This document shows, one piece after another, positions 1 through 64,000 of a stretch of 64,000 nucleotides of DNA. The notes under the pieces are model-generated. The model made no database searches and was not told the DNA's origin. It saw nothing but the letters and a program-made list of their open reading frames with translations. The DNA comes from a virus. The stretch covers positions 1 through 64,000 of the IMG/VR virus record IMGVR_UViG_3300035211_000097; one strand, given 5' to 3'. The translations under genes were made by a program, and so were the position numbers. Numbering within the stretch: the first letter of the stretch is position 1; every line of letters starts with the position of its first letter.

Positions 1-1
1 T

Positions 2-328
2 CTAAAGTACCGGGGCAAGTGCAAAGAGATGTCTGAGGCACTGGCAGAAGAGAAAGGGTACAGGCTTGTCCGGGGTTGGTATCATGAACCTATGTGGAAA
101 AAGAAACAGCCTCACTGGTGGTGTATGGATGATCAGGGAAATATCCATGATTCTACTGTCAAGCAGTTTCCGTCAGGTGGTATCCGGGAATTTTATGAAG
201 AGTTTGCCGGGGTGTTTGTGTGTCAAGAGTGTGGTAAGGAATTCCGGGAAGAGAATGGGTATCGGGGTGGGACTCCATATCCGGTATGTAGTTCTGAATG
301 TTACGGGAAAATGGTGGGTTTATTATGA
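2..328 (+). CDS. Hypothetical protein, 5'-truncated; possible papain/transglutaminase-like Cys-His-Asp fold plus C-terminal Zn finger
   Basis: Frame is open from base 2 (LKYRGKCKEMSEAL); GKC...HWWC...IHD spacing; CQECG...VCSSEC. Confidence 0.55.
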   Translation, partial: LKYRGKCKEMSEALAEEKGYRLVRGWYHEPMWKKKQPHWWCMDDQGNIHDSTVKQFPSGGIREFYEEFAGVFVCQECGKEFREENGYRGGTPYPVCSSECYGKMVGLL

Positions 329-780
329 GTGATATGGAACATTGCCCTGTATGTGGCAAGGAACGGGTAGCATCTTGCCGATGTCTCCGTAATGATTCGC
401 ATTGTGAGAATGGTCATTACTGGCATATATGTACAGTGCATAATAGGATCGTGGAAGGATCATCTGATCGTAGTTTGGATATCTTGGAATGTACCTGTGG
501 TATTGGTGGCAGGCTGGAACAGAAGCCAAAGCAGAAAACAGAAATAACGTATGATTGTCCTGTGTGTGAAAAACCTATGCAGCCGAAGAGTTATAAATTT
601 CACGTTGGGGAAATCCCTGTGTCAGTTCCTACAAAAGTCGATGACAATCACTTCAGAGGGGTCTGCGTGCATCTTTTCTTTACATGTGACTGTGGATGTC
701 AGATTAACGCATATGTTCCTGTAGCGGAAGAATACAAGGTATATGTGGACATAAATAAAGTATATCTGGAAAGAAAGTAA
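325..780 (+). CDS. Cys/His-rich putative Zn-binding protein
   Basis: ATGA overlap with upstream stop; CPVC, CRC, CENGH, CPVC, CDCGC. Confidence 0.6.
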   Translation: MSDMEHCPVCGKERVASCRCLRNDSHCENGHYWHICTVHNRIVEGSSDRSLDILECTCGIGGRLEQKPKQKTEITYDCPVCEKPMQPKSYKFHVGEIPVSVPTKVDDNHFRGVCVHLFFTCDCGCQINAYVPVAEEYKVYVDINKVYLERK

Positions 781-807
781 CGTTTTCTTGGATAATGTCG
801 TATAGTA
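781..807 (+). promoter_or_regulatory. Class A (putative phage-sigma, middle) promoter CGTWWT-N9-TGNCGTATAG
   Basis: CGTTTT at 781 and CGTATAG at 799; identical spacing at 1848, 5728, 8163 and 58801, all at gene boundaries. Confidence 0.75.
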
Positions 808-832
808 CAGTGGAAATATTGTGGAGGTTTTC

Positions 833-1162
833 ATGAAAAAGAAGCATAGAAAGAAGCATAAATGGACATGGCTGGGTATTTTGAATTTTTTGATACTACA
901 GTGGTTTTTTGTAAGACTGGCAAAAGAAGTTAGGTTTGGGAAGGTCGAAAGATATCACTTACTTACTGGGATTGTTCCATTTACAGGTTGGTGGTCGAAT
1001 TACATTTATGTGGGCAAGGTCAGACAGGCAGTGTACCGGCATGATGCTGACATGGCGTTTTTGAAAAGTACTTTACATGAAGTTGTGACCGATTATATGA
1101 AATTATCTTCACGAGTATATGTTCTTGAGCAGAAAATTAAAATTAAAGAGAATGAGAAATGA
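833..1162 (+). CDS. Hypothetical protein with N-terminal hydrophobic segment
   Basis: GGAGG RBS before ATG at 833. Confidence 0.65.
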   Translation: MKKKHRKKHKWTWLGILNFLILQWFFVRLAKEVRFGKVERYHLLTGIVPFTGWWSNYIYVGKVRQAVYRHDADMAFLKSTLHEVVTDYMKLSSRVYVLEQKIKIKENEK

Positions 1163-1299
1163 GTGATGTATTCTACAAGCTGACTTACTGTGCGTACAAT
1201 AATTTTATGTGCCATTATTTTTTTGATACTCGTGATGAATTGTACGAGGGAGTGATCAAGTTTTTACAGCTGGATCATGTGTCGTATGTTATCGTCTGA
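1159..1299 (+). CDS. Small hypothetical protein (46 aa, MSDVFYKLTYC...)
   Basis: ATGA overlap; fills the gap; below the ORF-track cutoff. Confidence 0.5.
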   Translation: MSDVFYKLTYCAYNNFMCHYFFDTRDELYEGVIKFLQLDHVSYVIV

Positions 1300-1303
1300 C
1301 TAA

Positions 1304-1321
1304 GGTATAATAAAATCAGAA
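1304..1321 (+). promoter_or_regulatory. Class B (putative late) promoter TATAATAAA
   Basis: GGTATAATAAAATCAGAA is identical to 27998-28015. Confidence 0.55.
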
Positions 1322-1331
1322 GGATTTTTAT

Positions 1332-1847
1332 ATGGTAAAGATACATTATGTAAAGCATGCAAATGAAGATAATTCGGCAGTAACGGCAGGCAATCCCTAC
1401 TTCTGGTGGAAGCTGGACGGGGTGAAATATTACAGTGCAACGATGCCTACACAGGATCAGCTGACAAGCGATACATTCATATTGTCAATACAGACAATCA
1501 ATGATGCTTTGGCTGGTGCAGACTTCAGTTCATATGTAACAGCTGTGGGATTTGTGGACGGGCAGATTACAGCGGTTACTGCTTTAAAGACTCAGGAAGA
1601 AACAAATCTGGACGATCTCAGCAGTTTTCCAAAAGATGCCATGGAAGCATACCGGATAAGTGTGCGTATAGTTGATCTGGAAGATATGCTGGTAAGACTG
1701 GAAGAGGACACAGATTTTGATGAGCTGAATTATGCAGAGCAGAATTTGGCTGAAGAACCGACAGACGCTACCCTTATAGCATTGTATCAGGCAGAACTTC
1801 AGGAGGCCCTGAATACAGTACGCAGTATTCAGTATGAGGGCAGGTAA
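1332..1847 (+). CDS. Hypothetical protein, paralogue of 2558-3067
   Basis: MVKIHYVKHANEDNSAVTAGNPYFWW aligns with MTKVHYVKKARKDNPAVKAGEPYWWW; helical C-terminal part. Confidence 0.75.
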   Translation: MVKIHYVKHANEDNSAVTAGNPYFWWKLDGVKYYSATMPTQDQLTSDTFILSIQTINDALAGADFSSYVTAVGFVDGQITAVTALKTQEETNLDDLSSFPKDAMEAYRISVRIVDLEDMLVRLEEDTDFDELNYAEQNLAEEPTDATLIALYQAELQEALNTVRSIQYEGR

Positions 1848-1874
1848 CGTTTTTCCGGATAATGTCGTATAGTA
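1848..1874 (+). promoter_or_regulatory. Class A promoter
   Basis: CGTTTTTCCGGATAATGTCGTATAGTA. Confidence 0.75.
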
Positions 1875-1890
1875 GTTAGGAGGGTAAAGC

Positions 1891-2520
1891 GTGCTTGATA
1901 AAATAATGCCAAAGGTTGATGTTCCTACAGGGAAATCTGGTGATGTAGAAATAACACGGAAGTGGGTATCGGGTACGCCGAATTATCGGATTAGGGATGG
2001 CAGATATGTCCCGGAGGGTGAATACACTTTTATGCATATTAACGGTTGTTTGGTAATGTCGGATACACCGGATGAGCGTAGAGATCATCTATCTGCTTAT
2101 AACCATGCTGAAGGTGATTGTCTGGTTGCTGGTCTGGGGCTTGGCATGATTGTAAATGCTATGCTGTTGAAACCGGAAGTGGATACCGTGACTGTTGTGG
2201 AAATAAATCAGGATGTAATTGATTTGGTATTTCCGTGGCTGAAGGAGAAGTACAGAGACAAGGTTCGAGTATATTGTGATGACATTATGGAAATACGGCC
2301 ATCGAAAAAGTTTAACGGCTATGAGGGTGGCTGGTATGACTGTATATGGTCTGACATTTGGAATGATTTGTGTACTGACAATCTGGAAGAAATGCATACG
2401 CTACATAGACGTTGGGGTAAGTCTGGTAATTGGAAAGGGTCGTGGGTAAAGAGTATCTACAGGATAAGGTGCGCAGAAGAAAGTATTATTATGGAGTTGT
2501 TTGAAACCTGTACTTGTTAG
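1891..2520 (+). CDS. Class I SAM-dependent methyltransferase / spermidine-synthase-like protein
   Basis: MSDTPDE, LVAGLGLGM (motif I), VTVVEINQDV (motif II), YDCIWSDIW. Confidence 0.8.
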   Translation: MLDKIMPKVDVPTGKSGDVEITRKWVSGTPNYRIRDGRYVPEGEYTFMHINGCLVMSDTPDERRDHLSAYNHAEGDCLVAGLGLGMIVNAMLLKPEVDTVTVVEINQDVIDLVFPWLKEKYRDKVRVYCDDIMEIRPSKKFNGYEGGWYDCIWSDIWNDLCTDNLEEMHTLHRRWGKSGNWKGSWVKSIYRIRCAEESIIMELFETCTC

Positions 2521-2557
2521 ACCCTTGATGTATTTTAGAAGAAGGAGTGATGAATAG

Positions 2558-3067
2558 ATGACCAAAGTACATTATGTAAAGAAAGCCCGGAAAGATAACC
2601 CGGCAGTAAAAGCAGGTGAACCATACTGGTGGTGGCAATTTTATAAGCAGAAGACGAAGCATTACAGTGCTACCAAGCCGAAGAATTCACAGCTTACGCA
2701 GAGTCCTTTCTGGCAGGAGATGTATGACATTCAGGACGAGATTGCAGCCTGTTCTTTTAATTCACATGATGATGCTGTGAATTTCATTGATGATATATCC
2801 AGCAGGGTTAGTGATTTAATTGATGCAGCACAGAGCAGTCTGGACAGTCTGCCTGAACAATTTCAGGATTCTCATATGCTGAATGAAAGAGTGTCGGAGC
2901 TGGAAAGTATGCAGGATGAAATTGAATGCATTGATACCGGTGATCTGGAAACCGCAGAGCAGGAGAAGGATGCTGACCCGGATAATGAAGAAAAGGAAGA
3001 AGCCTTTGATGAAGCTCTGCGTGAAGTAAAAGCTGCGATACAAGATATTTCTTATAACGGGGAATGA
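2558..3067 (+). CDS. Hypothetical protein, paralogue of 1332-1847
   Basis: AAGGAG RBS; shared N-terminal HYVK/PYxWW module; acidic coiled coil. Confidence 0.75.
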   Translation: MTKVHYVKKARKDNPAVKAGEPYWWWQFYKQKTKHYSATKPKNSQLTQSPFWQEMYDIQDEIAACSFNSHDDAVNFIDDISSRVSDLIDAAQSSLDSLPEQFQDSHMLNERVSELESMQDEIECIDTGDLETAEQEKDADPDNEEKEEAFDEALREVKAAIQDISYNGE

Positions 3068-3068
3068 T

Positions 3069-3290
3069 ATGGAATTGGCTGAAGAAAAAATAGACAGGAT
3101 ATTAAGTTCTCTGTATTCCCGAATTGTTGCCGGGGATGCGTGGCTGTTCTATGACGGTATCGAGGATGTGTATTATGTGATGCGCAGGAAACGGTACGTA
3201 AAGAAAAATGAAAATTTATATACCGGCAATGATTTCTGTGAAGCTTTGGATGTTCTGGAACAGGCAGGAAAGGACTGGGAGGATCAATGA
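3069..3290 (+). CDS. Hypothetical protein
   Basis: Tightly packed ORF in operon. Confidence 0.6.
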   Translation: MELAEEKIDRILSSLYSRIVAGDAWLFYDGIEDVYYVMRRKRYVKKNENLYTGNDFCEALDVLEQAGKDWEDQ

Positions 3291-3748
3291 TTGTATTCAT
3301 CATATTTTCAGTAATGTTTGCAACAGGTTTCGGACTTGTCCTGTATGACAAGCTGAAGAAAAGAAATGTAAGATACGGGCCTTTCTGGTTGCTACTGGCG
3401 GGTAGCCTGTGTGTGCTGGTCAGTATGATTTGCTTCATGGTAAAACCTTTTGAACGTGATCGGTTTTTATTACGATATGATCAAGAAATGATGTATTTGA
3501 TCAGGTGTGAACAGAATGATAATTTGACAGGGGCTGAGATCGTGCAGGCTACTGAGATAATCATCAGGACAAACACCGAGATAAATACACACTGGCGGTA
3601 TTATAAAAATCCGTGGATTGGCGTTTATTATGATGGAGTGATTGCAGAGCTTCCTACTTATGATGTCAGGAAAATTCCTGTGGCACATATATTGCAAGAT
3701 TTAGATGTGGGGATGACGTTTAGTTATGGCGAAGACTGGAAAGAATAA
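3287..3748 (+). CDS. Membrane protein (2 TM)
   Basis: Two hydrophobic N-terminal helices; GGAGG RBS. Confidence 0.65.
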   Translation: MIVFIIFSVMFATGFGLVLYDKLKKRNVRYGPFWLLLAGSLCVLVSMICFMVKPFERDRFLLRYDQEMMYLIRCEQNDNLTGAEIVQATEIIIRTNTEINTHWRYYKNPWIGVYYDGVIAELPTYDVRKIPVAHILQDLDVGMTFSYGEDWKE

Positions 3749-4160
3749 TTTACCGGCAAAAGAAACCGGTGTAAAAATAAAGTATGAGGCCCGGACTGAA
3801 GGACGGTTTACCAATAAGGTGCTTGATTCTTATATAAAACCGCATGATCATGAAGAGGAAGCTAAGTATACATACACACGGACTATTTCACATTTTTTAG
3901 TTCCCATAAAGGGCAGGTGGGAAGTTACGTGGTTACAGCAGCGATACGGTAAAGATTATCAGGAAGCTATACGCAGAGAGATGGCATATAAATTGGCTGA
4001 GAAGTTGATGGAAAGTGATCTGTTTGATCATTTTCTTGAGTATTCACAGAACCCGAAGACAATGGCAGATCGTGTGGAATTTTCTGCTAATGTGGTTATA
4101 GCCAAGCCGGGTATGAGTGAATACCGGATGATTACTTTACCTGAAGGGCCATTTTCATGA
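3726..4160 (+). CDS. Hypothetical protein
   Basis: Overlapping operon-style ORF. Confidence 0.6.
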   Translation: MAKTGKNNLPAKETGVKIKYEARTEGRFTNKVLDSYIKPHDHEEEAKYTYTRTISHFLVPIKGRWEVTWLQQRYGKDYQEAIRREMAYKLAEKLMESDLFDHFLEYSQNPKTMADRVEFSANVVIAKPGMSEYRMITLPEGPFS

Positions 4161-4624
4161 AGACTATGTTTAAGAACGTGGCGAAGAAACACCGGGATGG
4201 GACACAGACTGTACGTGTAAAGCAGAAGCGTTTTTTTTGGATACATATTCAAAAGACTTTTGCATTTATGATTAGGCTGAATAGAAATGTATTTCTTACG
4301 GTATTTCATATTACATTTAAGCCATTTGGTTTTTATAGTTTGGTATGGTCTACAGAAGAGGGCGGGAAGTATCGGGGATTTTTTGGAATACTCAAACACA
4401 GCAAGTATACTGTATTACATGCAGGGCCTGATGAAACGTTTTTAACGCTGCACTTATTTGGTAAATGGGTTGAGATACCAAAAAGCCGGAGAGGTATTTT
4501 ACAGAGGGCAAAGCAACAGGCTCAGGCTATATATGGGGGTGCTGCCAGAGTGAGTATGACCATAGATAGAAAAGTGATAATTACACATGCAGATACCGGG
4601 GTTCGTTTATTGCGAGAGTCATGA
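4157..4624 (+). CDS. Hypothetical basic protein
   Basis: ATGA overlap. Confidence 0.6.
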   Translation: MKTMFKNVAKKHRDGTQTVRVKQKRFFWIHIQKTFAFMIRLNRNVFLTVFHITFKPFGFYSLVWSTEEGGKYRGFFGILKHSKYTVLHAGPDETFLTLHLFGKWVEIPKSRRGILQRAKQQAQAIYGGAARVSMTIDRKVIITHADTGVRLLRES

Positions 4625-4633
4625 TATAATAAA
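4622..4633 (+). promoter_or_regulatory. Class B promoter TGATATAATAAA
   Basis: Extended -10 with no recognisable -35, upstream of 4661. Confidence 0.55.
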
Positions 4634-4660
4634 TTAATATTAATTTGGGAGTTATATCAT

Positions 4661-4999
4661 ATGGAAGATTTCATGAGCATTTTTATAGACGCAGGGCTGA
4701 TGATTGCTCTGGTTCTATTTGTTGAGCAGATCAAAAAGTTTCAGGGCAAGGAAACGATAAAGGTCTGGGGAGAAAAAAACGTTTACTTGCTTATTTACGC
4801 TGGTCTGTGCATCCCTTTAGCTATTCTGACCAGTATGAAAGACGGTGTGTTTGATGCTGATGTTAATACAACGCTGGCAGCAATAGGGATTACGTTTAGG
4901 ACGTTTTTTATAATGGCTACGGTGGGATCGTTCCTGTATGATGCCATTATAAAAAAGGCCAGAAAGAAAAAGGAAGAAATTGCAAACAGCGAGGAGTAA
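4661..4999 (+). CDS. Small 3-TM membrane protein, holin-like
   Basis: Three hydrophobic helices, charged tail KKARKKKEE, class B promoter. Confidence 0.5.
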   Translation: MEDFMSIFIDAGLMIALVLFVEQIKKFQGKETIKVWGEKNVYLLIYAGLCIPLAILTSMKDGVFDADVNTTLAAIGITFRTFFIMATVGSFLYDAIIKKARKKKEEIANSEE

Positions 5000-5004
5000 A
5001 GGCG

Positions 5005-5262
5005 ATGAATTTTAGTGTAGCATTAAGAGTACTTAAAGCCGGAAAAAAAATTGCACGAGCAGGATGGAACGGTAAAAACATGTGGCTTCAGTTGGTAGAA
5101 ATGGATTATTATTCCGTTCTGCCTGAGAAAATTGATGGTATAAAAACTGGCCCCGAATGGAATCTTTTGCCATGGATAGGCATGAAGACATCAGATGATA
5201 AATTTGTACCATGGCTTGCCAGTCAAACTGATATTCTGGCTGAAGATTGGGAAGTCATTTAA
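5005..5262 (+). CDS. tad2: Tad2 / DUF2829 family anti-defence nucleotide sponge
   Basis: MNFSVAL..LKAGKKIARAGWNGKNMW...MKTSDDKFVPWLASQTDILAEDWE matches the family signature. Confidence 0.85.
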   Translation: MNFSVALRVLKAGKKIARAGWNGKNMWLQLVEMDYYSVLPEKIDGIKTGPEWNLLPWIGMKTSDDKFVPWLASQTDILAEDWEVI

Positions 5263-5304
5263 CACAGGGAATTGAGTAAATAAATTATCATGGAGGTTAA
5301 AACC

Positions 5305-5637
5305 ATGAAGAGGTCTGGCTTAAGACTGCTGTTATTGGTAGCTTTGCTGTTTTCTTTATCAATAGCAGCGTACAGCGAGTGTCTGTACAACGGATCGTTT
5401 GATCTGGCTTTTACCGAAAACAAGATAGTCGTAGAGGGGGAAGTAGCTCTGGTGCAGAGTGAAATAATTATGACAGACTTTGTGTCTGTCGCCCCTATTC
5501 CATCCAGTGTCGATTATATAATGGTACTCTGGAACTGTAATATAATAATGATGGATAACCGGCGAAAGGTATGGAAGCGTTTATATAAGCACGATTTCCG
5601 TATTCGATCCCCGGATGATCTGATCAAAGCAGCATAA
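5305..5637 (+). CDS. Hypothetical protein with signal peptide
   Basis: GGAGG RBS; MKRSGLRLLLLVALLFSLSIAAYS. Confidence 0.55.
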   Translation: MKRSGLRLLLLVALLFSLSIAAYSECLYNGSFDLAFTENKIVVEGEVALVQSEIIMTDFVSVAPIPSSVDYIMVLWNCNIIMMDNRRKVWKRLYKHDFRIRSPDDLIKAA

Positions 5638-5661
5638 TGGTTTCAAAGGTATAATTTTAAA

Positions 5662-5720
5662 TCACCGGGATTCCTATTCCGGTAACAGCTGAGAGCTGGC
5701 CCCGATCGAGGGGCTTTTTT
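5662..5720 (+). ncRNA. Candidate small RNA (three hairpins ending in a terminator)
   Basis: TATAAT at 5650; stem ACCGGGAT/ATTCCGGT with UCCU loop; CAGCT/AGCTG; GCCCC/GGGGC plus T6. Confidence 0.35.
5699..5720 (+). terminator. Rho-independent terminator
   Basis: GCCCC-GATCGA-GGGGC-TTTTTT. Confidence 0.7.
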
Positions 5721-5727
5721 CATGTAT

Positions 5728-5754
5728 CGTTTTCTGACATTATGACGTATAGTA
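5728..5754 (+). promoter_or_regulatory. Class A promoter
   Basis: CGTTTTCTGACATTATGACGTATAGTA, directly after a terminator. Confidence 0.75.
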
Positions 5755-5782
5755 ATATGAAATATTTATTCGGAGGAAATTT

Positions 5783-6001
5783 ATGGACAAAGAAGCAAGG
5801 GTAAGAGTTTCAGTAGGTGATGATGCTGAGGATACTTTTGTCGTTTCCACAAGTGAAGCGCAGGGCGTGACGTTGTTATCTCTGCGGATTAAAGATGAAG
5901 GTGGTATAGTGAATACTGTGTCTGCTACCATTAACATGGACATCGTGAGAGAAATGGCAAAGGGCCTGAATTCGCTTATTGCGTACATGGACTCTGAATG
6001 A
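5783..6001 (+). CDS. Hypothetical protein
   Basis: GGAGG RBS. Confidence 0.65.
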   Translation: MDKEARVRVSVGDDAEDTFVVSTSEAQGVTLLSLRIKDEGGIVNTVSATINMDIVREMAKGLNSLIAYMDSE

Positions 6002-6044
6002 AACAGGGGCCTTAATCGGCCCCGTAATTTGTGTGGAGGTTTTT

Positions 6045-6347
6045 ATGAAAGTAGAACATTTTTTATGGATTGTGGCAGGTGTTATCGTCATCTGTTTGAT
6101 TGTAGGTGTTATTGGCGGTCTACAGGGATGCAGTCAGGCACCTGAGGAACCGGGAGAATTGGACGGTCAAGTCATGATGAATTTCTATGGTGAATTTTTT
6201 ATCGTACATCACATCGGAAACAAAATAACTTTGACATGGATCACACCAAAGAAAGCATTGCAGCTGCTGGCCGAGGATAAGGATGCCTCAGAGACGCTGG
6301 CCGAAAAACTTGGGGTAGAAGAGTCACAGGAGGTAAAAGGCAGATGA
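6045..6347 (+). CDS. Membrane-anchored protein / possible lipoprotein
   Basis: GGAGG RBS; hydrophobic N-terminus ending LQGC. Confidence 0.6.
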   Translation: MKVEHFLWIVAGVIVICLIVGVIGGLQGCSQAPEEPGELDGQVMMNFYGEFFIVHHIGNKITLTWITPKKALQLLAEDKDASETLAEKLGVEESQEVKGR

Positions 6348-6793
6348 GTGACAGGAGAATAAGATTCACGGAGAAGGATGTCAGAAGGCTGGCAAGTCAG
6401 GGCTACGATGCAAGGAAGAGGGCCTTGCCTGAAAGTACTAATATGTCTGAAGAGGGCTGGTATCAGTCTGGTTTTCTTGATGGCTATGCAGAGGCTACCA
6501 AGGACGTGAGGAAAGCAAAAGAACTGTCCGCACTGGCAAACATACAGAAGCAGTTTCCGATGAGCTGTGCAGAGAATTTTAAAGTCGAGGAAGATTTTAA
6601 ATGCCGGGCAAAAACATGTATTCTGAATAAAATACCTGAGACAGCGCAGATGATACAGAAAGAAGGTTGCGAATGTTTTTTTGCGAAAGAGGTGATAGCC
6701 ATACTGAGGGAGAGAGGTGACGAGCGTGTCTACAAAATTACCGCAGAGCGTGACAAGGAAACTGGAGAGACCGGCGAAGGAAAAGGAACCTGA
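6344..6793 (+). CDS. Hypothetical protein
   Basis: ATGA overlap; GYD.../GFLDGY motifs; Cys-rich middle. Confidence 0.6.
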   Translation: MSDRRIRFTEKDVRRLASQGYDARKRALPESTNMSEEGWYQSGFLDGYAEATKDVRKAKELSALANIQKQFPMSCAENFKVEEDFKCRAKTCILNKIPETAQMIQKEGCECFFAKEVIAILRERGDERVYKITAERDKETGETGEGKGT

Positions 6794-6871
6794 CCCTATA
6801 ATTTAGGGACGATAAAATAACAAAATGCTATGTAACTTGACTTATGTTAAAATGGTTTCAGGAGGTAAACC

Positions 6872-7510
6872 ATGAAAAAGATTGTGGTTATCATGTTATT
6901 GATCGTGGCATTGTCCGGGTGTGAGAATTATCTGTACAAGCCGTACAATGCTTATGTGTTCTTGGGTGGCAGCAATGTCAGCGAAGAACTGGCAGACGGA
7001 TTCCGGGATTGTATAACCCTGTATGATGAAACAGCATTGGTGATACAGCATGGGCATGACGATGAAACACTGGGATCATGGGTAAGGCTCTATTATGACA
7101 GTTATAAAGTAGAGCATAACCTGAAGGAAGATATCGGAGTTGTCGAAGCAATGCTTCGGGAAGATTACGGTGTGGATATGTTCTTCTGGTTTCAGGGTGA
7201 GCAAGATACTCTGACAGACTCAAGCCATATCTACTACGAAAAAAGGCTGGGGTTTATCCGGGAAGAGTTACGGGATGAATTGCCGGGAGTGTGTTATTTC
7301 AGCACCGTAAAAACTTGGATGGATGGTCTTGACTGGGAGCCTGCCTATCATCAGGACAAGATCAGAGAGTGTCAGCAGAGATTGGGTTATTACGATTTCG
7401 ACAGTAAGTATTATACAAAGGCTGACGGAAAGCACCTGACCCCGGAAGCAGCCTATCAGCTGGGTTGGGATATCGCCTACAAATATGCCGTTATAAAAGG
7501 CTGGTTATGA
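6872..7510 (+). CDS. Lipoprotein, SGNH/sialate O-acetylesterase (SASA/CE6-like) hydrolase
   Basis: Lipobox ALSG-C; GGSN, WFQGEQD and DGKH blocks. Confidence 0.7.
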   Translation: MKKIVVIMLLIVALSGCENYLYKPYNAYVFLGGSNVSEELADGFRDCITLYDETALVIQHGHDDETLGSWVRLYYDSYKVEHNLKEDIGVVEAMLREDYGVDMFFWFQGEQDTLTDSSHIYYEKRLGFIREELRDELPGVCYFSTVKTWMDGLDWEPAYHQDKIRECQQRLGYYDFDSKYYTKADGKHLTPEAAYQLGWDIAYKYAVIKGWL

Positions 7511-7692
7511 CGGAGGACGTAAGGTGTCCGATATGTACAAGCAGAAAACTGGTATCGGTTCCTCAGGAATTACCTGAAGAGGATCGGTACCAGTGTTCTA
7601 ATTGTGGATGCTGGGTAACATTGTCAGACAATGAATTCATTCTGTTCTTGGTGAACAAGTTCGGAATGTTTTTTATAAATCAAAGAAATTAG
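7507..7692 (+). CDS. Small Zn-ribbon protein
   Basis: CPICTS...CSNCG. Confidence 0.6.
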   Translation: MTEDVRCPICTSRKLVSVPQELPEEDRYQCSNCGCWVTLSDNEFILFLVNKFGMFFINQRN

Positions 7693-7703
7693 GAGATGAG
7701 ACT

Positions 7704-8162
7704 ATGAGTACTATTTATTTTTTACAAGGCCCTCCCGGATCAGGGAAAACTACATGGGCCATGGAGCTATTGAAAAAGCAGAACGGTAAAGCTGTTCGGG
7801 TAAATCGTGATGATTTAAGGGCCATGATGACAGATGGTAAGTATTCCCCGGATAAAGAAGACATGGTGAAGCTCGTACAGAAAATGATTACAAGGGTTTT
7901 TATTGGCGGTGGAAAAGATGTCATCGTTGATAACACCAATTTAAAGAAAGCTGATCTTGAGTGGGTGCGTGAAGTTGCTGCTGAAGATGGAAATTGCAAT
8001 ATAGAGATTGTGGATTATTTTGTACACACATCTTTATCTGTTTGCCAAGATCGTATGGTTTTAAGGAAGTCAGAGACCGGGCAAGAAGTAGTCAGGATGG
8101 AAAGACTGGAACAAATGATGGATACCTACAAACGGGAATTTCCTGCGGAAAATAAACAGTAA
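7704..8162 (+). CDS. P-loop kinase, polynucleotide-kinase (PseT N-terminal/AAA_33) type
   Basis: GPPGSGKTT, RVNRDDLR, VIVDNTN; no phosphatase domain. Confidence 0.8.
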   Translation: MSTIYFLQGPPGSGKTTWAMELLKKQNGKAVRVNRDDLRAMMTDGKYSPDKEDMVKLVQKMITRVFIGGGKDVIVDNTNLKKADLEWVREVAAEDGNCNIEIVDYFVHTSLSVCQDRMVLRKSETGQEVVRMERLEQMMDTYKREFPAENKQ

Positions 8163-8189
8163 CGTTTTTCCGGGTTCTGTCGTATAGTA
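8163..8189 (+). promoter_or_regulatory. Class A promoter
   Basis: CGTTTTTCCGGGTTCTGTCGTATAGTA. Confidence 0.75.
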
Positions 8190-8198
8190 AGGTAACAG

Positions 8199-8291
8199 GG
8201 ACAGGGCTACTTTAGGCGGTAGTGATTCCGGTTCCCCTCCCTTGGGACAAAAGTTTCACCGGGATTACGGGGGCCATTCCCTACCTGTCCA
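8199..8291 (+). ncRNA. Candidate structured, tRNA-like non-coding RNA
   Basis: 7-bp closing stem GGACAGG/CCTGTCC+A; internal stems GCTAC/GTAGT and GTGATTCCGGT/ACCGGGATTAC; starts just after a class A promoter. Confidence 0.45.
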
Positions 8292-8292
8292 G

Positions 8293-8339
8293 AAGCCGAA
8301 ACTAAAACGTACGTTGTGCGGAGTTTCGGACGGCTTTTT
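8293..8339 (+). terminator. Terminator-like hairpin
   Basis: CCGAAACT/AGTTTCGG (alternatively AAGCCG/CGGCTT) followed by T5. Confidence 0.5.
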
Positions 8340-8411
8340 GAAATAGTGTTCGGATTGTATCGGATTAATATCAGTTACAATGAGCTACGTGCTGTCAGTT
8401 TCACCACTATC

Positions 8412-8438
8412 AGCGTGCGGCACCGGACACGCTTTTTT
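8412..8438 (+). terminator. Rho-independent terminator
   Basis: AGCGTG-N10-CACGCT plus T run. Confidence 0.6.
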
Positions 8439-8450
8439 GTGTGGGGTTGT

Positions 8451-8849
8451 ATGAAATTACCAGCGATGGTAGACATATCTGAAAGGCTATCTCTTGATAT
8501 TAATCCGAATAGTATAGAGGACACGATTAGACAATTAGCACAGCTGGAAGTAAGTTTTTTTGAGTTGTTATGCTTGTCTGTAATGTATGTGAATAATGAT
8601 CAGGATGTGAATAAGTTTATTATTGCGCAGCATGATGTGGCCCCTGTATCATTGTCTGTAGGATCAGCTATCAGAAAGAATTTGCATTATGCTGGTGAGT
8701 TAGTTGGTTGGCTTGAGGTGCAGACAAGACAGTCCGGTTTTACAATTGTGGCGAAGGTAAATAAAAAGTATGACCAACCGGATTTTAAGAAACATGCAAA
8801 CAGGCTTTTTGAGTTAAAGAAATTATTGGAGGATAAGCGTAAGAAATGA
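8451..8849 (+). CDS. Hypothetical protein
   Basis: Start moved to ATG 8451 because 8316-8450 is structured and contains terminators. Confidence 0.6.
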   Translation: MKLPAMVDISERLSLDINPNSIEDTIRQLAQLEVSFFELLCLSVMYVNNDQDVNKFIIAQHDVAPVSLSVGSAIRKNLHYAGELVGWLEVQTRQSGFTIVAKVNKKYDQPDFKKHANRLFELKKLLEDKRKK

Positions 8850-9778
8850 AAGAGATATTTATTGAGAAGAAATTCAGTAAGGGATCACTCGATGTAATTA
8901 ACAAAGCAAATAAGCTGATTGCTTCCTACCGGGCGCAGGGATACAGTCTGACACTGAGACAGTTGTATTATCAGTTTGTGGCTCGTGATCTTATTCCGAA
9001 TAATATGAACAGCTATAAACGGCTGGGTAATATAATCAATGATGGCAGGTTGGCCGGGATGATCGACTGGAATGCAATCACTGATAGAACAAGATCGTTG
9101 ACGAAATCGCCTGCATGGACAAGTCCAGCGGAGATTTTAAACTCTGCTATAGAGCAGTACAGGATAGATCGCTGGGCCGGTTCCCCCGTATACGTGGAGG
9201 TCTGGGTAGAGAAGGATGCCCTGAGCGATGTTGTTGAGCAGGCGTGTGCATCCTACGACATACCATCTTTTGCCTGCCGGGGCTATGTATCGCAGTCGGC
9301 CATGTATGAAGCAGCACAGAGGATTATAGAAAAAGCTGATGACTTTGAAAGGATGACCGGGGCTGTACAGGAGGCGTATATAATCCATCTGGGTGACCAT
9401 GACCCATCAGGAATTGATATGACAAGGGACATTCAGGATCGTTTGAGTTTGTTTAATGCTTACGTGGAAATAGACAGGATCGCTTTGAACATGGATCAGG
9501 TTGATCAGTATAACCCACCACCGAACCCTGCCAAGTTGACAGACTCACGGGTGGGAGGTTATATCAGTCAGTTTGGAAATTCATCATGGGAGCTGGATGC
9601 TTTGGAGCCGTCTGTTATAACCAATCTTGTTCAGAGAAAAATAACCTTTTATATGGATGAAGAAATTCGGGACAAGCACATTGCACAGGAAAAAGCACAG
9701 CGCAAAGAAATGCGTGAAAAGGTCGGCAACATTGAGTTTAAGGAATATAATGATAACTCTTATGGAGATGATGAATGA
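8846..9778 (+). CDS. Topoisomerase VI subunit A-like (Mini-A type) winged-helix + TOPRIM protein
   Basis: TLRQLYYQ (catalytic-Tyr region), VEVWVEKDAL, RGY.SQS, HLGDHDPSG, RIALN, WELDAL. Confidence 0.8.
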   Translation: MKEIFIEKKFSKGSLDVINKANKLIASYRAQGYSLTLRQLYYQFVARDLIPNNMNSYKRLGNIINDGRLAGMIDWNAITDRTRSLTKSPAWTSPAEILNSAIEQYRIDRWAGSPVYVEVWVEKDALSDVVEQACASYDIPSFACRGYVSQSAMYEAAQRIIEKADDFERMTGAVQEAYIIHLGDHDPSGIDMTRDIQDRLSLFNAYVEIDRIALNMDQVDQYNPPPNPAKLTDSRVGGYISQFGNSSWELDALEPSVITNLVQRKITFYMDEEIRDKHIAQEKAQRKEMREKVGNIEFKEYNDNSYGDDE

Positions 9779-10206
9779 TAGAAAGCCTGTACATGGAAAC
9801 AACAAAGAAAGAACCGGAAGAAACAGCCGGGGAAATTCAGAAGGTTCTGAAGAAACATAATCTGAAGAAGTTTATGTTTGATTATGATGACGGGGAGATT
9901 GTCGGCTGTATCTTCACTGTCGAATACCAAGGAAAGCAAGTCCCTATTCGTTTACCGATCAAATGGGAACCGCTCTGGGTAAAGGCTCAGAGGGGAGAGA
10001 CAAAATATGCTAAGACTCTGGAACAGGTAAAGCGTGTTGCGTGGAGGCAGGTGCTTCGCTGGATAGAAAGTCAGCTGGCCCTTGTTGAACTGGACATGGT
10101 GGAAATGACAGAAGTGTTTTTACCTTATATAATGATAGGTAAGAAGATGTCTGTATATGAGAAGTTCATGGAGGATGGGGCAAAAATGTTGGGGTATGAC
10201 GGATGA
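9775..10206 (+). CDS. Hypothetical phage protein
   Basis: QVKRVAWRQVLRWIESQLA...EVFLPY; ATGA overlap. Confidence 0.65.
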   Translation: MIESLYMETTKKEPEETAGEIQKVLKKHNLKKFMFDYDDGEIVGCIFTVEYQGKQVPIRLPIKWEPLWVKAQRGETKYAKTLEQVKRVAWRQVLRWIESQLALVELDMVEMTEVFLPYIMIGKKMSVYEKFMEDGAKMLGYDG

Positions 10207-10394
10207 GGTGTTATGTTTGTGGTGTGTGGAACGACACATCTGCTTTTTATAAACTGGAAGTAGTCAGTCCTGATGGGTATGCCAGCTTAAATAACAGGAT
10301 TGTTGGTCGGGTGACCCTTTGGGCTTGTCCTGTTTGTGGTGCTTTACATAGTGATGTATGTGGACAGGTGGAAAAGGAGGATCGTAAACCATGA
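10203..10394 (+). CDS. Small Zn-finger protein
   Basis: CYVCG...CPVCG. Confidence 0.6.
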   Translation: MRCYVCGVWNDTSAFYKLEVVSPDGYASLNNRIVGRVTLWACPVCGALHSDVCGQVEKEDRKP

Positions 10395-10684
10395 AAATGG
10401 CAAATATTAAAGGACTTCACCTTACTGATAATAATGATTTTATAAAGGTCGAACGGGATTATTATCTGCCGAATGAAATCATGGCAGCTTATGTTCAGGG
10501 GTACCAAGATAAAAAAAATCCTGATAAAGAGCATACTGGGTTCCGGTTTGTGGTAGAATTTAAGAATAAGTTGCTGGTGTGGAGTAAGGAATTTCTTCAC
10601 GATGATGAAGCAGAGCATCATCTGGCAGTTTATTTAAAAGGAATAGGGCATGAGTTACAAACCAGTGAAGTGTCCGAAGTGTAA
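10391..10684 (+). CDS. Hypothetical protein
   Basis: AGGAGG RBS. Confidence 0.6.
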   Translation: MKMANIKGLHLTDNNDFIKVERDYYLPNEIMAAYVQGYQDKKNPDKEHTGFRFVVEFKNKLLVWSKEFLHDDEAEHHLAVYLKGIGHELQTSEVSEV

Positions 10685-10757
10685 AGGCAAGGGGAATAAA
10701 ACCTGTCCTGTATGTAGAGGGCATAAGGTTGTAGGGGCTGTAAAGACGGGTAAATGA
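10650..10757 (+). CDS. 35-aa DnaJ-type Zn-finger microprotein
   Basis: MSYKPVKCPKCKGKGNKTCPVCRGHK: two CxxCxG repeats; absent from the ORF track. Confidence 0.55.
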   Translation: MSYKPVKCPKCKGKGNKTCPVCRGHKVVGAVKTGK

Positions 10758-10773
10758 TACAGGAGGACTGATT

Positions 10774-11085
10774 TTGACTGAAGATTTAACATTTCAAATC
10801 AAGGTTGACAGAGGTAAAAGGGATTCAGGCGAACGCTATATCAAGTTGTATGTTACGGTTCCCGGTACTGCTTCTCAGAATGATATAGCTGAGAAAATCG
10901 CACAGAGAGTTATTATCTATTCGGAAAAGCACTCCGAGGATATGCCTATCGGTAAAAAGATGACTTTTGGACAGTATGACTTGGTAAAGCAGAGAAGAAT
11001 AAAATGTGGAATTGCCGGGGAGCTTTGTCGTACTGAGGAAAGTATTGATATCCGGTTTACCAGCAGAGGAACATTATACAGATGA
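10774..11085 (+). CDS. Hypothetical protein
   Basis: AGGAGG RBS, TTG start. Confidence 0.6.
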   Translation: MTEDLTFQIKVDRGKRDSGERYIKLYVTVPGTASQNDIAEKIAQRVIIYSEKHSEDMPIGKKMTFGQYDLVKQRRIKCGIAGELCRTEESIDIRFTSRGTLYR

Positions 11086-11137
11086 GAAAATTATTAAAAT
11101 ATCTGTATGTAAAAACAGATTGTGTGATATAATGAGT

Positions 11138-11208
11138 TAACCACACAATTATTTTTTACGCAAAAACCTCCAAGGTTTTTAGCCTCCGCTAACCCCGGAG
11201 GCTTTTTT
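11138..11208 (+). ncRNA. Candidate small RNA with anti-SD element
   Basis: TGATATAAT at 11125; hairpin AAAAACC-TCCAA-GGTTTTT; terminator AGCCTCCG/CGGAGGCT plus T run. Confidence 0.4.
11181..11208 (+). terminator. Rho-independent terminator
   Basis: AGCCTCCG-CTAACCC-CGGAGGCT-TTTTT. Confidence 0.75.
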
Positions 11209-11209
11209 A

Positions 11210-11221
11210 TGCTATAATAAA
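11210..11221 (+). promoter_or_regulatory. Class B promoter TGCTATAATAAA
   Basis: Heads the 11240-15257 unit. Confidence 0.6.
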
Positions 11222-11239
11222 TTATGGAGGATTTTATAA

Positions 11240-11791
11240 ATGAGTAATGAAGCAAATCAAACTCTTTTGGGTAAAAATATAATCGAACCTTATGGAAAGG
11301 GCGTTATCTTTCTTTCAAATTTACATGCACATATTCACGCTGGAAAAGCATTTAAAAGTCGGGTAGCAAATGCCAGTGTAGCAAATAATGGACATATCTA
11401 CATGCAGATTATAATGCCTGCTGGTGTATCCATGCACTTGAAACATCTGATTGTTTATTCGGCGGGGGATAGCGTAAACGTAAAGGTAACGGAAGACCCC
11501 ACAGCCGTAACAGATGGAACTACAGGGGCCAATACTAAAAACCTTAACCGGTACTTTCCAGATGATCCACGTGGTATAAGGATTTATTCTGATCCTTCTG
11601 CTATCTCTGGGGGAGAAGATATTGAAGATTTTCCTATAGGGGACATAATAGGTAATGCGGATGCTATTGGTGCTGTTGGTTCACAGGCCGAGTGGATATT
11701 TAAAGGTGGGTTGAAGTATATCATTGATATCACAAATACATCCGGTACCGTCCAGACAATGAATATTTTGGCCATCTTTTATTATCTGTAG
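11240..11791 (+). CDS. Hypothetical beta-rich protein, possibly virion-associated
   Basis: GGAGG RBS; class B promoter. Confidence 0.6.
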   Translation: MSNEANQTLLGKNIIEPYGKGVIFLSNLHAHIHAGKAFKSRVANASVANNGHIYMQIIMPAGVSMHLKHLIVYSAGDSVNVKVTEDPTAVTDGTTGANTKNLNRYFPDDPRGIRIYSDPSAISGGEDIEDFPIGDIIGNADAIGAVGSQAEWIFKGGLKYIIDITNTSGTVQTMNILAIFYYL

Positions 11792-11801
11792 GTAAATATA
11801 A

Positions 11802-12338
11802 ATGGCAAAGACATTCAGCGGTTATAAACTGCATGGTCATATGAAGTTTCAGGGTCTTGATATATCCATAGAAAATGAGAGGGGATCAGTTAGACGTGGT
11901 GAGGATGCAAATGGCAGGCCGTGGGCTACTTTCATGCATATCCCTTATGGGTATATTAAAACTACTGAAGGGGTGGATGGAGATCATGTAGACTGTTATA
12001 TCGGCCCGAACTGGAATTCTATGTTGGTATTTATTATACACCAGCAAGACCCTATTACAAAAAAATATGATGAGGACAAATGTATGCTCGGTTTTAATAC
12101 TGAGCAGGAAGCCCGGAAAGCATATGAAAGACAATACGATAAGCCCGGTTTTTTCCAGTCAATGACTATTGTAACTATGCCACGGTTTAAAACCTTGTTG
12201 AAAGAAAAATATGGGCTTAAACTGAAATCAAGAAAAGATAGAAAGCTGGTATGTCAGCACAGACAAAAGAAGCAGGGACATTTACCGGTAAATTCGGATC
12301 AGGTGTTTGAGGAAGGTCAGCATGGCAAAAAAAAGTAG
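11802..12338 (+). CDS. InPase (inorganic pyrophosphatase-like) domain of the phage polyvalent-protein type
   Basis: FQGLDISIENERGSVRRG...W...M..PYGYI..TEG.DGDHVDCYIG...DEDKCMLGF. Confidence 0.85.
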   Translation: MAKTFSGYKLHGHMKFQGLDISIENERGSVRRGEDANGRPWATFMHIPYGYIKTTEGVDGDHVDCYIGPNWNSMLVFIIHQQDPITKKYDEDKCMLGFNTEQEARKAYERQYDKPGFFQSMTIVTMPRFKTLLKEKYGLKLKSRKDRKLVCQHRQKKQGHLPVNSDQVFEEGQHGKKK

Positions 12339-12498
12339 AATAATTGTAGGCAAGGGAAGGCCCTTGCCACAGAAGGTATTGCGTGAAGCCTCCAAGCGAT
12401 ACACAGAGGATTCTGTAACTATTTATGATGGAGCCACAGGTCTTTTTGCTACTGAAGAACAGAAGAAAAAAGAACAGGAGTCCATAGCTTCAATATGA
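12322..12498 (+). CDS. Small basic hypothetical protein
   Basis: ATG at 12322 after GAGGAAGG. Confidence 0.5.
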   Translation: MAKKSRIIVGKGRPLPQKVLREASKRYTEDSVTIYDGATGLFATEEQKKKEQESIASI

Positions 12499-13868
12499 AA
12501 AGGTTAGTTATTCTGAGCAAAGCAAAATATACAAAACGCTGGAAGGGTAAAGATGGAAAGTGGCATTATGAATACCCTCAGGCGAAGAAAGGCAGAACAA
12601 AAAAGGACATTACAGATACACCAGAATTTAAACGGTGGTTTAAGGATTCCAAGGTTGTGGGCAAGAGTGGCAAGCCTCTGGTTGTCTACCACGGCACACC
12701 GGTGGGTGAGTTTGATGAGTTTATGACGGATGTTCCTGTTGATAAACGTAATTTCATTCAAAGCAAAGGTGCTTTTTTTTCATCATCGACAAATACTGCC
12801 AGCGAGTATACTTTTAATTACCGTAAAATGTTGCCTGCTGCTGAAAGATTAGAACAGAAAAAAAGTGAAGCGATGAGAGCGCATATAGCTGCCAAGCAAG
12901 CAGGCGATACAGAACTGGCGCAAAAATATAATGACGAATATTACAGACTGCATGATCTGGATATGAAAACTTATCCAGATATGAAAGACAAACTTTTTCG
13001 AGGCCCTGTTTATCCCGTGTACTTGAGTATACAAAATCCGCTGGTTGTGGATGCGGAAGGGAAATACTGGTACGAGGTAATGCCTGATATTTATAAAAAA
13101 GATTTAAGCGGGTATGATGGTATTATATTTAAAAACATGATTGAGATAGGTGAACCGCAAGATACCTATGTGGTGTTTGAACCTACACAGGTCAAGTCAA
13201 AATTTAATCGAGGTACTTTTAATTCAAGAGACCCGAAAATAAATAAGAGTCTACAAAAAGCAAAATATTTAAAACGCTGGAAAGGCCCTGATGGAAAGTG
13301 GCGATATAAATATAAAGAGACTGCCCCACCCAAAGGAAAATATGAAAAAGCTGTGGCAGAGATGGAAGATTTTTGCCTTAAGTTTTATGGTAATAAATCT
13401 GAAGTCGGTGTCAGTCTGGATGCAAAAGGTAATGTGCTTACCGAGACTTATGGCGATGCAAACAGTGTGCGCTATTCTAATGAAGATATAAAGAAGTTGA
13501 ATGGCGCACGGGTACATATACATAATCATCCATCTGATGTCAGTTTCAGTATGGCAGATATGGCTTTCGGAATTATCAACAATATAAAAGAAATGCGAGT
13601 GGTCACAGAGAAACATATTTACATTTACCGTCCACCGGAAAAAAGGGAGCCTTACGATCGGGAAGAGGGACGGATCAGGGTTGAGTTAGCTAAATCTGCT
13701 ATACAGGCACACTGGGAACGGGCGAGTGCTGCGAATTATGATCGGGTACATAGTATGCATGAAAGTGGTCTTGTCACCAGAGAAGAGGCCAGTCATGTAT
13801 TTCAAAATGATTTGGTAGAAACGTTTGCAAAAAATTACGGTGGTACATATATAAGGATGAAGAAATGA
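12495..13868 (+). CDS. ADP-ribosyltransferase (ART-PolyVal) + JAB/MPN-like two-domain effector with duplicated basic tag
   Basis: TPEFKRWF.DSKVV...PLVVYHGT, GAFFSS, VYPVYLSIQNPL, GYDGII, VVFEPTQVKS; C-terminal E...HNHPS..SFS.AD. Confidence 0.85.
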   Translation: MKRLVILSKAKYTKRWKGKDGKWHYEYPQAKKGRTKKDITDTPEFKRWFKDSKVVGKSGKPLVVYHGTPVGEFDEFMTDVPVDKRNFIQSKGAFFSSSTNTASEYTFNYRKMLPAAERLEQKKSEAMRAHIAAKQAGDTELAQKYNDEYYRLHDLDMKTYPDMKDKLFRGPVYPVYLSIQNPLVVDAEGKYWYEVMPDIYKKDLSGYDGIIFKNMIEIGEPQDTYVVFEPTQVKSKFNRGTFNSRDPKINKSLQKAKYLKRWKGPDGKWRYKYKETAPPKGKYEKAVAEMEDFCLKFYGNKSEVGVSLDAKGNVLTETYGDANSVRYSNEDIKKLNGARVHIHNHPSDVSFSMADMAFGIINNIKEMRVVTEKHIYIYRPPEKREPYDREEGRIRVELAKSAIQAHWERASAANYDRVHSMHESGLVTREEASHVFQNDLVETFAKNYGGTYIRMKK

Positions 13869-14323
13869 CAACAAAGATAAAATTTCGGTTGTTAAAAGAA
13901 ACCTCACAAATGCCACATTTCGGCGGTGAGGATGAAAAGAATGCAGGGATTGATTTTTGTGCAGCTGAAGAGGTGATGATCTCTCCAAAAAGTTCAGAAG
14001 TGGTTGGTCTGGATGTTGCGTGGGAAGTTGATAAATATATTGGGAACTTGCATAAATACGTTATGATCATTCAGTCCCGGTCAGGACTGGCTTTTAAGCA
14101 TCAGATAGAAGCCTCTAATGCCGGGGTTATCGATGAAGATTACCGGGGAGAAATAAAAGTACGACTCTATAATAATTCATATGAGCCGTTCTTTGTAAAA
14201 CCCGGAGATCGTATTTGTCAGGGAATTGTATCAGAACTTCCTGATATAATGATAGTAGAGGCAGAAGAATTATCAGAAACAAAACGGGGTGACAAGGGGT
14301 TTGGGAGTAGTGGTATAAAATAG
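13865..14323 (+). CDS. dut: Trimeric dUTPase
   Basis: AGIDF, SRSGLA, AGVIDEDYRGEI, GDRICQ, RGDKGFGSSG (five motifs). Confidence 0.95.
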   Translation: MTTKIKFRLLKETSQMPHFGGEDEKNAGIDFCAAEEVMISPKSSEVVGLDVAWEVDKYIGNLHKYVMIIQSRSGLAFKHQIEASNAGVIDEDYRGEIKVRLYNNSYEPFFVKPGDRICQGIVSELPDIMIVEAEELSETKRGDKGFGSSGIK

Positions 14324-14760
14324 TGGATAAACGAACGTTGATAGGAAAATTCATACACACCAGCTGGGCGAATTTAAATATTCGCTGTGGTAAATATAGA
14401 CACTTACAAACTACTAAAAAATGTAATACATATACAAGTGTTGTTATACATTTTTCCAGAAAAGAGTACAAGAAGTGGTGTTTGGAAAGAGAAAAACAGA
14501 TATTATCTTTGTCTCGACCTTCTTTAGATCGTATTAATCCTGCTGGCGATTACACAATAGAAAATATACAAGTTATAGAGCTTGCTGAAAATATACGGAA
14601 AGATAAAAACCATTATAACGGGTACGGTGTGTGTTCTATATGTAAGCAAAAGAAAAAGAGCCGGTTGTTTACAAAAGATAGAAGAAGACGCAGTGGGAGG
14701 GGTGCTGTGTGTAAATCTTGTGATAGTAAGCGGAATTCTATAAGTACAGGAGTGAAGTGA
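14323..14760 (+). CDS. HNH-like (homing) endonuclease with C-terminal Zn finger
   Basis: RPSLDRINPAGDYTIENIQV...EN; CSICK...CKSC. Confidence 0.75.
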   Translation: MDKRTLIGKFIHTSWANLNIRCGKYRHLQTTKKCNTYTSVVIHFSRKEYKKWCLEREKQILSLSRPSLDRINPAGDYTIENIQVIELAENIRKDKNHYNGYGVCSICKQKKKSRLFTKDRRRRSGRGAVCKSCDSKRNSISTGVK

Positions 14761-15257
14761 TGAAATTAGTTGTTTTCAAAAACAAAGAAAAGGTTGTTCC
14801 GGCTACCTTACTCAAAGCCGAGAAGAGAAAGAAACGAGTACATAAAGGTGAAGACAAAGACGCTTTTATTTCCCGGAAGATGTCGGAGATGAAAGAAGAA
14901 TTCCCGGATCAGGCACAGCGGTATGCTGTGGCTTTGAGTATGTGGGAAAAAGAGCGTGGTAATTCTGATGTTGCCAAGTCTCTGTTTTTAAAGGCTAAGT
15001 ATATCAGCAGAAAAAAGGGAAAAAATGGTAAGTGGGTTTACACCTATACTAAAAATAAACATCAGCGAGCAACTTCTGTAAGTTCGGATGATGATTTAGA
15101 TGAAAAATGGAATAAAAAAGTGGAAACTGCACGAAAGATACTTATACAAAGTGGATCAGATAAGGAAACTCTTTCAAGGTATTTAGATGATCCTGACGAA
15201 GATGAAATTGACATGATAATCAAGAGGGGAGTTACAAGCCGTAAAGACAGTACATAA
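14757..15257 (+). CDS. Putative internal head protein with basic tag
   Basis: LLKA, VAKS, FLKAKYISRKKGKNGKWVYTY; FISR.MS...EFPD..QR.A module. Confidence 0.65.
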   Translation: MMKLVVFKNKEKVVPATLLKAEKRKKRVHKGEDKDAFISRKMSEMKEEFPDQAQRYAVALSMWEKERGNSDVAKSLFLKAKYISRKKGKNGKWVYTYTKNKHQRATSVSSDDDLDEKWNKKVETARKILIQSGSDKETLSRYLDDPDEDEIDMIIKRGVTSRKDST

Positions 15258-15290
15258 AAAGTAACTCCTTACACTTAAATTAAAGTTTCA

Positions 15291-15330
15291 TGTTATTATA
15301 AAGGTAGGTGGTTCTCCATCTACCTTTTTT
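15291..15330 (+). promoter_or_regulatory. Class B promoter followed immediately by a terminator-like leader hairpin
   Basis: TGTTATTAT, then AAAGGTAGGTGG-TTCT-CCATCTACCTTT-TTT, then GGAG RBS. Confidence 0.55.
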
Positions 15331-15344
15331 ATGGAGTCAAAAGC

Positions 15345-18300
15345 ATGAAGTATAAACCGGATACATTGATTAAAGTAGGACGTACATGGTTTTTTAAATC
15401 ATTAGATAATAAATTAGTTTCTTTCAGAGTACACAGACCTGAAGTATTTAAAATTTTGGTAAAAGGTAAATACTATTCTCCCGATGAAGTAAAGGCCCGT
15501 GGTATGCGCTGGGTTACAATTAGAGGGGCCAGAGTACTCCTACAGGGAGTGGGTGACGGCTGGGTTGTTGTCGGCGGTGCAGGCGGTAAGTTGAACCATA
15601 TGAAGATTGACCGAATTCTTTCCAAAGAGGATTATGCTGAGAAGCGTAAAGAAAAAGAAAAACAGAGAAAGGATATAGGTCGGGAGCTTACCCCGGAAGA
15701 GAAAGCAGCGGAACAGGCCAAGTCCGAAGAAAGAAAAAAACAGGAAACAGCAGCTCTCACCAGCTATGTTCAGAAAGTGAATGCGCTGGCCGGAAATAAG
15801 CTCGATATAACTGCTGAGAATATTAACCGGGTAGAGTCAGCTGCCGGGAAGGAAGTTGATTTTAATCGAAAGGTTATGCGGGCCATGCTTTCACCAGAAG
15901 AGATCGAAAAGATCAGAGAACAGGCTAAGGATTATGTTTCTAAGCAGAAGCGATACCGGGACATCGGGGAAAAGCGTGACACTAAAACCGAAAAAGACAT
16001 GCAGACTCATATTGATAAAGAAATAGACAGACAAGTTAAGCGAAAGGTTAAAGAGAAAACCAGACAGATTGAACATCAGGCGACTCAGCGGATTGCTCAC
16101 GATATGCTGGATGTAGGGATCAAGGATAAGGAGCTGTCTACTGCTATCGATCTTGAAAAAGCCAAGAAAATCTTGAAGTACAAACGTGATTTTAAAAAGA
16201 CCATGAAGGATATTTATGGAGAGACAGAGGCCGATGATGCATCCTACAAGGTCGGTATGACGTATGCCGGGGATATGGAGTCTGATTACGATGGTATTCT
16301 GGAACAGGTTAAAAACGATATTGAGACTGAAAAGAATATTGAATTCTATGATAAAATCGACAAGAAATATGAACAGCTTCACAAGCATATTGATAAATCA
16401 GCTGCTGCTGCTTTGAATGGAATTATGGCTGATTCCTATGGAACCGGAGCATTTTTTAACTCAAATATGGTAAAAGAGCTGGGAATTGATGCTGTTTCGA
16501 GAGCAATTGCTTATAAAATACAGATAGACGGCAGAGCAGATTCAGTAAAAGAAGCACTGGTGAGGCACTCGAATAATGTTAGATTGAAGACGGTAGAGAA
16601 AGCCTTGAAAAACGCTGATCAGGCAATGGAAAGCACACAGGATATTTTGGACTTGGCTGATGGTGATGATACTGTGTATAGTAAGGCTACTGCAAACGGC
16701 TATGCAATACGGCATCGTACACAAGCAATGCAGGAACTCGCCGGTGCAGCCGGGTCTTTACGTGCCATGGCACATATGATAGATGCTCTGGAAGACCCAC
16801 CGAATGATTTACTTCAAATTGATATGGGGCGTGATCTTTCTAAAGCAAAACGCAGAATGAACAGGGCCGGTTTAAAAAATGATCAATATTCCATAAAGAA
16901 ACAGAGTAACGGTAGGCTAATGGCTGAAATAAAATCATCTTCTCTGACACCGTTCTTTGAGAATTCCCATGAAACCAATTTAATGAAACAGAAGCTGAAC
17001 AAAATCAAACGGCATGAAATGAATACCGGTCATGTCAGTGACGGGATTAAACCTGAATATACATGGTCAAAAGATGCCCCGGATGCTCAGGAAGCTGGCT
17101 ACCGGTTTGCAAAGGAAAGGGGCCGGGCTTTACTGGATTTTAAGGCTGGTCTGGGAAAAACATTTATAACAGCTAACATTGTGGCTGATGCTGTTAAAGA
17201 GGGAAAGAAAGTTCTGATAGCTGTACCGGCAAATTTAAAGGGCCAGCAGGTAAAAGAATTACAGAAGTTTACCATGGCAGATATAGGGGATCAGGTAAAA
17301 TCCTCTTTTAATTTTACACGTACAGGTGGTATGGAAGAATTGTCCCCGGAAGATAGATTGGCCCGGTATAATGAACCCGGTGTCCATGTTGTCAGCCATA
17401 ATGCTTTGATTAACGATAAAGAAGCTCTAATGAATGCCGGTTTTGATGTAATTGTAGCTGATGAAGTTCATCAGATGATTAACTCAAAGCTGGGAGATAA
17501 TGAAAAAAAAGTAAGTTCCCGGACATACAGGAGCCTGAAGGAACTGTCAGCAAATGCTGAAAGCATGGTAGCCATGACTGGAACACCGATCAAAAAACAT
17601 AAGGTTGAACTTAAGAAATTGGCCGATCTGGTAGACCCGGACAATAATCTGGGATCAAATACAGAATTTGTAAAAAGGCATGCAGGTATAAATCAAACTA
17701 CCTCTGCTTTCCAGTCTTCAGAAACAGAAGCTTTGAGAAAAGAGGTGTCAAACTTCACTTATTCTCAGGGGTATACTCTGAGGCCGAAACACAATGTAAC
17801 TGAACAGAAGATTACCATGTCACCTGAACAGCGCAGGCGTATGTCGCAGATACAGCAGCAATATGCTATTGATACTGCCAAAGGCAATAAAAATGCAGCA
17901 GCGACCCGTGACATCGATCTTTGGCGAAATACACATCTGACTGGCGGTGTAAATAATCCAAAGTTTCAGGCTATTATAAATGACATCCAGACAAACGGAA
18001 AAGATCAGAAAGGTCTGTTATTCTTTTCACAGGGAGCTGCTACAGAGGGTGTTGCGCAGTATGCGAAACAGCTTAATCAGGTTTTTGGGGAAGGAAGAGC
18101 TGAAGCAGTTTCCAGTAAGACCAGTGCTACTAAACTGGAAAGACTGAAAGCAAAAATAAATGATCCAAATGATCCCCTGAGGTTTTTGGTGGGGACAGAA
18201 ACTTTGTCTACCGGTCATAATTTACAGGGTGCCGGTTTTGTTCATCATGTAGATATTCCGATGAGTAAAGCACAATCGGATCAGCAGGAAGCGAGAATGT

Positions 18301-18494
18301 ACAGAAAGGGTCAGGAGAAGGATGTACGTACAGTGCATTTTTATGCGAATGATCCTAATGATATAAATAAGCGATTTAATTATAAGAAAGCGACAAAAGA
18401 AGCTGAACTTGTCGGCAATGAGTCAGCTGTTGCCGGTCTGGATGATTCCGGGTTCGGGGCTACTCTCAGACAGGTATCGGAAGGGGTAGCATAA
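15345..18494 (+). CDS. SNF2-family SF2 helicase/translocase (DarB-like ATPase, no methylase) with long helical N-terminus
   Basis: DFKAGLGKT, VPAN, ADEVH, MTGTPI, GHNLQ, QQEARMYRKGQ; N-terminal RWVTIRGARVLL..GG.GG module. Confidence 0.85.
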   Translation: MKYKPDTLIKVGRTWFFKSLDNKLVSFRVHRPEVFKILVKGKYYSPDEVKARGMRWVTIRGARVLLQGVGDGWVVVGGAGGKLNHMKIDRILSKEDYAEKRKEKEKQRKDIGRELTPEEKAAEQAKSEERKKQETAALTSYVQKVNALAGNKLDITAENINRVESAAGKEVDFNRKVMRAMLSPEEIEKIREQAKDYVSKQKRYRDIGEKRDTKTEKDMQTHIDKEIDRQVKRKVKEKTRQIEHQATQRIAHDMLDVGIKDKELSTAIDLEKAKKILKYKRDFKKTMKDIYGETEADDASYKVGMTYAGDMESDYDGILEQVKNDIETEKNIEFYDKIDKKYEQLHKHIDKSAAAALNGIMADSYGTGAFFNSNMVKELGIDAVSRAIAYKIQIDGRADSVKEALVRHSNNVRLKTVEKALKNADQAMESTQDILDLADGDDTVYSKATANGYAIRHRTQAMQELAGAAGSLRAMAHMIDALEDPPNDLLQIDMGRDLSKAKRRMNRAGLKNDQYSIKKQSNGRLMAEIKSSSLTPFFENSHETNLMKQKLNKIKRHEMNTGHVSDGIKPEYTWSKDAPDAQEAGYRFAKERGRALLDFKAGLGKTFITANIVADAVKEGKKVLIAVPANLKGQQVKELQKFTMADIGDQVKSSFNFTRTGGMEELSPEDRLARYNEPGVHVVSHNALINDKEALMNAGFDVIVADEVHQMINSKLGDNEKKVSSRTYRSLKELSANAESMVAMTGTPIKKHKVELKKLADLVDPDNNLGSNTEFVKRHAGINQTTSAFQSSETEALRKEVSNFTYSQGYTLRPKHNVTEQKITMSPEQRRRMSQIQQQYAIDTAKGNKNAAATRDIDLWRNTHLTGGVNNPKFQAIINDIQTNGKDQKGLLFFSQGAATEGVAQYAKQLNQVFGEGRAEAVSSKTSATKLERLKAKINDPNDPLRFLVGTETLSTGHNLQGAGFVHHVDIPMSKAQSDQQEARMYRKGQEKDVRTVHFYANDPNDINKRFNYKKATKEAELVGNESAVAGLDDSGFGATLRQVSEGVA

Positions 18495-18877
18495 TGAAGC
18501 AGGATGTACAATCCAGTTTGGATAAAGTAGAAGGGAAGCTCGCAGAACTTCAGGCACAGCAGGCGGTTTCGATCAATCAACAGAAAGAGCTTTTAAAAAA
18601 AGCTCACAGTAATATTGAAAAGATTAATCGGAACTTAAACGGATTGCAGAAAAGGCTGGAGCCATACCTGACAGAAGACGGAGAACCGGAAACACCTTCA
18701 CAGATAAATTCTTTTCTGGAATTACGGGGCAGGTATGAAGACCTGCTTGTTCTGCGTAAACAGGAACAGGACGCTATACAGATTATTGAAGAATCTCTGG
18801 CCGAGGCTGAACTGGGTATGACTTCCCCTGTCAACAAAGGATCAGATAAAACATTGGGAGCGATTGTTGATGAATAA
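18494..18877 (+). CDS. Coiled-coil hypothetical protein
   Basis: TAATG coupling; heptad pattern. Confidence 0.65.
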   Translation: MKQDVQSSLDKVEGKLAELQAQQAVSINQQKELLKKAHSNIEKINRNLNGLQKRLEPYLTEDGEPETPSQINSFLELRGRYEDLLVLRKQEQDAIQIIEESLAEAELGMTSPVNKGSDKTLGAIVDE

Positions 18878-19814
18878 GTTATTTATGAAAGGTAAAAAAG
18901 CGTCCATCGGAACCATACGGACATGGTCAGGTGGAAAGCGTTATAAGAAAACATCACAGGGCTGGGTACCGGCAGGAGAAAAAGCTGATACTGCGCTGGC
19001 TGCTGGGTGGAAAATTTCTCCGTCAAAGGAAACTCCCGGACATTTTGATGTGTCTTATAAAGGGCAGATAGCGCACACTGTTCCTACTATGAAAGATGCT
19101 CGACATGTGGTTCGTTCTGAGGGCGGATTTATACAGGAAGATAAAAAGCAGAAACAACGACAGAAAAAAGCAGAAGAAACTACTGTTTTTCTTTATAAAA
19201 AGTGGGACAAATTGGCCCATGAGTATGGGGTCGAACATGATACCATTGATTTGGTGCGTGCTTACAAGAAAAGAGAAAAAGGAAAAGGTGTATCTTTGCC
19301 TATTGCTTCTAAGGCTGATTTTCAGAACCTGTATCAGCATACAACAATAGCGATGATCAGCGCAGGAAGGAACCCTGCAAATAAAGCTGATATGAAATTG
19401 ACAGATGCACAGATCGATGCTCGAACAAAACAGCTGGAAGTCGATCTGGTAAAAGCCGGTTATGTGTATACCCCGGCTGAAGGTAAATATGAGAACCCGG
19501 AAAAATCATTTATGGTAATGATTCATGATGCCAATAAAAATGAAATGTTTGATCTGGGTGCAAAATATAATCAGGATTCTGTAGCGTTTGCTGACAAAGG
19601 AAAAAACAGTCTTTTGATGACGACTGGTACAAAGAAGGGAAAAGAAGTCATGGCAGGAGAAGGGTTCTCTATAATTGATATGCCGAAAGATTCTGATAAT
19701 TACTATACAGACATTTCGGTTGCCGGTAAAAGGTTGCGGTTTAGTCTGATCATGGAAGAAATTAAAAAAGCCTTGCGCTTATTTTTTAAAGTGAAAACCG
19801 GAGGTAAAAAATAA
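18870..19814 (+). CDS. Putative SAM lyase (T3 SAMase-like) with N-terminal basic tag
   Basis: ISAGR...ARTKQL..DL...GKYE..EKSFMV...LGAKYNQDSV parallels T3 SAMase VSAFR/GCYRE/EEKT/WEQDCV. Confidence 0.65.
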   Translation: MNKLFMKGKKASIGTIRTWSGGKRYKKTSQGWVPAGEKADTALAAGWKISPSKETPGHFDVSYKGQIAHTVPTMKDARHVVRSEGGFIQEDKKQKQRQKKAEETTVFLYKKWDKLAHEYGVEHDTIDLVRAYKKREKGKGVSLPIASKADFQNLYQHTTIAMISAGRNPANKADMKLTDAQIDARTKQLEVDLVKAGYVYTPAEGKYENPEKSFMVMIHDANKNEMFDLGAKYNQDSVAFADKGKNSLLMTTGTKKGKEVMAGEGFSIIDMPKDSDNYYTDISVAGKRLRFSLIMEEIKKALRLFFKVKTGGKK

Positions 19815-20686
19815 TGCAAGCAGAAGCAACAGCAGTGATTCCTACTGGTTGGGTGATAGCTGGAATAGTTGTAATTGTTATTGTTTTGATACTCATTATA
19901 ATCAAGGCATCTGTAAAAGTTTTAAAAACAAAAGGTGGTAAGATTCATGTAAATTTTAAAAAAGGTTCTGTGGATTTTGAGAATGGTGAAGAGTCCACAG
20001 AAGAACCGCCTGAAGAAAAAAAGTTATTTACTGACGTTCTGGTAAACCACGAGGATGCTATGCCTTGTGATACAGATAAATGTGAGCGAATAAAGGCGGT
20101 TGAAGTGTTAAAACTAATGGAGAAACTGGAAGAGTACTTGAATGACAAGTGGATGATCAGGCTGAAATTAAATTTGCGTGATCAAATGAAGTTGGTTGAG
20201 GGTAAGTTGCGCTATATCAAGGGGCTGATGTATAGTGTATTTCTTACTCTCGTGAAGAATAATAAACCGGAAGACTTTGATATTATAAATTGTAGTGAGT
20301 CTTATACATATGGTAAGGCTTTGGATGTCGTAATTTCCCGGTTAAAAGATGATATGCGTGAACGATGTTCTGATGATTGTTTTGAAAAGATCAGTGACAG
20401 GGAAACTGATTCTGGGCCGAGTCTATGGCATGTGTATAAACAGAATGCATGGGAGACTATGCAGGCATTGGTTACTGAAACGTTGGATCATGAATATCCT
20501 TTTTTTATAGATATCGACAGGAAAGATGTATACAATGCAAATAAGAAGATGATTGAAGAAGAAGAGCTGAAACGTCTGGTTCTGAACACGTTTAACAATC
20601 TTCGGGATATTGCTATCAAGTATGATAACCAGATTAACAATAAGAAAGAGGCCTATCAGGAAGAGGTTAAAAAGGTTTTTAAATAA
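19814..20686 (+). CDS. N-terminally membrane-anchored helical protein
   Basis: WVIAGIVVIVIVLILIII TM segment. Confidence 0.65.
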   Translation: MQAEATAVIPTGWVIAGIVVIVIVLILIIIKASVKVLKTKGGKIHVNFKKGSVDFENGEESTEEPPEEKKLFTDVLVNHEDAMPCDTDKCERIKAVEVLKLMEKLEEYLNDKWMIRLKLNLRDQMKLVEGKLRYIKGLMYSVFLTLVKNNKPEDFDIINCSESYTYGKALDVVISRLKDDMRERCSDDCFEKISDRETDSGPSLWHVYKQNAWETMQALVTETLDHEYPFFIDIDRKDVYNANKKMIEEEELKRLVLNTFNNLRDIAIKYDNQINNKKEAYQEEVKKVFK

Positions 20687-21660
20687 TGTTGTTATTATCG
20701 TTACGAAAGCACCGGAAATTACCGGAAGGAACAACGACAATAAAATATGACTCGAAGACAGGGCATGCCTATCTTTATAAAAAGGAAGGTGGTAAGTGGA
20801 TATATGTAAAAGGGCAACAGACACGGGGACGCACTAAAACTGTAACACAGAAAAAGGAAAGCGATTTCAAATATTCTATGGATGTAAATGTTATTAAAAA
20901 TCTCATGGAAAAGAGGGACATTAAAACATTGGAAGATTTAAAAAAGTATGTTTCTTCTCATCCGAAAGACGATTCTATGCAGCTGTATCGGGATGTTGTA
21001 AACGGTCTGCGCAAGGAATTTACACAAAATCCAAAACTTAAACCGATGGCTATGGTTGCTTTAAAAAAATTTGGTACTCTATTGACCAGTACAATCAGGC
21101 ATGAGGCCCCGAAAAAGAAAAGGCTGACAGTGGATGTGACACCAAAGGGAAAAAAAGAAGCTACCTACAGAAGAAAGCCGAAAACATCAAAACCGGCTTC
21201 TTTTCCTGCTTCCAGTATACGGCAGGCTGAAAAAATTACCGGATCATGGCATCCGGCTGAGTCCATGCCTACTACCGGAGAAATAAAAAAGATGATTGCC
21301 TCAGGTAATGCTAAAGTGCTGAAAGGCAGTCCGCAGAAGTCCGGGACGTGGAGGCTACCGAAAAAGTTGAGGGATGAAAGATATAATCATCTTTTGATAC
21401 CATTCAGACCTGATGAAAAAGGTATTAAGGTTACTTTTCAGCAGATTAAGCGAAATAAGAGAAGGGACAGTGTTGTCGCTTCTGTACAGGTGACTGTTCC
21501 GTATGCCTATGCACAGCAATTTATGGAGAAGCATATACAGACTGTACGAATTCGTAATGATCGAATAGGGCAAATGAAACGGTCAGCTGGTTATCAAAAT
21601 TCTCTGACTGGTAAAAAGATGACAGTAAAAACAACAAAGAAAGAAGCGAGAACAGCGTAA
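20686..21660 (+). CDS. Highly basic putative internal head protein
   Basis: Lys-rich; N-terminal LP.GT...Y.K...GKW.Y tag variant. Confidence 0.6.
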   Translation: MLLLSLRKHRKLPEGTTTIKYDSKTGHAYLYKKEGGKWIYVKGQQTRGRTKTVTQKKESDFKYSMDVNVIKNLMEKRDIKTLEDLKKYVSSHPKDDSMQLYRDVVNGLRKEFTQNPKLKPMAMVALKKFGTLLTSTIRHEAPKKKRLTVDVTPKGKKEATYRRKPKTSKPASFPASSIRQAEKITGSWHPAESMPTTGEIKKMIASGNAKVLKGSPQKSGTWRLPKKLRDERYNHLLIPFRPDEKGIKVTFQQIKRNKRRDSVVASVQVTVPYAYAQQFMEKHIQTVRIRNDRIGQMKRSAGYQNSLTGKKMTVKTTKKEARTA

Positions 21661-22808
21661 TGTGTGTATTGTGTGAACTGGAATACAAAGAAAAAATCTC
21701 TTTTGAAATAATCAAGCCATATGAAAATACTTATGCCAAACTGGAAAAAGCAATAGAAACACTTGAAAAAGCCATGGGTGGTAAGCATAAACAGTTGACA
21801 GAAGTATCTCCATATTTATCAATGCGTGAATTGGAAGAGAAGAGTAAAACTGAGGTAGAGAAAGGCTTACATACATTGTTTCAAAATATTTCCCGGAAAT
21901 GGCTGGGATTTGAGAAAGCCAATAATGACCCTTTTAAGCTGGGGTCTGATATATTCATAAACCCACAGACAGGTAAACCGCTTACAAAAGGCGAATGGGC
22001 TAAAATGAAAAAGGATATACTGGGAGCTTTTCAAAAGATTTACGGTGACCAGGACAAGTACATTATAAAGTCTGCCATGGCATTAGGAAAAATCCTCAAG
22101 GCTATGCCGACAAAGGACGCTATAAAGACACCGCTTAAAGATTTATCTATAAAACTTAGCCATGAGGTGAGGAAAGTAGAGGCTGATCCAATATATGCAA
22201 ATACTCTGGCGTTTGCAGAGCAGAGAACAGGACAATTGATCACCAATTTATCTGAATATCAATTTACAAAGATACACGATGCCATCTTACAGGCTCAGGT
22301 AGACCGTTTGTCTGCCCGGCAATTAGAAACAAATTTATTTGATCAGTTTTCCGAGATGAACAGGGACTGGCGAATGATTGCTGAAACAGAGATGGCAAAT
22401 AATGAAAATAACGGACAGTTGTTAACGGCTTTGTCCCGTGCTACTGAAGAGAAACCGGTCTTCATGCAGGGTGGTTCTTCGGGTGGTGCGTGTTCATGGT
22501 GTCGTAACATGGTAAATAATAAAGTGGTCATGGTTGTGCCGGAACCTCCTACCGGTGGCGGTGATATTGTTTATTATCAGGATAAGCCGTATACAGCTGT
22601 CTGGCCCGGCAAAACTAATGCAGGCAGGAAGAGATCAAACTGGTGGGTAGCTTCTGGCGCACAGCATCCTCATTGCCGGTGTTACTGGGTAGAGTATGAA
22701 CCCGGTTTTGAAGATGAGTGGAAACAGCTTCAGGCTGCCATCGATGAGGCTACTAAGGACAGTGAGGCTGTGAAAAAATTATATGAGAAACCTGCTTGGG
22801 AAAGATAA
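21660..22808 (+). CDS. MuF-family minor head protein
   Basis: RDWRMIAETE, AC..C, QHPHCRC; upstream of protease. Confidence 0.8.
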   Translation: MCVLCELEYKEKISFEIIKPYENTYAKLEKAIETLEKAMGGKHKQLTEVSPYLSMRELEEKSKTEVEKGLHTLFQNISRKWLGFEKANNDPFKLGSDIFINPQTGKPLTKGEWAKMKKDILGAFQKIYGDQDKYIIKSAMALGKILKAMPTKDAIKTPLKDLSIKLSHEVRKVEADPIYANTLAFAEQRTGQLITNLSEYQFTKIHDAILQAQVDRLSARQLETNLFDQFSEMNRDWRMIAETEMANNENNGQLLTALSRATEEKPVFMQGGSSGGACSWCRNMVNNKVVMVVPEPPTGGGDIVYYQDKPYTAVWPGKTNAGRKRSNWWVASGAQHPHCRCYWVEYEPGFEDEWKQLQAAIDEATKDSEAVKKLYEKPAWER

Positions 22809-22813
22809 TTTCA

Positions 22814-22825
22814 TGTTATAATAAA
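22814..22825 (+). promoter_or_regulatory. Class B promoter of the head operon
   Basis: TGTTATAATAAA; operator-like palindrome at 22828-22842. Confidence 0.65.
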
Positions 22826-22857
22826 ATAACTATAGTAAAGTAAAAGGAGACTACCTT

Positions 22858-23457
22858 ATGGGTGACGAACAGAACACAGAAAATGTTGTAACTGAAGAAA
22901 CTACTCCTGAAGAAAATCAGGAACAGGAAGAGGCAACTACCAAAACAGTTGTGGAAGGTGCAAATGAAACAACGTCGGAAGAATTGGGTGCTGTTGAGCT
23001 GACCATGGAAGATGTAAATGAAATGACATCTGAAGAATTAGATGGACTTACTGAGGCGGACAAGCAAGCACTGAAACTTGATGATAACAAAATCGCTTCT
23101 TTAAAAGTGGCTGCTGATGAAAGAGCGAGGGCAGTTGAACTTGAAAAAGAAGATGCTGAAAAAGAAGCTGTTGCTACTGCTAAAAATGATGCTAATGCAG
23201 CAGCCAAGGAAAAACAGGACAAAGAAGATGTCAAGGCCAAAGCGGATAAGGAAAAACAGGACAAGGACAATGCCCCAAAGAGTAACACCGGTGTGACAGA
23301 TAAGGTTACTGAAAAAGTATCTAAAGAGTCTGTCAAACAGTTACCGAAAGATATGAGGAAAATTGTTCAGGCTGCAATCCGAGTTCTTGCGTCTAAAACA
23401 CTTAATCAGGCAGAAATGTCGGATTTTGTAGATTCATTTCCGGCTCTTTTTGAATAA
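22858..23457 (+). CDS. Acidic, low-complexity head-associated protein
   Basis: AAGGAG RBS; E/T-rich N-terminus, KEKQDK duplicate. Confidence 0.65.
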   Translation: MGDEQNTENVVTEETTPEENQEQEEATTKTVVEGANETTSEELGAVELTMEDVNEMTSEELDGLTEADKQALKLDDNKIASLKVAADERARAVELEKEDAEKEAVATAKNDANAAAKEKQDKEDVKAKADKEKQDKDNAPKSNTGVTDKVTEKVSKESVKQLPKDMRKIVQAAIRVLASKTLNQAEMSDFVDSFPALFE

Positions 23458-23477
23458 AAGGGCGTAAAGAGGTCGAA

Positions 23478-23699
23478 ATGTCAGTGAAAATTCAGCAGGG
23501 TGTTGACAGCAATACCGGACGGAGTTATCATAAAAATAGAAAGAAGATCAAATTGGTGCTTGCGAAGAGTGCTGAGGATTTTCATGAAGTCCGGTGTGAT
23601 GAGTGCAATGCCTTGTTCTTTAAATCTACAGGACTTTCCGGTACATTACAAATGAAGTGTCGAAAGTGCGGAAAGCTGGTAGCACTGCATTTCGGCTGA
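23478..23699 (+). CDS. Mu Com-like Zn-ribbon regulator
   Basis: EVRCDECNALFFK...MKCRKCG. Confidence 0.65.
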   Translation: MSVKIQQGVDSNTGRSYHKNRKKIKLVLAKSAEDFHEVRCDECNALFFKSTGLSGTLQMKCRKCGKLVALHFG

Positions 23700-23724
23700 A
23701 GCAAGAAGTATTCGATCCCGATAG

Positions 23725-23760
23725 AGGACACACTTTTTAATTAAGGTGTGTCCTTTTTTT
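23725..23760 (+). terminator. Terminator/attenuator before the protease RBS
   Basis: AGGACACAC-N12-GTGTGTCCT plus T run, then ATGGAG. Confidence 0.65.
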
Positions 23761-23773
23761 ATGGAGTTTGATA

Positions 23774-24577
23774 ATGCGTGAGACTTTGGAAAAAATCGAT
23801 AATCCGTTTTACAGTCCTTTCCCGGACAGTTCGGTATTGATAAAAGCAGAAGAGCATAACGACAAATGGATCGTGTATATGCAGGCTTCTAATGAAATTC
23901 GGGATCAGGAAGGTGACATCATAGAGATGTCGGCTTTGAAGAAAGCCCGTGATTATTATTTGAGCCACGGGGTCTTGTCATGGAACCATCAGCATAAGAT
24001 CAAACAAGACCCGAAATACATTGTCGGTGAACCCATAGACGTGGAATTTACCAACAATAACGAAACCATATTGAAAGGGTTTCTTTATAAAGAAAACGAT
24101 ATCGCTCAGAACATTATGAAAAATATACGTTCCGGGGCGAAAAAATTAGGTGCTTCTATCGGAGGTGGTATTCTACATAAATCACAGGACAAAAAAGTTT
24201 CTGCGGTTATTTGGGATGAGACAGCAATAACGCATTGTCCGGTAAACGATGGAACACTGGGAAATGTACAGATTGTACCTTTTGCAGAATTCATGAAAGC
24301 ACTAACAGCTGGTTCCGGGGTAGACGCTTCGTCTTTCTCAGGTGGCCGGGCCATAACTCCTGAAAGTATGCAGGGAGCTACGGTAGAAATGATTGGTAAC
24401 AGGTCACAGCTTGAGTGGGATAGTATTTTCACTTCTTTGGCAAAGGCCATTGCTACCGATGTGGTAACCAATTATAACGAATTGGTTGATTTTTGCAGCA
24501 GTAATCTTGGTTTAGATCAAGATGAAATAAAGGCGGTTGGTCAGACTGTCGTAAATTATTTTAAACGGGAGAGCTAA
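23774..24577 (+). CDS. Prohead protease
   Basis: ASNE.RDQEGD, WNHQH, ASIGG, ETAIT..PVN; upstream of scaffold and MCP. Confidence 0.85.
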   Translation: MRETLEKIDNPFYSPFPDSSVLIKAEEHNDKWIVYMQASNEIRDQEGDIIEMSALKKARDYYLSHGVLSWNHQHKIKQDPKYIVGEPIDVEFTNNNETILKGFLYKENDIAQNIMKNIRSGAKKLGASIGGGILHKSQDKKVSAVIWDETAITHCPVNDGTLGNVQIVPFAEFMKALTAGSGVDASSFSGGRAITPESMQGATVEMIGNRSQLEWDSIFTSLAKAIATDVVTNYNELVDFCSSNLGLDQDEIKAVGQTVVNYFKRES

Positions 24578-24579
24578 AC

Positions 24580-25323
24580 ATGAAAACAGGCGAGAAAGAA
24601 AAAGAAACTGTTTTAGATCAGGAAGCTCTTGAGAAATCTCTGGACACTTCGATGGCCGGTTTAAAAGCAGAATTGGGTATAACCCCTGTTGAACCTGTCA
24701 AACCCGAACCTCTAAAAAAAGGTAAAACCGAGGAAGAAAACGGCGAACCTGAAGACACTGAAGGGGAATCTGAAAAAGAGAAAGACGGCGAAGAAGAGGG
24801 ATACGAGGAAACAGCAAAATCCATTGAAGCAATGATGAATGATGCCCCTGAAGCTGAAGCAGCAATGGATGTAGAGCCCTTTCTCCGTACTCTCGTAAAG
24901 AGTATCGACAAGAGATTTAATGATCTCGCTTCTCAGATGACTGATGAAGTCGGCAAAAAACTTGACGGTGTTGTAAGTCTTGTGAAATCACAGGCCACAA
25001 TGATGCTTGCGCAGGCTGATCTTCAGAAGTCCATCAGCGAAAACACAAGGAAGATAGGGGATCAGACAATTCCCTCTGCTTCTGTCCGAGGCAAAGCCGG
25101 GGAACGCTTTGCAAAGAGTAATGATGGGAAGACACCAGAAATCGACTTCTCAAACATTGATCCTGCAAAAATTGACACTCTTGAGTGGCTGAAGAAAGGA
25201 TGGATCAACAATACTCAGGCCACTGTTATTGATAACAGGGTCACCAAAAACGCTTTGTTTAAATCGGGTGATGCCACTGATCTTATGGTGAAATCACTCA
25301 TAGAAAAACAGGAGGCTAAATAA
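24580..25323 (+). CDS. Putative scaffolding protein
   Basis: Between protease and MCP; acidic; many hydrophobic-x-K-S sites. Confidence 0.7.
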   Translation: MKTGEKEKETVLDQEALEKSLDTSMAGLKAELGITPVEPVKPEPLKKGKTEEENGEPEDTEGESEKEKDGEEEGYEETAKSIEAMMNDAPEAEAAMDVEPFLRTLVKSIDKRFNDLASQMTDEVGKKLDGVVSLVKSQATMMLAQADLQKSISENTRKIGDQTIPSASVRGKAGERFAKSNDGKTPEIDFSNIDPAKIDTLEWLKKGWINNTQATVIDNRVTKNALFKSGDATDLMVKSLIEKQEAK

Positions 25324-25324
25324 A

Positions 25325-26710
25325 ATGAAACCAGCAGCTATTTTTGACGAAAAGCTCACAGGATATGGCGAACTGCATGCGGAGTCTCTTCAGAATTTGC
25401 AGAAAGCCTTAACTGCTGGTGACGGTGTTGATGCCGGTTCTTTTACCGGTGGTCGTGCGCTGACACCTGAGAGTTTAGAAAAAACTCTGGTCAACATCCT
25501 GCATACACAGGATGAAGCCGTTCTGTTCAAAGCTCTGAAGAAAACACCCATCAAAGGGCCTGTTCACCAGTGGAATCAGCGTGACGAAGTCGGCGCAGAT
25601 GACGGAGCATGGGTACCGGAAGGTGGCGATTCTGAAGACACTGATCAGAACATCGAACGTAAGTACTTGACTGCGAAATATCTTCAGACTCGCAGACAGG
25701 TAACCTTGCAGGCAGCATCGACAAACATGCTCGAAAACGCAATGGCAATCGAACAGAATGCCGGTATGCTCTGGCTTGTGAGAAACACAGAAAAAGGTCT
25801 GATCTACGGAAATTCAGACCATGTTGCGTATCAGCCCGATGGACTGATCAAACAGATTCCCACATCGAACGTTCTTGATATGAGAGGTGGCGATGCAACG
25901 TCCAGCACCTTTGAAGATCGTATCGGTGAATCCGCAAGACTCATCCGTGACAGTTATGGTAAGGCCAGTCTGATATTGTCCTCTACCATGGTTATGCAGG
26001 ATGTACAGGTTCTGTTGAGAGACAGGATCAGATTTCAGGCAGGAACTACACAGGGAAGTGCGGTGTTCACAGAATATCCCACACCTTTTGGAACACCTGA
26101 TCTGAAAGAAGACATCTTCATCAAGGAAGGAAATGTACCTTCTCCGTCAAGTCTGACGGCAAAAAGACCAAGTGCGCCTACTCTGGGTACGCTGACAACC
26201 CCTGCCAGTACAACCGGTTACTCTTTTGATGCCGGTTCTGCAGGTGACTATGTGTATAAAGTTGTCGCAGTAAACAGGTACGGTGATTCTGTTGCTTCAG
26301 CAGAACTTGTTGTCGCTGGTGTCGCCACAGGTGACATGGTTCAATTTACCATTACTGATGGTGCTGTAGCCGGTACAGCTTACAAGATTTACCGCTCAAT
26401 TAAGGGTGGTGTTACAGGTGCTGAAGTAAGGTACATGGAAACAATCGTAAGAACAGGTGCAGCCACTGTTTATCAGGATGATAACAGTGAACTTCCCGGA
26501 TGTTCTGACGTTTTCGTTCTCACAATGGAAGGAATGTATGATGCAATCGAATGGTTTCAGTTTCTTCCAGCAATGAAGTTCGATTTATTTCCGACAAATG
26601 CAGCTGTTTATCCGTTCCTGATGCTTATTTTCGGAGGTCTTGCACTGAAGAAACCGCCTCAGCATGTACGGATCAAAAACGTTGCGCCCTCTAATCTGGG
26701 CTGGTTCTAA
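25325..26710 (+). CDS. Major capsid protein (SPO1/Twort-like)
   Basis: LQK-ALTAG.G.D....GGRAL..ESL N-terminus, EGG, Y.YKVVAVN..G.S, LPG, QFLP.MK. Confidence 0.9.
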   Translation: MKPAAIFDEKLTGYGELHAESLQNLQKALTAGDGVDAGSFTGGRALTPESLEKTLVNILHTQDEAVLFKALKKTPIKGPVHQWNQRDEVGADDGAWVPEGGDSEDTDQNIERKYLTAKYLQTRRQVTLQAASTNMLENAMAIEQNAGMLWLVRNTEKGLIYGNSDHVAYQPDGLIKQIPTSNVLDMRGGDATSSTFEDRIGESARLIRDSYGKASLILSSTMVMQDVQVLLRDRIRFQAGTTQGSAVFTEYPTPFGTPDLKEDIFIKEGNVPSPSSLTAKRPSAPTLGTLTTPASTTGYSFDAGSAGDYVYKVVAVNRYGDSVASAELVVAGVATGDMVQFTITDGAVAGTAYKIYRSIKGGVTGAEVRYMETIVRTGAATVYQDDNSELPGCSDVFVLTMEGMYDAIEWFQFLPAMKFDLFPTNAAVYPFLMLIFGGLALKKPPQHVRIKNVAPSNLGWF

Positions 26711-26728
26711 TACCGGGCAACAGTAATC

Positions 26729-26752
26729 AGGGCTACCTTAACCGGTAGCCCT
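26729..26752 (+). terminator. Hairpin after MCP (terminator or mRNA stabiliser)
   Basis: AGGGCTACC-TTAACC-GGTAGCCCT, no T run. Confidence 0.5.
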
Positions 26753-26772
26753 ATAATACGTGAGGTAATTTT

Positions 26773-27117
26773 ATGAGTAAGAGAATGAGCTATCGTGATC
26801 GACTTATTGCTTCATCTCCGGTATGGTCAGAAATTCTGCAAAGGACTACACCTTTTGTACAGAATAAACTGATTACCGGTGGAGCTGCCGGTCAGCTTGC
26901 TGTCTCTGGTATCAAAAAGGGTGATGAGATTGTTTCTGTAATAAATCTCACGACCCCTGCCGATATGACTGATGAGTTTAAGGCCAATGACATCGCTTCA
27001 GGCGAAGACAAAGGTATGAATGCTACTGATGGATATATCGATAATACCGGTGGTACAGCAACAACCGCAGAAAATCTTCTGGTATCTTACCTGTCATGGG
27101 TAGATGTCACTGCATAA
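26773..27117 (+). CDS. Putative head decoration/virion protein
   Basis: Follows MCP; G/T/A-rich. Confidence 0.55.
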   Translation: MSKRMSYRDRLIASSPVWSEILQRTTPFVQNKLITGGAAGQLAVSGIKKGDEIVSVINLTTPADMTDEFKANDIASGEDKGMNATDGYIDNTGGTATTAENLLVSYLSWVDVTA

Positions 27118-27129
27118 AAGGAATAAATT

Positions 27130-27657
27130 ATGGGATCAGCTACAGTTGTTTTTTCGGAAACAAATGGGGTTCTTGCCTCTGCGGTTACGACCAATGATAT
27201 TGCCAATATAAACTTTGGCAGTGCTGATGTGGCAGAACTGACCCCTGCGACTTATCCTATTGTGGCACAGGCTGATGGACATAGCTATGAAAAATGGCTC
27301 AGGCTTCAGCTTACAAATTTAGGTGTAGCGTCCATCGTTGATAACTTTAAAATGTGGTTGTCGGCTGGCTCGTATGTAACCGGAGAAGGTATCAGCTGTA
27401 ATTTGGTAACCTCTGGTTATTCTCAGGCATCGTACCCATCAGGAGGCCCTGTAGACAGTGACTCTTCAGAGGCTACACAGGCTATGCCTACTTCGGAACC
27501 GGCTTCTGCTAATATTGGTGTGGGAGGTTCCCTTACCGGGCAGTTAACGGCGACAGGATATACAGATTACATCGTGCTTCAGCTCGATGTGACAGCATCG
27601 ACTCCATCAGGTTCTGTAAACCAGAAAACCATAACAATCCAATGGGATGAACAATAA
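27130..27657 (+). CDS. Putative virion structural protein
   Basis: Beta-rich, S/T/A-rich; SYEKWLR...WDE. Confidence 0.55.
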   Translation: MGSATVVFSETNGVLASAVTTNDIANINFGSADVAELTPATYPIVAQADGHSYEKWLRLQLTNLGVASIVDNFKMWLSAGSYVTGEGISCNLVTSGYSQASYPSGGPVDSDSSEATQAMPTSEPASANIGVGGSLTGQLTATGYTDYIVLQLDVTASTPSGSVNQKTITIQWDEQ

Positions 27658-27667
27658 AGGGACAAAT

Positions 27668-27692
27668 AAGGGGAGTGTAAAAACTCCCTTTT
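27668..27692 (+). terminator. Rho-independent terminator
   Basis: AAGGGGAGT-GTAAAA-ACTCCCTTT-T. Confidence 0.65.
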
Positions 27693-27709
27693 ATTTAAGG
27701 GACTAAACT

Positions 27710-28081
27710 ATGTTAGAAATTTTCGCAGTTAAAGGGCAGACGACAGAGAAAATCGAGTTTACTGATATTAAAAAGCAGGCAGAGAGTATCAGCAAACTTG
27801 TTTTTTTATGGGATTTTAGTTCAGTTGTCGTGGACCCGAAAAAAAGAACATTTATTATAAACGGGGGCCGTGAGTTTATTTTGCAGGAAGCTGAGGGTCT
27901 TAATTTTGCTTGTTTTAGAAGAAATCGGCAGAGTTTCGGATTAAATGGAGAACAAAAAAGTGAGGCTGAAGTATCATCTTATCTAATTGGTTTTCATGGT
28001 ATAATAAAATCAGAAAAGAAAGAAGTTTATCTACAAATTTCAGCTGATGGAAAAAATTGGCACTGGATAGATAAACGATAA
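27710..28081 (+). CDS. Hypothetical protein
   Basis: Complete ORF; contains an internal class B promoter at 27997. Confidence 0.6.
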   Translation: MLEIFAVKGQTTEKIEFTDIKKQAESISKLVFLWDFSSVVVDPKKRTFIINGGREFILQEAEGLNFACFRRNRQSFGLNGEQKSEAEVSSYLIGFHGIIKSEKKEVYLQISADGKNWHWIDKR

Positions 28082-28090
28082 GGATTGTAT

Positions 28091-29980
28091 ATGATTTACA
28101 TAAAGAATACCGGAGCTTCTTATTATTATATTCCTGTAGGCCCATTTGTAGACGAGGCAGATGGGTATACTTTGGAAACAGGATTAACTATCCCGAATAC
28201 AGAAGTACTTCTCAGTAAAAATGGGGGTGCTTTTTCAGCTAAGAATGATACTACAGCTTTATCCCACGATGCAAATGGGATGTATACATGCGATTTAAAC
28301 ATTACAGATATTCCTGCTGATTTTGTGGGCACAATAGAAATTTCTGTAAAAAACAGTGGAGCAAGAATTGTTACTCGTCAAATACAAGTAATGTCTGAAA
28401 GGGCGTACGATGAGCAGTTTACTGGAAATTCTCGTTATGATGATGCTATATATGTAGATCAGACACTCGGTTCTTCTGGAACTGCTTATCCGATAGGTAG
28501 AGCTGATAGCCCATCCGACAATTTGACTGATGCTTTATCGATTGCTTCAGCTAACGGTATCCGGGTAATAAGGATTGCAGAGGGTACATTTGTAGGTGGT
28601 TCGAGTTTACCTGCTGATATTTCAGGGTATACATTTGAAGCATTGGGGTCAAACACTCAATGCGTATTATATTTCCAGTCTACTAATATTAATGACTGTA
28701 TTATTATTGGATTTTCTGTATTTGGTACGGCTGTAGGTATTGCTGTTTTCAGGGAGTGTGCTTTTGGTGGCAATATGACTGCTTGTGGCTTCTATTATGA
28801 TTGTACACAGCTTTCATATACGTTTACACTTGATCCTACTTTCCTTTCTGTTTTCAGAAATCTGGTAGTCATGGCCATTATGACTATAGACTATTCATCT
28901 CCAAGTGTTTGTTCTGCTGGGGCATCTTTGGAGTTTGGTGTTATCCATTTAGATAATATGTCAACAGGAGATACTTTTGTATTGACAATGAACGGTGGAG
29001 AACTTCAGGTAAATTCTTCTTGTACTGATGGAACCGTTGTTGTTTATGGTGATGGAGTAATTATTGATGCTTCAGGTGGAGCAGTATCTATTTCAGATTA
29101 TACGACACGACAGTCTGTTGGAGGTGCTACTCCGGGGGCGATAGCTGATGCAGTTTTGGATGAGCTTATTGCAGGACACACCACCGCAGGCTCTTTAGGA
29201 CAGTCTGTCACAGATATGCTGGCTAATCAGGCTGTCATGGATGGAAAATTGGATACCATTGATACTGAAGTAGGGAGTGTCGATGGTAAAGTAGATATTA
29301 TTGATACAGTTGTGGACGGGATTGATACCAAGGTCGATGCTTTGCCGTCTTCTGCGGATATTGCTGATGATGTCTGGGATGAACCACTGGCCGATCATCA
29401 AGGCGCAGGTTCTACCGGGGAGGCTTTGGATAATGCTTCCGCAGGTGGCAGCGTTCCTACTGTCAATGAAATTGTTGCAGGAGTCTGGTCTGAACCTTTG
29501 GCCGGGTACACTACTCCTAATACTGCCGGGGAAACGTTGTCAGATATCGATGACGTGCAGACCAATCAGGCTGTCATGGATGGAAAATTGGATATTATAG
29601 ACGGTAATGTTGATGCAGCACTGGTAAATCAGACCAGCATAGAAGGAAAGATTGACGGTATTGTTACCAGTGTTGCCGGTATTCCGGGAGCTGTATGGGA
29701 AGAGCTTCTTGCTTCACATACGACAGTGGATACTTTTGGTGAACGCATAAATAATCTCTCTGAAGCTACGGTTACAGAAATTGTTGATGCGGTATGGGAT
29801 AAAGATGTCTCAGGTACACTTACAGTAGACTCAGCAGGTGAATGTATTAAAAATATATTGAAGTTTACAGGAAATAATATTACCAGATCGGGTACTGTAA
29901 TCACTATCTATGAAGATGATGGGGTTACTGCGTGGGCTACTTTTGATCTGGCTAATTTGGGAAGAGAGAGGTTGTCATAA
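28091..29980 (+). CDS. Virion fibre-like protein: beta-helix middle and five IADAVWDE-type repeats
   Basis: IYVD...GT..P.G....P start of beta-helix; repeats IADAVLDE, IADDVWDE, IVAGVWSE, IPGAVWEE, IVDAVWDK. Confidence 0.65.
   Translation: MIYIKNTGASYYYIPVGPFVDEADGYTLETGLTIPNTEVLLSKNGGAFSAKNDTTALSHDANGMYTCDLNITDIPADFVGTIEISVKNSGARIVTRQIQVMSERAYDEQFTGNSRYDDAIYVDQTLGSSGTAYPIGRADSPSDNLTDALSIASANGIRVIRIAEGTFVGGSSLPADISGYTFEALGSNTQCVLYFQSTNINDCIIIGFSVFGTAVGIAVFRECAFGGNMTACGFYYDCTQLSYTFTLDPTFLSVFRNLVVMAIMTIDYSSPSVCSAGASLEFGVIHLDNMSTGDTFVLTMNGGELQVNSSCTDGTVVVYGDGVIIDASGGAVSISDYTTRQSVGGATPGAIADAVLDELIAGHTTAGSLGQSVTDMLANQAVMDGKLDTIDTEVGSVDGKVDIIDTVVDGIDTKVDALPSSADIADDVWDEPLADHQGAGSTGEALDNASAGGSVPTVNEIVAGVWSEPLAGYTTPNTAGETLSDIDDVQTNQAVMDGKLDIIDGNVDAALVNQTSIEGKIDGIVTSVAGIPGAVWEELLASHTTVDTFGERINNLSEATVTEIVDAVWDKDVSGTLTVDSAGECIKNILKFTGNNITRSGTVITIYEDDGVTAWATFDLANLGRERLS
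29225..29594 (+). repeat. 31-bp exact direct repeat (29225-29255 and 29564-29594)
   Basis: AATCAGGCTGTCATGGATGGAAAATTGGATA encoding NQAVMDGKLD twice. Confidence 0.85.
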
Positions 29981-30132
29981 TGTTTTTGTTTTTAGAGGGT
30001 AATCCTTTTCTGTTTATTTTAACAGGATTGTTTGATATAGAGACAGTTCCTTTACTCCCTCCCACAGTCGTTAAGATTGATAATATTGATCGATATAATC
30101 ATAAAATTATAGTGTCTTCCAAAAGAGGGTAA
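29980..30132 (+). CDS. Small hypothetical protein (50 aa)
   Basis: TAATG coupling; fills the gap exactly. Confidence 0.5.
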   Translation: MFLFLEGNPFLFILTGLFDIETVPLLPPTVVKIDNIDRYNHKIIVSSKRG

Positions 30133-30133
30133 T

Positions 30134-32758
30134 ATGAATAGATTACTTTTTGATATTGATAATATCTCTGAAGTTCTTAATTATTATGATCAGATAAAAG
30201 TTTTTCGTACTGATGCCAGTGATATTATTATTATAGATGATCCCGGACAGGAATATGAAGAGGATTTTAACAATTCTACAGGTTTTTCTTTTGATACTGA
30301 TCGGATAGAATTTGTTGGAGGTAATTTACAGCAGAAAGCGGTAGATACTCCGGGACAAAATTTCACGGAAGATTTTGCAGACGACACTGATTTTACTTAT
30401 GATAGTGATAAAGCAGAATTCGCTGGTGGATTAGTAAGACAAAAAGACCAGCGGGAAGCTGTAGATAATTTTTACGTACCCTTTACTTCAGACATGGATG
30501 CAACCAGATATGGTGGTAACCCGATTGGTACGGCGCAAAATGGTGCAATAATAACGGCTGGCGAATTGGATTTGTCTGCTGCAAATGCTTATGCCATATG
30601 GGACGCAGCCAACAATTGTGATTCTGCACAGCAGGGTACGATAGAATTTTATTTCAGACCTAATTATAATTCTTCGCCACTGGCTCAATCATATATTTTT
30701 ACAGTTTTTCATAATGGAGACAACAGAAATCTTATCAATTTATATCATTTGGCGGGTGGTGCTATACAATTACAATGTTATAATTCCGCAGGATTTCTGG
30801 AGATAAATACAAGCTTGGGAGTATGGAATCCGACAGCAGGTCAAAGATACAGAATATCATTTAACTATGATTTTACGAACGGAGCTACCAGATTATTCAT
30901 CGATGGAGTACAACAGGGATCAACACAAATAGATACTTTTACAAGAGATTCAGGCGATATAGATAATATAATATTGGGTGCAAACAGGGCGGGTACATTT
31001 GGTATTGACGGATTATTTGATGATCTTCAGTGTTTTGATTCTGTTCAGCACACAGTAAATTATACGCCGTCCATTCCTGCGGAGTACGCTTTTTTAGGGT
31101 CAAGCGTAATACTGCCAGAAATGGAACACATAGGCACAGGTATTACTTCTTTTGACTCTTTTGTTGTTACAGGGGCTGGTACTCCCCGGTTTATACTAAA
31201 CGGCCAGTACTGGACAGGTAGTGCGTGGGCTTCTTCAGATAATTCATATGCACAAGCAAGTACTGAAAGCGATATAAATGCAAATATATCTACCTTGACC
31301 GTGGCAGGACTTACATTAAATATAAGTGTTGTTTTTACAGATGATCAAGTACAAAGTACGGTGAATGAAATTTCTGTAGGTTATACATCCTTTAGTTACT
31401 TGGAAAGCACAGTAATTCTTCCTGATATGAATTATTCCGGGGTAGGAAGTGTACAAAGTTTTGATGCTTTTGCTTCAGATGAAAATCGAGAGGCTCATTA
31501 TATTTTAAATAATCAGTATTATAATGGGAGCCAATGGGTAGCCAGTAATGGATTGCTTACACAATCGAATACATTGACTGAAGTACAGGATAACATAGAC
31601 ACTTTGGAAAGCAGTGATGCTCTACGTATAAAAATGATTATTGAAGCAAACAATGTTCAATTTATTATTTCTGAATTGACAGTAGAATACACAGGGCAGA
31701 CTAATCCGCCTCCGGGAGCTGATGGTTATAATGAGATCACAGATTCGGAAACACGTATAGCTATTATTCCTGAAAGAACACAATATTATTTTGTAGATGA
31801 CAGTGGTGACGAAACACATTATTATAAAACGGCTTACTACAATTCAGTTACTCAAGCGCAGAGTAATACAAGCGATCCTATACAGGGATCAGTGGAACCG
31901 GGTAAACTGGGGTACACTTTTGGTAATTATACACCGCCTCCCGGAGAGTGGGGCGAAGTCCTTACGCCTGATGATATCAGATACACCTATATGTTTGGTA
32001 TAGATGCTATTGCCAACGATCAGAATGAAACAGAATTTACAGATGATCAATTTCGGTATTTTGTAGAAAGTGCTGTGGCTGATTTTGAAGCATTTCTGAC
32101 TATTGATATTAAGAAAAGGGTTTATGTGACAAGTCCTGATGATGAATTGGTTCAGTCTGTTGACTGGCGTGAGGGTGTGGATTACACAAATGAAGAAGAC
32201 CCGTACCCGTTTATTCCCGAACACTGGAAAGAATATGGCTTTATTCAGCTTAGGCACTGTCCTGTTTTGTCAGTAGAACGGGCAATTATGTATTCACCAG
32301 TAAAAGGTGAAATTCTTGATCTCATGGAATGGATACGTTATCGAAAGGCTGTAGGTCAGCTGAATTTTTACCCAAAACAGGGATCAGGATACGGGCCGTA
32401 CAATATTTACGGTATGCCATGGCATCTTCAGGGTAGACAATATCCTGAGGGTTTTGAGATAGACTACTCTACCGGTTTCAAGACATCTGATTTTGTACCG
32501 AAAAATCTGAGAAATGTAATTGGCATGTGGGCTACAATAAAAGCATTGGATACTATTGGTGACGGTTTACTTGCCGGTTTTAGTTCACAGAGTGTTTCAT
32601 TAGATGGCTTAAGTGAAAGTTTTTCCAGCACACAATCGGCTACTTCTGCTTATTTCGGTGCAAGGATCAAAAGTTATATCGATCAAATACAGGATTACCT
32701 GAAGAGAAACCGGTATAAGTGGGGTGCTATCCCTATATCTTTTGTCGGAGTTAATTAG
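30134..32758 (+). CDS. Head-tail adaptor (neck) protein with inserted LamG/concanavalin-like domain
   Basis: C-terminal GFSSQSVSLDGLSES.S.TQSA....FGARI; central GTIEFYFRP...TRLFIDG...FDDL. Confidence 0.75.
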   Translation: MNRLLFDIDNISEVLNYYDQIKVFRTDASDIIIIDDPGQEYEEDFNNSTGFSFDTDRIEFVGGNLQQKAVDTPGQNFTEDFADDTDFTYDSDKAEFAGGLVRQKDQREAVDNFYVPFTSDMDATRYGGNPIGTAQNGAIITAGELDLSAANAYAIWDAANNCDSAQQGTIEFYFRPNYNSSPLAQSYIFTVFHNGDNRNLINLYHLAGGAIQLQCYNSAGFLEINTSLGVWNPTAGQRYRISFNYDFTNGATRLFIDGVQQGSTQIDTFTRDSGDIDNIILGANRAGTFGIDGLFDDLQCFDSVQHTVNYTPSIPAEYAFLGSSVILPEMEHIGTGITSFDSFVVTGAGTPRFILNGQYWTGSAWASSDNSYAQASTESDINANISTLTVAGLTLNISVVFTDDQVQSTVNEISVGYTSFSYLESTVILPDMNYSGVGSVQSFDAFASDENREAHYILNNQYYNGSQWVASNGLLTQSNTLTEVQDNIDTLESSDALRIKMIIEANNVQFIISELTVEYTGQTNPPPGADGYNEITDSETRIAIIPERTQYYFVDDSGDETHYYKTAYYNSVTQAQSNTSDPIQGSVEPGKLGYTFGNYTPPPGEWGEVLTPDDIRYTYMFGIDAIANDQNETEFTDDQFRYFVESAVADFEAFLTIDIKKRVYVTSPDDELVQSVDWREGVDYTNEEDPYPFIPEHWKEYGFIQLRHCPVLSVERAIMYSPVKGEILDLMEWIRYRKAVGQLNFYPKQGSGYGPYNIYGMPWHLQGRQYPEGFEIDYSTGFKTSDFVPKNLRNVIGMWATIKALDTIGDGLLAGFSSQSVSLDGLSESFSSTQSATSAYFGARIKSYIDQIQDYLKRNRYKWGAIPISFVGVN

Positions 32759-33870
32759 TGGCAGCCGGTTTTCAGACGTTTCAAACAGTAAAAAACTATG
32801 ACGATGCTCTGGGTAGACATGGTCAGTGGGTGCGCTGGCTGAAAGGGTCGAAATGCGCTTGTGTGCATGGTATACAAAAGCAGCCTGACCCACAATGTAA
32901 TTTGTGTGATGGTAAAGGGTTTGTATACAGGAATCCTGATGAATTTACAGTCTTACAGGAAAATTTAAAATATGGCGGTTCCGGGATTTATTATCCATTA
33001 CAGACACCTGTGGTTAGTATACAGTCGATAACACATCAGGGAGTCGATCTTACTTTATCAGGATCACAGCCAGCAGACGGTAGTTATATAGCTATCGATT
33101 TTCCATATTTGAAACCATACAATCGGGTGAAATGTGATTACACTTATAGCTCAAAAACATCGGTGACTGATGAAAACAGTGAAGTAATTGCTGATAACAT
33201 TTTAAGGACAGTGGCTACCCGGTTTACGGAAAAAGGGAAAACATTTGAGGGTTCTGTGTTTTCTGTATCCAAGGTTTACAATGCTACCAAGGATGAGAAT
33301 TACACGGTATCTTCTTTTTCAAAAGAATTTATTTATCTGGTAGACATGGGGACATGGGCCTCCGGGGATGTTTTGGAAGTGAGCTATACATATATTCATC
33401 CATTTTACTTTATGATGCATACCGTTTCTGAAAAAATGAGATATGAAAAATCTTATATTTTGGAAAGTGCTGATGCCATATTAGTAGCACCGAGTTGGTT
33501 CACTCTCTCCGCAGATGATCTTTTTACAGCACTGGCGCAGGAAGCAGTAGGCCGGATAATTATTAACCCGACAGCTCGTACAGGGAATGATATTATAGAG
33601 AATGTTTTTGATCTGGCGAGTGTTCCTTATGTGATGGACAAGAATGGAGTATCGTATAAAGAAGGGACTAATTTTGTTGTTACAAATAGGAACGAACTGA
33701 AATGGATAACAAGTAAACCGACAGTTAATTACAGCGTAGAGTATCTGCATCATCCTACTTTTCGGGGACTGGGTGAAATGTCTACAGTCAGGAATGCAGA
33801 GAACAAAGTGTTTGCAAACAGGATAAACGTGAAACTCTGGCAGGGAGCTTCTGAGGGAATGATGTTTTGA
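32758..33870 (+). CDS. Neck / head-closure protein
   Basis: HGQ.V.W....CAC......P.C.LC.G.G; position. Confidence 0.7.
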   Translation: MAAGFQTFQTVKNYDDALGRHGQWVRWLKGSKCACVHGIQKQPDPQCNLCDGKGFVYRNPDEFTVLQENLKYGGSGIYYPLQTPVVSIQSITHQGVDLTLSGSQPADGSYIAIDFPYLKPYNRVKCDYTYSSKTSVTDENSEVIADNILRTVATRFTEKGKTFEGSVFSVSKVYNATKDENYTVSSFSKEFIYLVDMGTWASGDVLEVSYTYIHPFYFMMHTVSEKMRYEKSYILESADAILVAPSWFTLSADDLFTALAQEAVGRIIINPTARTGNDIIENVFDLASVPYVMDKNGVSYKEGTNFVVTNRNELKWITSKPTVNYSVEYLHHPTFRGLGEMSTVRNAENKVFANRINVKLWQGASEGMMF

Positions 33871-34733
33871 GTACAATAAATGTCAAAATAACAGACTTTG
33901 TCCCTGAATTTATGTCTTTAATGCAGAAAGGTTATGGGGATAGAGTGTTCACAAATTCTCTGGCAGCAATGCGTACAATAGGTAGGATGTATCAGAAAGT
34001 TTGGCGACAATTTGCCAGTGGTGAAAAAGTTGTTCCGGGCAGCCCTCCTATATTTTCAAAAGGGCCTTATACTCGGTCAATACAAATAGACGAGTCCACA
34101 TCGAATGTTATTTCTGTGTATACTGATTATTATGGCCATGAATACATAGAAAAAGGGCATCCTCAGATTGATTTAAAGCCGGGCCTGTTAAGTGGCCCTA
34201 AAGCACGGCAGGGAAAGAAAGGCCCTTATAATATTGTACATTTCAGGCACGGTGTTCCGGGTAGTGATCCCCACAGGAATAATCCTATGCCTGTCAGCAT
34301 ATACGATGAAATACGCAGGCTTACTAAGGAAGCTGATGAAAAGAAACAGGCCGGTTTGGACTCTAAACCCGGAGGTTCACGGGTTACTGGAAATATTCGT
34401 GTTTGGGAATACGGGAAAGACAGGCGATTCCGTTCTTACTTGTGGGGACAAAGTATCAGTAAAACAGATACTACCGGAGGGAAACCGAAAAAACCTACAG
34501 GTTACCAGTGGAAATCCGGGAAATATGCAGGCATGTACCAGATGCAGACATCTACAGGAAGAGCTAAACGGTCGAGTTACATTACTTTTCGGGTCGTGTC
34601 ATACAGAAGTGATCCGACATCATGGATTGTACCGGCCAGACCAGCAATACCTATAAGACAGGCAACAGTTGATTTGGTACGACCTATTGCACAGAATATG
34701 ATCAGGCAAGCAATAGAGAAGGATATAGCATGA
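33867..34733 (+). CDS. Neck / tail completion protein
   Basis: IEKG....DLKP.LL, Y..FR.VS..S...SWI.P. Confidence 0.65.
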   Translation: MSTINVKITDFVPEFMSLMQKGYGDRVFTNSLAAMRTIGRMYQKVWRQFASGEKVVPGSPPIFSKGPYTRSIQIDESTSNVISVYTDYYGHEYIEKGHPQIDLKPGLLSGPKARQGKKGPYNIVHFRHGVPGSDPHRNNPMPVSIYDEIRRLTKEADEKKQAGLDSKPGGSRVTGNIRVWEYGKDRRFRSYLWGQSISKTDTTGGKPKKPTGYQWKSGKYAGMYQMQTSTGRAKRSSYITFRVVSYRSDPTSWIVPARPAIPIRQATVDLVRPIAQNMIRQAIEKDIA

Positions 34734-35515
34734 GTGATACAGGCGAAAACTACTTATTTTCAGATGCTCATATACGGCAGAGTGCTTCTGCAAAACCGGT
34801 AATCATTTTAAGTCAGTTTGATATTGAGACTGAGGTTATTAAAATCGTTCAAAAGTTTTTTCAGGAACTGGAATTTGACAGTATTTATGCAAACTTTGGA
34901 AATATAAATTTAAGTACAGATCACCCGTTTGCTCTTCTTTTATTTGCTGAGAATGTAGGGGAAGACGTGAAACCAGCTACTTTATTTCCTTCTGTTACAG
35001 TGTGTGACAGTGCGGATTCAGAAGACAGGGAAGAGCTGGGTGGTACTTATGCTGAATTTGTTTTTGATTATGATGATCTTAAGGAAATAGAAAATAAAGT
35101 ATCCACAGATTTAATCAGTATATCTGAGAGTAGTCTGGCTCGGTTAAAACAGCATTTTCAAACAAACAGTTCAGCGGTAGCCTACAAGCGAAAGATCAAT
35201 ATAAGAACGACTGTTGATTTTAATGTATGGACTCAGAATAAATTGGTAACAAATTTTATTTATGATTCTTTGAAGCAGTGTATTCGATTATATAATAATG
35301 AATTTAAACAGGCAGGAATGGACATTCATGCAGGAGGTATGACTGGCAGGAAGTCCGGGGATTATAATGTAGACTTTGGTATTTTATTATATGGTGCAAA
35401 TATTTCTGTGCCGGTAGATTATTATATCAGCAGTCTCTATATAGATGTAAATTTGGGCGAGATCAATGATATCGTGGTTGATCCTACTTATCACCATACC
35501 GGGGAGGATGTATAA
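34730..35515 (+). CDS. Putative tail terminator
   Basis: Position before sheath; FPSVTV. Confidence 0.5.
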   Translation: MSDTGENYLFSDAHIRQSASAKPVIILSQFDIETEVIKIVQKFFQELEFDSIYANFGNINLSTDHPFALLLFAENVGEDVKPATLFPSVTVCDSADSEDREELGGTYAEFVFDYDDLKEIENKVSTDLISISESSLARLKQHFQTNSSAVAYKRKINIRTTVDFNVWTQNKLVTNFIYDSLKQCIRLYNNEFKQAGMDIHAGGMTGRKSGDYNVDFGILLYGANISVPVDYYISSLYIDVNLGEINDIVVDPTYHHTGEDV

Positions 35516-35719
35516 ATGGCTGAAGAAGCTAAAAAAGAAGAAACAAAGAAACCGGCAAAAAAGAAAAAAGATGATTCCATGCTGGTAAGCACGTACTTGA
35601 CCCAAAAAGGGATCAAGGAAAAATATCTCGTAGCAAGTCTTCGATTTCAGTATCGTGGTATAATAAAAACAAAGAGTGAATGGGACAACGAATTGAAAGA
35701 CAGGATTAAAACAAACTAA
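35516..35719 (+). CDS. Small protein preceding tail sheath
   Basis: GGAGG RBS. Confidence 0.6.
   Translation: MAEEAKKEETKKPAKKKKDDSMLVSTYLTQKGIKEKYLVASLRFQYRGIIKTKSEWDNELKDRIKTN
35656..35668 (+). promoter_or_regulatory. Class B promoter for sheath/tube
   Basis: TGGTATAATAAAA about 70 bp upstream of the sheath start. Confidence 0.55.
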
Positions 35720-35733
35720 ATAGGAGCTTAAAA

Positions 35734-37434
35734 ATGAGTATAAGCAGTCGTACTTTTCAATCAGCCGGTAAGCTCTCACAGCATTATATTCCGGGTGCAT
35801 ATTCCCGAATAGACTCTGTGAAGGGTACTGGCGGTCTGGTATCGGCAAATAATTTAGTTATTATGGGGAAGAGTACGGGTGGTAAACCGACTGAGCTTCT
35901 TCAGTTTAACAAATTAACCGATGCTGTAGCGGTGTTAAAAGGCGGTGATCTGATGGAAGCCATGAGATTGGCTTTTAATCCGGGTGCCGGTTTAATACCC
36001 ACAAGAATTTATGCAATGCGTGTAAATTCCGCAGTGCAGTCAAGTTATGATCTGGTAGATGGCAGCTCGAATGACATGATTCTTCTGGAATCGAGGGATT
36101 ATGGTCTTCAGCAGAACCAGATAACTCTTTTGATGGTCGCTGGTACAACTCAAGGTAAAAAGATTACCATAGGGTTTAAAACCAATGAAGAGGAATTTGA
36201 TGACGTGTATCGGTCATCTTTAACCATCACACATGCCACAGATACAGTGACAATCGTGAATAACAGCACCACACAGACACTTACTCTGGTGTCAGCAGCT
36301 GTTACCATTGATCTGAATACATATCCTACTATTGGAGAATTGGCTGCATATATCAATGCGCAGTCTGGCTTTACTGCTGTAGTTACAGCTGGGGAAGAAG
36401 ATGCCAGTTCTCTGGAATTGGATGCAGTAACCGGACAATCCTTAACTGGTGGTTATGTCTGTCAGTCTACCTTTCAGGCTATTATTGACACGATAAATGC
36501 AGGATCGGTTTATGTAGAGGCTTCAGCAAACAATGGAGTGAATGACAGAGTAATTCCTGTCAATGTTGCTTCTCTTGCTTATTTTACAGGTGGTTCAGAG
36601 GGTTCTTATACTTCGACTGAGTGGACAAATGCTTTGAGTGCGTTGGAAGCTGAAGATATTCAGCTGATTGCTACTCCTGACACTACAGAAGCCAATCACG
36701 CTCTAATAAAAGCTCATTGTGAATCGATGAGTTCTGTGACAGGACGTAAGGAAAGGCAGTTTCTTGTGGGCGGTGACTGGGGAGATACAGAAACAGCTGC
36801 GATTACAAATGCCAAAGCATTGAATTCCAAGTATGGATTATATGTGTTTAATGGTGGTACTCAATACAATGTGAACGGTGTTTTGACAAACTATAATTCC
36901 GGGTTTGCAGGATGTATGCTTGCCGGTATGAAGTCAGCACTGGCAATAAACGCACCGCTCACATTTAAGACGCTAAACTTCATTTCTCTGGAAGCGAAAC
37001 TGAAAGACAGCTCTTTGGAAAATCTCATTAAAGATGGGGTGGCCCCGATTGCTTATAATAGCAATGAAATTGCTCACTGTGTAAGGCAGGTGAATACTTA
37101 CCAAACAGATGATCTGAAATGGAATGAATTCTCTATGGTTACGATTATGAATTTTGTTTCCCGTGACCTCAGGAACTTTCTGGAAAGCAGATATGTTGGT
37201 AAGGCTTCCACGACATTTTCGTTGTCTGCCCTCAGAGCGCAGATCGCCGGTAGACTTAATCTCTATGTAGATTTAGGTCTGTTTATTTCCGATGGCGAAC
37301 AGGCGTGGTGGGGTCTGAATTTATCAATAAACGGTGATACCGTGACGGTTGATTATGATGCGTACATTACAGCACCGATAAACTTCATTTTCATAACCAA
37401 CCACTTCCACGAAGTATCAGCGACAGCAGCTTAA
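35734..37434 (+). CDS. Tail sheath protein
   Basis: PGAYS.ID, G.S.GG.P, SRDYG, GG.EG, LTFK, P.NFI; 566 aa. Confidence 0.9.
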   Translation: MSISSRTFQSAGKLSQHYIPGAYSRIDSVKGTGGLVSANNLVIMGKSTGGKPTELLQFNKLTDAVAVLKGGDLMEAMRLAFNPGAGLIPTRIYAMRVNSAVQSSYDLVDGSSNDMILLESRDYGLQQNQITLLMVAGTTQGKKITIGFKTNEEEFDDVYRSSLTITHATDTVTIVNNSTTQTLTLVSAAVTIDLNTYPTIGELAAYINAQSGFTAVVTAGEEDASSLELDAVTGQSLTGGYVCQSTFQAIIDTINAGSVYVEASANNGVNDRVIPVNVASLAYFTGGSEGSYTSTEWTNALSALEAEDIQLIATPDTTEANHALIKAHCESMSSVTGRKERQFLVGGDWGDTETAAITNAKALNSKYGLYVFNGGTQYNVNGVLTNYNSGFAGCMLAGMKSALAINAPLTFKTLNFISLEAKLKDSSLENLIKDGVAPIAYNSNEIAHCVRQVNTYQTDDLKWNEFSMVTIMNFVSRDLRNFLESRYVGKASTTFSLSALRAQIAGRLNLYVDLGLFISDGEQAWWGLNLSINGDTVTVDYDAYITAPINFIFITNHFHEVSATAA

Positions 37435-37445
37435 GGAGGAAACAA

Positions 37446-37910
37446 ATGGCTGATAAATTGATAGCAGGTGGCGCATGGGTAAAAATTCTTGCCGATGGAC
37501 AACCTATTGGTCTGGCTACCGGTGTTTCCTATGATGAGGACTGGGCGGTAAACCCGGCAAACGTAATTGGTTTTTTAGGGCCGATAGATTATGATTCACA
37601 GGGTTATTCCTGTAGTATCAGTATGCAGGCGTTCATCCCTGAAAAAATTGCGCAGAACCCCGGAGGCAGGACATTACCGGATGGCAGTATCACTACCATC
37701 TCTGATTTAATTCCTACCAGAACCGAAATCCAAAATCAGGGTGGAAAACCGAGACAGCTGGATGATTTATCTCTGGTAAATGTATCCAATGGTGAAGTAC
37801 TGGCTTCATTCAGAAATGTAATGATTGCCAGCAATGGTGTGCAAGTTACACCGAACAGTTACGTGACATCGAATGTCAGGATGCTTGCAGTCGAAAGGTA
37901 CGTAGCGTAA
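37446..37910 (+). CDS. Tail tube protein
   Basis: Follows sheath; IG.ATG.S..E......IG..GP. Confidence 0.8.
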   Translation: MADKLIAGGAWVKILADGQPIGLATGVSYDEDWAVNPANVIGFLGPIDYDSQGYSCSISMQAFIPEKIAQNPGGRTLPDGSITTISDLIPTRTEIQNQGGKPRQLDDLSLVNVSNGEVLASFRNVMIASNGVQVTPNSYVTSNVRMLAVERYVA

Positions 37911-37927
37911 ATAGCAGATGTATTTTC

Positions 37928-37958
37928 AGAAAGGGGTGGGATAAGTCTGCCCCTTTCT
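37928..37958 (+). terminator. Terminator hairpin after tube
   Basis: AGAAAGGGGTGGG-ATAAG-TCTGCCCCTTTCT. Confidence 0.6.
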
Positions 37959-37978
37959 TATAAAAGGGAGAGATTATA

Positions 37979-38365
37979 ATGGAAAAAAAGACAGCAGAAC
38001 ACAGAATTGGTAAACAGGTACTCACAGAGGACGATCTGAAAATAGAGGTGCCCTATAAAGATGAACTTTTTGTAATGAAGTACCCTACACCGTGGGAAAA
38101 AGCACAGATTGAAAGAGTAATTGCCGGTCATCTTAATGGGATGCCGAGAGCTTCATTTCCCGAAGGTGAACTTTTTCGTATACAGGCCATGTGCTATGTA
38201 GATGGCTTGATGATCCCGGACTTATGCCCTGACTGGTTTGTTAATCCATGGCAGTGCTACGATGAACAGCTTGTCTTGGAACTTTTCTCAGGGTACTTAT
38301 CCTTTCGTGACGAATTTGTCAAAAACGTTAACAACGGACGTTATCGAAAAGGAAGTACAGGATAG
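37979..38365 (+). CDS. Tail assembly chaperone (G form)
   Basis: Between tube and tape measure; P.WF...Y..FR motif. Confidence 0.75.
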   Translation: MEKKTAEHRIGKQVLTEDDLKIEVPYKDELFVMKYPTPWEKAQIERVIAGHLNGMPRASFPEGELFRIQAMCYVDGLMIPDLCPDWFVNPWQCYDEQLVLELFSGYLSFRDEFVKNVNNGRYRKGSTG

Positions 38366-38654
38366 TTTTGATTTAAAATTAGATGTCTGGATTTGTGAGC
38401 ATTTTAAGGTATTGCCTACAGAACAGAGATTTAAGGATTTATCAGGTAGACAGAAACTGATTTTGTGGTTTGGTTGCTTATATACACCGAGTAGGGAAGT
38501 GATGCAAAGAAGTTTCTTACTTTCAAAAAAGAATGAAGAGAGGTTTGGTGTTGATGAGGTAACAGCTGATGCTCTTAAACAGAGTGGTTACAGCAAAGAA
38601 CAAATAGAGGCCATACAAGATCAGCTGAAAAAGTTTACAGAGAAAGGTGAGTAA
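38238..38654 (+). CDS. Tail assembly chaperone +1 frameshift extension (GT form)
   Basis: +1 frame relative to 37979; no evident RBS/start; W....FKVLPTE.RF..L; slip site TCC TTT CGT at 38300. Confidence 0.7.
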   Translation: MLIHGSATMNSLSWNFSQGTYPFVTNLSKTLTTDVIEKEVQDSFDLKLDVWICEHFKVLPTEQRFKDLSGRQKLILWFGCLYTPSREVMQRSFLLSKKNEERFGVDEVTADALKQSGYSKEQIEAIQDQLKKFTEKGE

Positions 38655-40682
38655 ATGTCTGATATTATGAGTCGTATAAAATTACAGGTAGAGGGAGCTG
38701 ATCAATCTGTACGGGAAATTCAGAAACTTAAAGGTGCTTATGACGAGGTTTCTGATTCTGCAAAAGGCATATCAGGTGGTGTTTCTGCCGATCCGTTTGA
38801 AAAAGCGGTGTCTTCTGCCCCTGCTGGCGGTGCCGGTACTGCCGGTCGCTCAGAACATAATGATTTAATGGACAGGGCCAATGATCGATTGGCCTCTCAC
38901 TATAATACAGCTGGGGCCATGGGTTCACAGGTACCCGGTGCAATAAATACAGCTTCCAGTGCAATATCTCAGATAGGTTCCGGGCAAGGTGCCAGTGGAG
39001 CCGGTTCTGCCATGGGGGGTTTGGCCCGTATGATCGGAGCCGGTACTACAGGTGGTTTGATTGCCATGGCAGGGTCAGCTGTACTGGGCGGTATTGGTGC
39101 GTTATCCGGGGAAGAAAAAGAACTGGTACAGCAGTTACACGGGACAGGATTATCTACCCGATTAGATGCTGGCTATTCTAATATGCGTAATTCTATGATA
39201 GGTTTCGGGCAAGCCGGGGTAGCTTCTCAGAGACTGTCTACTTTGATGCAGTCGCTGGCTTCTTCAGGGGGACAGTTTACAGCTGGTACATGGAATACAG
39301 TAAAGGAAGCTACTCAGTATATGGAATATTTGGGGCTTCCTCCTGAAACAATAGGACAGTTTCTCGGTACTCAGCAGCAGGCAGGTTATACTGGTACCGT
39401 AAACAAGCAGATATATGCTACTGCATATCAGACATTCGGTCGTGGTATGGCTGATTCTTATATGAGTGAGCTTACCAGAATGCAGAACCAGTCGTTATCA
39501 TTGACACAGAAAAGAGGTGTCGGAGCCGAACAGGATATTCTATTATCTAATGCAAATTTACTAGGTACACTGGCTACCGGTGGTGGTATGTCTGCGCAGG
39601 GTGCTGTTGCTGTTATGCAACAGGCTGAAAGTGCAGGCCGGGCCTCTGCTACATTAAGCAGACCTGAAGATGTTGTGGCTTATCAGGCCATGAAAAAATT
39701 ATATCCGAATAAATCCATGACAGAATTGATGATGTATATGGAGTCTCACCCGATAGAGGTATCCAATGCTGTTGCCGGTTATATCAGCGATACTTCAGGA
39801 AATGCGGATGTAGCCCGGCTACGTATGAAGCAATATTTGGGTGGCAATGTCAGTCAGGCTGATGCTTATATGAAAGCTAATGCGCAGATGGAAAGAGAGG
39901 GTGTTGTTCCGGGGTCAGCACGGGCCACTGAAATTCTCGCAGAAGCAGGGGCGGTCGCTCAGGAAGGTATGCAGGCTACAGCGATTGATCAGTCTAAACT
40001 TTTCGAGGGATTACAGAAAGCAGCTTATGATATTTCACAGATGTTTATAAAATTGTTTAAGGGTGATGAAGTCACTATAGAGGGTCTTGAATTTGGAATG
40101 ACCCCGAAACAGTTTGAAGAACAGCAGTTCTGGAATGAAAAATATATTGATCAGTTCAGAAACCCTGAAAGAATAACCGCAAGTGAATTGTGGATAGATA
40201 AAATGATCACAAGTGCCAGGGTATCTGAGTCAGGCAAACAAGAAATTACAGATATCTGGGCTAAAGTTCTTCCGCAGCTACCTTCTGGTGCTTCACTTAC
40301 TGACTTTGCTGATTCTAATTATGAGTTTAATGCAGGCGCACCGGGGACTATAAACAATCTACCTGGATTGTACCAAGCTATTTATACAAACTTGTCTGAC
40401 TGGGAAAGTAATTCGCAGGAGAGATTTAACGAGATTGTAAAAGAGAAATTTGCACCGTACATCGATCTTAAAACCAGAGGAAATCTTGATGCTTCTTATG
40501 ATATCATACAGTTAATAGATAAGAAGTTCGGCGGTGAAATGGATTTAGCGACTGAGAAGGAAATGTTTTTAGTTCTGATGAGGTTATTAGTAGACTCTTT
40601 TGATCAGCTGAAAGGCGAGATGGAAAAAAGTAACCAGATACTTTTTATGGATGAAGAACCTCAGTTTCAGTCATTTAAGTAG
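38655..40682 (+). CDS. Tape measure protein
   Basis: A/G-rich helical, after chaperones, 675 aa. Confidence 0.75.
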   Translation: MSDIMSRIKLQVEGADQSVREIQKLKGAYDEVSDSAKGISGGVSADPFEKAVSSAPAGGAGTAGRSEHNDLMDRANDRLASHYNTAGAMGSQVPGAINTASSAISQIGSGQGASGAGSAMGGLARMIGAGTTGGLIAMAGSAVLGGIGALSGEEKELVQQLHGTGLSTRLDAGYSNMRNSMIGFGQAGVASQRLSTLMQSLASSGGQFTAGTWNTVKEATQYMEYLGLPPETIGQFLGTQQQAGYTGTVNKQIYATAYQTFGRGMADSYMSELTRMQNQSLSLTQKRGVGAEQDILLSNANLLGTLATGGGMSAQGAVAVMQQAESAGRASATLSRPEDVVAYQAMKKLYPNKSMTELMMYMESHPIEVSNAVAGYISDTSGNADVARLRMKQYLGGNVSQADAYMKANAQMEREGVVPGSARATEILAEAGAVAQEGMQATAIDQSKLFEGLQKAAYDISQMFIKLFKGDEVTIEGLEFGMTPKQFEEQQFWNEKYIDQFRNPERITASELWIDKMITSARVSESGKQEITDIWAKVLPQLPSGASLTDFADSNYEFNAGAPGTINNLPGLYQAIYTNLSDWESNSQERFNEIVKEKFAPYIDLKTRGNLDASYDIIQLIDKKFGGEMDLATEKEMFLVLMRLLVDSFDQLKGEMEKSNQILFMDEEPQFQSFK

Positions 40683-40688
40683 GGGATC

Positions 40689-42104
40689 ATGAATATAAAA
40701 GAAAGCGGAGTAATAGAAGACAGAACCCCGAAGATTACAGTCGAGATAGATACATGGAACTGGGACACCGGCAAAAAGGTACGTGTTTACGATATAACCA
40801 AACAGGTTATTCGCTACCAATTTCAGAAAACTATTAAGTCTACAGGCGGTTCCTGTACGGTAGTCATAACTCCGATAGTGGAGAGTGATAATGCCATGAA
40901 CCTGTTTAATACTATGGATGTGGTGAGGATTAAAGAATATGATATCACCAAATTTATAGGTATTATACAGACTATAAATTACACTGCCACGGCAAGTAAT
41001 GACGGCAAGGTAACCACTGGTATTAATATAGGGGCCATCGGCATTAGCAGTATTTTATCATCAGCATCTATCGGTTTACAGATGGGTGCTTTGCTGGATG
41101 AATTTGATGCTCTGGTGACTGCGATAAATGAATTACAGGTAAACTTAGGAAAAATTCTTGACGGTTTAAATACGCCCACTTATGCAGATATTGTGAAGGT
41201 TCTCTTTGAGAACTTTTTTGGTGTAGTGGACAAACTGGGAGTTACCGGGTATCGAAATTTTATAAACACATATTTTGATTTGACCACTGCTTTAGAGTCA
41301 GTGTATTCACCTACTCTGCCGAGGACATACACACCTTATTCCGGGACTGATGAAAATATAAACTTGTGGGATATTCTTTCACAATTTATAGAAGCACCAC
41401 TCATGGAAATGTGGTGTGATTGTGGCAAGCGTTCTGTAAATATTAATGGTAAGAATATTACGCTGGCAGATGGAAAAATGTACCTTATTCTTCGATCTAC
41501 TCCCTATAACGATACTGCATATGGAGACAAATCAACCACAGCTTTTGATGATTTACCAGAGTATAAAATACCGGCGAGCGTAGGCACACAGCTGAGTATT
41601 GGCAGGAGTGCTTCAGAGGCGTATTCTACGTTTACAGCTATTCCTTCAGCTTTTGACTTAGGGAGTACACTGCGGAATTTAGTTGGCTCTGCGAAATATT
41701 CTGAAAAGAACTTGAATAAATATTTGTACAAACCTATAAATCTTACTCTTTATTTTCTGAGAAAAGAAAGTCTGGATGACAATTCTGAAAGGATTAACAC
41801 ATCAGAAATAAATGGTACTGTAGAGGACATTTCTACTACTTTGAAAAATTGGTTTGAGGATAATGATTTTTATTTAAACGGTTCACATAAAATAATAGTT
41901 ACCGAGGATCATGATTATTTTATTGGTACCAGAGTTTTGTTAGAAATTACGAATGGTTATTTCTATTGTGAGTCTGTAAATCACAGTTTTACATATGGGG
42001 GGCAGATAACCTCTGATTTATTATTAACCAGAGGTGTGGGAAAATCCAATGAAAATAAAAGACTGCGGTTACGTGGACGGCTGTTTGAGTCTGGGAGTGA
42101 GTAA
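40689..42104 (+). CDS. Baseplate hub protein
   Basis: KTI....GS, E...D, ILR.TP, YCESV.HSF......LTRG. Confidence 0.65.
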   Translation: MNIKESGVIEDRTPKITVEIDTWNWDTGKKVRVYDITKQVIRYQFQKTIKSTGGSCTVVITPIVESDNAMNLFNTMDVVRIKEYDITKFIGIIQTINYTATASNDGKVTTGINIGAIGISSILSSASIGLQMGALLDEFDALVTAINELQVNLGKILDGLNTPTYADIVKVLFENFFGVVDKLGVTGYRNFINTYFDLTTALESVYSPTLPRTYTPYSGTDENINLWDILSQFIEAPLMEMWCDCGKRSVNINGKNITLADGKMYLILRSTPYNDTAYGDKSTTAFDDLPEYKIPASVGTQLSIGRSASEAYSTFTAIPSAFDLGSTLRNLVGSAKYSEKNLNKYLYKPINLTLYFLRKESLDDNSERINTSEINGTVEDISTTLKNWFEDNDFYLNGSHKIIVTEDHDYFIGTRVLLEITNGYFYCESVNHSFTYGGQITSDLLLTRGVGKSNENKRLRLRGRLFESGSE

Positions 42105-42947
42105 ATGAAAAAACGGCATGTAGGTTTTCAGACGGTACCACAAAATAGCATGAAGAACCTGAACAAGAAGCGGATAGTCAGAGAGATGGTTCTGGCTACT
42201 GTGAAAAAGGTTCATCCCGATAGATACACTTGTGATGTTACTACCGAAAACGGCAGTGTAATGAAAAACGTTCCGGTCATGGCTGAGTGTGGTTTAATTG
42301 GTGATACTCAGGAGATATACGGAACTTTTGATATGCCAGAAGTAGAATCTTCTGTAATAATTATATTTGTTGGAGGCACTGCCGATAAACCCTTAATTAT
42401 TAACGCTTCCTTTTTTCCTTATTTGTACGATGCATACGGTAAAAGTCAGACAGCAGTAAATTCTTCCAGTAAAGCAGAGACAAAAAAACTTTTGGAAGAG
42501 GGAAAAGAACGTTATTACCGTAAGATTTTCAAGAGTGGTACGACCGTGGAGGTCACGGATGATGGTACAATTAAAGTAGAGGTACCGAGTGGTTCCATTG
42601 TTACTGTGGATGAGAGTAGTGACCTTATATCTATAAAGCATAATAACGGGTCTGAAATACTCGTTGATGTCAATATGTCTGTTAAGCATAATAATGGTTC
42701 CGAGATCGTCATAAACGGTTCTGAGCTGTCTGTTACACATAATAATGGGTCTAAAGTTACGATTGATGGTATCGGGATATCAGTGAAACATACCAGTGGG
42801 CCTGAGGTATATGTGGATGTTACTGGTATTACCTTGAAATCAGGGGACGCTACTATATGGCAACCGAACACATTACCCGCATGTTTGTTTTCAGGTGCGC
42901 CTCATGGTGGTGTTTCTGGTGGTATTTCGAAACTAAAGGGCGGTTGA
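42105..42947 (+). CDS. Baseplate central spike (gp5/gpV-like)
   Basis: N-terminal OB fold (MPE..S.V.I.F), SxxHxxG beta-helix repeats, C-terminal CLFSGAPH. Confidence 0.75.
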   Translation: MKKRHVGFQTVPQNSMKNLNKKRIVREMVLATVKKVHPDRYTCDVTTENGSVMKNVPVMAECGLIGDTQEIYGTFDMPEVESSVIIIFVGGTADKPLIINASFFPYLYDAYGKSQTAVNSSSKAETKKLLEEGKERYYRKIFKSGTTVEVTDDGTIKVEVPSGSIVTVDESSDLISIKHNNGSEILVDVNMSVKHNNGSEIVINGSELSVTHNNGSKVTIDGIGISVKHTSGPEVYVDVTGITLKSGDATIWQPNTLPACLFSGAPHGGVSGGISKLKGG

Positions 42948-42948
42948 T

Positions 42949-43731
42949 TTGGGAACTGATGTTTTAGGTATAAACATTCTTAATGCTATAGACGCTCTCT
43001 CGTCTCCGAATAAATTAGTTCGTGCTGAGTTGATGAAAGCTCTGGGTAATGCTATAGAGGATTATTATTATCCATTACTTCCAGTTAGTATAACAGGACA
43101 CGTAATAGATTATCCCGGAAGTTCAGCCCCGACTGGGTATTTAAAATGTGATGGATCATCGGTAAGCAGAACAACATATGCTACATTATTTTCTGTGATA
43201 GGGACTACTTTTGGTTCCGGGGACGGCTCTACTACATTTAATCTGCCGAATTTAACTGTTCCTTTATCAAGGTTATCACATGTCAGGGTAGAAAAAAATG
43301 CAGCACAAACAGTGGCTAATACTGCGGAAAAACTTATATATGGTTCTACTATTTATGATGTATACAGCGAATGGGATTCTACAAATAATCGCTTTGTGGC
43401 ATCTCAAGATGGATATTATATGTTTACATCCATGGTACAGAGTCAAAATTATTCAGAAACTACCGGCGATTATATGCACATGGAAATATATATAAATGGA
43501 ACAAAAGCAGTTCGTATGAACAAGCATGCTGTTCAATATGGGGGTACTCGTTACTGGGCATTTATCGGGGCGACTCCCTTATTTATGAATAAGGATGACT
43601 ATGCAGAAAATTGGTGGTTCGGCACAGGTTTGGGTGCGATGAATATTAGTGCTACTGGGGAGCATAATTATTTTACGATTGATCAGCAGGTGTCCGCAGA
43701 TCCTAATTTGACACGTATAATTAAAACATAA
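42949..43731 (+). CDS. Tail-collar domain + C1q-like receptor-binding protein
   Basis: PTGYL.CDGS.VSRTTYA.LF.VIGT.FG.GDGSTTFNLP; RF.A..DG.Y.F. Confidence 0.75.
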   Translation: MGTDVLGINILNAIDALSSPNKLVRAELMKALGNAIEDYYYPLLPVSITGHVIDYPGSSAPTGYLKCDGSSVSRTTYATLFSVIGTTFGSGDGSTTFNLPNLTVPLSRLSHVRVEKNAAQTVANTAEKLIYGSTIYDVYSEWDSTNNRFVASQDGYYMFTSMVQSQNYSETTGDYMHMEIYINGTKAVRMNKHAVQYGGTRYWAFIGATPLFMNKDDYAENWWFGTGLGAMNISATGEHNYFTIDQQVSADPNLTRIIKT

Positions 43732-43740
43732 GAGGGGAAG

Positions 43741-45465
43741 ATGAACGTTTTAGAAAAGAGTTGGCTTTTTGAAGTCGTAGATAGAAAGACAAACTTGATA
43801 CAGGAATCTTTTACTCTGGTACTCCCTCCGAAAGCTGTTACTGTAAAGGAAGGGCAACGTGTCAGTATCACAAAGACTTTTGGTGAACCACACATAGACG
43901 ATTATGGGGCTGATAATATCCAGTTGACTATAAAAGCAGAGTCTGGTACAGCGAATAAATTACCGACATTTAAGACTTCAGGGGTGTCCGGGGCTACTTC
44001 TTCGTTTGCTGCCAGTTCACAGACATATACAGGTCGGGAGGCTTTTCAGGAATTTAGAGACAATATAATGCGGTATCGTACAAAGCATAAAAATAAATAT
44101 GACAGATATGATTTGCACGTATACGATTTTGAGGATGAGTCTGCTTATGTTTGTTCTCTACTTGATTTTTCTCTGGAAAGGGTTGCCAGTACTCCATTAA
44201 GGTATCCTTTTACCATTTCTCTTTTTGTAAAGAAATTGATGAATGCTGCGTTGCGATGGAATGCTGCTGACAAAATATTAGGACAAAAATATGGTATTGA
44301 TGATGCCATCAAAGCGATAAACACAGCAATAGAAGCAGTGGACAACGTAGGTAGTTTATTGGACAAAATATCTGTGGAAGCAGTTTTTAACGCTGACAAT
44401 CCTGTACTGAGGGCCTTAAACGCTCTGTCCAGTTTGAATGCTGCCGGTCAGCGATTTATCGGGAAAACAAAACAGCTTGGATTACAGCTTGATTTAATAA
44501 AATCACGAGCGCAGAGTTATGTAGACGATGTGCAGGGAATTGTACAGTTTCCTGCCGATCTCATTAAGTCAGCAGCTGATCTGGCTTTTGAGATTGCTGT
44601 GATTCCATCAGAAATAGTTGACTCAGCCGTGAACTCTTTTAACGATACGGTAGAGGCTTATGCAGAGATTGTGGATCATTTTAAAAGGATAGGTAATTCT
44701 ATCAGCAGGGCGTATATAGCATCGTTCAATATCGACTCAAAGAAGACAGAGGCTTCCGTGTATCCTACTGATGACGGAGACCCGGCACCACCTACTGAAT
44801 CTCAGTTGCTGGGGAATTCTACTTTACTTGCTGGTACTTCTGATCTTGCTTTTTTAACAGATACAGAAACCAGTGAAATTGTTAAGTATAACAGTGAAAC
44901 TACTGTCATTGTCCGGGAGGGTATGACATTAGAGAATATTGCGAATGATGTCGGTTTGGATGACTGGGTAGCCATGGCTTCACATATGGGTATTACAAAC
45001 AATGACTTATATCCCGGAATGGAGCTTACAGTTCCTATCATAATTCCTGAATCTTCTATCGCTCAGAATGAATCTTTCATTTTAAGTGAGGGAGGCATAG
45101 AAGTTTACGGTAGGGATTTACAGGTTGATGATGACGGTGATCTGGTGGTACTGGAAAGTGGTTTATTAGGAACCATAGAAGGTGTTGAGAATGTAAAACT
45201 GGCAATAGATCGCAGATTAAAAACAGGAATAGGTAGCCTTGTCAAAAATACCGCTTATGGATTGTCGATTACAGTCGGTAATGCTGGTACAGTTATGGCT
45301 ATTAAATATTTGAAAATGGCTGTGGAATCTACCATTTTGGCTGATCCACGAATTTCTTCTGTATCAAACATCGATGTGTATACTGAAGGGGACACTTTTA
45401 AAGTGAGCTGTACCTTGCAGTTGACTGCGTTGGTTACTACAGAATATGTAGGGAGTTTAATCTAA
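43741..45465 (+). CDS. Fused baseplate protein: tube-initiator-like, LysM-like and gp25-like wedge domains
   Basis: V.EG.TLE.IA...L.PG.EL.VP; G..N...AI..RL.T..G.L....YG...DPRI. Confidence 0.7.
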   Translation: MNVLEKSWLFEVVDRKTNLIQESFTLVLPPKAVTVKEGQRVSITKTFGEPHIDDYGADNIQLTIKAESGTANKLPTFKTSGVSGATSSFAASSQTYTGREAFQEFRDNIMRYRTKHKNKYDRYDLHVYDFEDESAYVCSLLDFSLERVASTPLRYPFTISLFVKKLMNAALRWNAADKILGQKYGIDDAIKAINTAIEAVDNVGSLLDKISVEAVFNADNPVLRALNALSSLNAAGQRFIGKTKQLGLQLDLIKSRAQSYVDDVQGIVQFPADLIKSAADLAFEIAVIPSEIVDSAVNSFNDTVEAYAEIVDHFKRIGNSISRAYIASFNIDSKKTEASVYPTDDGDPAPPTESQLLGNSTLLAGTSDLAFLTDTETSEIVKYNSETTVIVREGMTLENIANDVGLDDWVAMASHMGITNNDLYPGMELTVPIIIPESSIAQNESFILSEGGIEVYGRDLQVDDDGDLVVLESGLLGTIEGVENVKLAIDRRLKTGIGSLVKNTAYGLSITVGNAGTVMAIKYLKMAVESTILADPRISSVSNIDVYTEGDTFKVSCTLQLTALVTTEYVGSLI

Positions 45466-46547
45466 TGGCTTTCGGAATAAAGAGTTTTAATACAATCGTA
45501 AGTGACATGGTCGCTTATATTACGCTTCATTCTTCCAAGATAACTGATTTCAGTCCGGGGAGTATTATGCGGTCAATGCTGGAAGGTGTTGGTATTGCTC
45601 TGGAAGATTTTTATTTTGCTACATATGTAGGGTTTAAAAATTATCTTCAGAACATACAAAAATATGTCTTTGATTTTCCACGAAAGGAGGGGCAGAAAGC
45701 TACTGTAAATGTGGTTTTCAGCAGGACAGATACATCTTCGAGCGCAACGATCCCGGCAGGTACTGAGGTGCAGACAGCTACGGGCTTGAAATTTTATACT
45801 ACAACTCTGGTAACCATTAATGTAGGGGTTACTGATTCTGTGGCTACTGAAGTGGAAGCGGAGATTGTCGGTAAGGATTATAATGTAGGTGCTGGGACTA
45901 TTAATTTGATTTCTTCAGCAGTGCCTCATGTGGACACGGTTACTAATGCAGCTTCAGCAGCAGGCGGTATCGATCAGGAAAGTGATATCTCGTACAAGGC
46001 TCGGTTCCAGCTGTATATTGAAGGATTGGGCCGATGTAATGTTGCCGGTTTACGAGCAGCTGCATTAGGTGTTGAGGGTGTAACTTCAGCTTATGTGGAA
46101 GAGCATTTTCCTCCGATCAGTGATGTGAATGCTACAATGTACATTGACGATGGTTCAGCTGGCGGTGCCAGTGCTGCGTTGGTTCAGGAAATTCAGGATT
46201 TAATAGATGGGGACGGGACAGAAGACAATCCCGGATACAGAGCTGCCGGGGTACAGATAATAGTTGTGGCCCCTACAGTAATTCTACAGAATGTCACGGC
46301 TACTATCGAATTGCTTACTGATATCGATCCAGCGAATGTAGACACTCAGATTAAAGAAGCCATCACTTTTTATATGGCCTCTCTGGGAGTGGATCAGGAA
46401 ATTGTCAGGGAAGAAATAGATTATGCTATAATGAATGTACACGGTGTTTATAATTGCGAGGTCACAATACCAGCAACAGATGTGGCTATCGGTGCTAATC
46501 AGGTAGGGCGTGTGGGTACCTTCAGTTTTACTTATATTGAGGTGTAA
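45465..46547 (+). CDS. Baseplate J-like wedge protein
   Basis: DFS.GS..RS..E, IPAGT, GG.D.ESD. Confidence 0.85.
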   Translation: MAFGIKSFNTIVSDMVAYITLHSSKITDFSPGSIMRSMLEGVGIALEDFYFATYVGFKNYLQNIQKYVFDFPRKEGQKATVNVVFSRTDTSSSATIPAGTEVQTATGLKFYTTTLVTINVGVTDSVATEVEAEIVGKDYNVGAGTINLISSAVPHVDTVTNAASAAGGIDQESDISYKARFQLYIEGLGRCNVAGLRAAALGVEGVTSAYVEEHFPPISDVNATMYIDDGSAGGASAALVQEIQDLIDGDGTEDNPGYRAAGVQIIVVAPTVILQNVTATIELLTDIDPANVDTQIKEAITFYMASLGVDQEIVREEIDYAIMNVHGVYNCEVTIPATDVAIGANQVGRVGTFSFTYIEV

Positions 46548-46550
46548 ACA

Positions 46551-47333
46551 GTGAATGCTATTGATCTGTGTAATAAATCAGTAAACAAAAAAGCAGTTAA
46601 CATTTACGGTGAGAACTATGAAGCAGTTGTCGGGCAGGTAGAATTTACTCCTGAGCTGGTAATAGATGAATCGAAAGATTATAACTGCGGTGCTTTTTGT
46701 AATGAGCTGGAATATGCCCGACTGGTCGCTACTTCCTACACAGAATCTATATCTATTGACGGAGCAGAGAACGGTGAGCTTGATTTGCTCGTAGACTCTT
46801 TTGTTAAACTGGAAAGGTTGATTTTGTACGAGAATGATGATGATTACCGGAACCGGTTTAAAGCTCTGGTTGTACAGAACAATATACCAGCATGGACAAC
46901 ACGTACTGCTATTATGAACGCTCTGGGCTACTTTTTGCCGATAGAAAATATCTTTATCTGGGAGCCTTTCGATACACATGATTATTATTTTGAAGTACGG
47001 CTGAAGGGCTTGGAAGTTTTTGACGCTGATACTGCTTTTGTGGATCAGAATTATTTTGATAATTGTTTCATAGGCGGTGCCGGGGTTGGTAAAGCTAAAA
47101 TATTTGCTGATGATATTTTACCACGGATCAGAGCTGCTGGTATCCAGCATAATGTTGTGATTGTGGATAATTCATCTGAAACTATTTTCTCAGATGCATT
47201 CTTGTTGTCTACAAGAATACCTATATTGTCTGATGCAAATATTTTATGTATCAGCACAGACACAATCCTGTCAGACGCTGTGGTAATCGCTCTGGGAACA
47301 GATACTATTACATCGGATGCAACGATAACATAA
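46551..47333 (+). CDS. Baseplate wedge protein (gpI-like)
   Basis: LD......R...E.DDDYR.R, RAAGI; C-terminal TI.SDA repeats. Confidence 0.7.
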   Translation: MNAIDLCNKSVNKKAVNIYGENYEAVVGQVEFTPELVIDESKDYNCGAFCNELEYARLVATSYTESISIDGAENGELDLLVDSFVKLERLILYENDDDYRNRFKALVVQNNIPAWTTRTAIMNALGYFLPIENIFIWEPFDTHDYYFEVRLKGLEVFDADTAFVDQNYFDNCFIGGAGVGKAKIFADDILPRIRAAGIQHNVVIVDNSSETIFSDAFLLSTRIPILSDANILCISTDTILSDAVVIALGTDTITSDATIT

Positions 47334-47342
47334 GGATTTTAT

Positions 47343-49166
47343 ATGAAGTTTAACGAGGGAAAAGGGTTATATACATTAAATGTTCTGACAGATGAACAGG
47401 TGACCAAGAAGGACTTGGACGGCTTTGTGGTGTCAAAGTATAAAAATGCCAACTTTCACCTCACAGCGATAGCACAGCGAGGGCTCGTGGCGAATTACAG
47501 GCAGGAGAGGATTACCGGGGTATGCTTCACCGGGGTACATTGTGTACCGTACATATCCGGGCTTACTATTACCATATCTGCCGGGTGTGTAATGAGCTTT
47601 CTGGGTAGATATGTGACAAGCGATTACTGGGGATATTTGAACGCACCCGGTGAGAGCTTTTTCGTTATTCTTACCGACACGACTGCTTCTTTTGCTACTG
47701 CTGATCTTACATCTGACAGATATGATACCGTACAGGTTCGTCCGGTAATCACTTCTTCAATAGCTAAAGAGCGTGACTTTTTAAATCCGTTCGATCTGTC
47801 TATCTCTCCGACAACAATCGACACAAAAAGAAGCGTTACTTTCGAGGTGAGTGTAATTACAGGTACGCCGGGTGCAGGTGTGGCTCCGGCTACAGTAGAG
47901 GGGTATATCAAGATCGCTGAGGTTAAGATACCAGCGAATGCTACCGGTTTGACGGCTACTGAAGTGTTCGGAATACGTGATTGTAACTTGTGGACTACAG
48001 AAGAAAACAGCATGCACTATCTGAATGATTTTCTTTTGAATGAACACTCAAAAAGTTCATATCAGGCCAGATATAATCAACAGAGATTTTTGACTATACC
48101 GAGTGCTTCAGCACCTACAGGTATGGATATTCGTGCAGGTGTTCCACGGAAAAACATAGCATATTCCAAGCAGCTGGGAATTTATTTATTTCCTTATGTC
48201 AGTACAGTTTCTAATCAGGGAATTCTTAAATCACCGAATATGCTGTATTGGAGAACAGATCACACGAATACACCTACTCCGGGGTCTGATACTTACGGCA
48301 CGGTATTCTGGGATGATAGCCTTGAATTATTTATAGCTGCTGGTATTAATGGTACCACAGGATATATACATACTTCTCCGGGAGGGACTATATGGACACA
48401 GAGATTGTCAATTACAGTAGACTCTGGGTCTACTCCGAGCGAGATTATCCGGGTACATAAAGAGGGTGTTGTAGCCTGTGGCTTTGTTGTGAGTGGAGGC
48501 GTTAATCTGTACTCATCTATTAACGGAACTTCGTGGAGTCTGGAAGCCTCTGCAATTGTTAACTCAGACGGACATTGCAGGCTGATAAGTAATGAAAGAA
48601 CAGGGACAGTAATATGCCTTGGCCGAAAAAGCACAGGTGGTGATTATCTGGCCATTTGTTATACCACTATTGATGCATGGCAGAATATATCAAGTAATTT
48701 GCCGTTGTATTCAGTGTTTAGTGGATCGGCTACTTACGTGAGATACTGTGATATTGCTTACAATAAATATCTGGATTTGTATGTGATTGCTGGATATTAT
48801 GATGTAGGTGGTAATGTTTATCCGTGTATGATTTATTCACATGATGGTGAATTCTGGGGAATTTCTAATATGGAGAATTCACCTTCTGCGTTTACTTCAT
48901 TAGAAATGATTGTGGTATCTATTGACGGAGGTTTTGTCTGTTATTCTATATCCAATTTAACTGTCATGGGCGGTATTTGGAAATCAGCTACAGGTATTGA
49001 CTGGGAAAATGTGGACGATGAAATGACCACAAGGCTGGAAGGAATAAAAGACTCTACATATACTTTTGGAGTTGATGATATTTTAATCTGTGAATGCAAT
49101 CACAATGAAGTAACCGGGGTGTTTATGATTGACTCTGGTACAATGCAGGAAGCATGGTTTATATAG
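47343..49166 (+). CDS. Tail fibre/receptor-binding protein 1 (baseplate anchor + beta-propeller)
   Basis: RYD.V.VRP...GTPG...AP...G.IKIAEV; S.(D/N)G..W Asp-box repeats. Confidence 0.7.
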   Translation: MKFNEGKGLYTLNVLTDEQVTKKDLDGFVVSKYKNANFHLTAIAQRGLVANYRQERITGVCFTGVHCVPYISGLTITISAGCVMSFLGRYVTSDYWGYLNAPGESFFVILTDTTASFATADLTSDRYDTVQVRPVITSSIAKERDFLNPFDLSISPTTIDTKRSVTFEVSVITGTPGAGVAPATVEGYIKIAEVKIPANATGLTATEVFGIRDCNLWTTEENSMHYLNDFLLNEHSKSSYQARYNQQRFLTIPSASAPTGMDIRAGVPRKNIAYSKQLGIYLFPYVSTVSNQGILKSPNMLYWRTDHTNTPTPGSDTYGTVFWDDSLELFIAAGINGTTGYIHTSPGGTIWTQRLSITVDSGSTPSEIIRVHKEGVVACGFVVSGGVNLYSSINGTSWSLEASAIVNSDGHCRLISNERTGTVICLGRKSTGGDYLAICYTTIDAWQNISSNLPLYSVFSGSATYVRYCDIAYNKYLDLYVIAGYYDVGGNVYPCMIYSHDGEFWGISNMENSPSAFTSLEMIVVSIDGGFVCYSISNLTVMGGIWKSATGIDWENVDDEMTTRLEGIKDSTYTFGVDDILICECNHNEVTGVFMIDSGTMQEAWFI

Positions 49167-49175
49167 AGGTGGTGT

Positions 49176-51008
49176 ATGAGATTAAATGACGGCAGAGGTT
49201 TGATGAGTCACAGATACAATACTGATGAAATTGTGTCTGTAGAAGATTTTAAAAACATGTCGATAGTGGAACAGAGAAACCTGACTAATTTTTTGGCATT
49301 GTATGTCATGAACACTTTTTCTACTGAAGAGCTTATAACCAATGATCTTTTTAATGTTTGTCTGGGAGGTGTTACTATACAGCAGACAGACTGGGATAAT
49401 AGTTTAGGAATGACTATAAATATATTACCGGGTGTCATTTTGTCTTTTAATGGGTATTTGAACAGTGCAGACTGGTCGTTGGTTCCCGGAGATGGTGAAG
49501 TGACTGCTGTATGTGTACCTGATGATATGGAACTTGTATGTTCTCCCATGGCTCTGAATTACAGGGGTAATGTAGAAATACGATGTATCAGGGATACGCT
49601 TGAAGAGAGTAATCGCAAATTTAGAAATCCTTCCACTCTGGCTGTTACTGAGTCTGATATAGATACTCGTGCACATTTCACGATACAAGCACAGTTTGTG
49701 GCTGGTACTTCTATTACAGCCCCAGCGGTAACAGCAGGATGGATAAAAATTGCAGAGGTAGAAACTAATTCCGGTGATCAGGCCGTTATGTCTCTGTATG
49801 AAATAGATCAATGGACAAGTGGAGCAGACACCGTTAAGCATATAAACTCAGTGGAGCGTAATGCTTTAACTGAACATCTTCCTATGTTCAAGGCCGGGGT
49901 ACAAGGCGCAGAGTCTACACAGTTTGTGCATGCTACTTATGATAGAGTACAGGGAAAAGCGTTGTGGTCGGCTGAAAAAGACAGTTACTATTTAGCCTCA
50001 GAATTGGACGGAACTTCATCTTATTGGAGCTTTGGATATTCTCAGAATGGCAAGGACTGGACTTTTAACGATATTTCAGGTGATCTTGCTACTGTATATG
50101 ACTTGGCCTACAGTCCTGTCTTAGACAGATTTGTTGTTGCTGGTTTGAATGCTTCTGGGGGTATTGTCTTCTTTTATTCAGATGTAGGTAGTGTGACTAC
50201 TTTTACTTTTGTAGCTACAGCATATACTTCCAATGCGCACATAAAAAATATTATATGGAGTGAAAAATTACAGCAATTTGTAGCGGTCGGGGGTGAAACA
50301 ACTATTGGCACTTCTTTCTGTTTTATATCGTCTGACGGAATTTCATGGTCAGTAAATAATATATCTGCAATACAAAGATATGTGTCACAGATTACATATT
50401 CAGAAGCGTTTGGTTATTTTTGTGTTTTAGTTGGACACACGTCTAATGTTTACAGTTATACTTCTGAGGACTGTGTGACATGGACAGTAGGAACTAAAAT
50501 AAATGCGACGACAGCGACAGCGCATGATATAGATGATCCAAACGGCATTATACTGATGTATAATGAGTCACTGAATTTATGGGTTGCTGTTCTTAAAAGC
50601 AATGTTACTGTAGATTATCTTGAGTCCAGTTATTCCCGTGATGGAGTAAATTGGAGCGGTGGTGTTTATGTCTGTCCTTTCGGAGCAATTGGTGATTATT
50701 ATGAAAGCGGTGCCTTGCATATACACGGATCAGAGTCTTTAGACTCCATAGGTGTCTTCATGATTGCCGGGTGGGAGGGAATTTCCTATTACACTAAAGA
50801 CGGTGTGTCGTGGTATTCTTTAAGATCATCGATAATGAAATCAAGGTCATTAGATGGTCGTATAGGTTATGTCGCTGGGGCAGGGCAGGACAACAGGATA
50901 TATTCTCTGGTATGGAATTCATTACGTGCTGAGTTATTGGTTGTGAAAAAGCAGTCATTTTTTAATGGCGGTACTCCAAGCCCTCAGGTTATCGTGGAGG
51001 TTTGTTAA
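49176..51008 (+). CDS. Tail fibre/receptor-binding protein 2
   Basis: Paralogous anchor (AP...GWIKIAEV); SQNGKDW, SSDGISW, SRDGVNW. Confidence 0.7.
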   Translation: MRLNDGRGLMSHRYNTDEIVSVEDFKNMSIVEQRNLTNFLALYVMNTFSTEELITNDLFNVCLGGVTIQQTDWDNSLGMTINILPGVILSFNGYLNSADWSLVPGDGEVTAVCVPDDMELVCSPMALNYRGNVEIRCIRDTLEESNRKFRNPSTLAVTESDIDTRAHFTIQAQFVAGTSITAPAVTAGWIKIAEVETNSGDQAVMSLYEIDQWTSGADTVKHINSVERNALTEHLPMFKAGVQGAESTQFVHATYDRVQGKALWSAEKDSYYLASELDGTSSYWSFGYSQNGKDWTFNDISGDLATVYDLAYSPVLDRFVVAGLNASGGIVFFYSDVGSVTTFTFVATAYTSNAHIKNIIWSEKLQQFVAVGGETTIGTSFCFISSDGISWSVNNISAIQRYVSQITYSEAFGYFCVLVGHTSNVYSYTSEDCVTWTVGTKINATTATAHDIDDPNGIILMYNESLNLWVAVLKSNVTVDYLESSYSRDGVNWSGGVYVCPFGAIGDYYESGALHIHGSESLDSIGVFMIAGWEGISYYTKDGVSWYSLRSSIMKSRSLDGRIGYVAGAGQDNRIYSLVWNSLRAELLVVKKQSFFNGGTPSPQVIVEVC

Positions 51009-51010
51009 TT

Positions 51011-52921
51011 ATGGTTTTCGCAGACAGTGGGAAAATAAGTTCACCATTATGGTACATCAATGAAAAATTTATGTCTGAAGACATAGCGCAAATGACTCTG
51101 TTTGAATACGTAAATATGTGTAATATCCTGTCAGTGGCTTCTTTGGGATGCTATGGAGCTATTCGTCCCAAAGATGCAGAGCTTCCGGCAATATGCATGG
51201 GCGGTCTTGGTATAGAACACTATACCAGTATGACCCTTGTAGTACACACGGGATCAGTGGTCAGTTTTACCGGGTCATATGTTTATAACGAATTGTGGCA
51301 ATGGCATGCTGGGGCCGGGGAATCTTTTTTTGCCAGTGTAGCTAAAGCAGAAAGCCTTACCATTTCGGACGGAGATGCCAGTGATCGTATTGATATTATA
51401 GAAATACGTCCTGTAATGACTCCGTTTAAAGTCGATGCTCGTGATTATTACGGAGGAAGCACTGTTTATGATAATGTACTCACAGAGTTTGGTGTGGAAA
51501 TACAGGTAGTTGAAGGTACGCCGGGTACAGGAGCAGCCCCGTCCTCTACTGCTGGCTGGATAAAAATTGCTGAGGTGTACGTTCCTGCTTCAGCAACCAG
51601 TATTACATCTGATGAGGTATTGGGAATAGGTGACTCTGATTTATGGACAACAGACACCAGACGAGTCAGGAACTTTACTAATATATTACAGAAAGACTCA
51701 GCACAAATATTAAACAAAAAAAATATTCGTGGAAAGTTAAATTCTTTGATGATTAATCAGACCGATGATGATTGTACTGTGAATACGTCAATATTTTATT
51801 TATCGGGAACCGGAGTACAGAATGGTCCTATTGAAGTAGTGGAGCGTGGAGAGGGTGATGACGGGTATGCTAATCAGCATTATGCACAAGCTATACTTAA
51901 TGATTCTGTTTTACCCTCTACTGCTTATAAAGAAGTTGCTTTTTATTCGTTCTGGTTTTACCCTAACAGCAATAGATATCAATGGGCTACTGCCACCCTT
52001 ATTGTCACATACACAGGATCAACACGAATACCGAATACAAGGTATACATACTTTCTGTCTAATCGTGATAATTTAACATCCGCAGTGGATCGACTGAGAG
52101 GGTCTACGAGTGGAGACAGGACAATAGTGGTCGTTCACACGTTTACAAATGCAGGCGGTCTGTTTGACATTTTGTATGATGATGTTCATGACAGGTTGGT
52201 TACAGTGGGTGGTTACTCATCTACCAAACATGCTATCGTGTCTGCTGTTTGTTATGATACCGTAAACCTCACTGGTTTTACTTCTCAGGAACAGGCATAC
52301 CCAAACATTCCTTATGATCAGTTTACTATTTTAAAAGGGGTTACTTTGTGTAGAGTAGACAACAAATTATGGGCGTGTGCTTCGTGTGATACTTCTCCGA
52401 CACGAGCTTTAATTTTTTCATCTCCTGACGGCCTTAACTGGACTTTTGAAAGCGAGATTTATCACACTACTATTAATATAGAGCCTCACAAAATCCTGTG
52501 GAGTATACAGTTTGAAAAGTTCTTTTTAACTGTTTCAGATGACAGCTCGAAAACACTTAAGATATACACATCTCCTGACGGTGTGGCATGGACATTATCA
52601 TATCAAGGAATTTCTGATACCAATGATTATACCCCGAACAGAATGAAAGAAATTACCGAGCTTGGCGGTGTGTTTATATTGGCCCCGTCTGCTGATTATG
52701 GTATGGCATTTATATTTACTCTGGACGGTGTCGAATGGCACAGAGTTGATGATATTATAAAAGTTCCGAATGATACTGTGTCCGCAAGCACTGTTTCTTT
52801 AATATCAAATGATTATCCGCAGTACAATGATTTTGCATATATTCCTCTGCGCCATGGTTTTTTCATAGGGGGACAGATGGAAGGGTCTACCCGTACTTTT
52901 GCGGTGGCAATGGGAGGATAA
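51011..52921 (+). CDS. Tail fibre/receptor-binding protein 3
   Basis: RIDIIEIRP...GTPG..AP...GWIKIAEV; SPDGLNW, SPDGVAW, TLDGVEW. Confidence 0.7.
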   Translation: MVFADSGKISSPLWYINEKFMSEDIAQMTLFEYVNMCNILSVASLGCYGAIRPKDAELPAICMGGLGIEHYTSMTLVVHTGSVVSFTGSYVYNELWQWHAGAGESFFASVAKAESLTISDGDASDRIDIIEIRPVMTPFKVDARDYYGGSTVYDNVLTEFGVEIQVVEGTPGTGAAPSSTAGWIKIAEVYVPASATSITSDEVLGIGDSDLWTTDTRRVRNFTNILQKDSAQILNKKNIRGKLNSLMINQTDDDCTVNTSIFYLSGTGVQNGPIEVVERGEGDDGYANQHYAQAILNDSVLPSTAYKEVAFYSFWFYPNSNRYQWATATLIVTYTGSTRIPNTRYTYFLSNRDNLTSAVDRLRGSTSGDRTIVVVHTFTNAGGLFDILYDDVHDRLVTVGGYSSTKHAIVSAVCYDTVNLTGFTSQEQAYPNIPYDQFTILKGVTLCRVDNKLWACASCDTSPTRALIFSSPDGLNWTFESEIYHTTINIEPHKILWSIQFEKFFLTVSDDSSKTLKIYTSPDGVAWTLSYQGISDTNDYTPNRMKEITELGGVFILAPSADYGMAFIFTLDGVEWHRVDDIIKVPNDTVSASTVSLISNDYPQYNDFAYIPLRHGFFIGGQMEGSTRTFAVAMGG

Positions 52922-52922
52922 A

Positions 52923-53306
52923 TTGACTAAGAAAGAAAAAGTACAGAGAGGGATTAAATGGATTGTTGCTATAATTATTATAGTAACTGTCGGGATTTTT
53001 GCGATAGTTGCTGGTATAAACATCGGAGGGCTTATTAATAAACTTCTGGATCGTAAGAAAGAAAAAAAGGCTTTCCTGTCTGTAGACGGAAAAGTTATTG
53101 GTTCTCCGGTGAAAATAATCGGTAGGAAAAATCCATTCAGGGACAAGTCACTGTTAAAAACATCAGACGGTGAATTCATAAAACTTCCCTCAGGAATGGA
53201 AGATACTGATGTGGAAAACCTGATAAAAGTTAAAATAGAAATGAAGGATGGTGAGTATGCGGTCACTAAAAAGCACGATACTGTTACTGATATTTTTGAT
53301 AAGTAG
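52923..53306 (+). CDS. N-terminal TM protein, possible spanin-like lysis factor
   Basis: GGAGG + TTG; single TM; end of late operon. Confidence 0.45.
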   Translation: MTKKEKVQRGIKWIVAIIIIVTVGIFAIVAGINIGGLINKLLDRKKEKKAFLSVDGKVIGSPVKIIGRKNPFRDKSLLKTSDGEFIKLPSGMEDTDVENLIKVKIEMKDGEYAVTKKHDTVTDIFDK

Positions 53307-53733
53307 TCATGTAGTTTTTTCGGACGATCTTGAATATCCTACAGATGTCGAGGTTATGAAAATGATAGAGGAACATCCGGATTTGGTCGTTCCTATCGTT
53401 CAAAAGTGCTGGGTTCTGGAACATGCCACGCCGATTTTAATACTTCCAGATTTAATTTTTCTGGAAGTCAATGAAAACTTTAGTCAAGTTAATGGTAACT
53501 TTAGTCAAGGTAACACTAACTTTACTATAGTTATGTTTGAGGATAAACCGGCAACTTTAAAAATAGGAACTGAAGAGTTTAATTTGTTTTATGATATAGA
53601 TTTAGATGTAGCTAAGGTTGTCTATACACAGCCTGAAGAAAGTTCTGATGGCATACCGATCTGGGCGGTAGTGGTAATTGGTGCCGGTTGTTTTGGTGTA
53701 GGTTTTTTCGTGGGGTACTTAGTATTCCACTGA
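53257..53733 (+). CDS. Signal peptide + C-terminal TM protein, possible lysis accessory
   Basis: Overlaps the previous gene by 50 nt; MRSLKSTILLLIFLISS; IWAVVVIGAGCFGVGFFVGYLVF. Confidence 0.5.
   Translation: MRSLKSTILLLIFLISSHVVFSDDLEYPTDVEVMKMIEEHPDLVVPIVQKCWVLEHATPILILPDLIFLEVNENFSQVNGNFSQGNTNFTIVMFEDKPATLKIGTEEFNLFYDIDLDVAKVVYTQPEESSDGIPIWAVVVIGAGCFGVGFFVGYLVFH
53476..53532. repeat. Three 15-bp palindromic operator-like sites at 21-bp period
   Basis: AACTTTAGTCAAGTT, AACTTTAGTCAAGGT, AACTTTACTATAGTT. Confidence 0.65.
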
Positions 53734-53757
53734 GAAATTATAGTCTCTTTTATCCCT

Positions 53758-53798
53758 GCCGTGAGTGATGATCTGCCGTTACTCACGGCTCTTTTTTT
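53758..53798 (+). terminator. Terminator ending the structural region
   Basis: GCCGTGAGTGATG/CGTTACTCACGGC plus T7. Confidence 0.8.
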
Positions 53799-53803
53799 GA
53801 TGC

Positions 53804-53853
53804 TTGACAAAGATAAATAACTGTAGTAAAGTTACTATAACATTAGTAAAATT
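53804..53853 (+). promoter_or_regulatory. Sigma70-type promoter overlapped by two operator-like palindromes
   Basis: TTGACA-17-TAAAGT; AACTGTAGTAAAGTT at 53819 and AACATTAGTAAAATT at 53839. Confidence 0.7.
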
Positions 53854-53865
53854 AAAGGAAGGGAT

Positions 53866-54441
53866 ATGTTTGAAGAGATTTTAGGCAGAGAAAAAACACA
53901 AGCATTTATAGGATATTACGGTAGAAAAATATCAAAATGCTTCCCCGTTCTCTACACGTATGAAGACGGGAAACAAGAACTGACATTAGGATTATTGTCA
54001 GAGTTTGATCGTGGAGCCTTTAAAGGGCTGAGTGAATTACACATCCAGAATAAAGTACTTTCTGTGATTAAGTGGAAATTCATAGATTTGATCAGGTCTT
54101 CCAGAAAAGCTGGTATTCAGAAATATTTAAACGAAAACACTGAAACGATCGATGAGTTTCGGACAAGTTGTGATTATGATCGAAAGGTTTATCAGTATAC
54201 GGATGATTATGGAGTGACCAGATATCTTAGACGTAGCCAGCTGGATACTGCTTACGTAGAAGTGGCTGGCCGGTTTTTAAATTCCGAGTTGGCTTCTTTG
54301 AAAAATGCCGGTAAAATTTTGACGATGATTGCTGAAGGTTATCAACACTCTGAGATCGCAGATGAGCTTGGAGTGACAGCAATGTATGTCAGAAAACTGA
54401 GAAATGATCACGTAGTGCCAGCACTGCAAATGGAGTTATAA
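53866..54441 (+). CDS. Phage sigma70/ECF-like RNA polymerase sigma factor
   Basis: QE..LGLL and W.FIDLIR (region 2); EGY..SEIADELGVT..YV (region 4 HTH). Confidence 0.7.
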   Translation: MFEEILGREKTQAFIGYYGRKISKCFPVLYTYEDGKQELTLGLLSEFDRGAFKGLSELHIQNKVLSVIKWKFIDLIRSSRKAGIQKYLNENTETIDEFRTSCDYDRKVYQYTDDYGVTRYLRRSQLDTAYVEVAGRFLNSELASLKNAGKILTMIAEGYQHSEIADELGVTAMYVRKLRNDHVVPALQMEL

Positions 54442-54442
54442 G

Positions 54443-54727
54443 ATGGCTGTAAGCTATGAGGAAAAGAAAAAATTTATTCTTGAATGTTATAATGAAAAAC
54501 ACATGACCCGGCCTGAGATTTGCGATGCCTTATCCGAACGTTTTGGGCTGAAGATAGGCACGGCATATCAGGCAGTATACCGGGTGCTTCATGGTGAAGA
54601 GTTTCAGGTTCCTGCTGGAAAACGTAGAGCAAGGGGTTCTGTTCCGGTAGATAAGCGGACATGGAACAATCGATACAGCAACAGGTCAAGTATTGATGAT
54701 GATGTGGACTTATCAGCTCTGTCATAG
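54443..54727 (+). CDS. Small HTH-like DNA-binding protein
   Basis: MTRPEIC..L.ERFGL..GTAY..V.R. Confidence 0.55.
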   Translation: MAVSYEEKKKFILECYNEKHMTRPEICDALSERFGLKIGTAYQAVYRVLHGEEFQVPAGKRRARGSVPVDKRTWNNRYSNRSSIDDDVDLSALS

Positions 54728-54738
54728 AATAAATTTAC

Positions 54739-54766
54739 TTGACAGGGACTGATACACCATGATAAT
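54739..54766 (+). promoter_or_regulatory. Sigma70-type promoter of replication operon
   Basis: TTGACA-16-GATAAT. Confidence 0.55.
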
Positions 54767-54790
54767 TTATTCGAGCGTCTAAAAATAATT

Positions 54791-55618
54791 GTGGGGAAAA
54801 TATTGGGAAAATACGATTATACAACAGCGGTGTTGCTTGTCATGTGCCAACATGGATATGCTACACCATCAACGATGACTGTCTGGGCGTACTTGCAGCT
54901 GCTTGAAGGCAGTCACATAAAAATTGAAGATTTTAAATTACACACAGGGCTATCCAAGAAAGCTGTTAATGCAGCTTTGAAGGTTTTGATTGGTATTTCT
55001 GTGGTTAGTCGAGAGCGTGAGAGTGTGACCACGCCGTATGCTTATCGCCTACATCCGCTGAAAGCACCGAAAACCCTGAAGGTTCCTCAGGAGTCGGCAC
55101 CGTTCTACTACTATACTAACATATTAGAATTTAACGATATTAATATATTAATACCTTGTAATGTTATTAATATTAATAACTTACACAGTATAGGTAGTAA
55201 GGGGGTTCCTCAGGAGTCTACAGGTAAACCACGAAGGGTAACTGTGAAAAGTATTCTTGCTGATTCTGACTGGAAAACTATTACTGATCTACTCAGTGAA
55301 TACTTTCCGAAACATAGTATACGGCCTACTGATTTGGTATACAGGAACCGCTGGAACAGACTGTGTATTTTGCTTTATGATGATAGTTTTAATTTACATA
55401 CCTATGCCGAATGGTATCGGCAGGAAAAGTTTGATAGGTTGGGTCTACAGTGGGGATTATTTGTAAGTAAATCTATGTGTGAAGAGTTCATAGATGCGGA
55501 AGACAGGTTTATTTCTAAGAAAAAACGTATCAGTAGTAAAATGCATACTACGAAAAAATGGGAGGGCAAAGAGGCTGACATTTCGTGGTTGGAAAAATTG
55601 GAGGATGTTGATGATTGA
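54791..55618 (+). CDS. Putative replication initiator (N-terminal wHTH, lambda O-like layout)
   Basis: TGLS..AV..AL..L...VV.R; AT-rich linker; directly upstream of DnaC-like loader. Confidence 0.65.
   Translation: MGKILGKYDYTTAVLLVMCQHGYATPSTMTVWAYLQLLEGSHIKIEDFKLHTGLSKKAVNAALKVLIGISVVSRERESVTTPYAYRLHPLKAPKTLKVPQESAPFYYYTNILEFNDINILIPCNVININNLHSIGSKGVPQESTGKPRRVTVKSILADSDWKTITDLLSEYFPKHSIRPTDLVYRNRWNRLCILLYDDSFNLHTYAEWYRQEKFDRLGLQWGLFVSKSMCEEFIDAEDRFISKKKRISSKMHTTKKWEGKEADISWLEKLEDVDD
55081..55218. other. Candidate replication origin inside the initiator gene
   Basis: 15-bp direct repeat GGTTCCTCAGGAGTC flanking an AT-rich core with 16-bp and 18-bp perfect palindromes. Confidence 0.55.
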
Positions 55619-56429
55619 GTTGAACGGTCGGCAAATGCGCAGACTGGAAACTATTAAAAAAACACTGGTAGGGTCTTGTGAAAACTGTGGGGGTAACGGT
55701 TATCGGGAAGATGGTTCCATGTGTGATTGCATGATTATTTTTCAGTATATTTTAAATCTTGTGAAAGCTAATATTCCAGAAAATTACTGGGAGTTGTCAT
55801 TAAAAACTTTGAAAGTTAAAGATGCTTATAAAAAGTTTGTCAGGTTTTTCATTAACAAACTGGACAATGCAGTATATCGAAGTTTGGGTGTTATTTTTCT
55901 GGGGCCGAATGGTGTAGGTAAAACCAGTATACTTTGTGAAATTGGAAAACGAGCTGTCGTGAGTGGTTATCAAGGGCAGGTGCTTTATCTGACAGTGCAG
56001 CAGTTCATGAATGCTCATTACGATAAACAGGAAAGTCGGGAAAATGAGCATTGTTCTCTGGACATGATTAACAATTCGACAATTTTGCTTTTGGATGAGC
56101 TGGACAAAGTTTATATCAAAAAAGAATCGGATTATGTTTTACGTACTTTGGAAGATTTTTTTAGAGAGTCTGTTGCCAGAGGCAGAGTCCTTGTCATGGC
56201 AACTAATTGGACACTTGAGGATATCGGGGACAATTTTGGGGAATCGTTTGTGTCCTTGATAAATCGTAACTTACGTGTTATGGAATTTTTAGGGAGTGAT
56301 TACAGTATTCAGCGACAAAGTCAGTGGCTTCAGTTGCTGGAAAACGATGTTGATTTTTATGCAGATGATATTGTGAATATGGCTAATCGTTTGAATGACT
56401 TTAAGGATATTGAGGCAGTCAATGAGTAA
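55611..56429 (+). CDS. DnaC/IstB-like helicase loader
   Basis: C..C.G.G...CDC, GPNGVGKT, LLLDELD, ATN; GGAGG RBS. Confidence 0.85.
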   Translation: MIELNGRQMRRLETIKKTLVGSCENCGGNGYREDGSMCDCMIIFQYILNLVKANIPENYWELSLKTLKVKDAYKKFVRFFINKLDNAVYRSLGVIFLGPNGVGKTSILCEIGKRAVVSGYQGQVLYLTVQQFMNAHYDKQESRENEHCSLDMINNSTILLLDELDKVYIKKESDYVLRTLEDFFRESVARGRVLVMATNWTLEDIGDNFGESFVSLINRNLRVMEFLGSDYSIQRQSQWLQLLENDVDFYADDIVNMANRLNDFKDIEAVNE

Positions 56430-57876
56430 AGAAAATTTACAAGAAACAATTCAGAATAAAGCTGAAGAAAAATTCAGGAATTATTACATTGAAAATGAGA
56501 TCGTTGCCTATATTGCTCGGAAGTCACCAAAGCAGGCCATGGCAGTTAATCCTGAGTGGTTTTCCACAGAGGTGTTTGTTCATGTGATTCGAGTGTTGAA
56601 GGAAAAGCGGACGTATATGTCTCAGGATTTGCTTACACTTGAAATCAAAGATTTAGGGATTACTGGGGATGAGTTTGAGGTTTTAAGTGAAACTTTGGAT
56701 GATGTATACAATCTTGATCTGGAAAAATATACGGATCAGACGTTCAAGGAATTGGTTACACAGCTGGTAAATATGTATGATTCTCGGAGAGTTTTTACAG
56801 CAATGGCTGGTGTAGTCACGAAGATGAATTCATTCAGCTTGGAACGTGACCGGAAAAGTTTGGCAGAAGCGATTATTCCTACTGTCCTCAGAGACGAAAA
56901 GCATGGTGGTTTTTATGTGGATGATTACGAGGAACGTGTCGAGATTATACAAGAACGGGCCAGACAACGAGTTGAGAATGATGTTGATCACATAGGAATT
57001 CCTTCTGGTATTAAACAATTTGATGCTGCTATTGGTGGGGTTATGTCTGGTGAGTTTATGGTGATTGGAGGTCGTACAGGTATAGGTAAGACGGCAGCCT
57101 TGATACATCATGCGATTACTTCATGGAAATTTAAAAACAATACCTTGCTTGTTTCCGGGGAAATGACGAAGCATGCAATGGAATTCAGGATTGATTCAAA
57201 TGTGACAGCAATTCCATCTACCCTTTTCAGATTATCAGAACTTGAACAAAACGATTATGCTCTTTGGGAAAATACTATGAGTAATTTACGTGATATGCAT
57301 AATGATAGTTTTTTGTATGTACGTAGTTATCCGAAAGGGTTTTCAGCTGAAGACATTGAGCGTGATATTCACTGGTTACAGGATGAGACTGGGGAAAAGG
57401 TTGATACGTTGTGTATGGATTATCTTAATATTATGAGACCGAGACGGGGCAGGGGCAAGACGCAGGAATGGTCTTCACAGGCTGAGGCTGTTTGGGATTT
57501 TAAGGAGTTGATTCTTGATTTTGATATGGCTGGATTTACAGCTAACCAGATCAAGGATGAGGCGTATAACAAGCGGTTTTTGGATTCCAGTGATATGAAA
57601 TATGCCAGAGCTATCTCAGAGGCAGCCCCGATTATTGTAGGCTTGACACAATGTGATGAAGACAGGCTTATGAATCGGATGGTGTATCAGCCGATAAAAA
57701 CACGAGAGGCTACACCGCCGAAGCCAATTTACTTAAATCCCCGAATGGATATTATGCGTATAAATAATGAGTTGATTCATTCTGTAAGTTCGTTGTCTGA
57801 TATAAAATCAGCAGTGGTTGATGTGGATAAGGAAAAAAGTAAAAAGAAAAAACGGAAGATTGTCAAGGAATTATGA
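56422..57876 (+). CDS. dnaB: DnaB-like replicative helicase
   Basis: GIPSG...D...GG..GE, GRTGIGKT, SGEM, DYL, TANQ. Confidence 0.9.
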   Translation: MSKENLQETIQNKAEEKFRNYYIENEIVAYIARKSPKQAMAVNPEWFSTEVFVHVIRVLKEKRTYMSQDLLTLEIKDLGITGDEFEVLSETLDDVYNLDLEKYTDQTFKELVTQLVNMYDSRRVFTAMAGVVTKMNSFSLERDRKSLAEAIIPTVLRDEKHGGFYVDDYEERVEIIQERARQRVENDVDHIGIPSGIKQFDAAIGGVMSGEFMVIGGRTGIGKTAALIHHAITSWKFKNNTLLVSGEMTKHAMEFRIDSNVTAIPSTLFRLSELEQNDYALWENTMSNLRDMHNDSFLYVRSYPKGFSAEDIERDIHWLQDETGEKVDTLCMDYLNIMRPRRGRGKTQEWSSQAEAVWDFKELILDFDMAGFTANQIKDEAYNKRFLDSSDMKYARAISEAAPIIVGLTQCDEDRLMNRMVYQPIKTREATPPKPIYLNPRMDIMRINNELIHSVSSLSDIKSAVVDVDKEKSKKKKRKIVKEL

Positions 57877-58805
57877 TCGATTATATGTTACAGCTGGAAA
57901 CAAGAGGTGTTGAGATCACACAGACCGGTGTTAATTATGCCATGATGTGCTGTCCTTTTCATGGGGAGTCAGAACCATCACTTTCACTGTCTCTTACGAC
58001 AGGACGATATAATTGTTTTAGTTGTCACGAGAAAGGGGATTTTGCGAACCTTATAGCACAGATTGACGAGATTGATTTGCTTACTGCTTATGGTCGAGTG
58101 AAAAACATGATAAATCCTACTGGTGTGGTAAAACTTTTGGAGAAACAATTCTTTGAAGATGAATTGGAACAGAAAAAGAATGTAAGGTTTATCAAGTGGT
58201 CATATTTTAAACAGAAATATGCCTCTGCTTTGGAATATGATGATGCCCGTGGTTATTTGTATAAGCGAGGGATCACAGAGCAGAGTATTCGGGATTACAG
58301 GATACGTTTTTGTGATGCAGATACAGCATATTATAATCGGGTTATTATTCCTATTTTTCAAGAGAGGAAATTGGTTTCATGGGTGGGGCGTTTAATTTAT
58401 GACAGTCCTACTCGTTCAAAAACTCGGAAGACAGGGACTCCGTATTATACCTTATTTGGAATTCCACAATTAGGTTTAAAACTTGGTGAACGTTTAGATT
58501 ATTTGATACTTGTCGAGGGGGAATTCGATGCGATTTATTTGAGGCAGTTCGGTTTGAATGTTGTGGCTGTTATGGGTTCAGGTGAGTTAAATAAATATCG
58601 TTTAAGTCTTTTGAGAAAATTGACAAACAGGGTAGTGTTGGCTTTTGACGGAGATCAGGCAGGCCGGGACGGTATGTATAAAAATTATCAGAAAATTCGT
58701 AAGGTTTTGCCGGTAGAAAGATGTGTTTTACCGTGGGGAAAAGACCCTAATACTTTGAACACGGCAGAAGTAAACAATAATTTTTCAAAATATTTAGTAG
58801 CGTAA
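57873..58805 (+). CDS. dnaG: DnaG-like primase
   Basis: CPFH.E..PS...CFSC; LVEGEFD; AFDGDQAG; KDPN. Confidence 0.92.
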   Translation: MIDYMLQLETRGVEITQTGVNYAMMCCPFHGESEPSLSLSLTTGRYNCFSCHEKGDFANLIAQIDEIDLLTAYGRVKNMINPTGVVKLLEKQFFEDELEQKKNVRFIKWSYFKQKYASALEYDDARGYLYKRGITEQSIRDYRIRFCDADTAYYNRVIIPIFQERKLVSWVGRLIYDSPTRSKTRKTGTPYYTLFGIPQLGLKLGERLDYLILVEGEFDAIYLRQFGLNVVAVMGSGELNKYRLSLLRKLTNRVVLAFDGDQAGRDGMYKNYQKIRKVLPVERCVLPWGKDPNTLNTAEVNNNFSKYLVA

Positions 58806-58825
58806 TTTTGGTATTTGCCGTATAG
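58801..58825 (+). promoter_or_regulatory. Class A promoter upstream of tubulin
   Basis: CGTAAT-N9-TGCCGTATAG with conserved spacing. Confidence 0.6.
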
Positions 58826-58841
58826 GTAGATAGGAAACAGT

Positions 58842-59900
58842 ATGATTGATTTGATTGTAGGAATAGGTCAGGGCGGTTGCCGTCTGGCAAAAGAGTTTTC
58901 ACAGGGTTTGGATGCACAAGCTGTTTATTGTAATCTCACAAACACGGATTTTTCAAAATTGGACGTATCAAGAAAAGATAAATTTGTGATTGAGGTGGGT
59001 GGTACGGGTAAAGACCCGGAATATGGTGAACATATTGTCAGAAAACACATTGCTAATTATAAGAAGTTCTTGGGGAACTACGAAGCTGAAACGGTTATGG
59101 TTGTGGTCGGTGGTGGCGGTGGTTCTGGGGCCGGTTTTCTTCCGCATACATTGAAATATTTTACAGGAAGAAAACGGGTTATTCTGGTATTCATTTTACC
59201 TGAAGAAAATGAAGGGATTCCTACTAAGCCGAATGCTTTGAAAACATTGAACAAGGTTATTACTGAGTACAGGCAGAAAATAAGTATATGTTTGGTAGAT
59301 AATGAATATCTGGGTAAAGTTCATGGACATTCAGGATCAAATTCGTACTGGGAGTCAGTGAATCGGGCAATTGTGGGATCATTTAAAAAGATTTATTTAC
59401 TTACCAATTTGGAAAAGAATAAAAATTATATTGATGTTTCCAGTGGTTTTAAGGCTTTGGATGAAAAGGATGTCCAGAGGGTTCTGTTTACTGAGAATGG
59501 ATATGTGGATATTCGGGAGCTGGTACTTCCTGCTACTCGATCAAAGGCAGGAGATTGTATCAAACGAGAATTTGGCAGGTCGAGCATGTTTATGCCTGAT
59601 TTAGACAGTAGATCGGCAGGAAGGTGCTTTATCGCTCTGGGTATTCCCGGAGTATATAAAGATCACAAAGAGCATGTGATGAAATATGTCAGTGGCATAT
59701 TTTCAGATATGTCTGCTGTGATCAGAACCCCGGACGTTGTCCGGTGTAACTATTATAATAACAAACTTGCAGAGATAAAACTTTTGGTAGGTATGGCTGG
59801 TATTACTGCAAATTCCAGAATGAAAAAACTGGTAGCTTCAGTGAACCGTGACCTTGAGAAGATGGAAAGCTGTGAGGGGTTATCTGTAATAGATTTTTAA
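58842..59900 (+). CDS. Tubulin/FtsZ-family GTPase (PhuZ/TubZ-like)
   Basis: VGIGQGG, GGTGKD, GGGGGSGAG signature, LP...EG....NA, VDN, T7-like LDEKD. Confidence 0.88.
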   Translation: MIDLIVGIGQGGCRLAKEFSQGLDAQAVYCNLTNTDFSKLDVSRKDKFVIEVGGTGKDPEYGEHIVRKHIANYKKFLGNYEAETVMVVVGGGGGSGAGFLPHTLKYFTGRKRVILVFILPEENEGIPTKPNALKTLNKVITEYRQKISICLVDNEYLGKVHGHSGSNSYWESVNRAIVGSFKKIYLLTNLEKNKNYIDVSSGFKALDEKDVQRVLFTENGYVDIRELVLPATRSKAGDCIKREFGRSSMFMPDLDSRSAGRCFIALGIPGVYKDHKEHVMKYVSGIFSDMSAVIRTPDVVRCNYYNNKLAEIKLLVGMAGITANSRMKKLVASVNRDLEKMESCEGLSVIDF

Positions 59901-59917
59901 GTGGAGGTTACTAAACG

Positions 59918-60421
59918 ATGAGTGACGAACAGACCAATGAAAAGCAGGAAACCAAAGTAATCCGGTTTACTCTTGCAGGTAAACGGTTCAGAGTTCGTAT
60001 CGAAGGTGACTTGGAGCTTACCAGTAAAACCAATGCGGATTTGATAGATCAGTTAAATGTCATTCCGGGACGGCTGGCTTACTGGGGTGCAAAAAGAGCG
60101 CAGGTAGAGTCTGCCGTTGACAAGGCTATGCTTGCGTTTAATCAGTGGATGGCTTCTATGTACTTTAAAGTCAAAGATGCTCTGGTTAAAGAAGGCGAAA
60201 AGAAACCTACTGAAACGCTTATCGGCAATAAAATACTTGTCGATAACGTGGACAAACACATGGAATTGAAAGCGGATATTCGTGAACTGAACGAGTCACT
60301 TGCAATTATCAAAGGTGTGCTTAAGGCATATGAACAGCAGGTGTGGACATTACGTGCAATTGTACAGATGCGAACACATGAACTGGGTTCTATGTCGGAC
60401 GGCAATCTCTCGCAGCTATAA
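59918..60421 (+). CDS. UvsY-like recombination mediator (coiled coil)
   Basis: P...AYWG, K.TE..I...I; next to SSB and RecA. Confidence 0.55.
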   Translation: MSDEQTNEKQETKVIRFTLAGKRFRVRIEGDLELTSKTNADLIDQLNVIPGRLAYWGAKRAQVESAVDKAMLAFNQWMASMYFKVKDALVKEGEKKPTETLIGNKILVDNVDKHMELKADIRELNESLAIIKGVLKAYEQQVWTLRAIVQMRTHELGSMSDGNLSQL

Positions 60422-60432
60422 GGAGTAGTTTT

Positions 60433-61524
60433 ATGCAGAGTTTAAGCAAAAAAGAAGACATTGACAGTACCCTATCGCTATTTGAGCAGCGTACTCAGAA
60501 TGTCACAATTCCGAAAGAAAAAACCCCGTGGTATATTCTTTCTCCTGAATTTAAAACAGGATTCAGGCACTGGATTCAGTTGTCGAACGGGAACAAAATT
60601 CCTGTTCCGTGTAAGGGCGGTAATGATGGTAAAGGGTTTGCCCCGGATGTCTGTCCGTTCTGTAAAAAATCTCTGGAATATTACCAGAAAGCCAAAATGC
60701 TGTTACAGCGTGGCAGGGAAAAACAGTCTGAGAAATTGAAAGAGGCAGGGAATTCCATTCGGTCTACTTTTTCAGCACTTTTTCACGCTGTCAGAGGTGT
60801 TAAGGTTTTGGAAATGCAGACTACGAAAACCGGCAAAAAGAAGGTGCTGGTTCCCTACTTTGAAGATATTGATGAAGACGATGAAAACAGTGTCGAAGTA
60901 GGAATTCTGTCTCTTAGTCAGGCACAGTTTGAAAACTTTACTGGGATGATCGGCTCTGAAGAATATCCGTTTATCAAGTCAGGTGATGATCTGACAAACA
61001 GGGTAATCTGGACACAGAAGAAAAAGACATCCAAAAAGAAGAGGTTCCCGGAAGTTGTTTTCTCAGCAGCCAAGCATACATCAGAGAAACCTGATGTTGT
61101 GATACCTGAAGAACAGCAGAACCTTGAAGACCAGTTTAATATTACAGATGAAGAATTTGAAAACATCTGGAAAGATTTTGCCGGTGACATCGGTGAAGAA
61201 CTGGAAAAGCGTGATAAAAAACGCAGCAAAAAGAAACCGCCCGTAGAAGAAGTCGATGAAGACGATGATGATGATGACGAAGAAGCGGACGAGGAAGAAG
61301 TCGAAGTCGAGGACGATGATGATTACGAAGAAGAAGATGAAGACGATGACGACTACGAAGAAGCGGACGAGGATGACACTGATGATCTTCCAGATGATGC
61401 CTACCTTGATGACGATGAGGACGATTTTGAAGATGACGACCCGGACGATCTGCCCCCGCCTCCGAAAAAGACAAAAGCAAAAACTGGAGGAAAAAAGGGC
61501 GGTAAAGGGAGTGCCAAGCTGTGA
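60433..61524 (+). CDS. Single-stranded DNA-binding protein (gp32-like) with acidic tail
   Basis: RHW...C...CPFC Zn site; long D/E tail. Confidence 0.7.
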   Translation: MQSLSKKEDIDSTLSLFEQRTQNVTIPKEKTPWYILSPEFKTGFRHWIQLSNGNKIPVPCKGGNDGKGFAPDVCPFCKKSLEYYQKAKMLLQRGREKQSEKLKEAGNSIRSTFSALFHAVRGVKVLEMQTTKTGKKKVLVPYFEDIDEDDENSVEVGILSLSQAQFENFTGMIGSEEYPFIKSGDDLTNRVIWTQKKKTSKKKRFPEVVFSAAKHTSEKPDVVIPEEQQNLEDQFNITDEEFENIWKDFAGDIGEELEKRDKKRSKKKPPVEEVDEDDDDDDEEADEEEVEVEDDDDYEEEDEDDDDYEEADEDDTDDLPDDAYLDDDEDDFEDDDPDDLPPPPKKTKAKTGGKKGGKGSAKL

Positions 61525-62558
61525 GCAAAAAAGAGCAAGAATCTTTTTTAGCCGGGCTTAATAAAGCCATGGGTAACGATGAGGCATTTATGCGTCTCTC
61601 CACCCGTGATAAAAAGATAGTTACCGGTCTAAGTACCGGTAGCTATCTGCTTAATTATAAAATGTCGGGTAACCCTTTTGTGGGGTGGCAATATGGAAGG
61701 ATTGCTGAAGTTTACGGCCCTGAACAGTCAGGTAAAACTACGCTGACACTGCATACAATCGCAGAGGCGCATAAGCTGGATGCAATGAAAGGGAATAAAC
61801 AAGTGATAAATCCTGTTTTCATTGATGCAGAACACACACTCGATCCAGATTATGCTTCAGCTATTGGTGTAGACATGGACAGGCTTTATGTAATGCAACC
61901 AGACAGCGGTGAGCAGGCATTGACTGGTGTGGAGAAAGCTATAGACACGGGAAGTAAGCTGATAGTGATTGACTCAGTGGCTTCTCTTACTCCACAGGCA
62001 GAGCTTGACGGGGATATGGGTGATTCTCATATGGGTTTACAGGCCCGGCTTATGGGTCAGGCTCTCAGGAAACTGGTAGGAAAAATCAGTAAAAATCAGG
62101 CTCTGGTTATTTTTATAAATCAGCTTAGGATGAAAATAGGGGTTATGTTTGGTAATCCAGAAACTACTCCGGGCGGTAAAGCTTTGAAGTTTTATTCTTC
62201 CTACAGGCTGGATGTCCGGGCTGCCCGTGGTGATGCTATAAAAGGCAAACAAAGCCTATCAAATATAAAAGCGGACAAGGATGAAAATGAGATAGGTATA
62301 AAAACGAAAATAAAGATCGTTAAAAATAAATTGTACCCTCCGTATAAAAGAGCGTTGCTTCCTATTATTTACGGACGGGGTTTTGACAAGGAAAAAGACA
62401 TTGTGAAATTTTTGGAGTTGTGTGGTTATCTTGATGACGGTTTTGAACTTCCATCTTTAGGTAAGACTTATCAGAAACCGATGTTTAAAAAGGTATTAAG
62501 CAAACCAGAAGTGCAGGGAGATGTCTTAGCATTTTTGAAAAGGGAGTTTGTAGAATGA
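61521..62558 (+). CDS. recA: RecA/UvsX recombinase
   Basis: EVYGPEQSGKTT, FIDAEH, IDSVA.L.P..E, FINQ.R, ETTPGG.ALKFY. Confidence 0.95.
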   Translation: MSKKEQESFLAGLNKAMGNDEAFMRLSTRDKKIVTGLSTGSYLLNYKMSGNPFVGWQYGRIAEVYGPEQSGKTTLTLHTIAEAHKLDAMKGNKQVINPVFIDAEHTLDPDYASAIGVDMDRLYVMQPDSGEQALTGVEKAIDTGSKLIVIDSVASLTPQAELDGDMGDSHMGLQARLMGQALRKLVGKISKNQALVIFINQLRMKIGVMFGNPETTPGGKALKFYSSYRLDVRAARGDAIKGKQSLSNIKADKDENEIGIKTKIKIVKNKLYPPYKRALLPIIYGRGFDKEKDIVKFLELCGYLDDGFELPSLGKTYQKPMFKKVLSKPEVQGDVLAFLKREFVE

Positions 62559-63676
62559 TAGATGTGTGTGATCCCCATTTCGGGAGAAAGCAGGATACTA
62601 TTATGGTAAAAAACGATATTTTACCTGAATGTGGTTTACCTGAATTGAATTCCAGAACATATGATTTGGTAAATCGTATGAATTATGCTTCTGAGTTTGC
62701 ACAGAAAAATAATCACAGTCTTGTGATTGCTGGTGATGTTTTTAATATTGTATCTCCGAGTACTCGAACTATTTCTATTTTTAATGCATGGTTGGGCCGT
62801 ACATTAAAAATGGGTGTAGTGGTCTACATTATGCCGGGGAACCATGACAGTACAGTTACATGGGTAAATTCTGGTATGCTCATGGGTTTGGAGTCAGTCA
62901 TAACCAATTTTTATATTATAGACAGGGTTTCTATATGGGAAATAGACGGTATGCGAGTACTGATGATCCCGCATATACCAAGAGATTTAATTACACCGGA
63001 TAGCTTTTCTATTTTGAAGGAAGCTGACAAGTATGATCTTGTGGTGGGCCATGGTCAGATTGTAGGAAGCAGTTATGATAACGATTGTTTTTATGAAGCT
63101 GGTAAGGCTGTTGAATTTACGTATGGTATGTTCCCGGAAAACACACAAGTAGTGCTGGGTCATGAGCATGCCTATAAGGTGTACAAAGGCGAGGGTAATG
63201 TTAGAGTTTATTATCCCGGATCAGTAGTTGAAAATAATTTTGGGGAAGCTGGGGATGAAAAGCGGTTCGCTGTGGTGACTAATGGAGTTATCAGTTTTGA
63301 AAATTATCCTGATTTGAAATACCCGTATATGAACATTGACATCGATCTCACTGAAAAGGATTTCAGCTATACCCCGGATGACATCAGAGATATTTGTCAG
63401 GGAAAAGTGATCAAGGTGAGAGCTACAGCCAAGGATGCTTTAGCTGTAAATCAGGTCAAGATATCACAGGTGATTACCGAGGCTGGTGGTTATGTTGTCC
63501 GGTTTGAAACTATACTTCTGGAAAGTGAAGAAAGGACAGATGTATCTATGATCACAAATCATGATCATCGGGCATTACTTAAAAAATATCTGGCGGGACA
63601 AGATGATTTAACAAAGGCCGAACGTGATGAAGCGTATTTGATTGGGGAAAAAGTAATTGAGGGAGGTGCTGAATGA
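62555..63676 (+). CDS. Mre11/SbcD-like nuclease
   Basis: DPH, AGDVF, GNHD, GH, LGHEH, YPGS. Confidence 0.9.
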   Translation: MIDVCDPHFGRKQDTIMVKNDILPECGLPELNSRTYDLVNRMNYASEFAQKNNHSLVIAGDVFNIVSPSTRTISIFNAWLGRTLKMGVVVYIMPGNHDSTVTWVNSGMLMGLESVITNFYIIDRVSIWEIDGMRVLMIPHIPRDLITPDSFSILKEADKYDLVVGHGQIVGSSYDNDCFYEAGKAVEFTYGMFPENTQVVLGHEHAYKVYKGEGNVRVYYPGSVVENNFGEAGDEKRFAVVTNGVISFENYPDLKYPYMNIDIDLTEKDFSYTPDDIRDICQGKVIKVRATAKDALAVNQVKISQVITEAGGYVVRFETILLESEERTDVSMITNHDHRALLKKYLAGQDDLTKAERDEAYLIGEKVIEGGAE

Positions 63677-64000
63677 TCTGTAGAATACAAGGGACTAATT
63701 TCATGGGGTATGAAAAGGTCGATGTGGATATCAGCGGTTATTCTTCTATTGAAGTTGTGGGGCGTAACGGTTCCGGTAAATCAGCACTGTTGGAAATGGT
63801 TATTTATGCGTTGTACGGGATTACCCGGCTGGCTACCAAGGAAATATCCAGAAAGCAGGGGGATGGTACACACGAGGTAATCATTTCTTTTGATAATGTG
63901 GCTGGTAATAAGGGAATTCTGGAAATAACCAGAGGATTAAACGCTAAAGGGAACGGGTACGCTTCTGCTACTTTTAATGGGGAGCCGGTGGCTGATGGTT
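63673..64000 (+). CDS. Rad50/SbcC-like ATPase, 3'-truncated by window
   Basis: NFMGY...GRNGSGKSALLE...ALYG; ATGA overlap. Confidence 0.88.
   Translation, partial: MICRIQGTNFMGYEKVDVDISGYSSIEVVGRNGSGKSALLEMVIYALYGITRLATKEISRKQGDGTHEVIISFDNVAGNKGILEITRGLNAKGNGYASATFNGEPVADG

Follow-up and report, generated by a model that had tools for sequence, protein, structure and literature searches.

Phage polyvalent proteins are predicted to be delivered together with the DNA, and embedded zincin peptidases have been proposed to process them (Iyer, Burroughs, Anand, de Souza and Aravind 2017, PMC5512222). In phage T4, a capsid targeting sequence of IPI-III and Alt is removed by gp21 (PMC3012670, PMC9958956). 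The Dar system of phage P1 comprises DarA, Hdf, DarB, Ulx, DdrA and DdrB (PMC12810830, PMC9024508). In the phiKZ-like phage SPN3US, the prohead protease recognises one short motif in many proteins of the head interior, and these are ejected once they have been cut (PMC7411985, PMC10052503).

The window, a 64,000-base stretch of the 95,702-base genome of an uncultured phage, contains cargo genes that lie, when the map is read circularly, between the portal gene (90468) and the MuF, protease and major capsid protein (MCP) genes (21660-26710). Its features are as follows, with arrows marking putative cuts.

11802..12338, + strand: InPase, 178 aa (PF18823, 2.8e-44), without tag
12307..12498, + strand: 63-aa ORF in another frame that fills the gap between the InPase and ART genes; no family
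12495..13868, + strand: ART-JAB protein, 457 aa (PF18760, 3.8e-18)
12513..12575, + strand: tag 1, LSK↓AKYTKRWKGKDGKWHYEY, putative cut after K9
13251..13313, + strand: tag 2, LQK↓AKYLKRWKGPDGKWRYKY, between ART and JAB (tag profile, AF2)
13392..13865, + strand: JAB/JAMM-like domain, HIHNHPSDVSFSMAD (AF2 pLDDT 86, Foldseek)
14757..15257, + strand: ORF 14757, 166 aa, with tag 3 in its centre (tag profile)
14985..15047, + strand: tag 3, FLK↓AKYISRKKGKNGKWVYTY (tag profile, 4.9e-16)
15345..18494, + strand: SNF2/ResIII helicase protein, 1049 aa, without canonical tag (Pfam)
18494..18877, + strand: 127-aa protein, encoded behind SNF2 in every relative
18870..19814, + strand: SAM-lyase protein (PF23780, 1.2e-8)
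18876-18971, + strand: type-2 tag at the N-terminus of the SAM-lyase protein, FMK↓GKKASIGTIRTWSGGKRYKKTSQGWVP (type-2 profile)
20686..21660, + strand: conserved 324-aa protein, always directly upstream of MuF (relatives' loci)
21660..22808, + strand: MuF-like head morphogenesis protein with an HPHCRC motif (Atlas neighbours)
23768..24577, + strand: prohead protease (phrog_1028, 7e-15)
24580..25323, + strand: scaffold protein with seven L/F/V-x-K-S sites (motif count)
25325..26710, + strand: MCP of SPO1/Twort type (PF17236, phrog_752)

A strict pattern applied to all six frames of the whole genome finds exactly three copies of the 19-residue tag, two in the ART-JAB protein and one in ORF 14757. 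The peptides are KAKYTKRWKGKDGKWHYEY at 12519, KAKYLKRWKGPDGKWRYKY at 13257 and KAKYISRKKGKNGKWVYTY at 14991, preceded by the residues LS, LQ and FL, respectively. These letters and coordinates are exactly those of the original prediction, as are the hydrophobic-x-K-A sites at the tags (LSKA, LQKA and FLKA). The tag profile gives 2e-17 and 2.3e-14 for the ART-JAB protein and 4.9e-16 for tag 3, and with a profile built from 22 tags, single-tag E-values against 1.84 billion proteins are about 1e-9 to 1e-11. The three tags are not a product of chance. Among the 1.84 billion representatives, 327 protein clusters match the profile at E<=1e-3. The hairpin comprises 17 basic and aromatic residues with the consensus KYxKRWKGxDGKWxYxY, in which K, Y, R, G, W, Y and Y are nearly invariant across clusters sharing <50% identity. 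In the two contexts modelled with AF2, the tag is a beta-hairpin with a disordered leader: a low-confidence leader lies ahead of the predicted hairpin of tag 1, and the hairpin strands of tag 2 (KRWK and WRYK, pLDDT 76-86) follow disordered residues.

Neither Pfam nor NCBIfam has a model for the tag, and a literature search found no paper describing it. It was not found in 50,697 GenBank phage records, in which the cultured phages are without it. The tag users are best explained as a clade of uncultured myoviruses of about 95 kb with SPO1/Twort-type heads.

In a sample of 250 tags from 185 fetched proteins, about half of the tags lie at most 45 residues from the N-terminus, and the others are located between domains. 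Behind nearly every tag there are 69 or more residues of cargo, and successive tags are never closer than 87 residues. The first tag is preceded by a median of 12 residues, and leaders of 5-15 residues end in L-x-K↓A. The tag is portable and is found with more than 12 unrelated cargo domains, including InPase, ART-PolyVal, ADPrib_exo_Tox, Zeta_toxin, NUDIX, SNF2, S-AdoMet_lyase, Topoisom_I (topoisomerase IB), cupin, Gln_amidase, DUF5661 and DUF6582.

Bona fide tag loci adjoin portal, MuF, protease or MCP genes in all 12 related contigs inspected, which consist of seven different IMG/VR contigs obtained by scanning for the tag, four partly overlapping loci from other scans and one genome contig. 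These observations support a tie between the tag and head-gene blocks. The placement among late or virion genes that is characteristic of phage-type polyvalent proteins is seen in the window and in the 12 contigs.

The tags share a motif with the proteins of head maturation. A hydrophobic-x-K-[S/A/G/T] site occurs immediately before KY in 78% of the 250 tags and is absent from 22%. The MCP has the propeptide boundary LQK↓ALTAG (K27 at 25403-25405), and the form L-[QN]-K↓A is kept in 10 relatives, where the propeptide itself is variable. The C-terminal part of the protease, FMK↓ALTAGSGVDASSFSGGRAITPES (K at 24296-24298), copies the MCP cleavage region. Scaffolds of 10 relatives have 8-11 sites each, and P3 is L in 77 of the 97 sites in protease copies and scaffolds. 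The boundary reads LQK↓A in the MCP, FMK↓A in the protease, and LSK↓A, LQK↓A and FLK↓A at the tags. When the 139 proteins were ranked by enrichment of hydrophobic-x-K-[S/A] over simple shuffles, the scaffold came first (z 6.4), the protease third, the MuF-like protein, with five sites, fourth (z 3.6), and the ART-JAB protein fifth. The richness of scaffold and MuF in such sites had been noticed earlier from the letters, and the individual sites then listed, FMKG (18870), FFKS and LVKG (SNF2) and LQKA (MCP), are all present.

The MCP matches the PDB entries 9vel (1e-34) and 5lii (8e-19). In the alignment, its site falls on residue 25 of the phi812 MCP (VVK↓S), where the 439-aa chain of 9row starts, the mature N-terminus being read from the length of that deposited chain. 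Herelleviridae (SPO1 Gp6.1, 9vel; phi812 MCP, 5lii/9row) share with the window a homologous MCP and an L/V-x-K↓A/S boundary, as well as a protease carrying a copy of the boundary segment and a scaffold full of x-K-S sites. However, identity is only about 28%, and cultured members have neither the tag nor tagged effectors. SPO1L1 shows the same site pattern. The motif ahead of the tags is very probably a prohead-protease site. Alternatively, leader and L-x-K-A may belong to the structure of a mini-domain and not be a cut site.

The window clade has much in common with polyvalent proteins as PMC5512222 describes them, namely InPase, ART-PolyVal, SNF2, zeta toxin, NUDIX and RadC/JAB-like domains, placement among virion genes and a predicted delivery with the DNA. 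In its relatives, the tag is part of true polyvalent proteins with several domains (L007, L006, L015, P0002 and P0005). For example, InPase-tag-X-tag-...-SNF2 is one 1657-aa protein in L007, and InPase-tag-ART is one 422-aa protein. The window InPase is 61% identical to residues 1-170 of a fused InPase-tag-ART protein, P0041, and the homology stops at LPVNSDQ, the exact start of the tag in P0041. Likewise, the window SNF2 protein represents the C-terminal 1000 residues of the relatives' fused proteins of 1603-1657 aa, with 37% identity to the L007 and L006 proteins over its residues 15-1046. The conserved SNF2 module starts after ILVK↓GKYYSPDEVKARGMRWVTIRG (site 15456-15467), and L-x-K-[A/G] precedes the module in all five sequences compared. 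P0005 and P0041 terminate within the leader. Fusion or fission at the header is seen in L007 (1657 aa), P0041, P0137 and P0075, and gene breaks and fusions fall exactly at the header.

ORF 12495 combines two disparate activities in one polypeptide, in the order leader, tag 1, ART-PolyVal, leader, tag 2, JAB-like domain, and has a full-length homologue that is 69% identical (P0009). Each of the other window genes encodes one domain only, which makes the window overall a split form, and the view of its genes as a split version of polyvalent proteins is supported. Because fused homologues exist, the InPase ends at a tag boundary and the motif is shared with the capsid, a split polyvalent system with protease punctuation is a well-supported reading of the sequences. 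The original prediction of a modular toolkit instead of one giant fusion was right about split polyvalent proteins and a portable tag, but fused and split forms alternate freely in the clade. Its tag is also less widespread than supposed: the ART-JAB protein and ORF 14757 carry a true tag, but they are the only two window proteins to do so, and the InPase, dUTPase, HNH-like and SNF2 proteins are without one.

Unlike polyvalent proteins, the window clade has no MuF or portal fusion, and most window units are separate genes. Pfam reveals neither such a fusion nor an embedded zincin peptidase in the window proteins; both are frequent but not obligatory in polyvalent proteins. Where relatives have a long MuF protein, it contains an intein rather than an effector. 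Whereas processing by zincins is proposed in PMC5512222, the punctuation in the window clade matches the prohead protease. As far as its main text was searched, PMC5512222 does not describe such a header, and the tag has no match among the Pfam LPD families.

Pfam recovers the InPase, ART-PolyVal and SNF2 domains of the original prediction, and likewise SAM lyase, but has no match for its JAB and MuF domains. The polyvalent repertoire is represented by PF18823 InPase and PF18760 ART-PolyVal, both above cut-offs, and by SNF2/ResIII. The JAB-like domain has no match in Pfam, NCBIfam or PDB sequences, and Atlas gives weak leads to Prok-JAB and RadC. In a Foldseek search of the PDB, all of the top 10 and nearly all of the top 30 matches are JAMM/MPN/RadC structures (prob up to 0.99, E about 0.02). 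The domain has the MPN fold and an H-x-H ... S-x-x-D metal motif (HIHNHPSDVSFSMAD) that is kept in homologues, at a spacing one residue below canonical. Homologues are P0033, P0044, P0026 and P0013, and in other phages the domain also occurs as a stand-alone protein with a tag. The MuF-like protein does not match PF04233 and has no Pfam match at E<=1; Phage_Mu_F appears in 28 of its 30 named Atlas neighbours, and the gene is located ahead of the protease.

The N-termini of the 18870 and 20686 proteins had been taken for looser variants of the tag, but neither belongs to the tag profile. The 18864/18870 N-terminus represents a second recurrent tag family, type 2 (E 5.8e-6), to which the 20686 N-terminus is only a marginal match (E 0.74). 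A 72% identical SAM-lyase homologue, P0137, has a true type-1 tag at the position of the type-2 tag. Type-2 and GPRGGKWADP tags also occur behind L-x-K-[A/S], within the same proteins as type 1.

The fused units of relatives suggest that the enzymes may be loaded into the capsid, separated by cleavage and injected. In the reading that we prefer, with a probability of roughly 0.55, the tag is the header of a cargo unit, and the enzymes are packed in the prohead, cut after Lys and ejected with the genome. Each unit would comprise a short hydrophobic and basic leader, L-x-K↓[A/S], the 17-residue beta-hairpin, a spacer of 30-120 residues and an enzyme acting against the host or its defences. Units may be strung in one giant polyvalent protein or, as in the window, encoded by separate genes. 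The cargo proteins would enter the prohead and be cut after Lys by the prohead protease, for which the same motif presumably marks the cuts in the MCP, in the scaffold and in the protease itself. The cut would free each enzyme with the hairpin as its new N-terminus, and the hairpin may then hold the enzyme to the head interior or to DNA up to the moment when enzyme and genome are ejected together.

In T4 and in the window clade alike, unrelated proteins share a short N-terminal element, which ends in the prohead-protease site in T4 and in a putative one in the window clade, and the cargo includes ART, which is injected in T4. In T4, however, cleavage at an L/I-x-E site removes the targeting peptide, whereas a cut at L-x-K↓A/S would leave the conserved hairpin on the retained (P') side, and the unit is also found inside polyproteins, so the hairpin is not a removable T4-type targeting leader. 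The two elements have no sequence relation. P1 resembles the window in its separate anti-restriction proteins, including a large helicase; head packing and co-ejection have been seen for P1, and its prohead protease cuts the DarA N-terminus. In contrast, P1 loads hierarchically via DarA and Hdf on the capsid wall, and a shared peptide tag is not known there; Pfam and PHROGs reveal no DarA or Hdf homologue in the window. SPN3US is a jumbo phage with a different protease motif, S/A/G-x-E, and no portable hairpin header has been reported for it.

Perhaps the header is even a general portable cargo code of SPO1-type heads, a tentative extension by which any enzyme behind it would be loaded, excised by the maturation protease and injected. 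Such a header would consist of leader, L-x-K↓A/S and GKW-type hairpin, with at least three interchangeable hairpin types. If so, the giant polyvalent proteins of these phages would not be multifunctional enzymes but capsid polyproteins, and a 30-residue header could load chosen proteins into phage heads.

It is also conceivable, if doubtful, that virion cargo is cut at L-x-K↓A but that the hairpin is a nucleic-acid-binding or ejection handle and not an address, with entry via the leader, MuF or scaffold. Such a role fits the retained position of the hairpin, its presence once per module and not once per polypeptide, its strongly basic and aromatic composition, and a weak match, below threshold, to the ssDNA-binding ribbon Zn_Ribbon_Topo (E 0.0098); moreover, recognition of the sites in MCP and scaffold apparently needs no hairpin. 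Yet the hairpin does not significantly resemble any DNA-binding family, binding to DNA would be required of three different tag types, and the split genes (12495 and P0137) share nothing else fit to be an address. We consider it unlikely that the tag is unrelated to the virion and is an interaction or localisation module of cytoplasmic effectors, with L-x-K-A as part of the fold. Ordinary non-virion genes (dUTPase) and an HNH-like gene are indeed interleaved among the window cargo genes, and the site is missing from some tags. However, placement between portal and MuF, protease and MCP is constant in the 12 contigs, the cargo is the phage polyvalent repertoire predicted to be packaged (Iyer et al., PMC5512222), and the prefix equals the capsid maturation motif and is disordered in AF2 models.

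The exact coincidence of fusion and split points with the header, and the fair likeness of tags 1 and 2 in DNA, might reflect a recombination junction for swapping effector cassettes, the peptide being neutral. This is very improbable, since the DNA of the three copies has a mean column identity of only 74% without long identical runs, and conservation is at the protein level, across clusters less than 50% identical. We give similarly little credence to release of the modules by a cargo-borne enzyme, the JAB domain or a zincin peptidase, in place of the prohead protease. A JAB-like domain does share a protein with two tags, and peptidase-mediated self-processing is proposed in PMC5512222. But JAB and zincin domains are missing from the majority of the proteins with a tag, the bonds that JAMM enzymes cleave are isopeptide or Gly-Gly bonds and not L-x-K↓A, and the sites in capsid protein and scaffold show the motif of the tags.

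The cargo parts of ORF 14757 match no known family, and its N-terminus, MKLVVFKNK, is leader-like. The 63-aa ORF at 12307..12498 is possibly a scar of a gene split.

The phage is contractile-tailed, and the window forms the first 64 kb of one 95,702-base contig (G+C about 40%) whose genes all run in one direction. With the map read as a circle, the tagged-gene region lies between the portal gene and the genes for MuF, protease, scaffold and capsid.

Tags and landmark genes of the phage
12519, tag 1: residues 9-27 of ORF 12495-13868 (ART-JAB protein)
13257, tag 2: residues 255-273 of ORF 12495-13868
14991, tag 3: residues 79-97 of ORF 14757-15257
23768, prohead protease
25325, major capsid protein, SPO1/SU10-type
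35734, tail sheath (phrog_279, 6e-68)
73348, large terminase
90468, portal

The tag is a header, and its three 19-residue copies have the positions and readings given in the original prediction. A strict tag pattern has three matches only in the six frames of the whole genome. An IMG/VR scan with an alignment of five tags as query found the tag in further viral contigs. A profile of 22 tags (A2) retrieved 79 proteins from a word-indexed collection and, from an exhaustive search of 1.84 billion representatives in which single tags score about 1e-9 to 1e-11, 327 clusters at E<=0.001 and 35 at E<=1e-10. The 185 proteins that were fetched contain 250 tags, one to four per protein, with the consensus L-x-K-A-K-Y-[ITL]-[KR]-R-W-[KR]-G-[KP]-D-G-K-W-x-Y-E-Y.

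The tag is not a catalogued family, because a Pfam search at E<=10 gave only sub-threshold matches (LPD23 0.11, DUF5633 0.26, Zn_Ribbon_Topo 0.0098) and NCBIfam gave nothing. Neither megablast with the region nor tblastn with the tag as query found the tag in 50,697 GenBank phage records. Among genomes of 185,579 species, a single peptide pattern (A1), which would miss divergent tags, identified one bona fide locus, on a 96-kb phage-like contig binned as Woesearchaeota. The main text of the polyvalent-protein paper (PMC5512222), as far as it was searched, contains no description of the tag, a literature search found no paper on it, and the header is apparently undescribed so far.

Four other loci from the species scan were rejected as partial WKGKDGKW look-alikes of different motifs. 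WKGKDGKW occurs as TGWWKGKDGKWRFE inside polyvalent proteins of 3100-4400 aa (loci L003:4013-14653, L004:3716-17035 and L033:2427-11738) and as HPYKIWKGKDGKWY[ST]Y in proteins of about 400 aa from Lachnospiraceae and Clostridium (L030:8641-9873 and L031:9890-11101); neither setting matches the full tag profile. The relative L029 (CAYPBR010000001.1, 96,093 bases) is a complete-looking phage genome of the clade that contains TerL, portal, MuF, three tagged genes, SNF2, protease, scaffold and MCP. It is filed under a 'Candidatus Woesearchaeota' MAG, which is more likely a binning artefact than a sign of an archaeal host.

The first tag lies at most 15 residues from the start in 97 of the 185 proteins, and other tags are found between domains. 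Successive tags are spaced by at least 87 residues (median 251), and all but five of the last tags have at least 69 residues behind them. The cargo behind the tag includes InPase, ART-PolyVal, ADPrib_exo_Tox, Zeta_toxin/AAA_33, NUDIX, SNF2 helicase, S-AdoMet lyase, type IB topoisomerase, cupin, Gln_amidase, DUF5661, DUF6582, a JAB-like domain and many unknowns. For example, fetched protein P0002 is composed of DUF5661, tag, Zeta, tag, InPase and tag, and P0005 of tag, ART, DUF5661, tag, Zeta, tag, InPase and a type-2 tag. A link between the tag profile and head modules, which had been proposed as a test of the capsid-addressing idea, is present in all 12 related contigs inspected that have a bona fide tag, where tag genes are directly beside or between portal, MuF, protease, scaffold and capsid genes.

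The enzymes that are separate in the window are fused in relatives. In L007, whose portal is 53% identical, one 1657-aa protein (P0010) comprises InPase, tag, a segment X, tag and further segments up to SNF2; the entire window SNF2 ORF corresponds, at 37% identity, to the last 1000 residues of this protein. In L006, tag, NUDIX and SNF2 share 1603 aa. The 422-aa protein P0041 consists of InPase, tag and ART; it shares 61% identity with the window InPase over residues 1-170 and 55% with the window ART over residues 171-415. The window InPase ORF ends with LPVNSDQ, and P0041 has LPVNTDQ followed immediately by ELQKAKY. The C-termini of P0041 and P0005 fall inside the leader of a would-be next header. 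P0137, a homologue that shares 72% identity with the SAM-lyase protein of the window, has an N-terminal true tag where the window protein has a different peptide. These boundaries imply that 'header + enzyme' is the unit and that genes break and join at the header. A unit of evolution of this kind explains why enzymes that form a fusion in some phages are encoded separately in others; the window represents one of many split arrangements. At the level of sequence, the fused relatives and the shared L-x-K-[A/S] lend strong support to the original prediction of a split polyvalent system punctuated by protease-type sites. The capsid address that was predicted with it is at this stage a proposal, so that the original interpretation is supported in part.

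The domains predicted for the window were largely recovered. Pfam matches InPase (2.8e-44), ART-PolyVal (3.8e-18) and SNF2/ResIII/Helicase_C, and also dUTPase and, in the 18864 protein, S-AdoMet_lyase. For the C-terminal half of the 12495 protein, Pfam, NCBIfam and a PDB sequence search all gave no match. Its predicted fold (pLDDT 86) has Foldseek PDB matches that at the top are almost all JAMM/MPN/RadC (probability up to 0.99, E about 0.02), and the motif HNHPS..S.S..D is kept in all homologues, which supports the predicted JAB as a JAB-like fold. The MuF assignment at 21660, which has no Pfam match, is supported by the HPHCRC motif and Phage_Mu_F in 28 of 30 named Atlas neighbours. The idea that the whole window toolkit shares the tag stands in part: two proteins have a true tag and one has type 2, but InPase, dUTPase, an HNH-like protein and SNF2 have none, and ordinary metabolic genes are interleaved. 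InPase, now a separate gene, may not be loaded if the tag is needed for loading. The gap between the InPase stop and the ART start is spanned by a 63-aa ORF (12307-12498), read in a different frame and with a stop that overlaps the start codon of the ART gene. This ORF may be a scar left by the split, or a small gene that was inserted there.

Two further peptides had been taken for loose variants of the tag. The tag profile does not recognise the N-terminus of the 18870 protein (FMKGKKASIGTIRTW...GWVP). This N-terminus matches instead (E 5.8e-6) a type-2 profile, which was derived from 18 peptides on other contigs and has the form L-x-K-A-[KR][KR]-x-[PA]-I-G-T-[IV]-S-x-G-R-K-K-V-A-E-G-K-W-V-P-V; type-2 peptides occur N-terminally and between domains. 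With E 0.74 against this profile, the N-terminus of the 20686 protein is marginal. A third header, L-x-K-[AS]-G-G-P-[FY]-I-G-P-R-G-G-K-W-A-D-P, is found alongside type-1 tags in ten relatives (L001:6029-7780, at residue 57; P0006, P0049, P0057, P0091, P0110, P0139, P0152, P0153 and P0165) and is absent from the window genome. Written out further, this header reads L-x-K-[AS]-GGP[FY]IGPRGGKWADPxHxIPW, and it occurs in the same proteins as the KAKY tag. Each of the three types is entered through L-x-K-[A/S], which is also present at the conserved start of the SNF2 module in 5 of 5 sequences.

The L-x-K-[A/S] motif is probably a prohead-protease site, to judge from its distribution. K-[SAG] sites had been noted throughout scaffold and MuF, and hydrophobic-x-K-[S/A] is indeed enriched there over shuffles: among the 139 proteins of the window proteome the scaffold ranks first (7 sites, z 6.4), the protease third, MuF fourth and the ART-JAB protein fifth. 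In ten related head modules, whose scaffolds are only 32-42% identical, there are 8-11 sites per scaffold, with Leu at P3 in 77 of 97, and their tail proteins have 0-2. The density of sites is 0.6-1.4 per 100 residues in polyvalent and tagged proteins, compared with 0-0.4 in their neighbours, and the motif directly precedes KY in 78% of tags. As far as L-[QN]-K, the N-terminal stretches of the ten modules' capsid proteins differ in both sequence and length, and conservation begins at A-L-x-A-G-x-G-V-D-A. The window capsid protein matches SPO1 Gp6.1 (PDB 9vel, 1e-34) and the phi812 MCP (5lii, 463 aa). A 439-aa phi812 chain (9row/9rox/9roz) begins at residue 25, after VVK, and this residue aligns with the A of the window LQKA; the deposited chain length suggests that residue 25 is the mature N-terminus. 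No statement on experimental K-S cleavage in Herelleviridae was found in accessible texts.

Each protease contains a copy of the capsid segment, F-x-K-A-L-x-A-G.... In the window, FMK followed by ALTAGSGVDASSFSGGRAITPES in the C-terminal copy (24290-24380) corresponds to LQK followed by ALTAGDGVDAGSFTGGRALTPES in the capsid cleavage region and N-arm (25397-25480). The copy is also conserved in the proteases of 10 relatives and of the cultured phage SPO1L1, which resembles the window clade in its site-rich scaffold, capsid boundary and protease copy. Self-cleavage is one possible role of the copy, and capsid docking by mimicry is another.

The system belongs with protease-processed, head-packaged ejection proteins and with polyvalent proteins. 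Taken as a whole, the tag is somewhat better explained as a cleavable capsid-cargo header than not (probability about 0.55). Tagged proteins would enter the prohead, and the maturation protease would cut after Lys. Giant proteins would thereby be converted into single enzymes, separately encoded proteins would lose a leader of 5-15 residues, and each enzyme would keep a basic hairpin at its new N-terminus. In AlphaFold2 models of two different constructs, the tag forms a hairpin of two strands (KRWK/WRYK in tag 2, with counterparts in tag 1) at pLDDT 74-86; in the model of tag 1 with ART, the ART part is unreliable (mean pLDDT 52). The residues before K-A have pLDDT below 50, and in these models they resemble an exposed leader and not a third strand.

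The hairpin may be an address for the head, as is suggested by split genes that have nothing else in common. Alternately, it may be a handle for DNA or for ejection: it would be retained after cleavage, each module has its own, and its character is both basic and aromatic. About equal weight is given to address and handle. The likeness of the header to the T4 targeting sequence is functional only, because the conserved part of the header is on the other side of the cut.

Since their description in 2017, polyvalent proteins have posed two questions: by what route they reach the virion, and whether the giant fusions are themselves active or are first cut into separate enzymes. The window and its relatives offer a concrete, testable answer for one clade. 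The header is common to more than 300 protein clusters, and because its first four residues correspond to the capsid maturation site, exact neo-N-termini (AKY... or SKY...) are predicted. If sufficient for loading, the header would be a compact tool to pack proteins into phage heads, and a sequence flag for injected counter-defence enzymes in metagenomes.

Several neighbouring genes also merit comment. The MuF proteins of three relatives (L019, 5476-7584; L025, 5712-7862; L028, 1060-3153) are about 700 aa, with an intein-like insert of about 320 aa inside HPHCRC (...HPHC, then VPGGQL ... YTCNGVIVKN, then C.CTWV). Fusion of MuF to an effector was thereby ruled out for these long forms, and the window MuF (382 aa) lacks the insert. 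A 127-aa protein (18494-18877) is a conserved partner that always follows the SNF2 gene. The 324-aa protein (20686-21660) always precedes MuF and corresponds to the C-terminus of a 1008-aa protein in relatives L013 and L021. A 310-aa protein (8846-9778) matches phrog_6247, 'DNA topoisomerase' (4.7e-109), without a Pfam match, and has a 48% identical counterpart in L007, located there upstream of the portal gene.

Follow-up and report, generated by a model that had tools for sequence, protein, structure and literature searches.

Gene organisation at the locus

The window analysed here is a stretch of 64,000 nucleotides (positions 1 to 64,000 of IMG/VR record IMGVR_UViG_3300035211_000097) and belongs to the complete, ~96-kb genome (95,702 bp, with terminal repeats) of an uncultured, metagenome-derived phage. 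Nearly all of the phage genes are on one strand, and the major capsid protein is ~28% identical at best to those of isolates, the nearest being Herelleviridae-like and Otagovirus-like phages. Within the window, a single ORF encodes a 457-residue protein in which a short leader is followed by a basic/aromatic hairpin (tag 1), an ART-PolyVal domain, a second hairpin (tag 2) and a JAB-like domain (Table 1). This arrangement bears out the first-pass annotation, which had read the protein as tag 1, ART, an INKS-LQKA linker, tag 2 and JAB. In the AlphaFold model of the full-length protein, residues 1-8 of the leader are disordered and of low pLDDT. The same N-terminal form, M(K/R)LV(I/V)L(S/T)K|AKY, in which the bar marks a predicted cut, is also present in unrelated metagenomic genes.

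Table 1. Features of the ART-JAB gene, the tags and the related head genes, in window coordinates.
Feature	Position	Strand	Details
InPase gene (PF18823), upstream neighbour	11802..12338	+	in relatives fused as InPase-tag-ART or InPase-tag-SNF2/TopoIB
Whole gene: leader, tag 1, ART-PolyVal, tag 2, JAB-like domain	12495..13868	+	457 aa
Leader MKRLVILSK	12495..12521	+	9 residues, ends in putative cut site L7-S8-K9|A10
Tag 1, basic/aromatic beta-hairpin	12522..12575	+	residues 10-27, strands 14-17 and 23-26
ART-PolyVal domain	12606..13244	+	about residues 38-250; H66, F94, Y105, D223; tail N-x-G-T-F..P.I
Putative protease site at domain joint	13251..13262	+	L253-Q254-K255|A256
Tag 2, beta-hairpin	13260..13313	+	residues 256-273, strands 259-263 and 269-273
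JAB/JAMM-fold domain	13338..13865	+	about residues 282-457; E303, H343, H345, S352, D355
Third tag copy, inside ORF 14757-15257	14991..15047	+	front FLK|AKY
Prohead protease (phrog_1028; weak S78 signature)	23768..24577	+	5 [LMF]xK[AS] motifs
Scaffold protein	24580..25323	+	7 [LMF]xK[AS] motifs
Predicted capsid protein maturation site	25397..25408	+	L25-Q26-K27|A28, before N-arm ALTAGDGVDAGSF..

On its downstream side the gene is flanked by a dUTPase, an HNH-like ORF, a small ORF with a tag and a 1049-aa SNF2 helicase. These are followed by a protein with a SAM-lyase-like domain, several unknowns and then the prohead protease, the scaffold and a major capsid protein of the SU10 type, with the block leading on to these head genes. 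A portal gene lies at 90468-92012 of the genome. The dUTPase and the HNH-like or zinc-finger ORF (13865-14760) stand between tagged genes, and the block therefore mixes likely cargo with ordinary metabolic genes.

The InPase and ART-JAB genes are in the same frame, and the idea that they are one frameshift-broken gene was considered and rejected, as 157 nt with stops separate the two. The idea is also opposed by the ART-JAB start, M(K/R)LVILSK, which is a standard N-terminal form elsewhere. At the 3' end of the InPase gene (12327-12338) a run of eight A stands directly before the TAG stop, and a 63-codon ORF in the +1 frame (12307-12498) bridges the gap to the ART-JAB start with an ATGA overlap. 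If the A-run were a place of slippage or of an assembly error, the InPase would be longer by ~53 residues; one relative instead has an InPase-tag-ART fusion.

The ART-PolyVal domain

The first enzyme domain matches the Pfam family ART-PolyVal (PF18760, Tox-ART-HYD2 clade) with 67.1 bits, well over the family's cut-off of 31.2 (E 3.8e-18), and has a helical insert at about residues 108-168. Its catalytic columns were read from a phmmer-anchored alignment of the matches, since MAFFT misaligned proteins with several ART copies and the full-length model was unreliable across this domain. H66, within VVYHGT, falls in a column that is His in 178 of 188 sequences. It had previously been noted that D-T-Y stands before YVVF where a catalytic Glu is usual, and that the ART may for this reason be atypical or non-catalytic. 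The residues are present (DTYVVF, with D223), but the conclusion drawn from them does not hold. The ART-PolyVal clade is defined by a His-Tyr-Asp triad, with the His on strand 1, the Tyr on strand 2 and the Asp on strand 5 (Iyer et al., 2017; PMC5512222, cited here and below from selected passages), and Asp is the commonest residue in the column (D 58, T 31, E 11 and N 10 of 144), so that D223 is typical of the family. As such there is no argument for an inactive ART. Position 94, a candidate for the triad Tyr, is Phe, as it is in about half of the family (F 47 and Y 33 of 92 in this column), which is a point against the course proposed below. Y105, 11 residues further on and conserved in 63 of 75 sequences, is the other candidate column in this unreliable part of the model.

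The ART domain closes with a conserved tail, ..RGTFNSRDPKINKS, which places the end of the domain ~3 residues before LQKA. INKS therefore lies within the conserved tail (I249 in 118 of 131 sequences), with LQKA directly after it.

The JAB-fold domain

By sequence, the C-terminal domain has no match in Pfam, NCBIfam or the PDB, and neither the RadC (PF04002) nor the Prok-JAB (PF14464) profile recognises it. A profile search of the PDB returned only matches to designer 'Pizza' repeats, which were discarded as spurious, and one relative, P0121, reaches RadC with an E of 0.056 only. An exhaustive HMMER search of the database's cluster representatives found 518 relatives of the JAB family at E <= 0.001, some of which are solo proteins of ~200 aa and others segments within giant proteins (1,000-3,000 aa).

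A model of the domain built on a 48-member alignment reached a pLDDT of 92.7, and its Foldseek matches are almost all JAMM/MPN proteins. On re-alignment, the model superimposes on P. furiosus JAMM1 (5ld9) with Z 7.4 and rmsd 3.0 over 103 residues, and on CBASS Cap3 with Z 7.0. Similarly, in a search of 48,161 PDB representatives made independently of Foldseek, the 12 best matches are all JAMM/MPN (Z 7.2, rmsd 3.4, 107 residues) and include Cap3, Rpn11, the Bil deubiquitinase and RadC; the deaminase fold, which is related, appears only after these. The JAB metal motif, described as intact in the first-pass annotation, is indeed complete: E303, H343-N-H345-P, S352 and D355 are all present, and across the 48 members the two His and the Asp are invariant while the Glu, Asn, Pro and Ser are kept in at least 90%. 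The Glu, His-x-His, Ser and Asp are shared with the JAMM/MPN enzymes PfJAMM1, Rpn11, AMSH, CBASS Cap3, the Bil deubiquitinase and RadC (fold Z 6.1-7.4). The domain differs from these enzymes in its missing match to the Pfam RadC and Prok-JAB profiles, in a His-to-Ser spacer of 6 residues, one shorter than the 7 of the canonical HxHx7SxxD, and in its C-terminal part, where a long helical hairpin precedes the final strand.

The combination of fold and complete motif makes the JAB assignment sound in spite of the middling Z scores. The predicted structure thus confirms a JAB/JAMM fold for the C-terminal domain, while tied Z scores do not separate a classical peptidase from a RadC-type enzyme. The domain may remove conjugates as a peptidase or work on nucleic acid in the manner of RadC; ubiquitin-like defence conjugates and nucleic acid, the targets put forward in the first-pass annotation, may each be its substrate. 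No gene for a ubiquitin-like partner was found, and a literature search on counter-defence by phage JAB proteins returned nothing relevant.

The N-termini of solo family members are formed by at least six distinct peptides, namely the KAKY hairpin, KYLKRTGSPGNYKY, MGGRGA, HPR..GRF, QPR.PAG..GGQF and KLV.K..GK..VWV, which argues that the JAB domain behaves as a payload and not as a tag-specific processing enzyme. With 518 matches, no Pfam model and at least six phage tags, the JAB-fold family seems to be a common effector that has so far escaped notice. The short peptides on these solo relatives of 13326-13865 look like interchangeable addresses on one payload.

The hairpin tags and the joints before them

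The motif KAKYxKRWKGxDGKWxYxY occurs in exactly three copies in the whole genome, at residues 9-27 and 255-273 of the 457-aa protein and in ORF 14757-15257. The DNA of tag 1 (12519-12574) and tag 2 (13257-13312) is 82% identical over 56 nt, and that of the third copy (14991-15046) is 63% identical. Of the 13 residues that tags 1 and 2 have in common, 10 are written with the same synonymous codon where 6.2 would be expected (p=0.026), and the third copy has no such excess. The earlier remark that the two tags are also alike at the DNA level therefore describes a real likeness, one that goes only mildly beyond what the identity of the proteins demands. In the full-length AlphaFold model both tags are two-stranded beta-hairpins (pLDDT about 83-91, with about 85-91 for tag 1). 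A Pfam match of tag 1 to LPD23 was not significant (E 0.58), and a weak overlap of DUF3979 with the HKY-type tags of relatives remained below the cut-off. Literature searches on the tag and on a capsid-cargo cassette returned nothing relevant, and the joint of putative cut site and hairpin appears to be undescribed in the literature searched.

In the 457-aa protein the two tags are fronted by ILSK|AKY and SLQK|AKY. The residues in front of the tags were compared in 50 unique tag copies, gathered from the window, from 32 metagenome loci and from protein matches. Leucine is found at -5 in 40 of the 50, Lys at -3 in 49, and Ala, Ser or Thr at -2 in 49. These L-x-K-[AST] residues lay outside every search pattern that was used to collect the tags.

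The motif in the head proteins

The same kind of site precedes the predicted mature N-arm of the capsid protein, which reads ..NLQK|ALTAGDGVDAGSFTGGRALTPES (LQK|ALTAG..), and the capsid proteins of relatives read SLFK|ALEAGSGVD (loci L016 and L026) and ALTK|ALEAGTGVD (L030). Furthermore, [LMF]xK[AS] is found 7 times in the scaffold against 0.61 expected and 5 times in the protease against 0.39 expected, and none of 1,000 per-protein shuffles reached either observed count. The scaffold and protease of L016, L026 and L030 have the same enrichment, and the tail genes of these loci have none. Over the block from 11.8 to 26.7 kb, L.KA occurs 14 times against 2.7 expected. The protease itself has the DxxGDII...NH signature common to HK97 gp4, and its matches to the S78 profiles (Peptidase_S78_2) are weak (E 0.018 and 0.06).

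Such a distribution is that expected of a head protease which would cut the scaffold, the capsid protein, itself and cargo. The proposal that the prohead protease splits the protein at its linker is thus plausible, and the joint before each tag can plausibly be regarded as a prohead-protease site, given that L-x-K|A precedes the tags and the capsid N-arm and that the motif is enriched in scaffold and protease. A third match in the 457-aa protein, LAK|S at residue 398, lies inside the helices of the JAB domain and counts against cutting.

Residues 175-200 of the protease (24290-24367) are a near copy of the capsid N-arm, with FMK|ALTAGSGVDASSFSGGRAITPES corresponding to LQK|ALTAGDGVDAGSFTGGRALTPES of the capsid. 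An N-arm-like stretch, VFNK|ALMAGSG.., is also present in the protease of L016 and L026. This copy could dock the protease into capsomers and be a point of autocleavage.

Modules and joints in relatives

Among relatives, the modules are fused, split, gained and lost at this joint. Both joints are preserved in P0002, the closest ortholog at 69% identity. In P0003 (locus L006), InPase, tag and ART are in one ORF with the dUTPase gene directly after it, and the tag-JAB unit is absent, the break being at the joint. P0121 is built as tag-JAB-tag-JAB, P0222 and P0168 are solo tag-JAB proteins, and in giant proteins elsewhere the tag joins InPase to either SNF2 or a type IB topoisomerase. In L016 and L026, genes with a tag are interleaved with the head genes (protease, scaffold and capsid), and in L001 and L002 such genes adjoin the portal gene. 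At 1265-2840 of L006, the ART ORF ends in ..RKSKLVLRLK, which resembles the leader MKRLVILSK.

Comparison with known systems

Polyvalent proteins with ART, InPase and SNF2 domains have been described (Iyer, Burroughs, Anand, de Souza and Aravind, 2017; PMC5512222). As in the phage-type members of that class, unrelated effector domains are joined here in one polypeptide (ART-PolyVal with a JAB fold, and InPase and SNF2 adjacent), in a portal-terminase phage, near virion genes and with predicted delivery together with the DNA. In the passages of that paper drawn on here, RadC-type JAB domains are listed only for polyvalent proteins of conjugative elements, processing is ascribed to zincin peptidase domains, and a cassette of cut site and hairpin is not mentioned (PMC5512222). 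The protein at this locus differs from phage-type polyvalent proteins in being very small, with two modules, in having its neighbours split into separate genes and in lacking a zincin MPTase.

In T4, the internal proteins IPI-III and Alt have a capsid-targeting sequence that is removed by the prohead protease gp21. The protein here likewise has a short N-terminal leader that ends in a putative site of the head protease. The sites read L-x-K|A and would belong to an S78-like enzyme, whereas those of T4 read L/I-x-E and belong to gp21, which suggests the same logic in another family. Moreover, the conserved hairpin would stay on the predicted product in this phage, and internal units would give several cargoes per precursor. 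T4 cargo that is packed in the head and injected includes the ADP-ribosyltransferase Alt (Iyer et al., 2017; PMC5512222), and by analogy with Alt the ART would modify host proteins.

A closer likeness of site is found in HK97, where gp4 (S78) removes a 103-residue scaffold domain from gp5 and leaves S104 (FNK103|S104LGSDADSAG). In both phages the cut, which is predicted for the capsid protein here (LQK27|A28LTAGDGVDAG), has Lys on its N-terminal side, a small residue on the other side and a hydrophobic one at P3. The likeness of the protease to gp4 is weak, however, and unlike in HK97 the scaffold is a separate protein and the motif would also be used on a non-structural enzyme cargo.

Proposed course and alternative explanations

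The 457-aa protein is a small polyvalent (multi-effector) protein of the phage type with two cassettes, each made up of a putative head-protease site ([L]-x-K|A), a basic/aromatic beta-hairpin of ~18 residues and an enzyme. By a modest preference, the protein is probably a two-module cargo that would enter the procapsid, be split there by the head protease behind K9 and K255, and reach the host in the form of hairpin-ART and hairpin-JAB. The analysis shows the domain identities, the hairpins as models, the sharing and enrichment of the motif and an evolution by cassettes; we infer the packaging, the cuts, the delivery, both activities and their targets. In this course, the precursor would be made late and would enter the procapsid with either the hairpin or the short leader as its address. 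The S78-type prohead protease would then cut after K9 and K255, and the products, hairpin-ART (residues 10-255) and hairpin-JAB (residues 256-457), would both ride in the capsid and reach the host with the DNA. There, the ART (H66/Y105/D223) may modify a host target using NAD+, and the JAB domain (E303, H343, H345, S352 and D355) may be a zinc hydrolase whose substrate is either a peptide or isopeptide bond or something related to nucleic acid. A wider and more tentative proposal is that L-x-K|A together with the KY..R.W.G..G.W.Y.Y hairpin is a portable cassette for loading, cutting and carrying, in which the hairpin might be an address or anchor (for the procapsid interior, the portal or the packaged DNA) and the head protease might free the modules.

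The main rival to a cut cargo is a protein that works uncut with two domains, in the virion or not, in which the tags bind, for example, DNA or a partner and L-x-K-A is a structural part of the tag fold. We regard this as rather doubtful, although several observations are in its favour. The conserved L, K and A positions adjoin the hairpin and are modelled, at low confidence, as a helix leading into it, which could be part of the tag's own fold. N-terminal tag copies have only 7-9 residues in front, of which cutting would remove very little, although the targeting leaders removed in T4 are also only about 10 residues long. The vRNAP of N4 and some polyvalent proteins of plasmids undergo transfer without being processed (PMC5512222). 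An uncut protein would, however, leave unexplained why the motif stands before the capsid N-arm and shows a 10-fold enrichment in scaffold and protease in four phages, and why fission, fusion and cassette loss fall exactly at the joint.

It is improbable that the protein is not capsid cargo at all, being instead a cytoplasmic enzyme of a nucleotide- or NAD-related cluster (InPase, dUTPase, HNH) located upstream of the head genes. The interleaving of the dUTPase and the HNH-like ORF with tagged genes would suit such a cluster, and with all genes on one strand position says little on timing. Against this, the PHROGs to which the InPase is similar have the annotations minor head protein, virion protein or DarB-like, the tagged genes of other phages are wedged among protease, scaffold and capsid genes or stand beside portal genes, and ART-PolyVal and InPase are hallmark domains of the phage-type polyvalent proteins predicted to be packaged (PMC5512222). 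Far less credible still is a JAB domain that is itself the processing peptidase at the tags, in a role like that proposed for zincin-like MPTase domains. JAB enzymes are metallopeptidases, polyvalent proteins often carry a peptidase of their own (PMC5512222), and the JAB-like domain often stands directly after a tag; yet many polyproteins with tag joints are without a JAB domain (L011, L015 and L027), members of the JAB family stand behind at least six unrelated types of tag, and the putative cut motif is the one shared by the head protease's capsid and scaffold substrates.

Should the joints be true protease sites, the capsid-borne enzymes of phages and the cut points of polyproteins could be predicted from a short sequence grammar. 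This would bear on the delivery, within seconds of the start of infection, of enzymes for anti-defence and host takeover. Were the cassette reading true, any enzyme behind a cassette would be an injected capsid cargo, and the injected proteome of uncultured phages could be read from sequence alone. Ordinary tryptic proteomics would be blind to the cut, as this is predicted to fall after Lys, which may explain why such processing went unnoticed.

Other tagged proteins

The small ORF at 14757-15257 has LLK|A at residue 18 and FLK|AKY at residue 77, with the hairpin in the middle of the protein, and may yield two small pieces. The 1049-aa SNF2 helicase begins with a different tag behind a similar site (15456-15530, about residues 38-62), ILVK|GKYYSPDEVKARGMRWVTIRG. 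The giant protein of L016 shares this SNF2-type tag unit as IISK|AKKYSKEDLKAKNMRWVTIRG.

Follow-up and report, generated by a model that had tools for sequence, protein, structure and literature searches.

The DNA analyzed here is a window of 64 kb, the first part of an IMG/VR record of 95,702 bp that IMG/VR lists as complete (CheckV estimate of 100%, 32-bp terminal repeat). Positions are those of the window unless they are marked as genome positions, which refer to the entire record. The uncultivated tailed phage represented by the record is a myovirus, and nearly all of its genes are carried by the plus strand. The major head protein has a match to phrog_752 and 27 to 29% identity with its counterparts in SPO1-like Bacillus phages, and a head protease and a tail sheath are also encoded. 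The phage is without a close cultured relative: cultured phages gave zero matches, at the DNA and protein levels, to the region described below and to its sigma-like gene, and the helicase of the phage is at most 22% identical to proteins of cultured phages. No Rfam family was detected in a scan of the whole genome. Pfam domains found among 83 small ORFs included a Tad2-like (anti-Thoeris) domain, a dUTPase, an inorganic pyrophosphatase, a DUF2958, and a Mu Com-like zinc ribbon. A tRNA-like sequence at L028:13580-13670 contains D-arm-like and T-arm-like stretches and ends in GGTTCGAATCCCAC; it is called neither by ARAGORN nor by Rfam and may be an interrupted or degenerate tRNA.

The sites considered here lie at the junction between the end of the structural operon and the start of the replication module; the genes at 53248, 53866, and 54443, the terminator at 53758, and the promoter at 53804 are on the plus strand. 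The final gene of the 31-kb structural/tail operon (53248-53733) encodes a membrane protein of 161 aa with a signal-like N terminus, a C-terminal membrane helix, and no family match. This operon is closed by a strong intrinsic terminator (53758-53789), a hairpin of 13 pairs, 7 of them G-C, followed by a T run. The terminator precedes a sigma-70-type promoter (53804-53832), composed of TTGACA at 53804-53809, a 17-nt spacer, and TAAAGT at 53827-53832. Downstream are the gene for an ECF-like sigma of 191 aa (53866-54441) and the gene for a helix-turn-helix (HTH) protein of 94 aa (54443-54727), which begins 2 bases past the stop codon of the sigma gene. A second promoter at 54739, which is free of the palindrome described below, is located ahead of the replication genes, in the order initiator-like ORF (54791-55618), DnaC-like ATPase, and DnaB helicase.

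The gene at 53866 had been taken in the initial annotation for that of a phage sigma factor, which is plausible. Pfam yielded weak matches of the 191-aa protein to HTH_23 (E of 7e-4) and, both below the cut-off, to Sigma70_r4 (E of 0.01) and Sigma70_r4_2 (E of 0.041), with no match to Sigma70_r2; profile matches in the PDB were mostly LuxR/GerE-type HTH domains. The AF2 model, calculated from a seven-sequence alignment with a mean pLDDT of 81, contains a sigma-2-like helical domain (residues 2-78) and a second helical domain resembling a sigma-4/GerE-like HTH (residues 123-190), connected by a low-confidence linker. This is the two-domain layout of group 4 of the sigma-70 family, with sigma-2 and sigma-4 present and regions 1 and 3 absent, and an EDAKQEL stretch in the N-terminal part of the sequence resembles region 2.2. 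The top PDB matches found by Foldseek were all ECF sigmas (SigH, SigL, SigE, AlgU, SigK, and BldN) with both domains aligned, albeit as weak matches (best E of 5.8e-3, probability of 0.93, TM of 0.26-0.31, about 190-207 columns). An exhaustive HMMER search found four homologues with 24-45% identity; one of them, 26% identical, carries the JGI name sigma24 family. The homologue with 45% identity, P0002, is located on a contig of 922 bp, and P0004 is on a contig of 81 kb. A word search in 5.8 billion proteins returned solely the query protein itself, and the family had zero relatives in 185,579 bacterial genomes. The weak fold matches together with the sigma24-named homologue make ECF-like sigma a reasonable designation of the 53866 product.

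Candidate promoters for such a sigma factor are present in the same genome. The motif GTA[AT]C-N17-CGTA has eight matches on the plus strand of the genome, with about 2 expected over three spacings. The spacer has 17 nt in 8/8 matches, and a T-tract follows the AAC in most of them. They are located at 777-808, 1844-1875, 5724-5755, and 8159-8190 in the window and at genome positions 68517, 82421, 92655, and 94797, with a continuation as CGTATAGTA in all except that at 68517. Small genes at either end of the record and, in one case (68.5 kb), a gene of the replication region are found downstream of them. The pattern of AAC, T-tract, and CGTA is that of promoters of Bacillus subtilis ECF sigmas (PMC5758882), and the matches carry the AAC at −35 and CGT at −10 of cognate ECF promoters. 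The eight promoters are probably the regulon of the phage ECF-like sigma, although a host ECF sigma might use them instead. The head/tail operon does not possess a promoter of this type and is preceded instead by an extended −10 promoter. Of the earlier proposal that a phage sigma factor starts the lytic cascade, the phage sigma factor is thus supported and the start of the cascade only in part, as its likely promoters do not lie before the head/tail operon.

About 12 copies of one palindrome of 15-17 bp occur in the 96-kb genome, arranged in phased groups on or near several promoters. The half-site is AACTT[T/G]A, with one central base between the two halves and frequently a flanking T...A. 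Five copies had been reported to start at 53476, 53497, 53518, 53819, and 53839; all five are present, and in each of these 7-1-7 pseudo-palindromes 5 or 6 of the 7 positions pair. The consensus given for them, AACTWTASTAWAGTT, is matched exactly only at 53518, with one mismatch at 53476 and 53819 and two mismatches at 53497 and 53839. When up to two mismatches to this consensus were allowed, 6 matches were found in the window compared to 0.75 expected and a maximum of 3 in 100 shuffles. In the 95.7-kb genome, the core AACT-N7-AGTT was counted 8 times, with about 2.6 expected, and the same core with spacers of 3-6 or 8-12 nt instead of 7 occurs 0-2 times.

The motif was significant over background, and this was cross-validated in both directions. 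For the forward test, a symmetrised matrix was made solely from the five copies of the initial annotation and run on the unseen 31.7 kb of the genome (64-95.7 kb). It found 7 matches of at least 13 bits compared to 0.19-0.35 expected; the largest count in simulations (300 per model) was 2-3. Two pairs among these matches are 19-22 bp apart, compared to 0 in 900 simulations. Three of the seven form an array of their own (array C, see below), and 2/7 are in the spacers of repeated sigma-70-like promoters. For the reverse test, an independent matrix derived from six sites outside the window alone was applied to the 64-kb window. All five initial sites (53476, 53497, 53819, 53518, and 53839) were within its top 7, and 6 matches reached at least 14 bits, with 0.34 expected. 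When every 5+5 palindrome of the genome was scored for spacers of 0-11 nt, TAACT-N7-AGTTA ranked first (4 observed versus 0.05 expected) and AACTT-N5-AAGTT third. These statistics support a real, dispersed, and phased palindrome. Since the three copies of the upstream array and the three copies of a repeated promoter, both described below, each count as one origin, the sites represent roughly seven independent loci.

Three phased arrays were found, with a centre-to-centre spacing of 20-21 bp in all of them, and two of the three are essentially non-coding. Array A consists of three sites (53476-53490, 53497-53511, and 53518-53532) with centres at 53483, 53504, and 53525, thus in 21-bp steps, 270-330 bp upstream of the −35 motif of the 53804 promoter. 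It is housed in the coding sequence of the membrane-protein ORF 53248-53733, where it reads NFSQVNGNFSQGNTNF and encodes NFSQVNG/NFSQGNT/NFTIV. The 21-bp period noted for this triplet is that of a tandem repeat (TRF, 2.3 copies, 85% matches), and because the copies form a coding tandem repeat inside the ORF, they should not be counted as three separate events; taken by itself, the array could be no more than a coding repeat. Where Asn and Gln are encoded within the sites, the codons used are the minor ones of the genome (AAC, 28%; CAA, 22%), an argument that is weak because two of the copies duplicate each other. Array B consists of two sites (53819-53833 and 53839-53853; 14.8 and 12.5 bits with the independent matrix) with centres at 53826 and 53846 in a 20-bp step. 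As had been proposed, the site at 53819 overlaps the −10 motif of TTGACA-17-TAAAGT, covering the end of the spacer and the −10 motif, and the site at 53839-53853 covers the likely transcription start. Array C contains three sites in alternating orientation (genome positions 92592-92646; centres at 92599, 92619, and 92639; 20-bp steps). It begins in the final codons of an ORF for an acidic protein of 183 aa and ends 9 bp before the −35 motif of an ECF-type promoter, so that its centres are at about −49, −69, and −89 relative to the expected start. This placement upstream of a promoter would suit activation as well as repression.

Further sites belong to a promoter repeat of about 50 bp, which is present in three copies, at 6800-6853 in the window and at genome positions 75679 and 77316 (L027:11679-11735 and L027:13316-13372). 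Each copy contains one site (6834-6848 in the window, and genome positions 75713 and 77350), which fills most of the spacer between −35 and −10. The window copy has an extended −10 motif, TG-n-TAAAAT, ahead of the gene 6872-7510, and that at genome position 75704 is a perfect TTGACA-17-TATAAT. The site at 6834 had been listed as a weaker copy. It is a copy of the motif (14.1 bits with the independent matrix), although "weaker" does not describe it well, as the spacer of the repeated promoter itself is the site. The promoter copies at 75.7 and 77.3 kb are followed by a conserved leader (about 130 nt; GGAGTTCAGGGAACTGAC...GGATGCATACCCTCC), which has no Rfam match and may be a structured RNA. Single sites are located in the leader of one of the repeated promoters (genome position 75860), inside an ORF (genome position 71119), and, isolated, inside a tail-gene ORF at 50617-50631 (13.4 bits with the five-copy matrix and 15.1 with the independent one). 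The copy reported just downstream of the head-operon promoter (22828-22842, about +1 to +14 past the extended −10 motif TG-t-TATAAT at 22814-22822) scored 15.2 bits with the five-copy matrix and is doubtful since it reached only 9.8 bits with the independent matrix.

Some similar sequences were set aside. A core match at genome position 80601 was rejected as a site, as it belongs to an unrelated hairpin family. The sites contain TTGACT and were considered as minus-strand promoters, which was rejected because a −10 motif at the proper spacing and minus-strand genes are absent there. A family of about nine intergenic elements, each composed of TTTGTGGG, a variable hairpin, and TGCTGAAC, is found amid the small genes at 76-82 kb (L027:12105-14912, L028:118-2144, and 61674-61729 in the window); RNAalifold predicted 14 pairs for it, with compensatory changes in 6/14. 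When IMG/VR was scanned with a pattern of two phased sites, the only matches were a coding repeat of a giant virus and an unrelated tandem repeat of 11 bp. An unrelated viral contig of 44 kb contains four tandem copies of CTTGACTAAAG with an 11-bp period in an intergenic region (L037:1335-1380), an 11-mer that also forms the core of the palindrome sites in the phage studied here.

Among relatives, the region is covered only by G001, whose helicase is 40% identical to that of the phage. G001 has kept the layout, with a membrane protein, a terminator, a TTGACA-17-TATATT promoter, a sigma-like gene, and an HTH gene. The motif is missing from G001, where the best score was 11.1 bits, which counts against the operator reading given below, although G001 is too distant a relative for a test of conservation; a scan of G001 for any enriched palindrome gave none. 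IMG/VR searches with the sigma factor, P0002, P0004, and the helicase returned nothing or G001 only. Scanning metagenomes with the helicase alignment yielded 13 short contigs, 0 of them with usable sequence upstream of a sigma-like gene, and L024 has only 51 bp upstream of its sigma-like gene. G001 itself (L030-L034) carries the 11-mer CGGACTTTCGG at seven places on both strands, for example, at the reverse-strand positions 18707, 42145, and 85426, and the leader of its sigma promoter shares 17/18 bases with a site at 83.39 kb.

The phasing of the sites by two helical turns, their dyad symmetry, and their placement over core promoter elements suggest that the palindrome may be the operator of a dimeric DNA-binding regulator, which would serve a small regulon and most likely time the lytic program. 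We give about half of our confidence to this reading, for which the sequence statistics and the placement of the sites speak well. The sites are placed where a bound protein should block RNA polymerase. Host RNA polymerase would transcribe the sigma/HTH operon early, the regulator would accumulate and bind in a cooperative manner to sites separated by two helical turns, and it would shut off its own promoter and the other promoters served by host sigma factors. The ECF-like sigma could then take over at the eight GTAAC-N17-CGTA promoters. The triplet upstream may raise the local occupancy, possibly by looping. A possible site at the head operon does not fit a simple early shut-off.

In this operator reading, the regulator would most likely be encoded by the phage, with the HTH protein from the same operon as the best candidate. 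The initial annotation had named the 54443 product as an HTH protein, in agreement with the three-helix HTH domain that AF2 predicts for residues 5-50 (pLDDT of about 87-90); behind this domain are a basic segment, which is disordered, and an acidic tail. Fold and family matches were non-significant and generic HTH domains, including KorA and transposase HTHs; the fold match to KorA had an E of about 1 and a probability of 0.3-0.4. The pair of sigma and HTH genes is kept in the distant relatives G001, L024, and L019, and Pfam detected no other DNA-binding family among the 83 small ORFs. This conserved pairing and the lack of another DNA-binding family make the 54443 protein the best candidate binder. 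That it indeed binds the palindrome is a tentative assignment, which we consider possible rather than probable. Alternatively, the protein could be an anti-sigma factor, as is usual for the gene next to an ECF sigma, and a host protein is a possible binder, too.

A host protein would give the palindrome a different meaning, as the site of a global regulator of the host that ties the early promoters of the phage to host physiology. The absence of a recognizable repressor family from the phage proteins would agree with this, and a 15-bp AT-rich 7-1-7 palindrome has the form of CodY or Fur-family boxes. The sequences differ from these boxes at conserved positions, and we know of no regulator box that the motif matches. 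Moreover, a conserved HTH gene is located within the regulated operon itself. A host regulator is an unlikely explanation.

The initial annotation had seen a candidate switch between lysis and dormancy in these sites. They would then be operators of a lysogeny-type repressor that silences the sigma gene and other promoters, with the triplet and the pair forming a loop similar to OL/OR. The 3 + 2 sites about 300 bp apart over the promoter of a master regulator would suit such a repressor. So would the sites at several promoter classes, perhaps including that of the head operon, an arrangement reminiscent of global prophage repressors such as P1 C1. Against this stands the gene content of the phage. 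An integrase, a serine recombinase/resolvase, an S24 peptidase, ParA, and ParB were all absent when the complete genome was searched, and no HTH_3 (Cro/CI) domain scored above the cut-off, the sole weak match of 13.3 bits being the HTH of the sigma factor itself. Positive controls in well-known genomes were detected by the same searches. The 83 small ORFs contain no Pfam DNA-binding family, as mentioned above, and relatives of the sigma factor were not found in bacterial genomes. In these genomes, the capsid gene was confined to two short MAG contigs (30.7 kb and 4.5 kb), which are probably mis-binned phage. The structural proteins are SPO1-like, and the cultured SPO1-like phages include many virulent phages of Bacillus and Staphylococcus. 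A lysogeny-type repressor is distinctly unlikely on these grounds. A dormancy switch is unsupported, because the complete genome lacks an integrase, a resolvase, a Cro/CI-type HTH, S24, ParA, and ParB and because sigma relatives were not found in the 185,579 bacterial genomes. Dormancy in general is improbable. This includes the specific case, equally improbable in our view, that an SPO1-like myovirus without integrase and partition genes is kept silent, in a carrier state or an unconventional lysogeny, by a repressor other than the Cro/CI type on the sigma promoter. If this were true, release of one repressor would start the whole cascade. With lysogeny genes and sigma relatives in bacterial genomes both missing, the circuit is read as negative autoregulation with early shut-off within a lytic program.

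The neighboring replication module raises the question of iterons or partition-type repeats for a replication initiator, as in iteron plasmids, whose origin is marked by direct repeats while autoregulation is provided by an inverted repeat at the rep promoter. Array A with its three direct repeats in a 21-bp period is located 1.3 kb upstream of the initiator-like, DnaC-like, and DnaB genes, and the promoter of the operon running into the replication module carries sites. The best candidate for an origin is elsewhere, 1.6 kb from array A, and has a different repeat, so that direct repeats of the palindrome do not mark it. The AT maximum of the genome (55106-55185; 80 bp with 84% AT) falls within the initiator-like ORF 54791-55618, with the direct repeat GGTTCCTCAGGAGTC of 12-15 bp on either side at 55081 and 55204, and the minimum of the detrended cumulative GC skew is at 55408. 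From these features, the origin is likely at 55081-55218, and an origin candidate inside an initiator-like ORF is a lambda O-like layout. The motif is also found in the spacers of unrelated promoters 20-40 kb away, and the own promoter of the replication genes at 54739 does not contain a site, which makes iterons very improbable. Hardly credible is the notion that the sites have no function, with array A being a coding tandem repeat (NFSQ) that resembles a promoter element by chance: array A is indeed a tandem duplication, and an unrelated giant-virus contig uses identical DNA words in a coding SNFSQD repeat, but this does not agree with the two-way cross-validation, the third, non-coding phased array, the top rank in the palindrome scan, and the minor codons at the site positions.

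If the palindrome is an operator for lytic timing, the arrangement can be compared with known systems. The operators OR and OL of lambda, bound by CI and Cro, are similar in that dimer-sized palindromes are phased in twos and threes, overlap a promoter, and have a distant group that could loop; the two sites of array B (53819 and 53839; 20 bp from centre to centre) are phased palindromes that overlap the promoter of the putatively regulated gene. In contrast to lambda, the phage has no HTH_3 protein, and thus no HTH_3 repressor/Cro pair with a lysogeny module, no S24 protein, no integrase, and no divergent promoters. Moreover, the putatively regulated gene here encodes a sigma factor, and at least five loci carry the sites. 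The P1 C1 and RK2/RP4 KorA systems are comparable in that a single repressor acts on operators at many promoters of an element of 60-95 kb. The P1 operators are asymmetric, and P1 and RK2/RP4 are kept as plasmids with partition genes, which this genome does not possess.

A switch in a strictly lytic phage is provided by p4 of phi29, a small dimeric protein on phased inverted repeats that represses early promoters and activates a late one. This logic fits the sites found here over some promoter cores and upstream of another promoter. The comparison with p4 is one of logic, and phi29 differs in having no sigma factor of its own and in carrying the p4 sites in one short control region. In phiEco32 and 7-11, promoters of host sigma-70 drive the early genes including that of the phage sigma, and a phage function then shuts early transcription off while the phage sigma takes over (PMC4331800). 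The shut-off in these phages was ascribed to a protein acting on host RNA polymerase, an "anti-sigma factor," and not to operators (PMC4331800), whereas palindromic sites are present on the early promoters here. By analogy, the p4 switch of phi29 and the phiEco32 group appear to be the nearest counterparts in logic.

As it stands, the regulation found here is of an ordinary kind in a new setting. The host-type promoters with a palindromic operator, the ECF-like sigma with its eight promoters, and the candidate autoregulator provide a testable wiring for a lineage of uncultivated phages in which hardly any regulators are annotated. If binding of the regulator to the palindrome is true, the operator, the HTH protein, and the sigma/promoter sets would be compact orthogonal parts, and the phage would be an example of an operator-based early shut-off in a phage with its own sigma factor.
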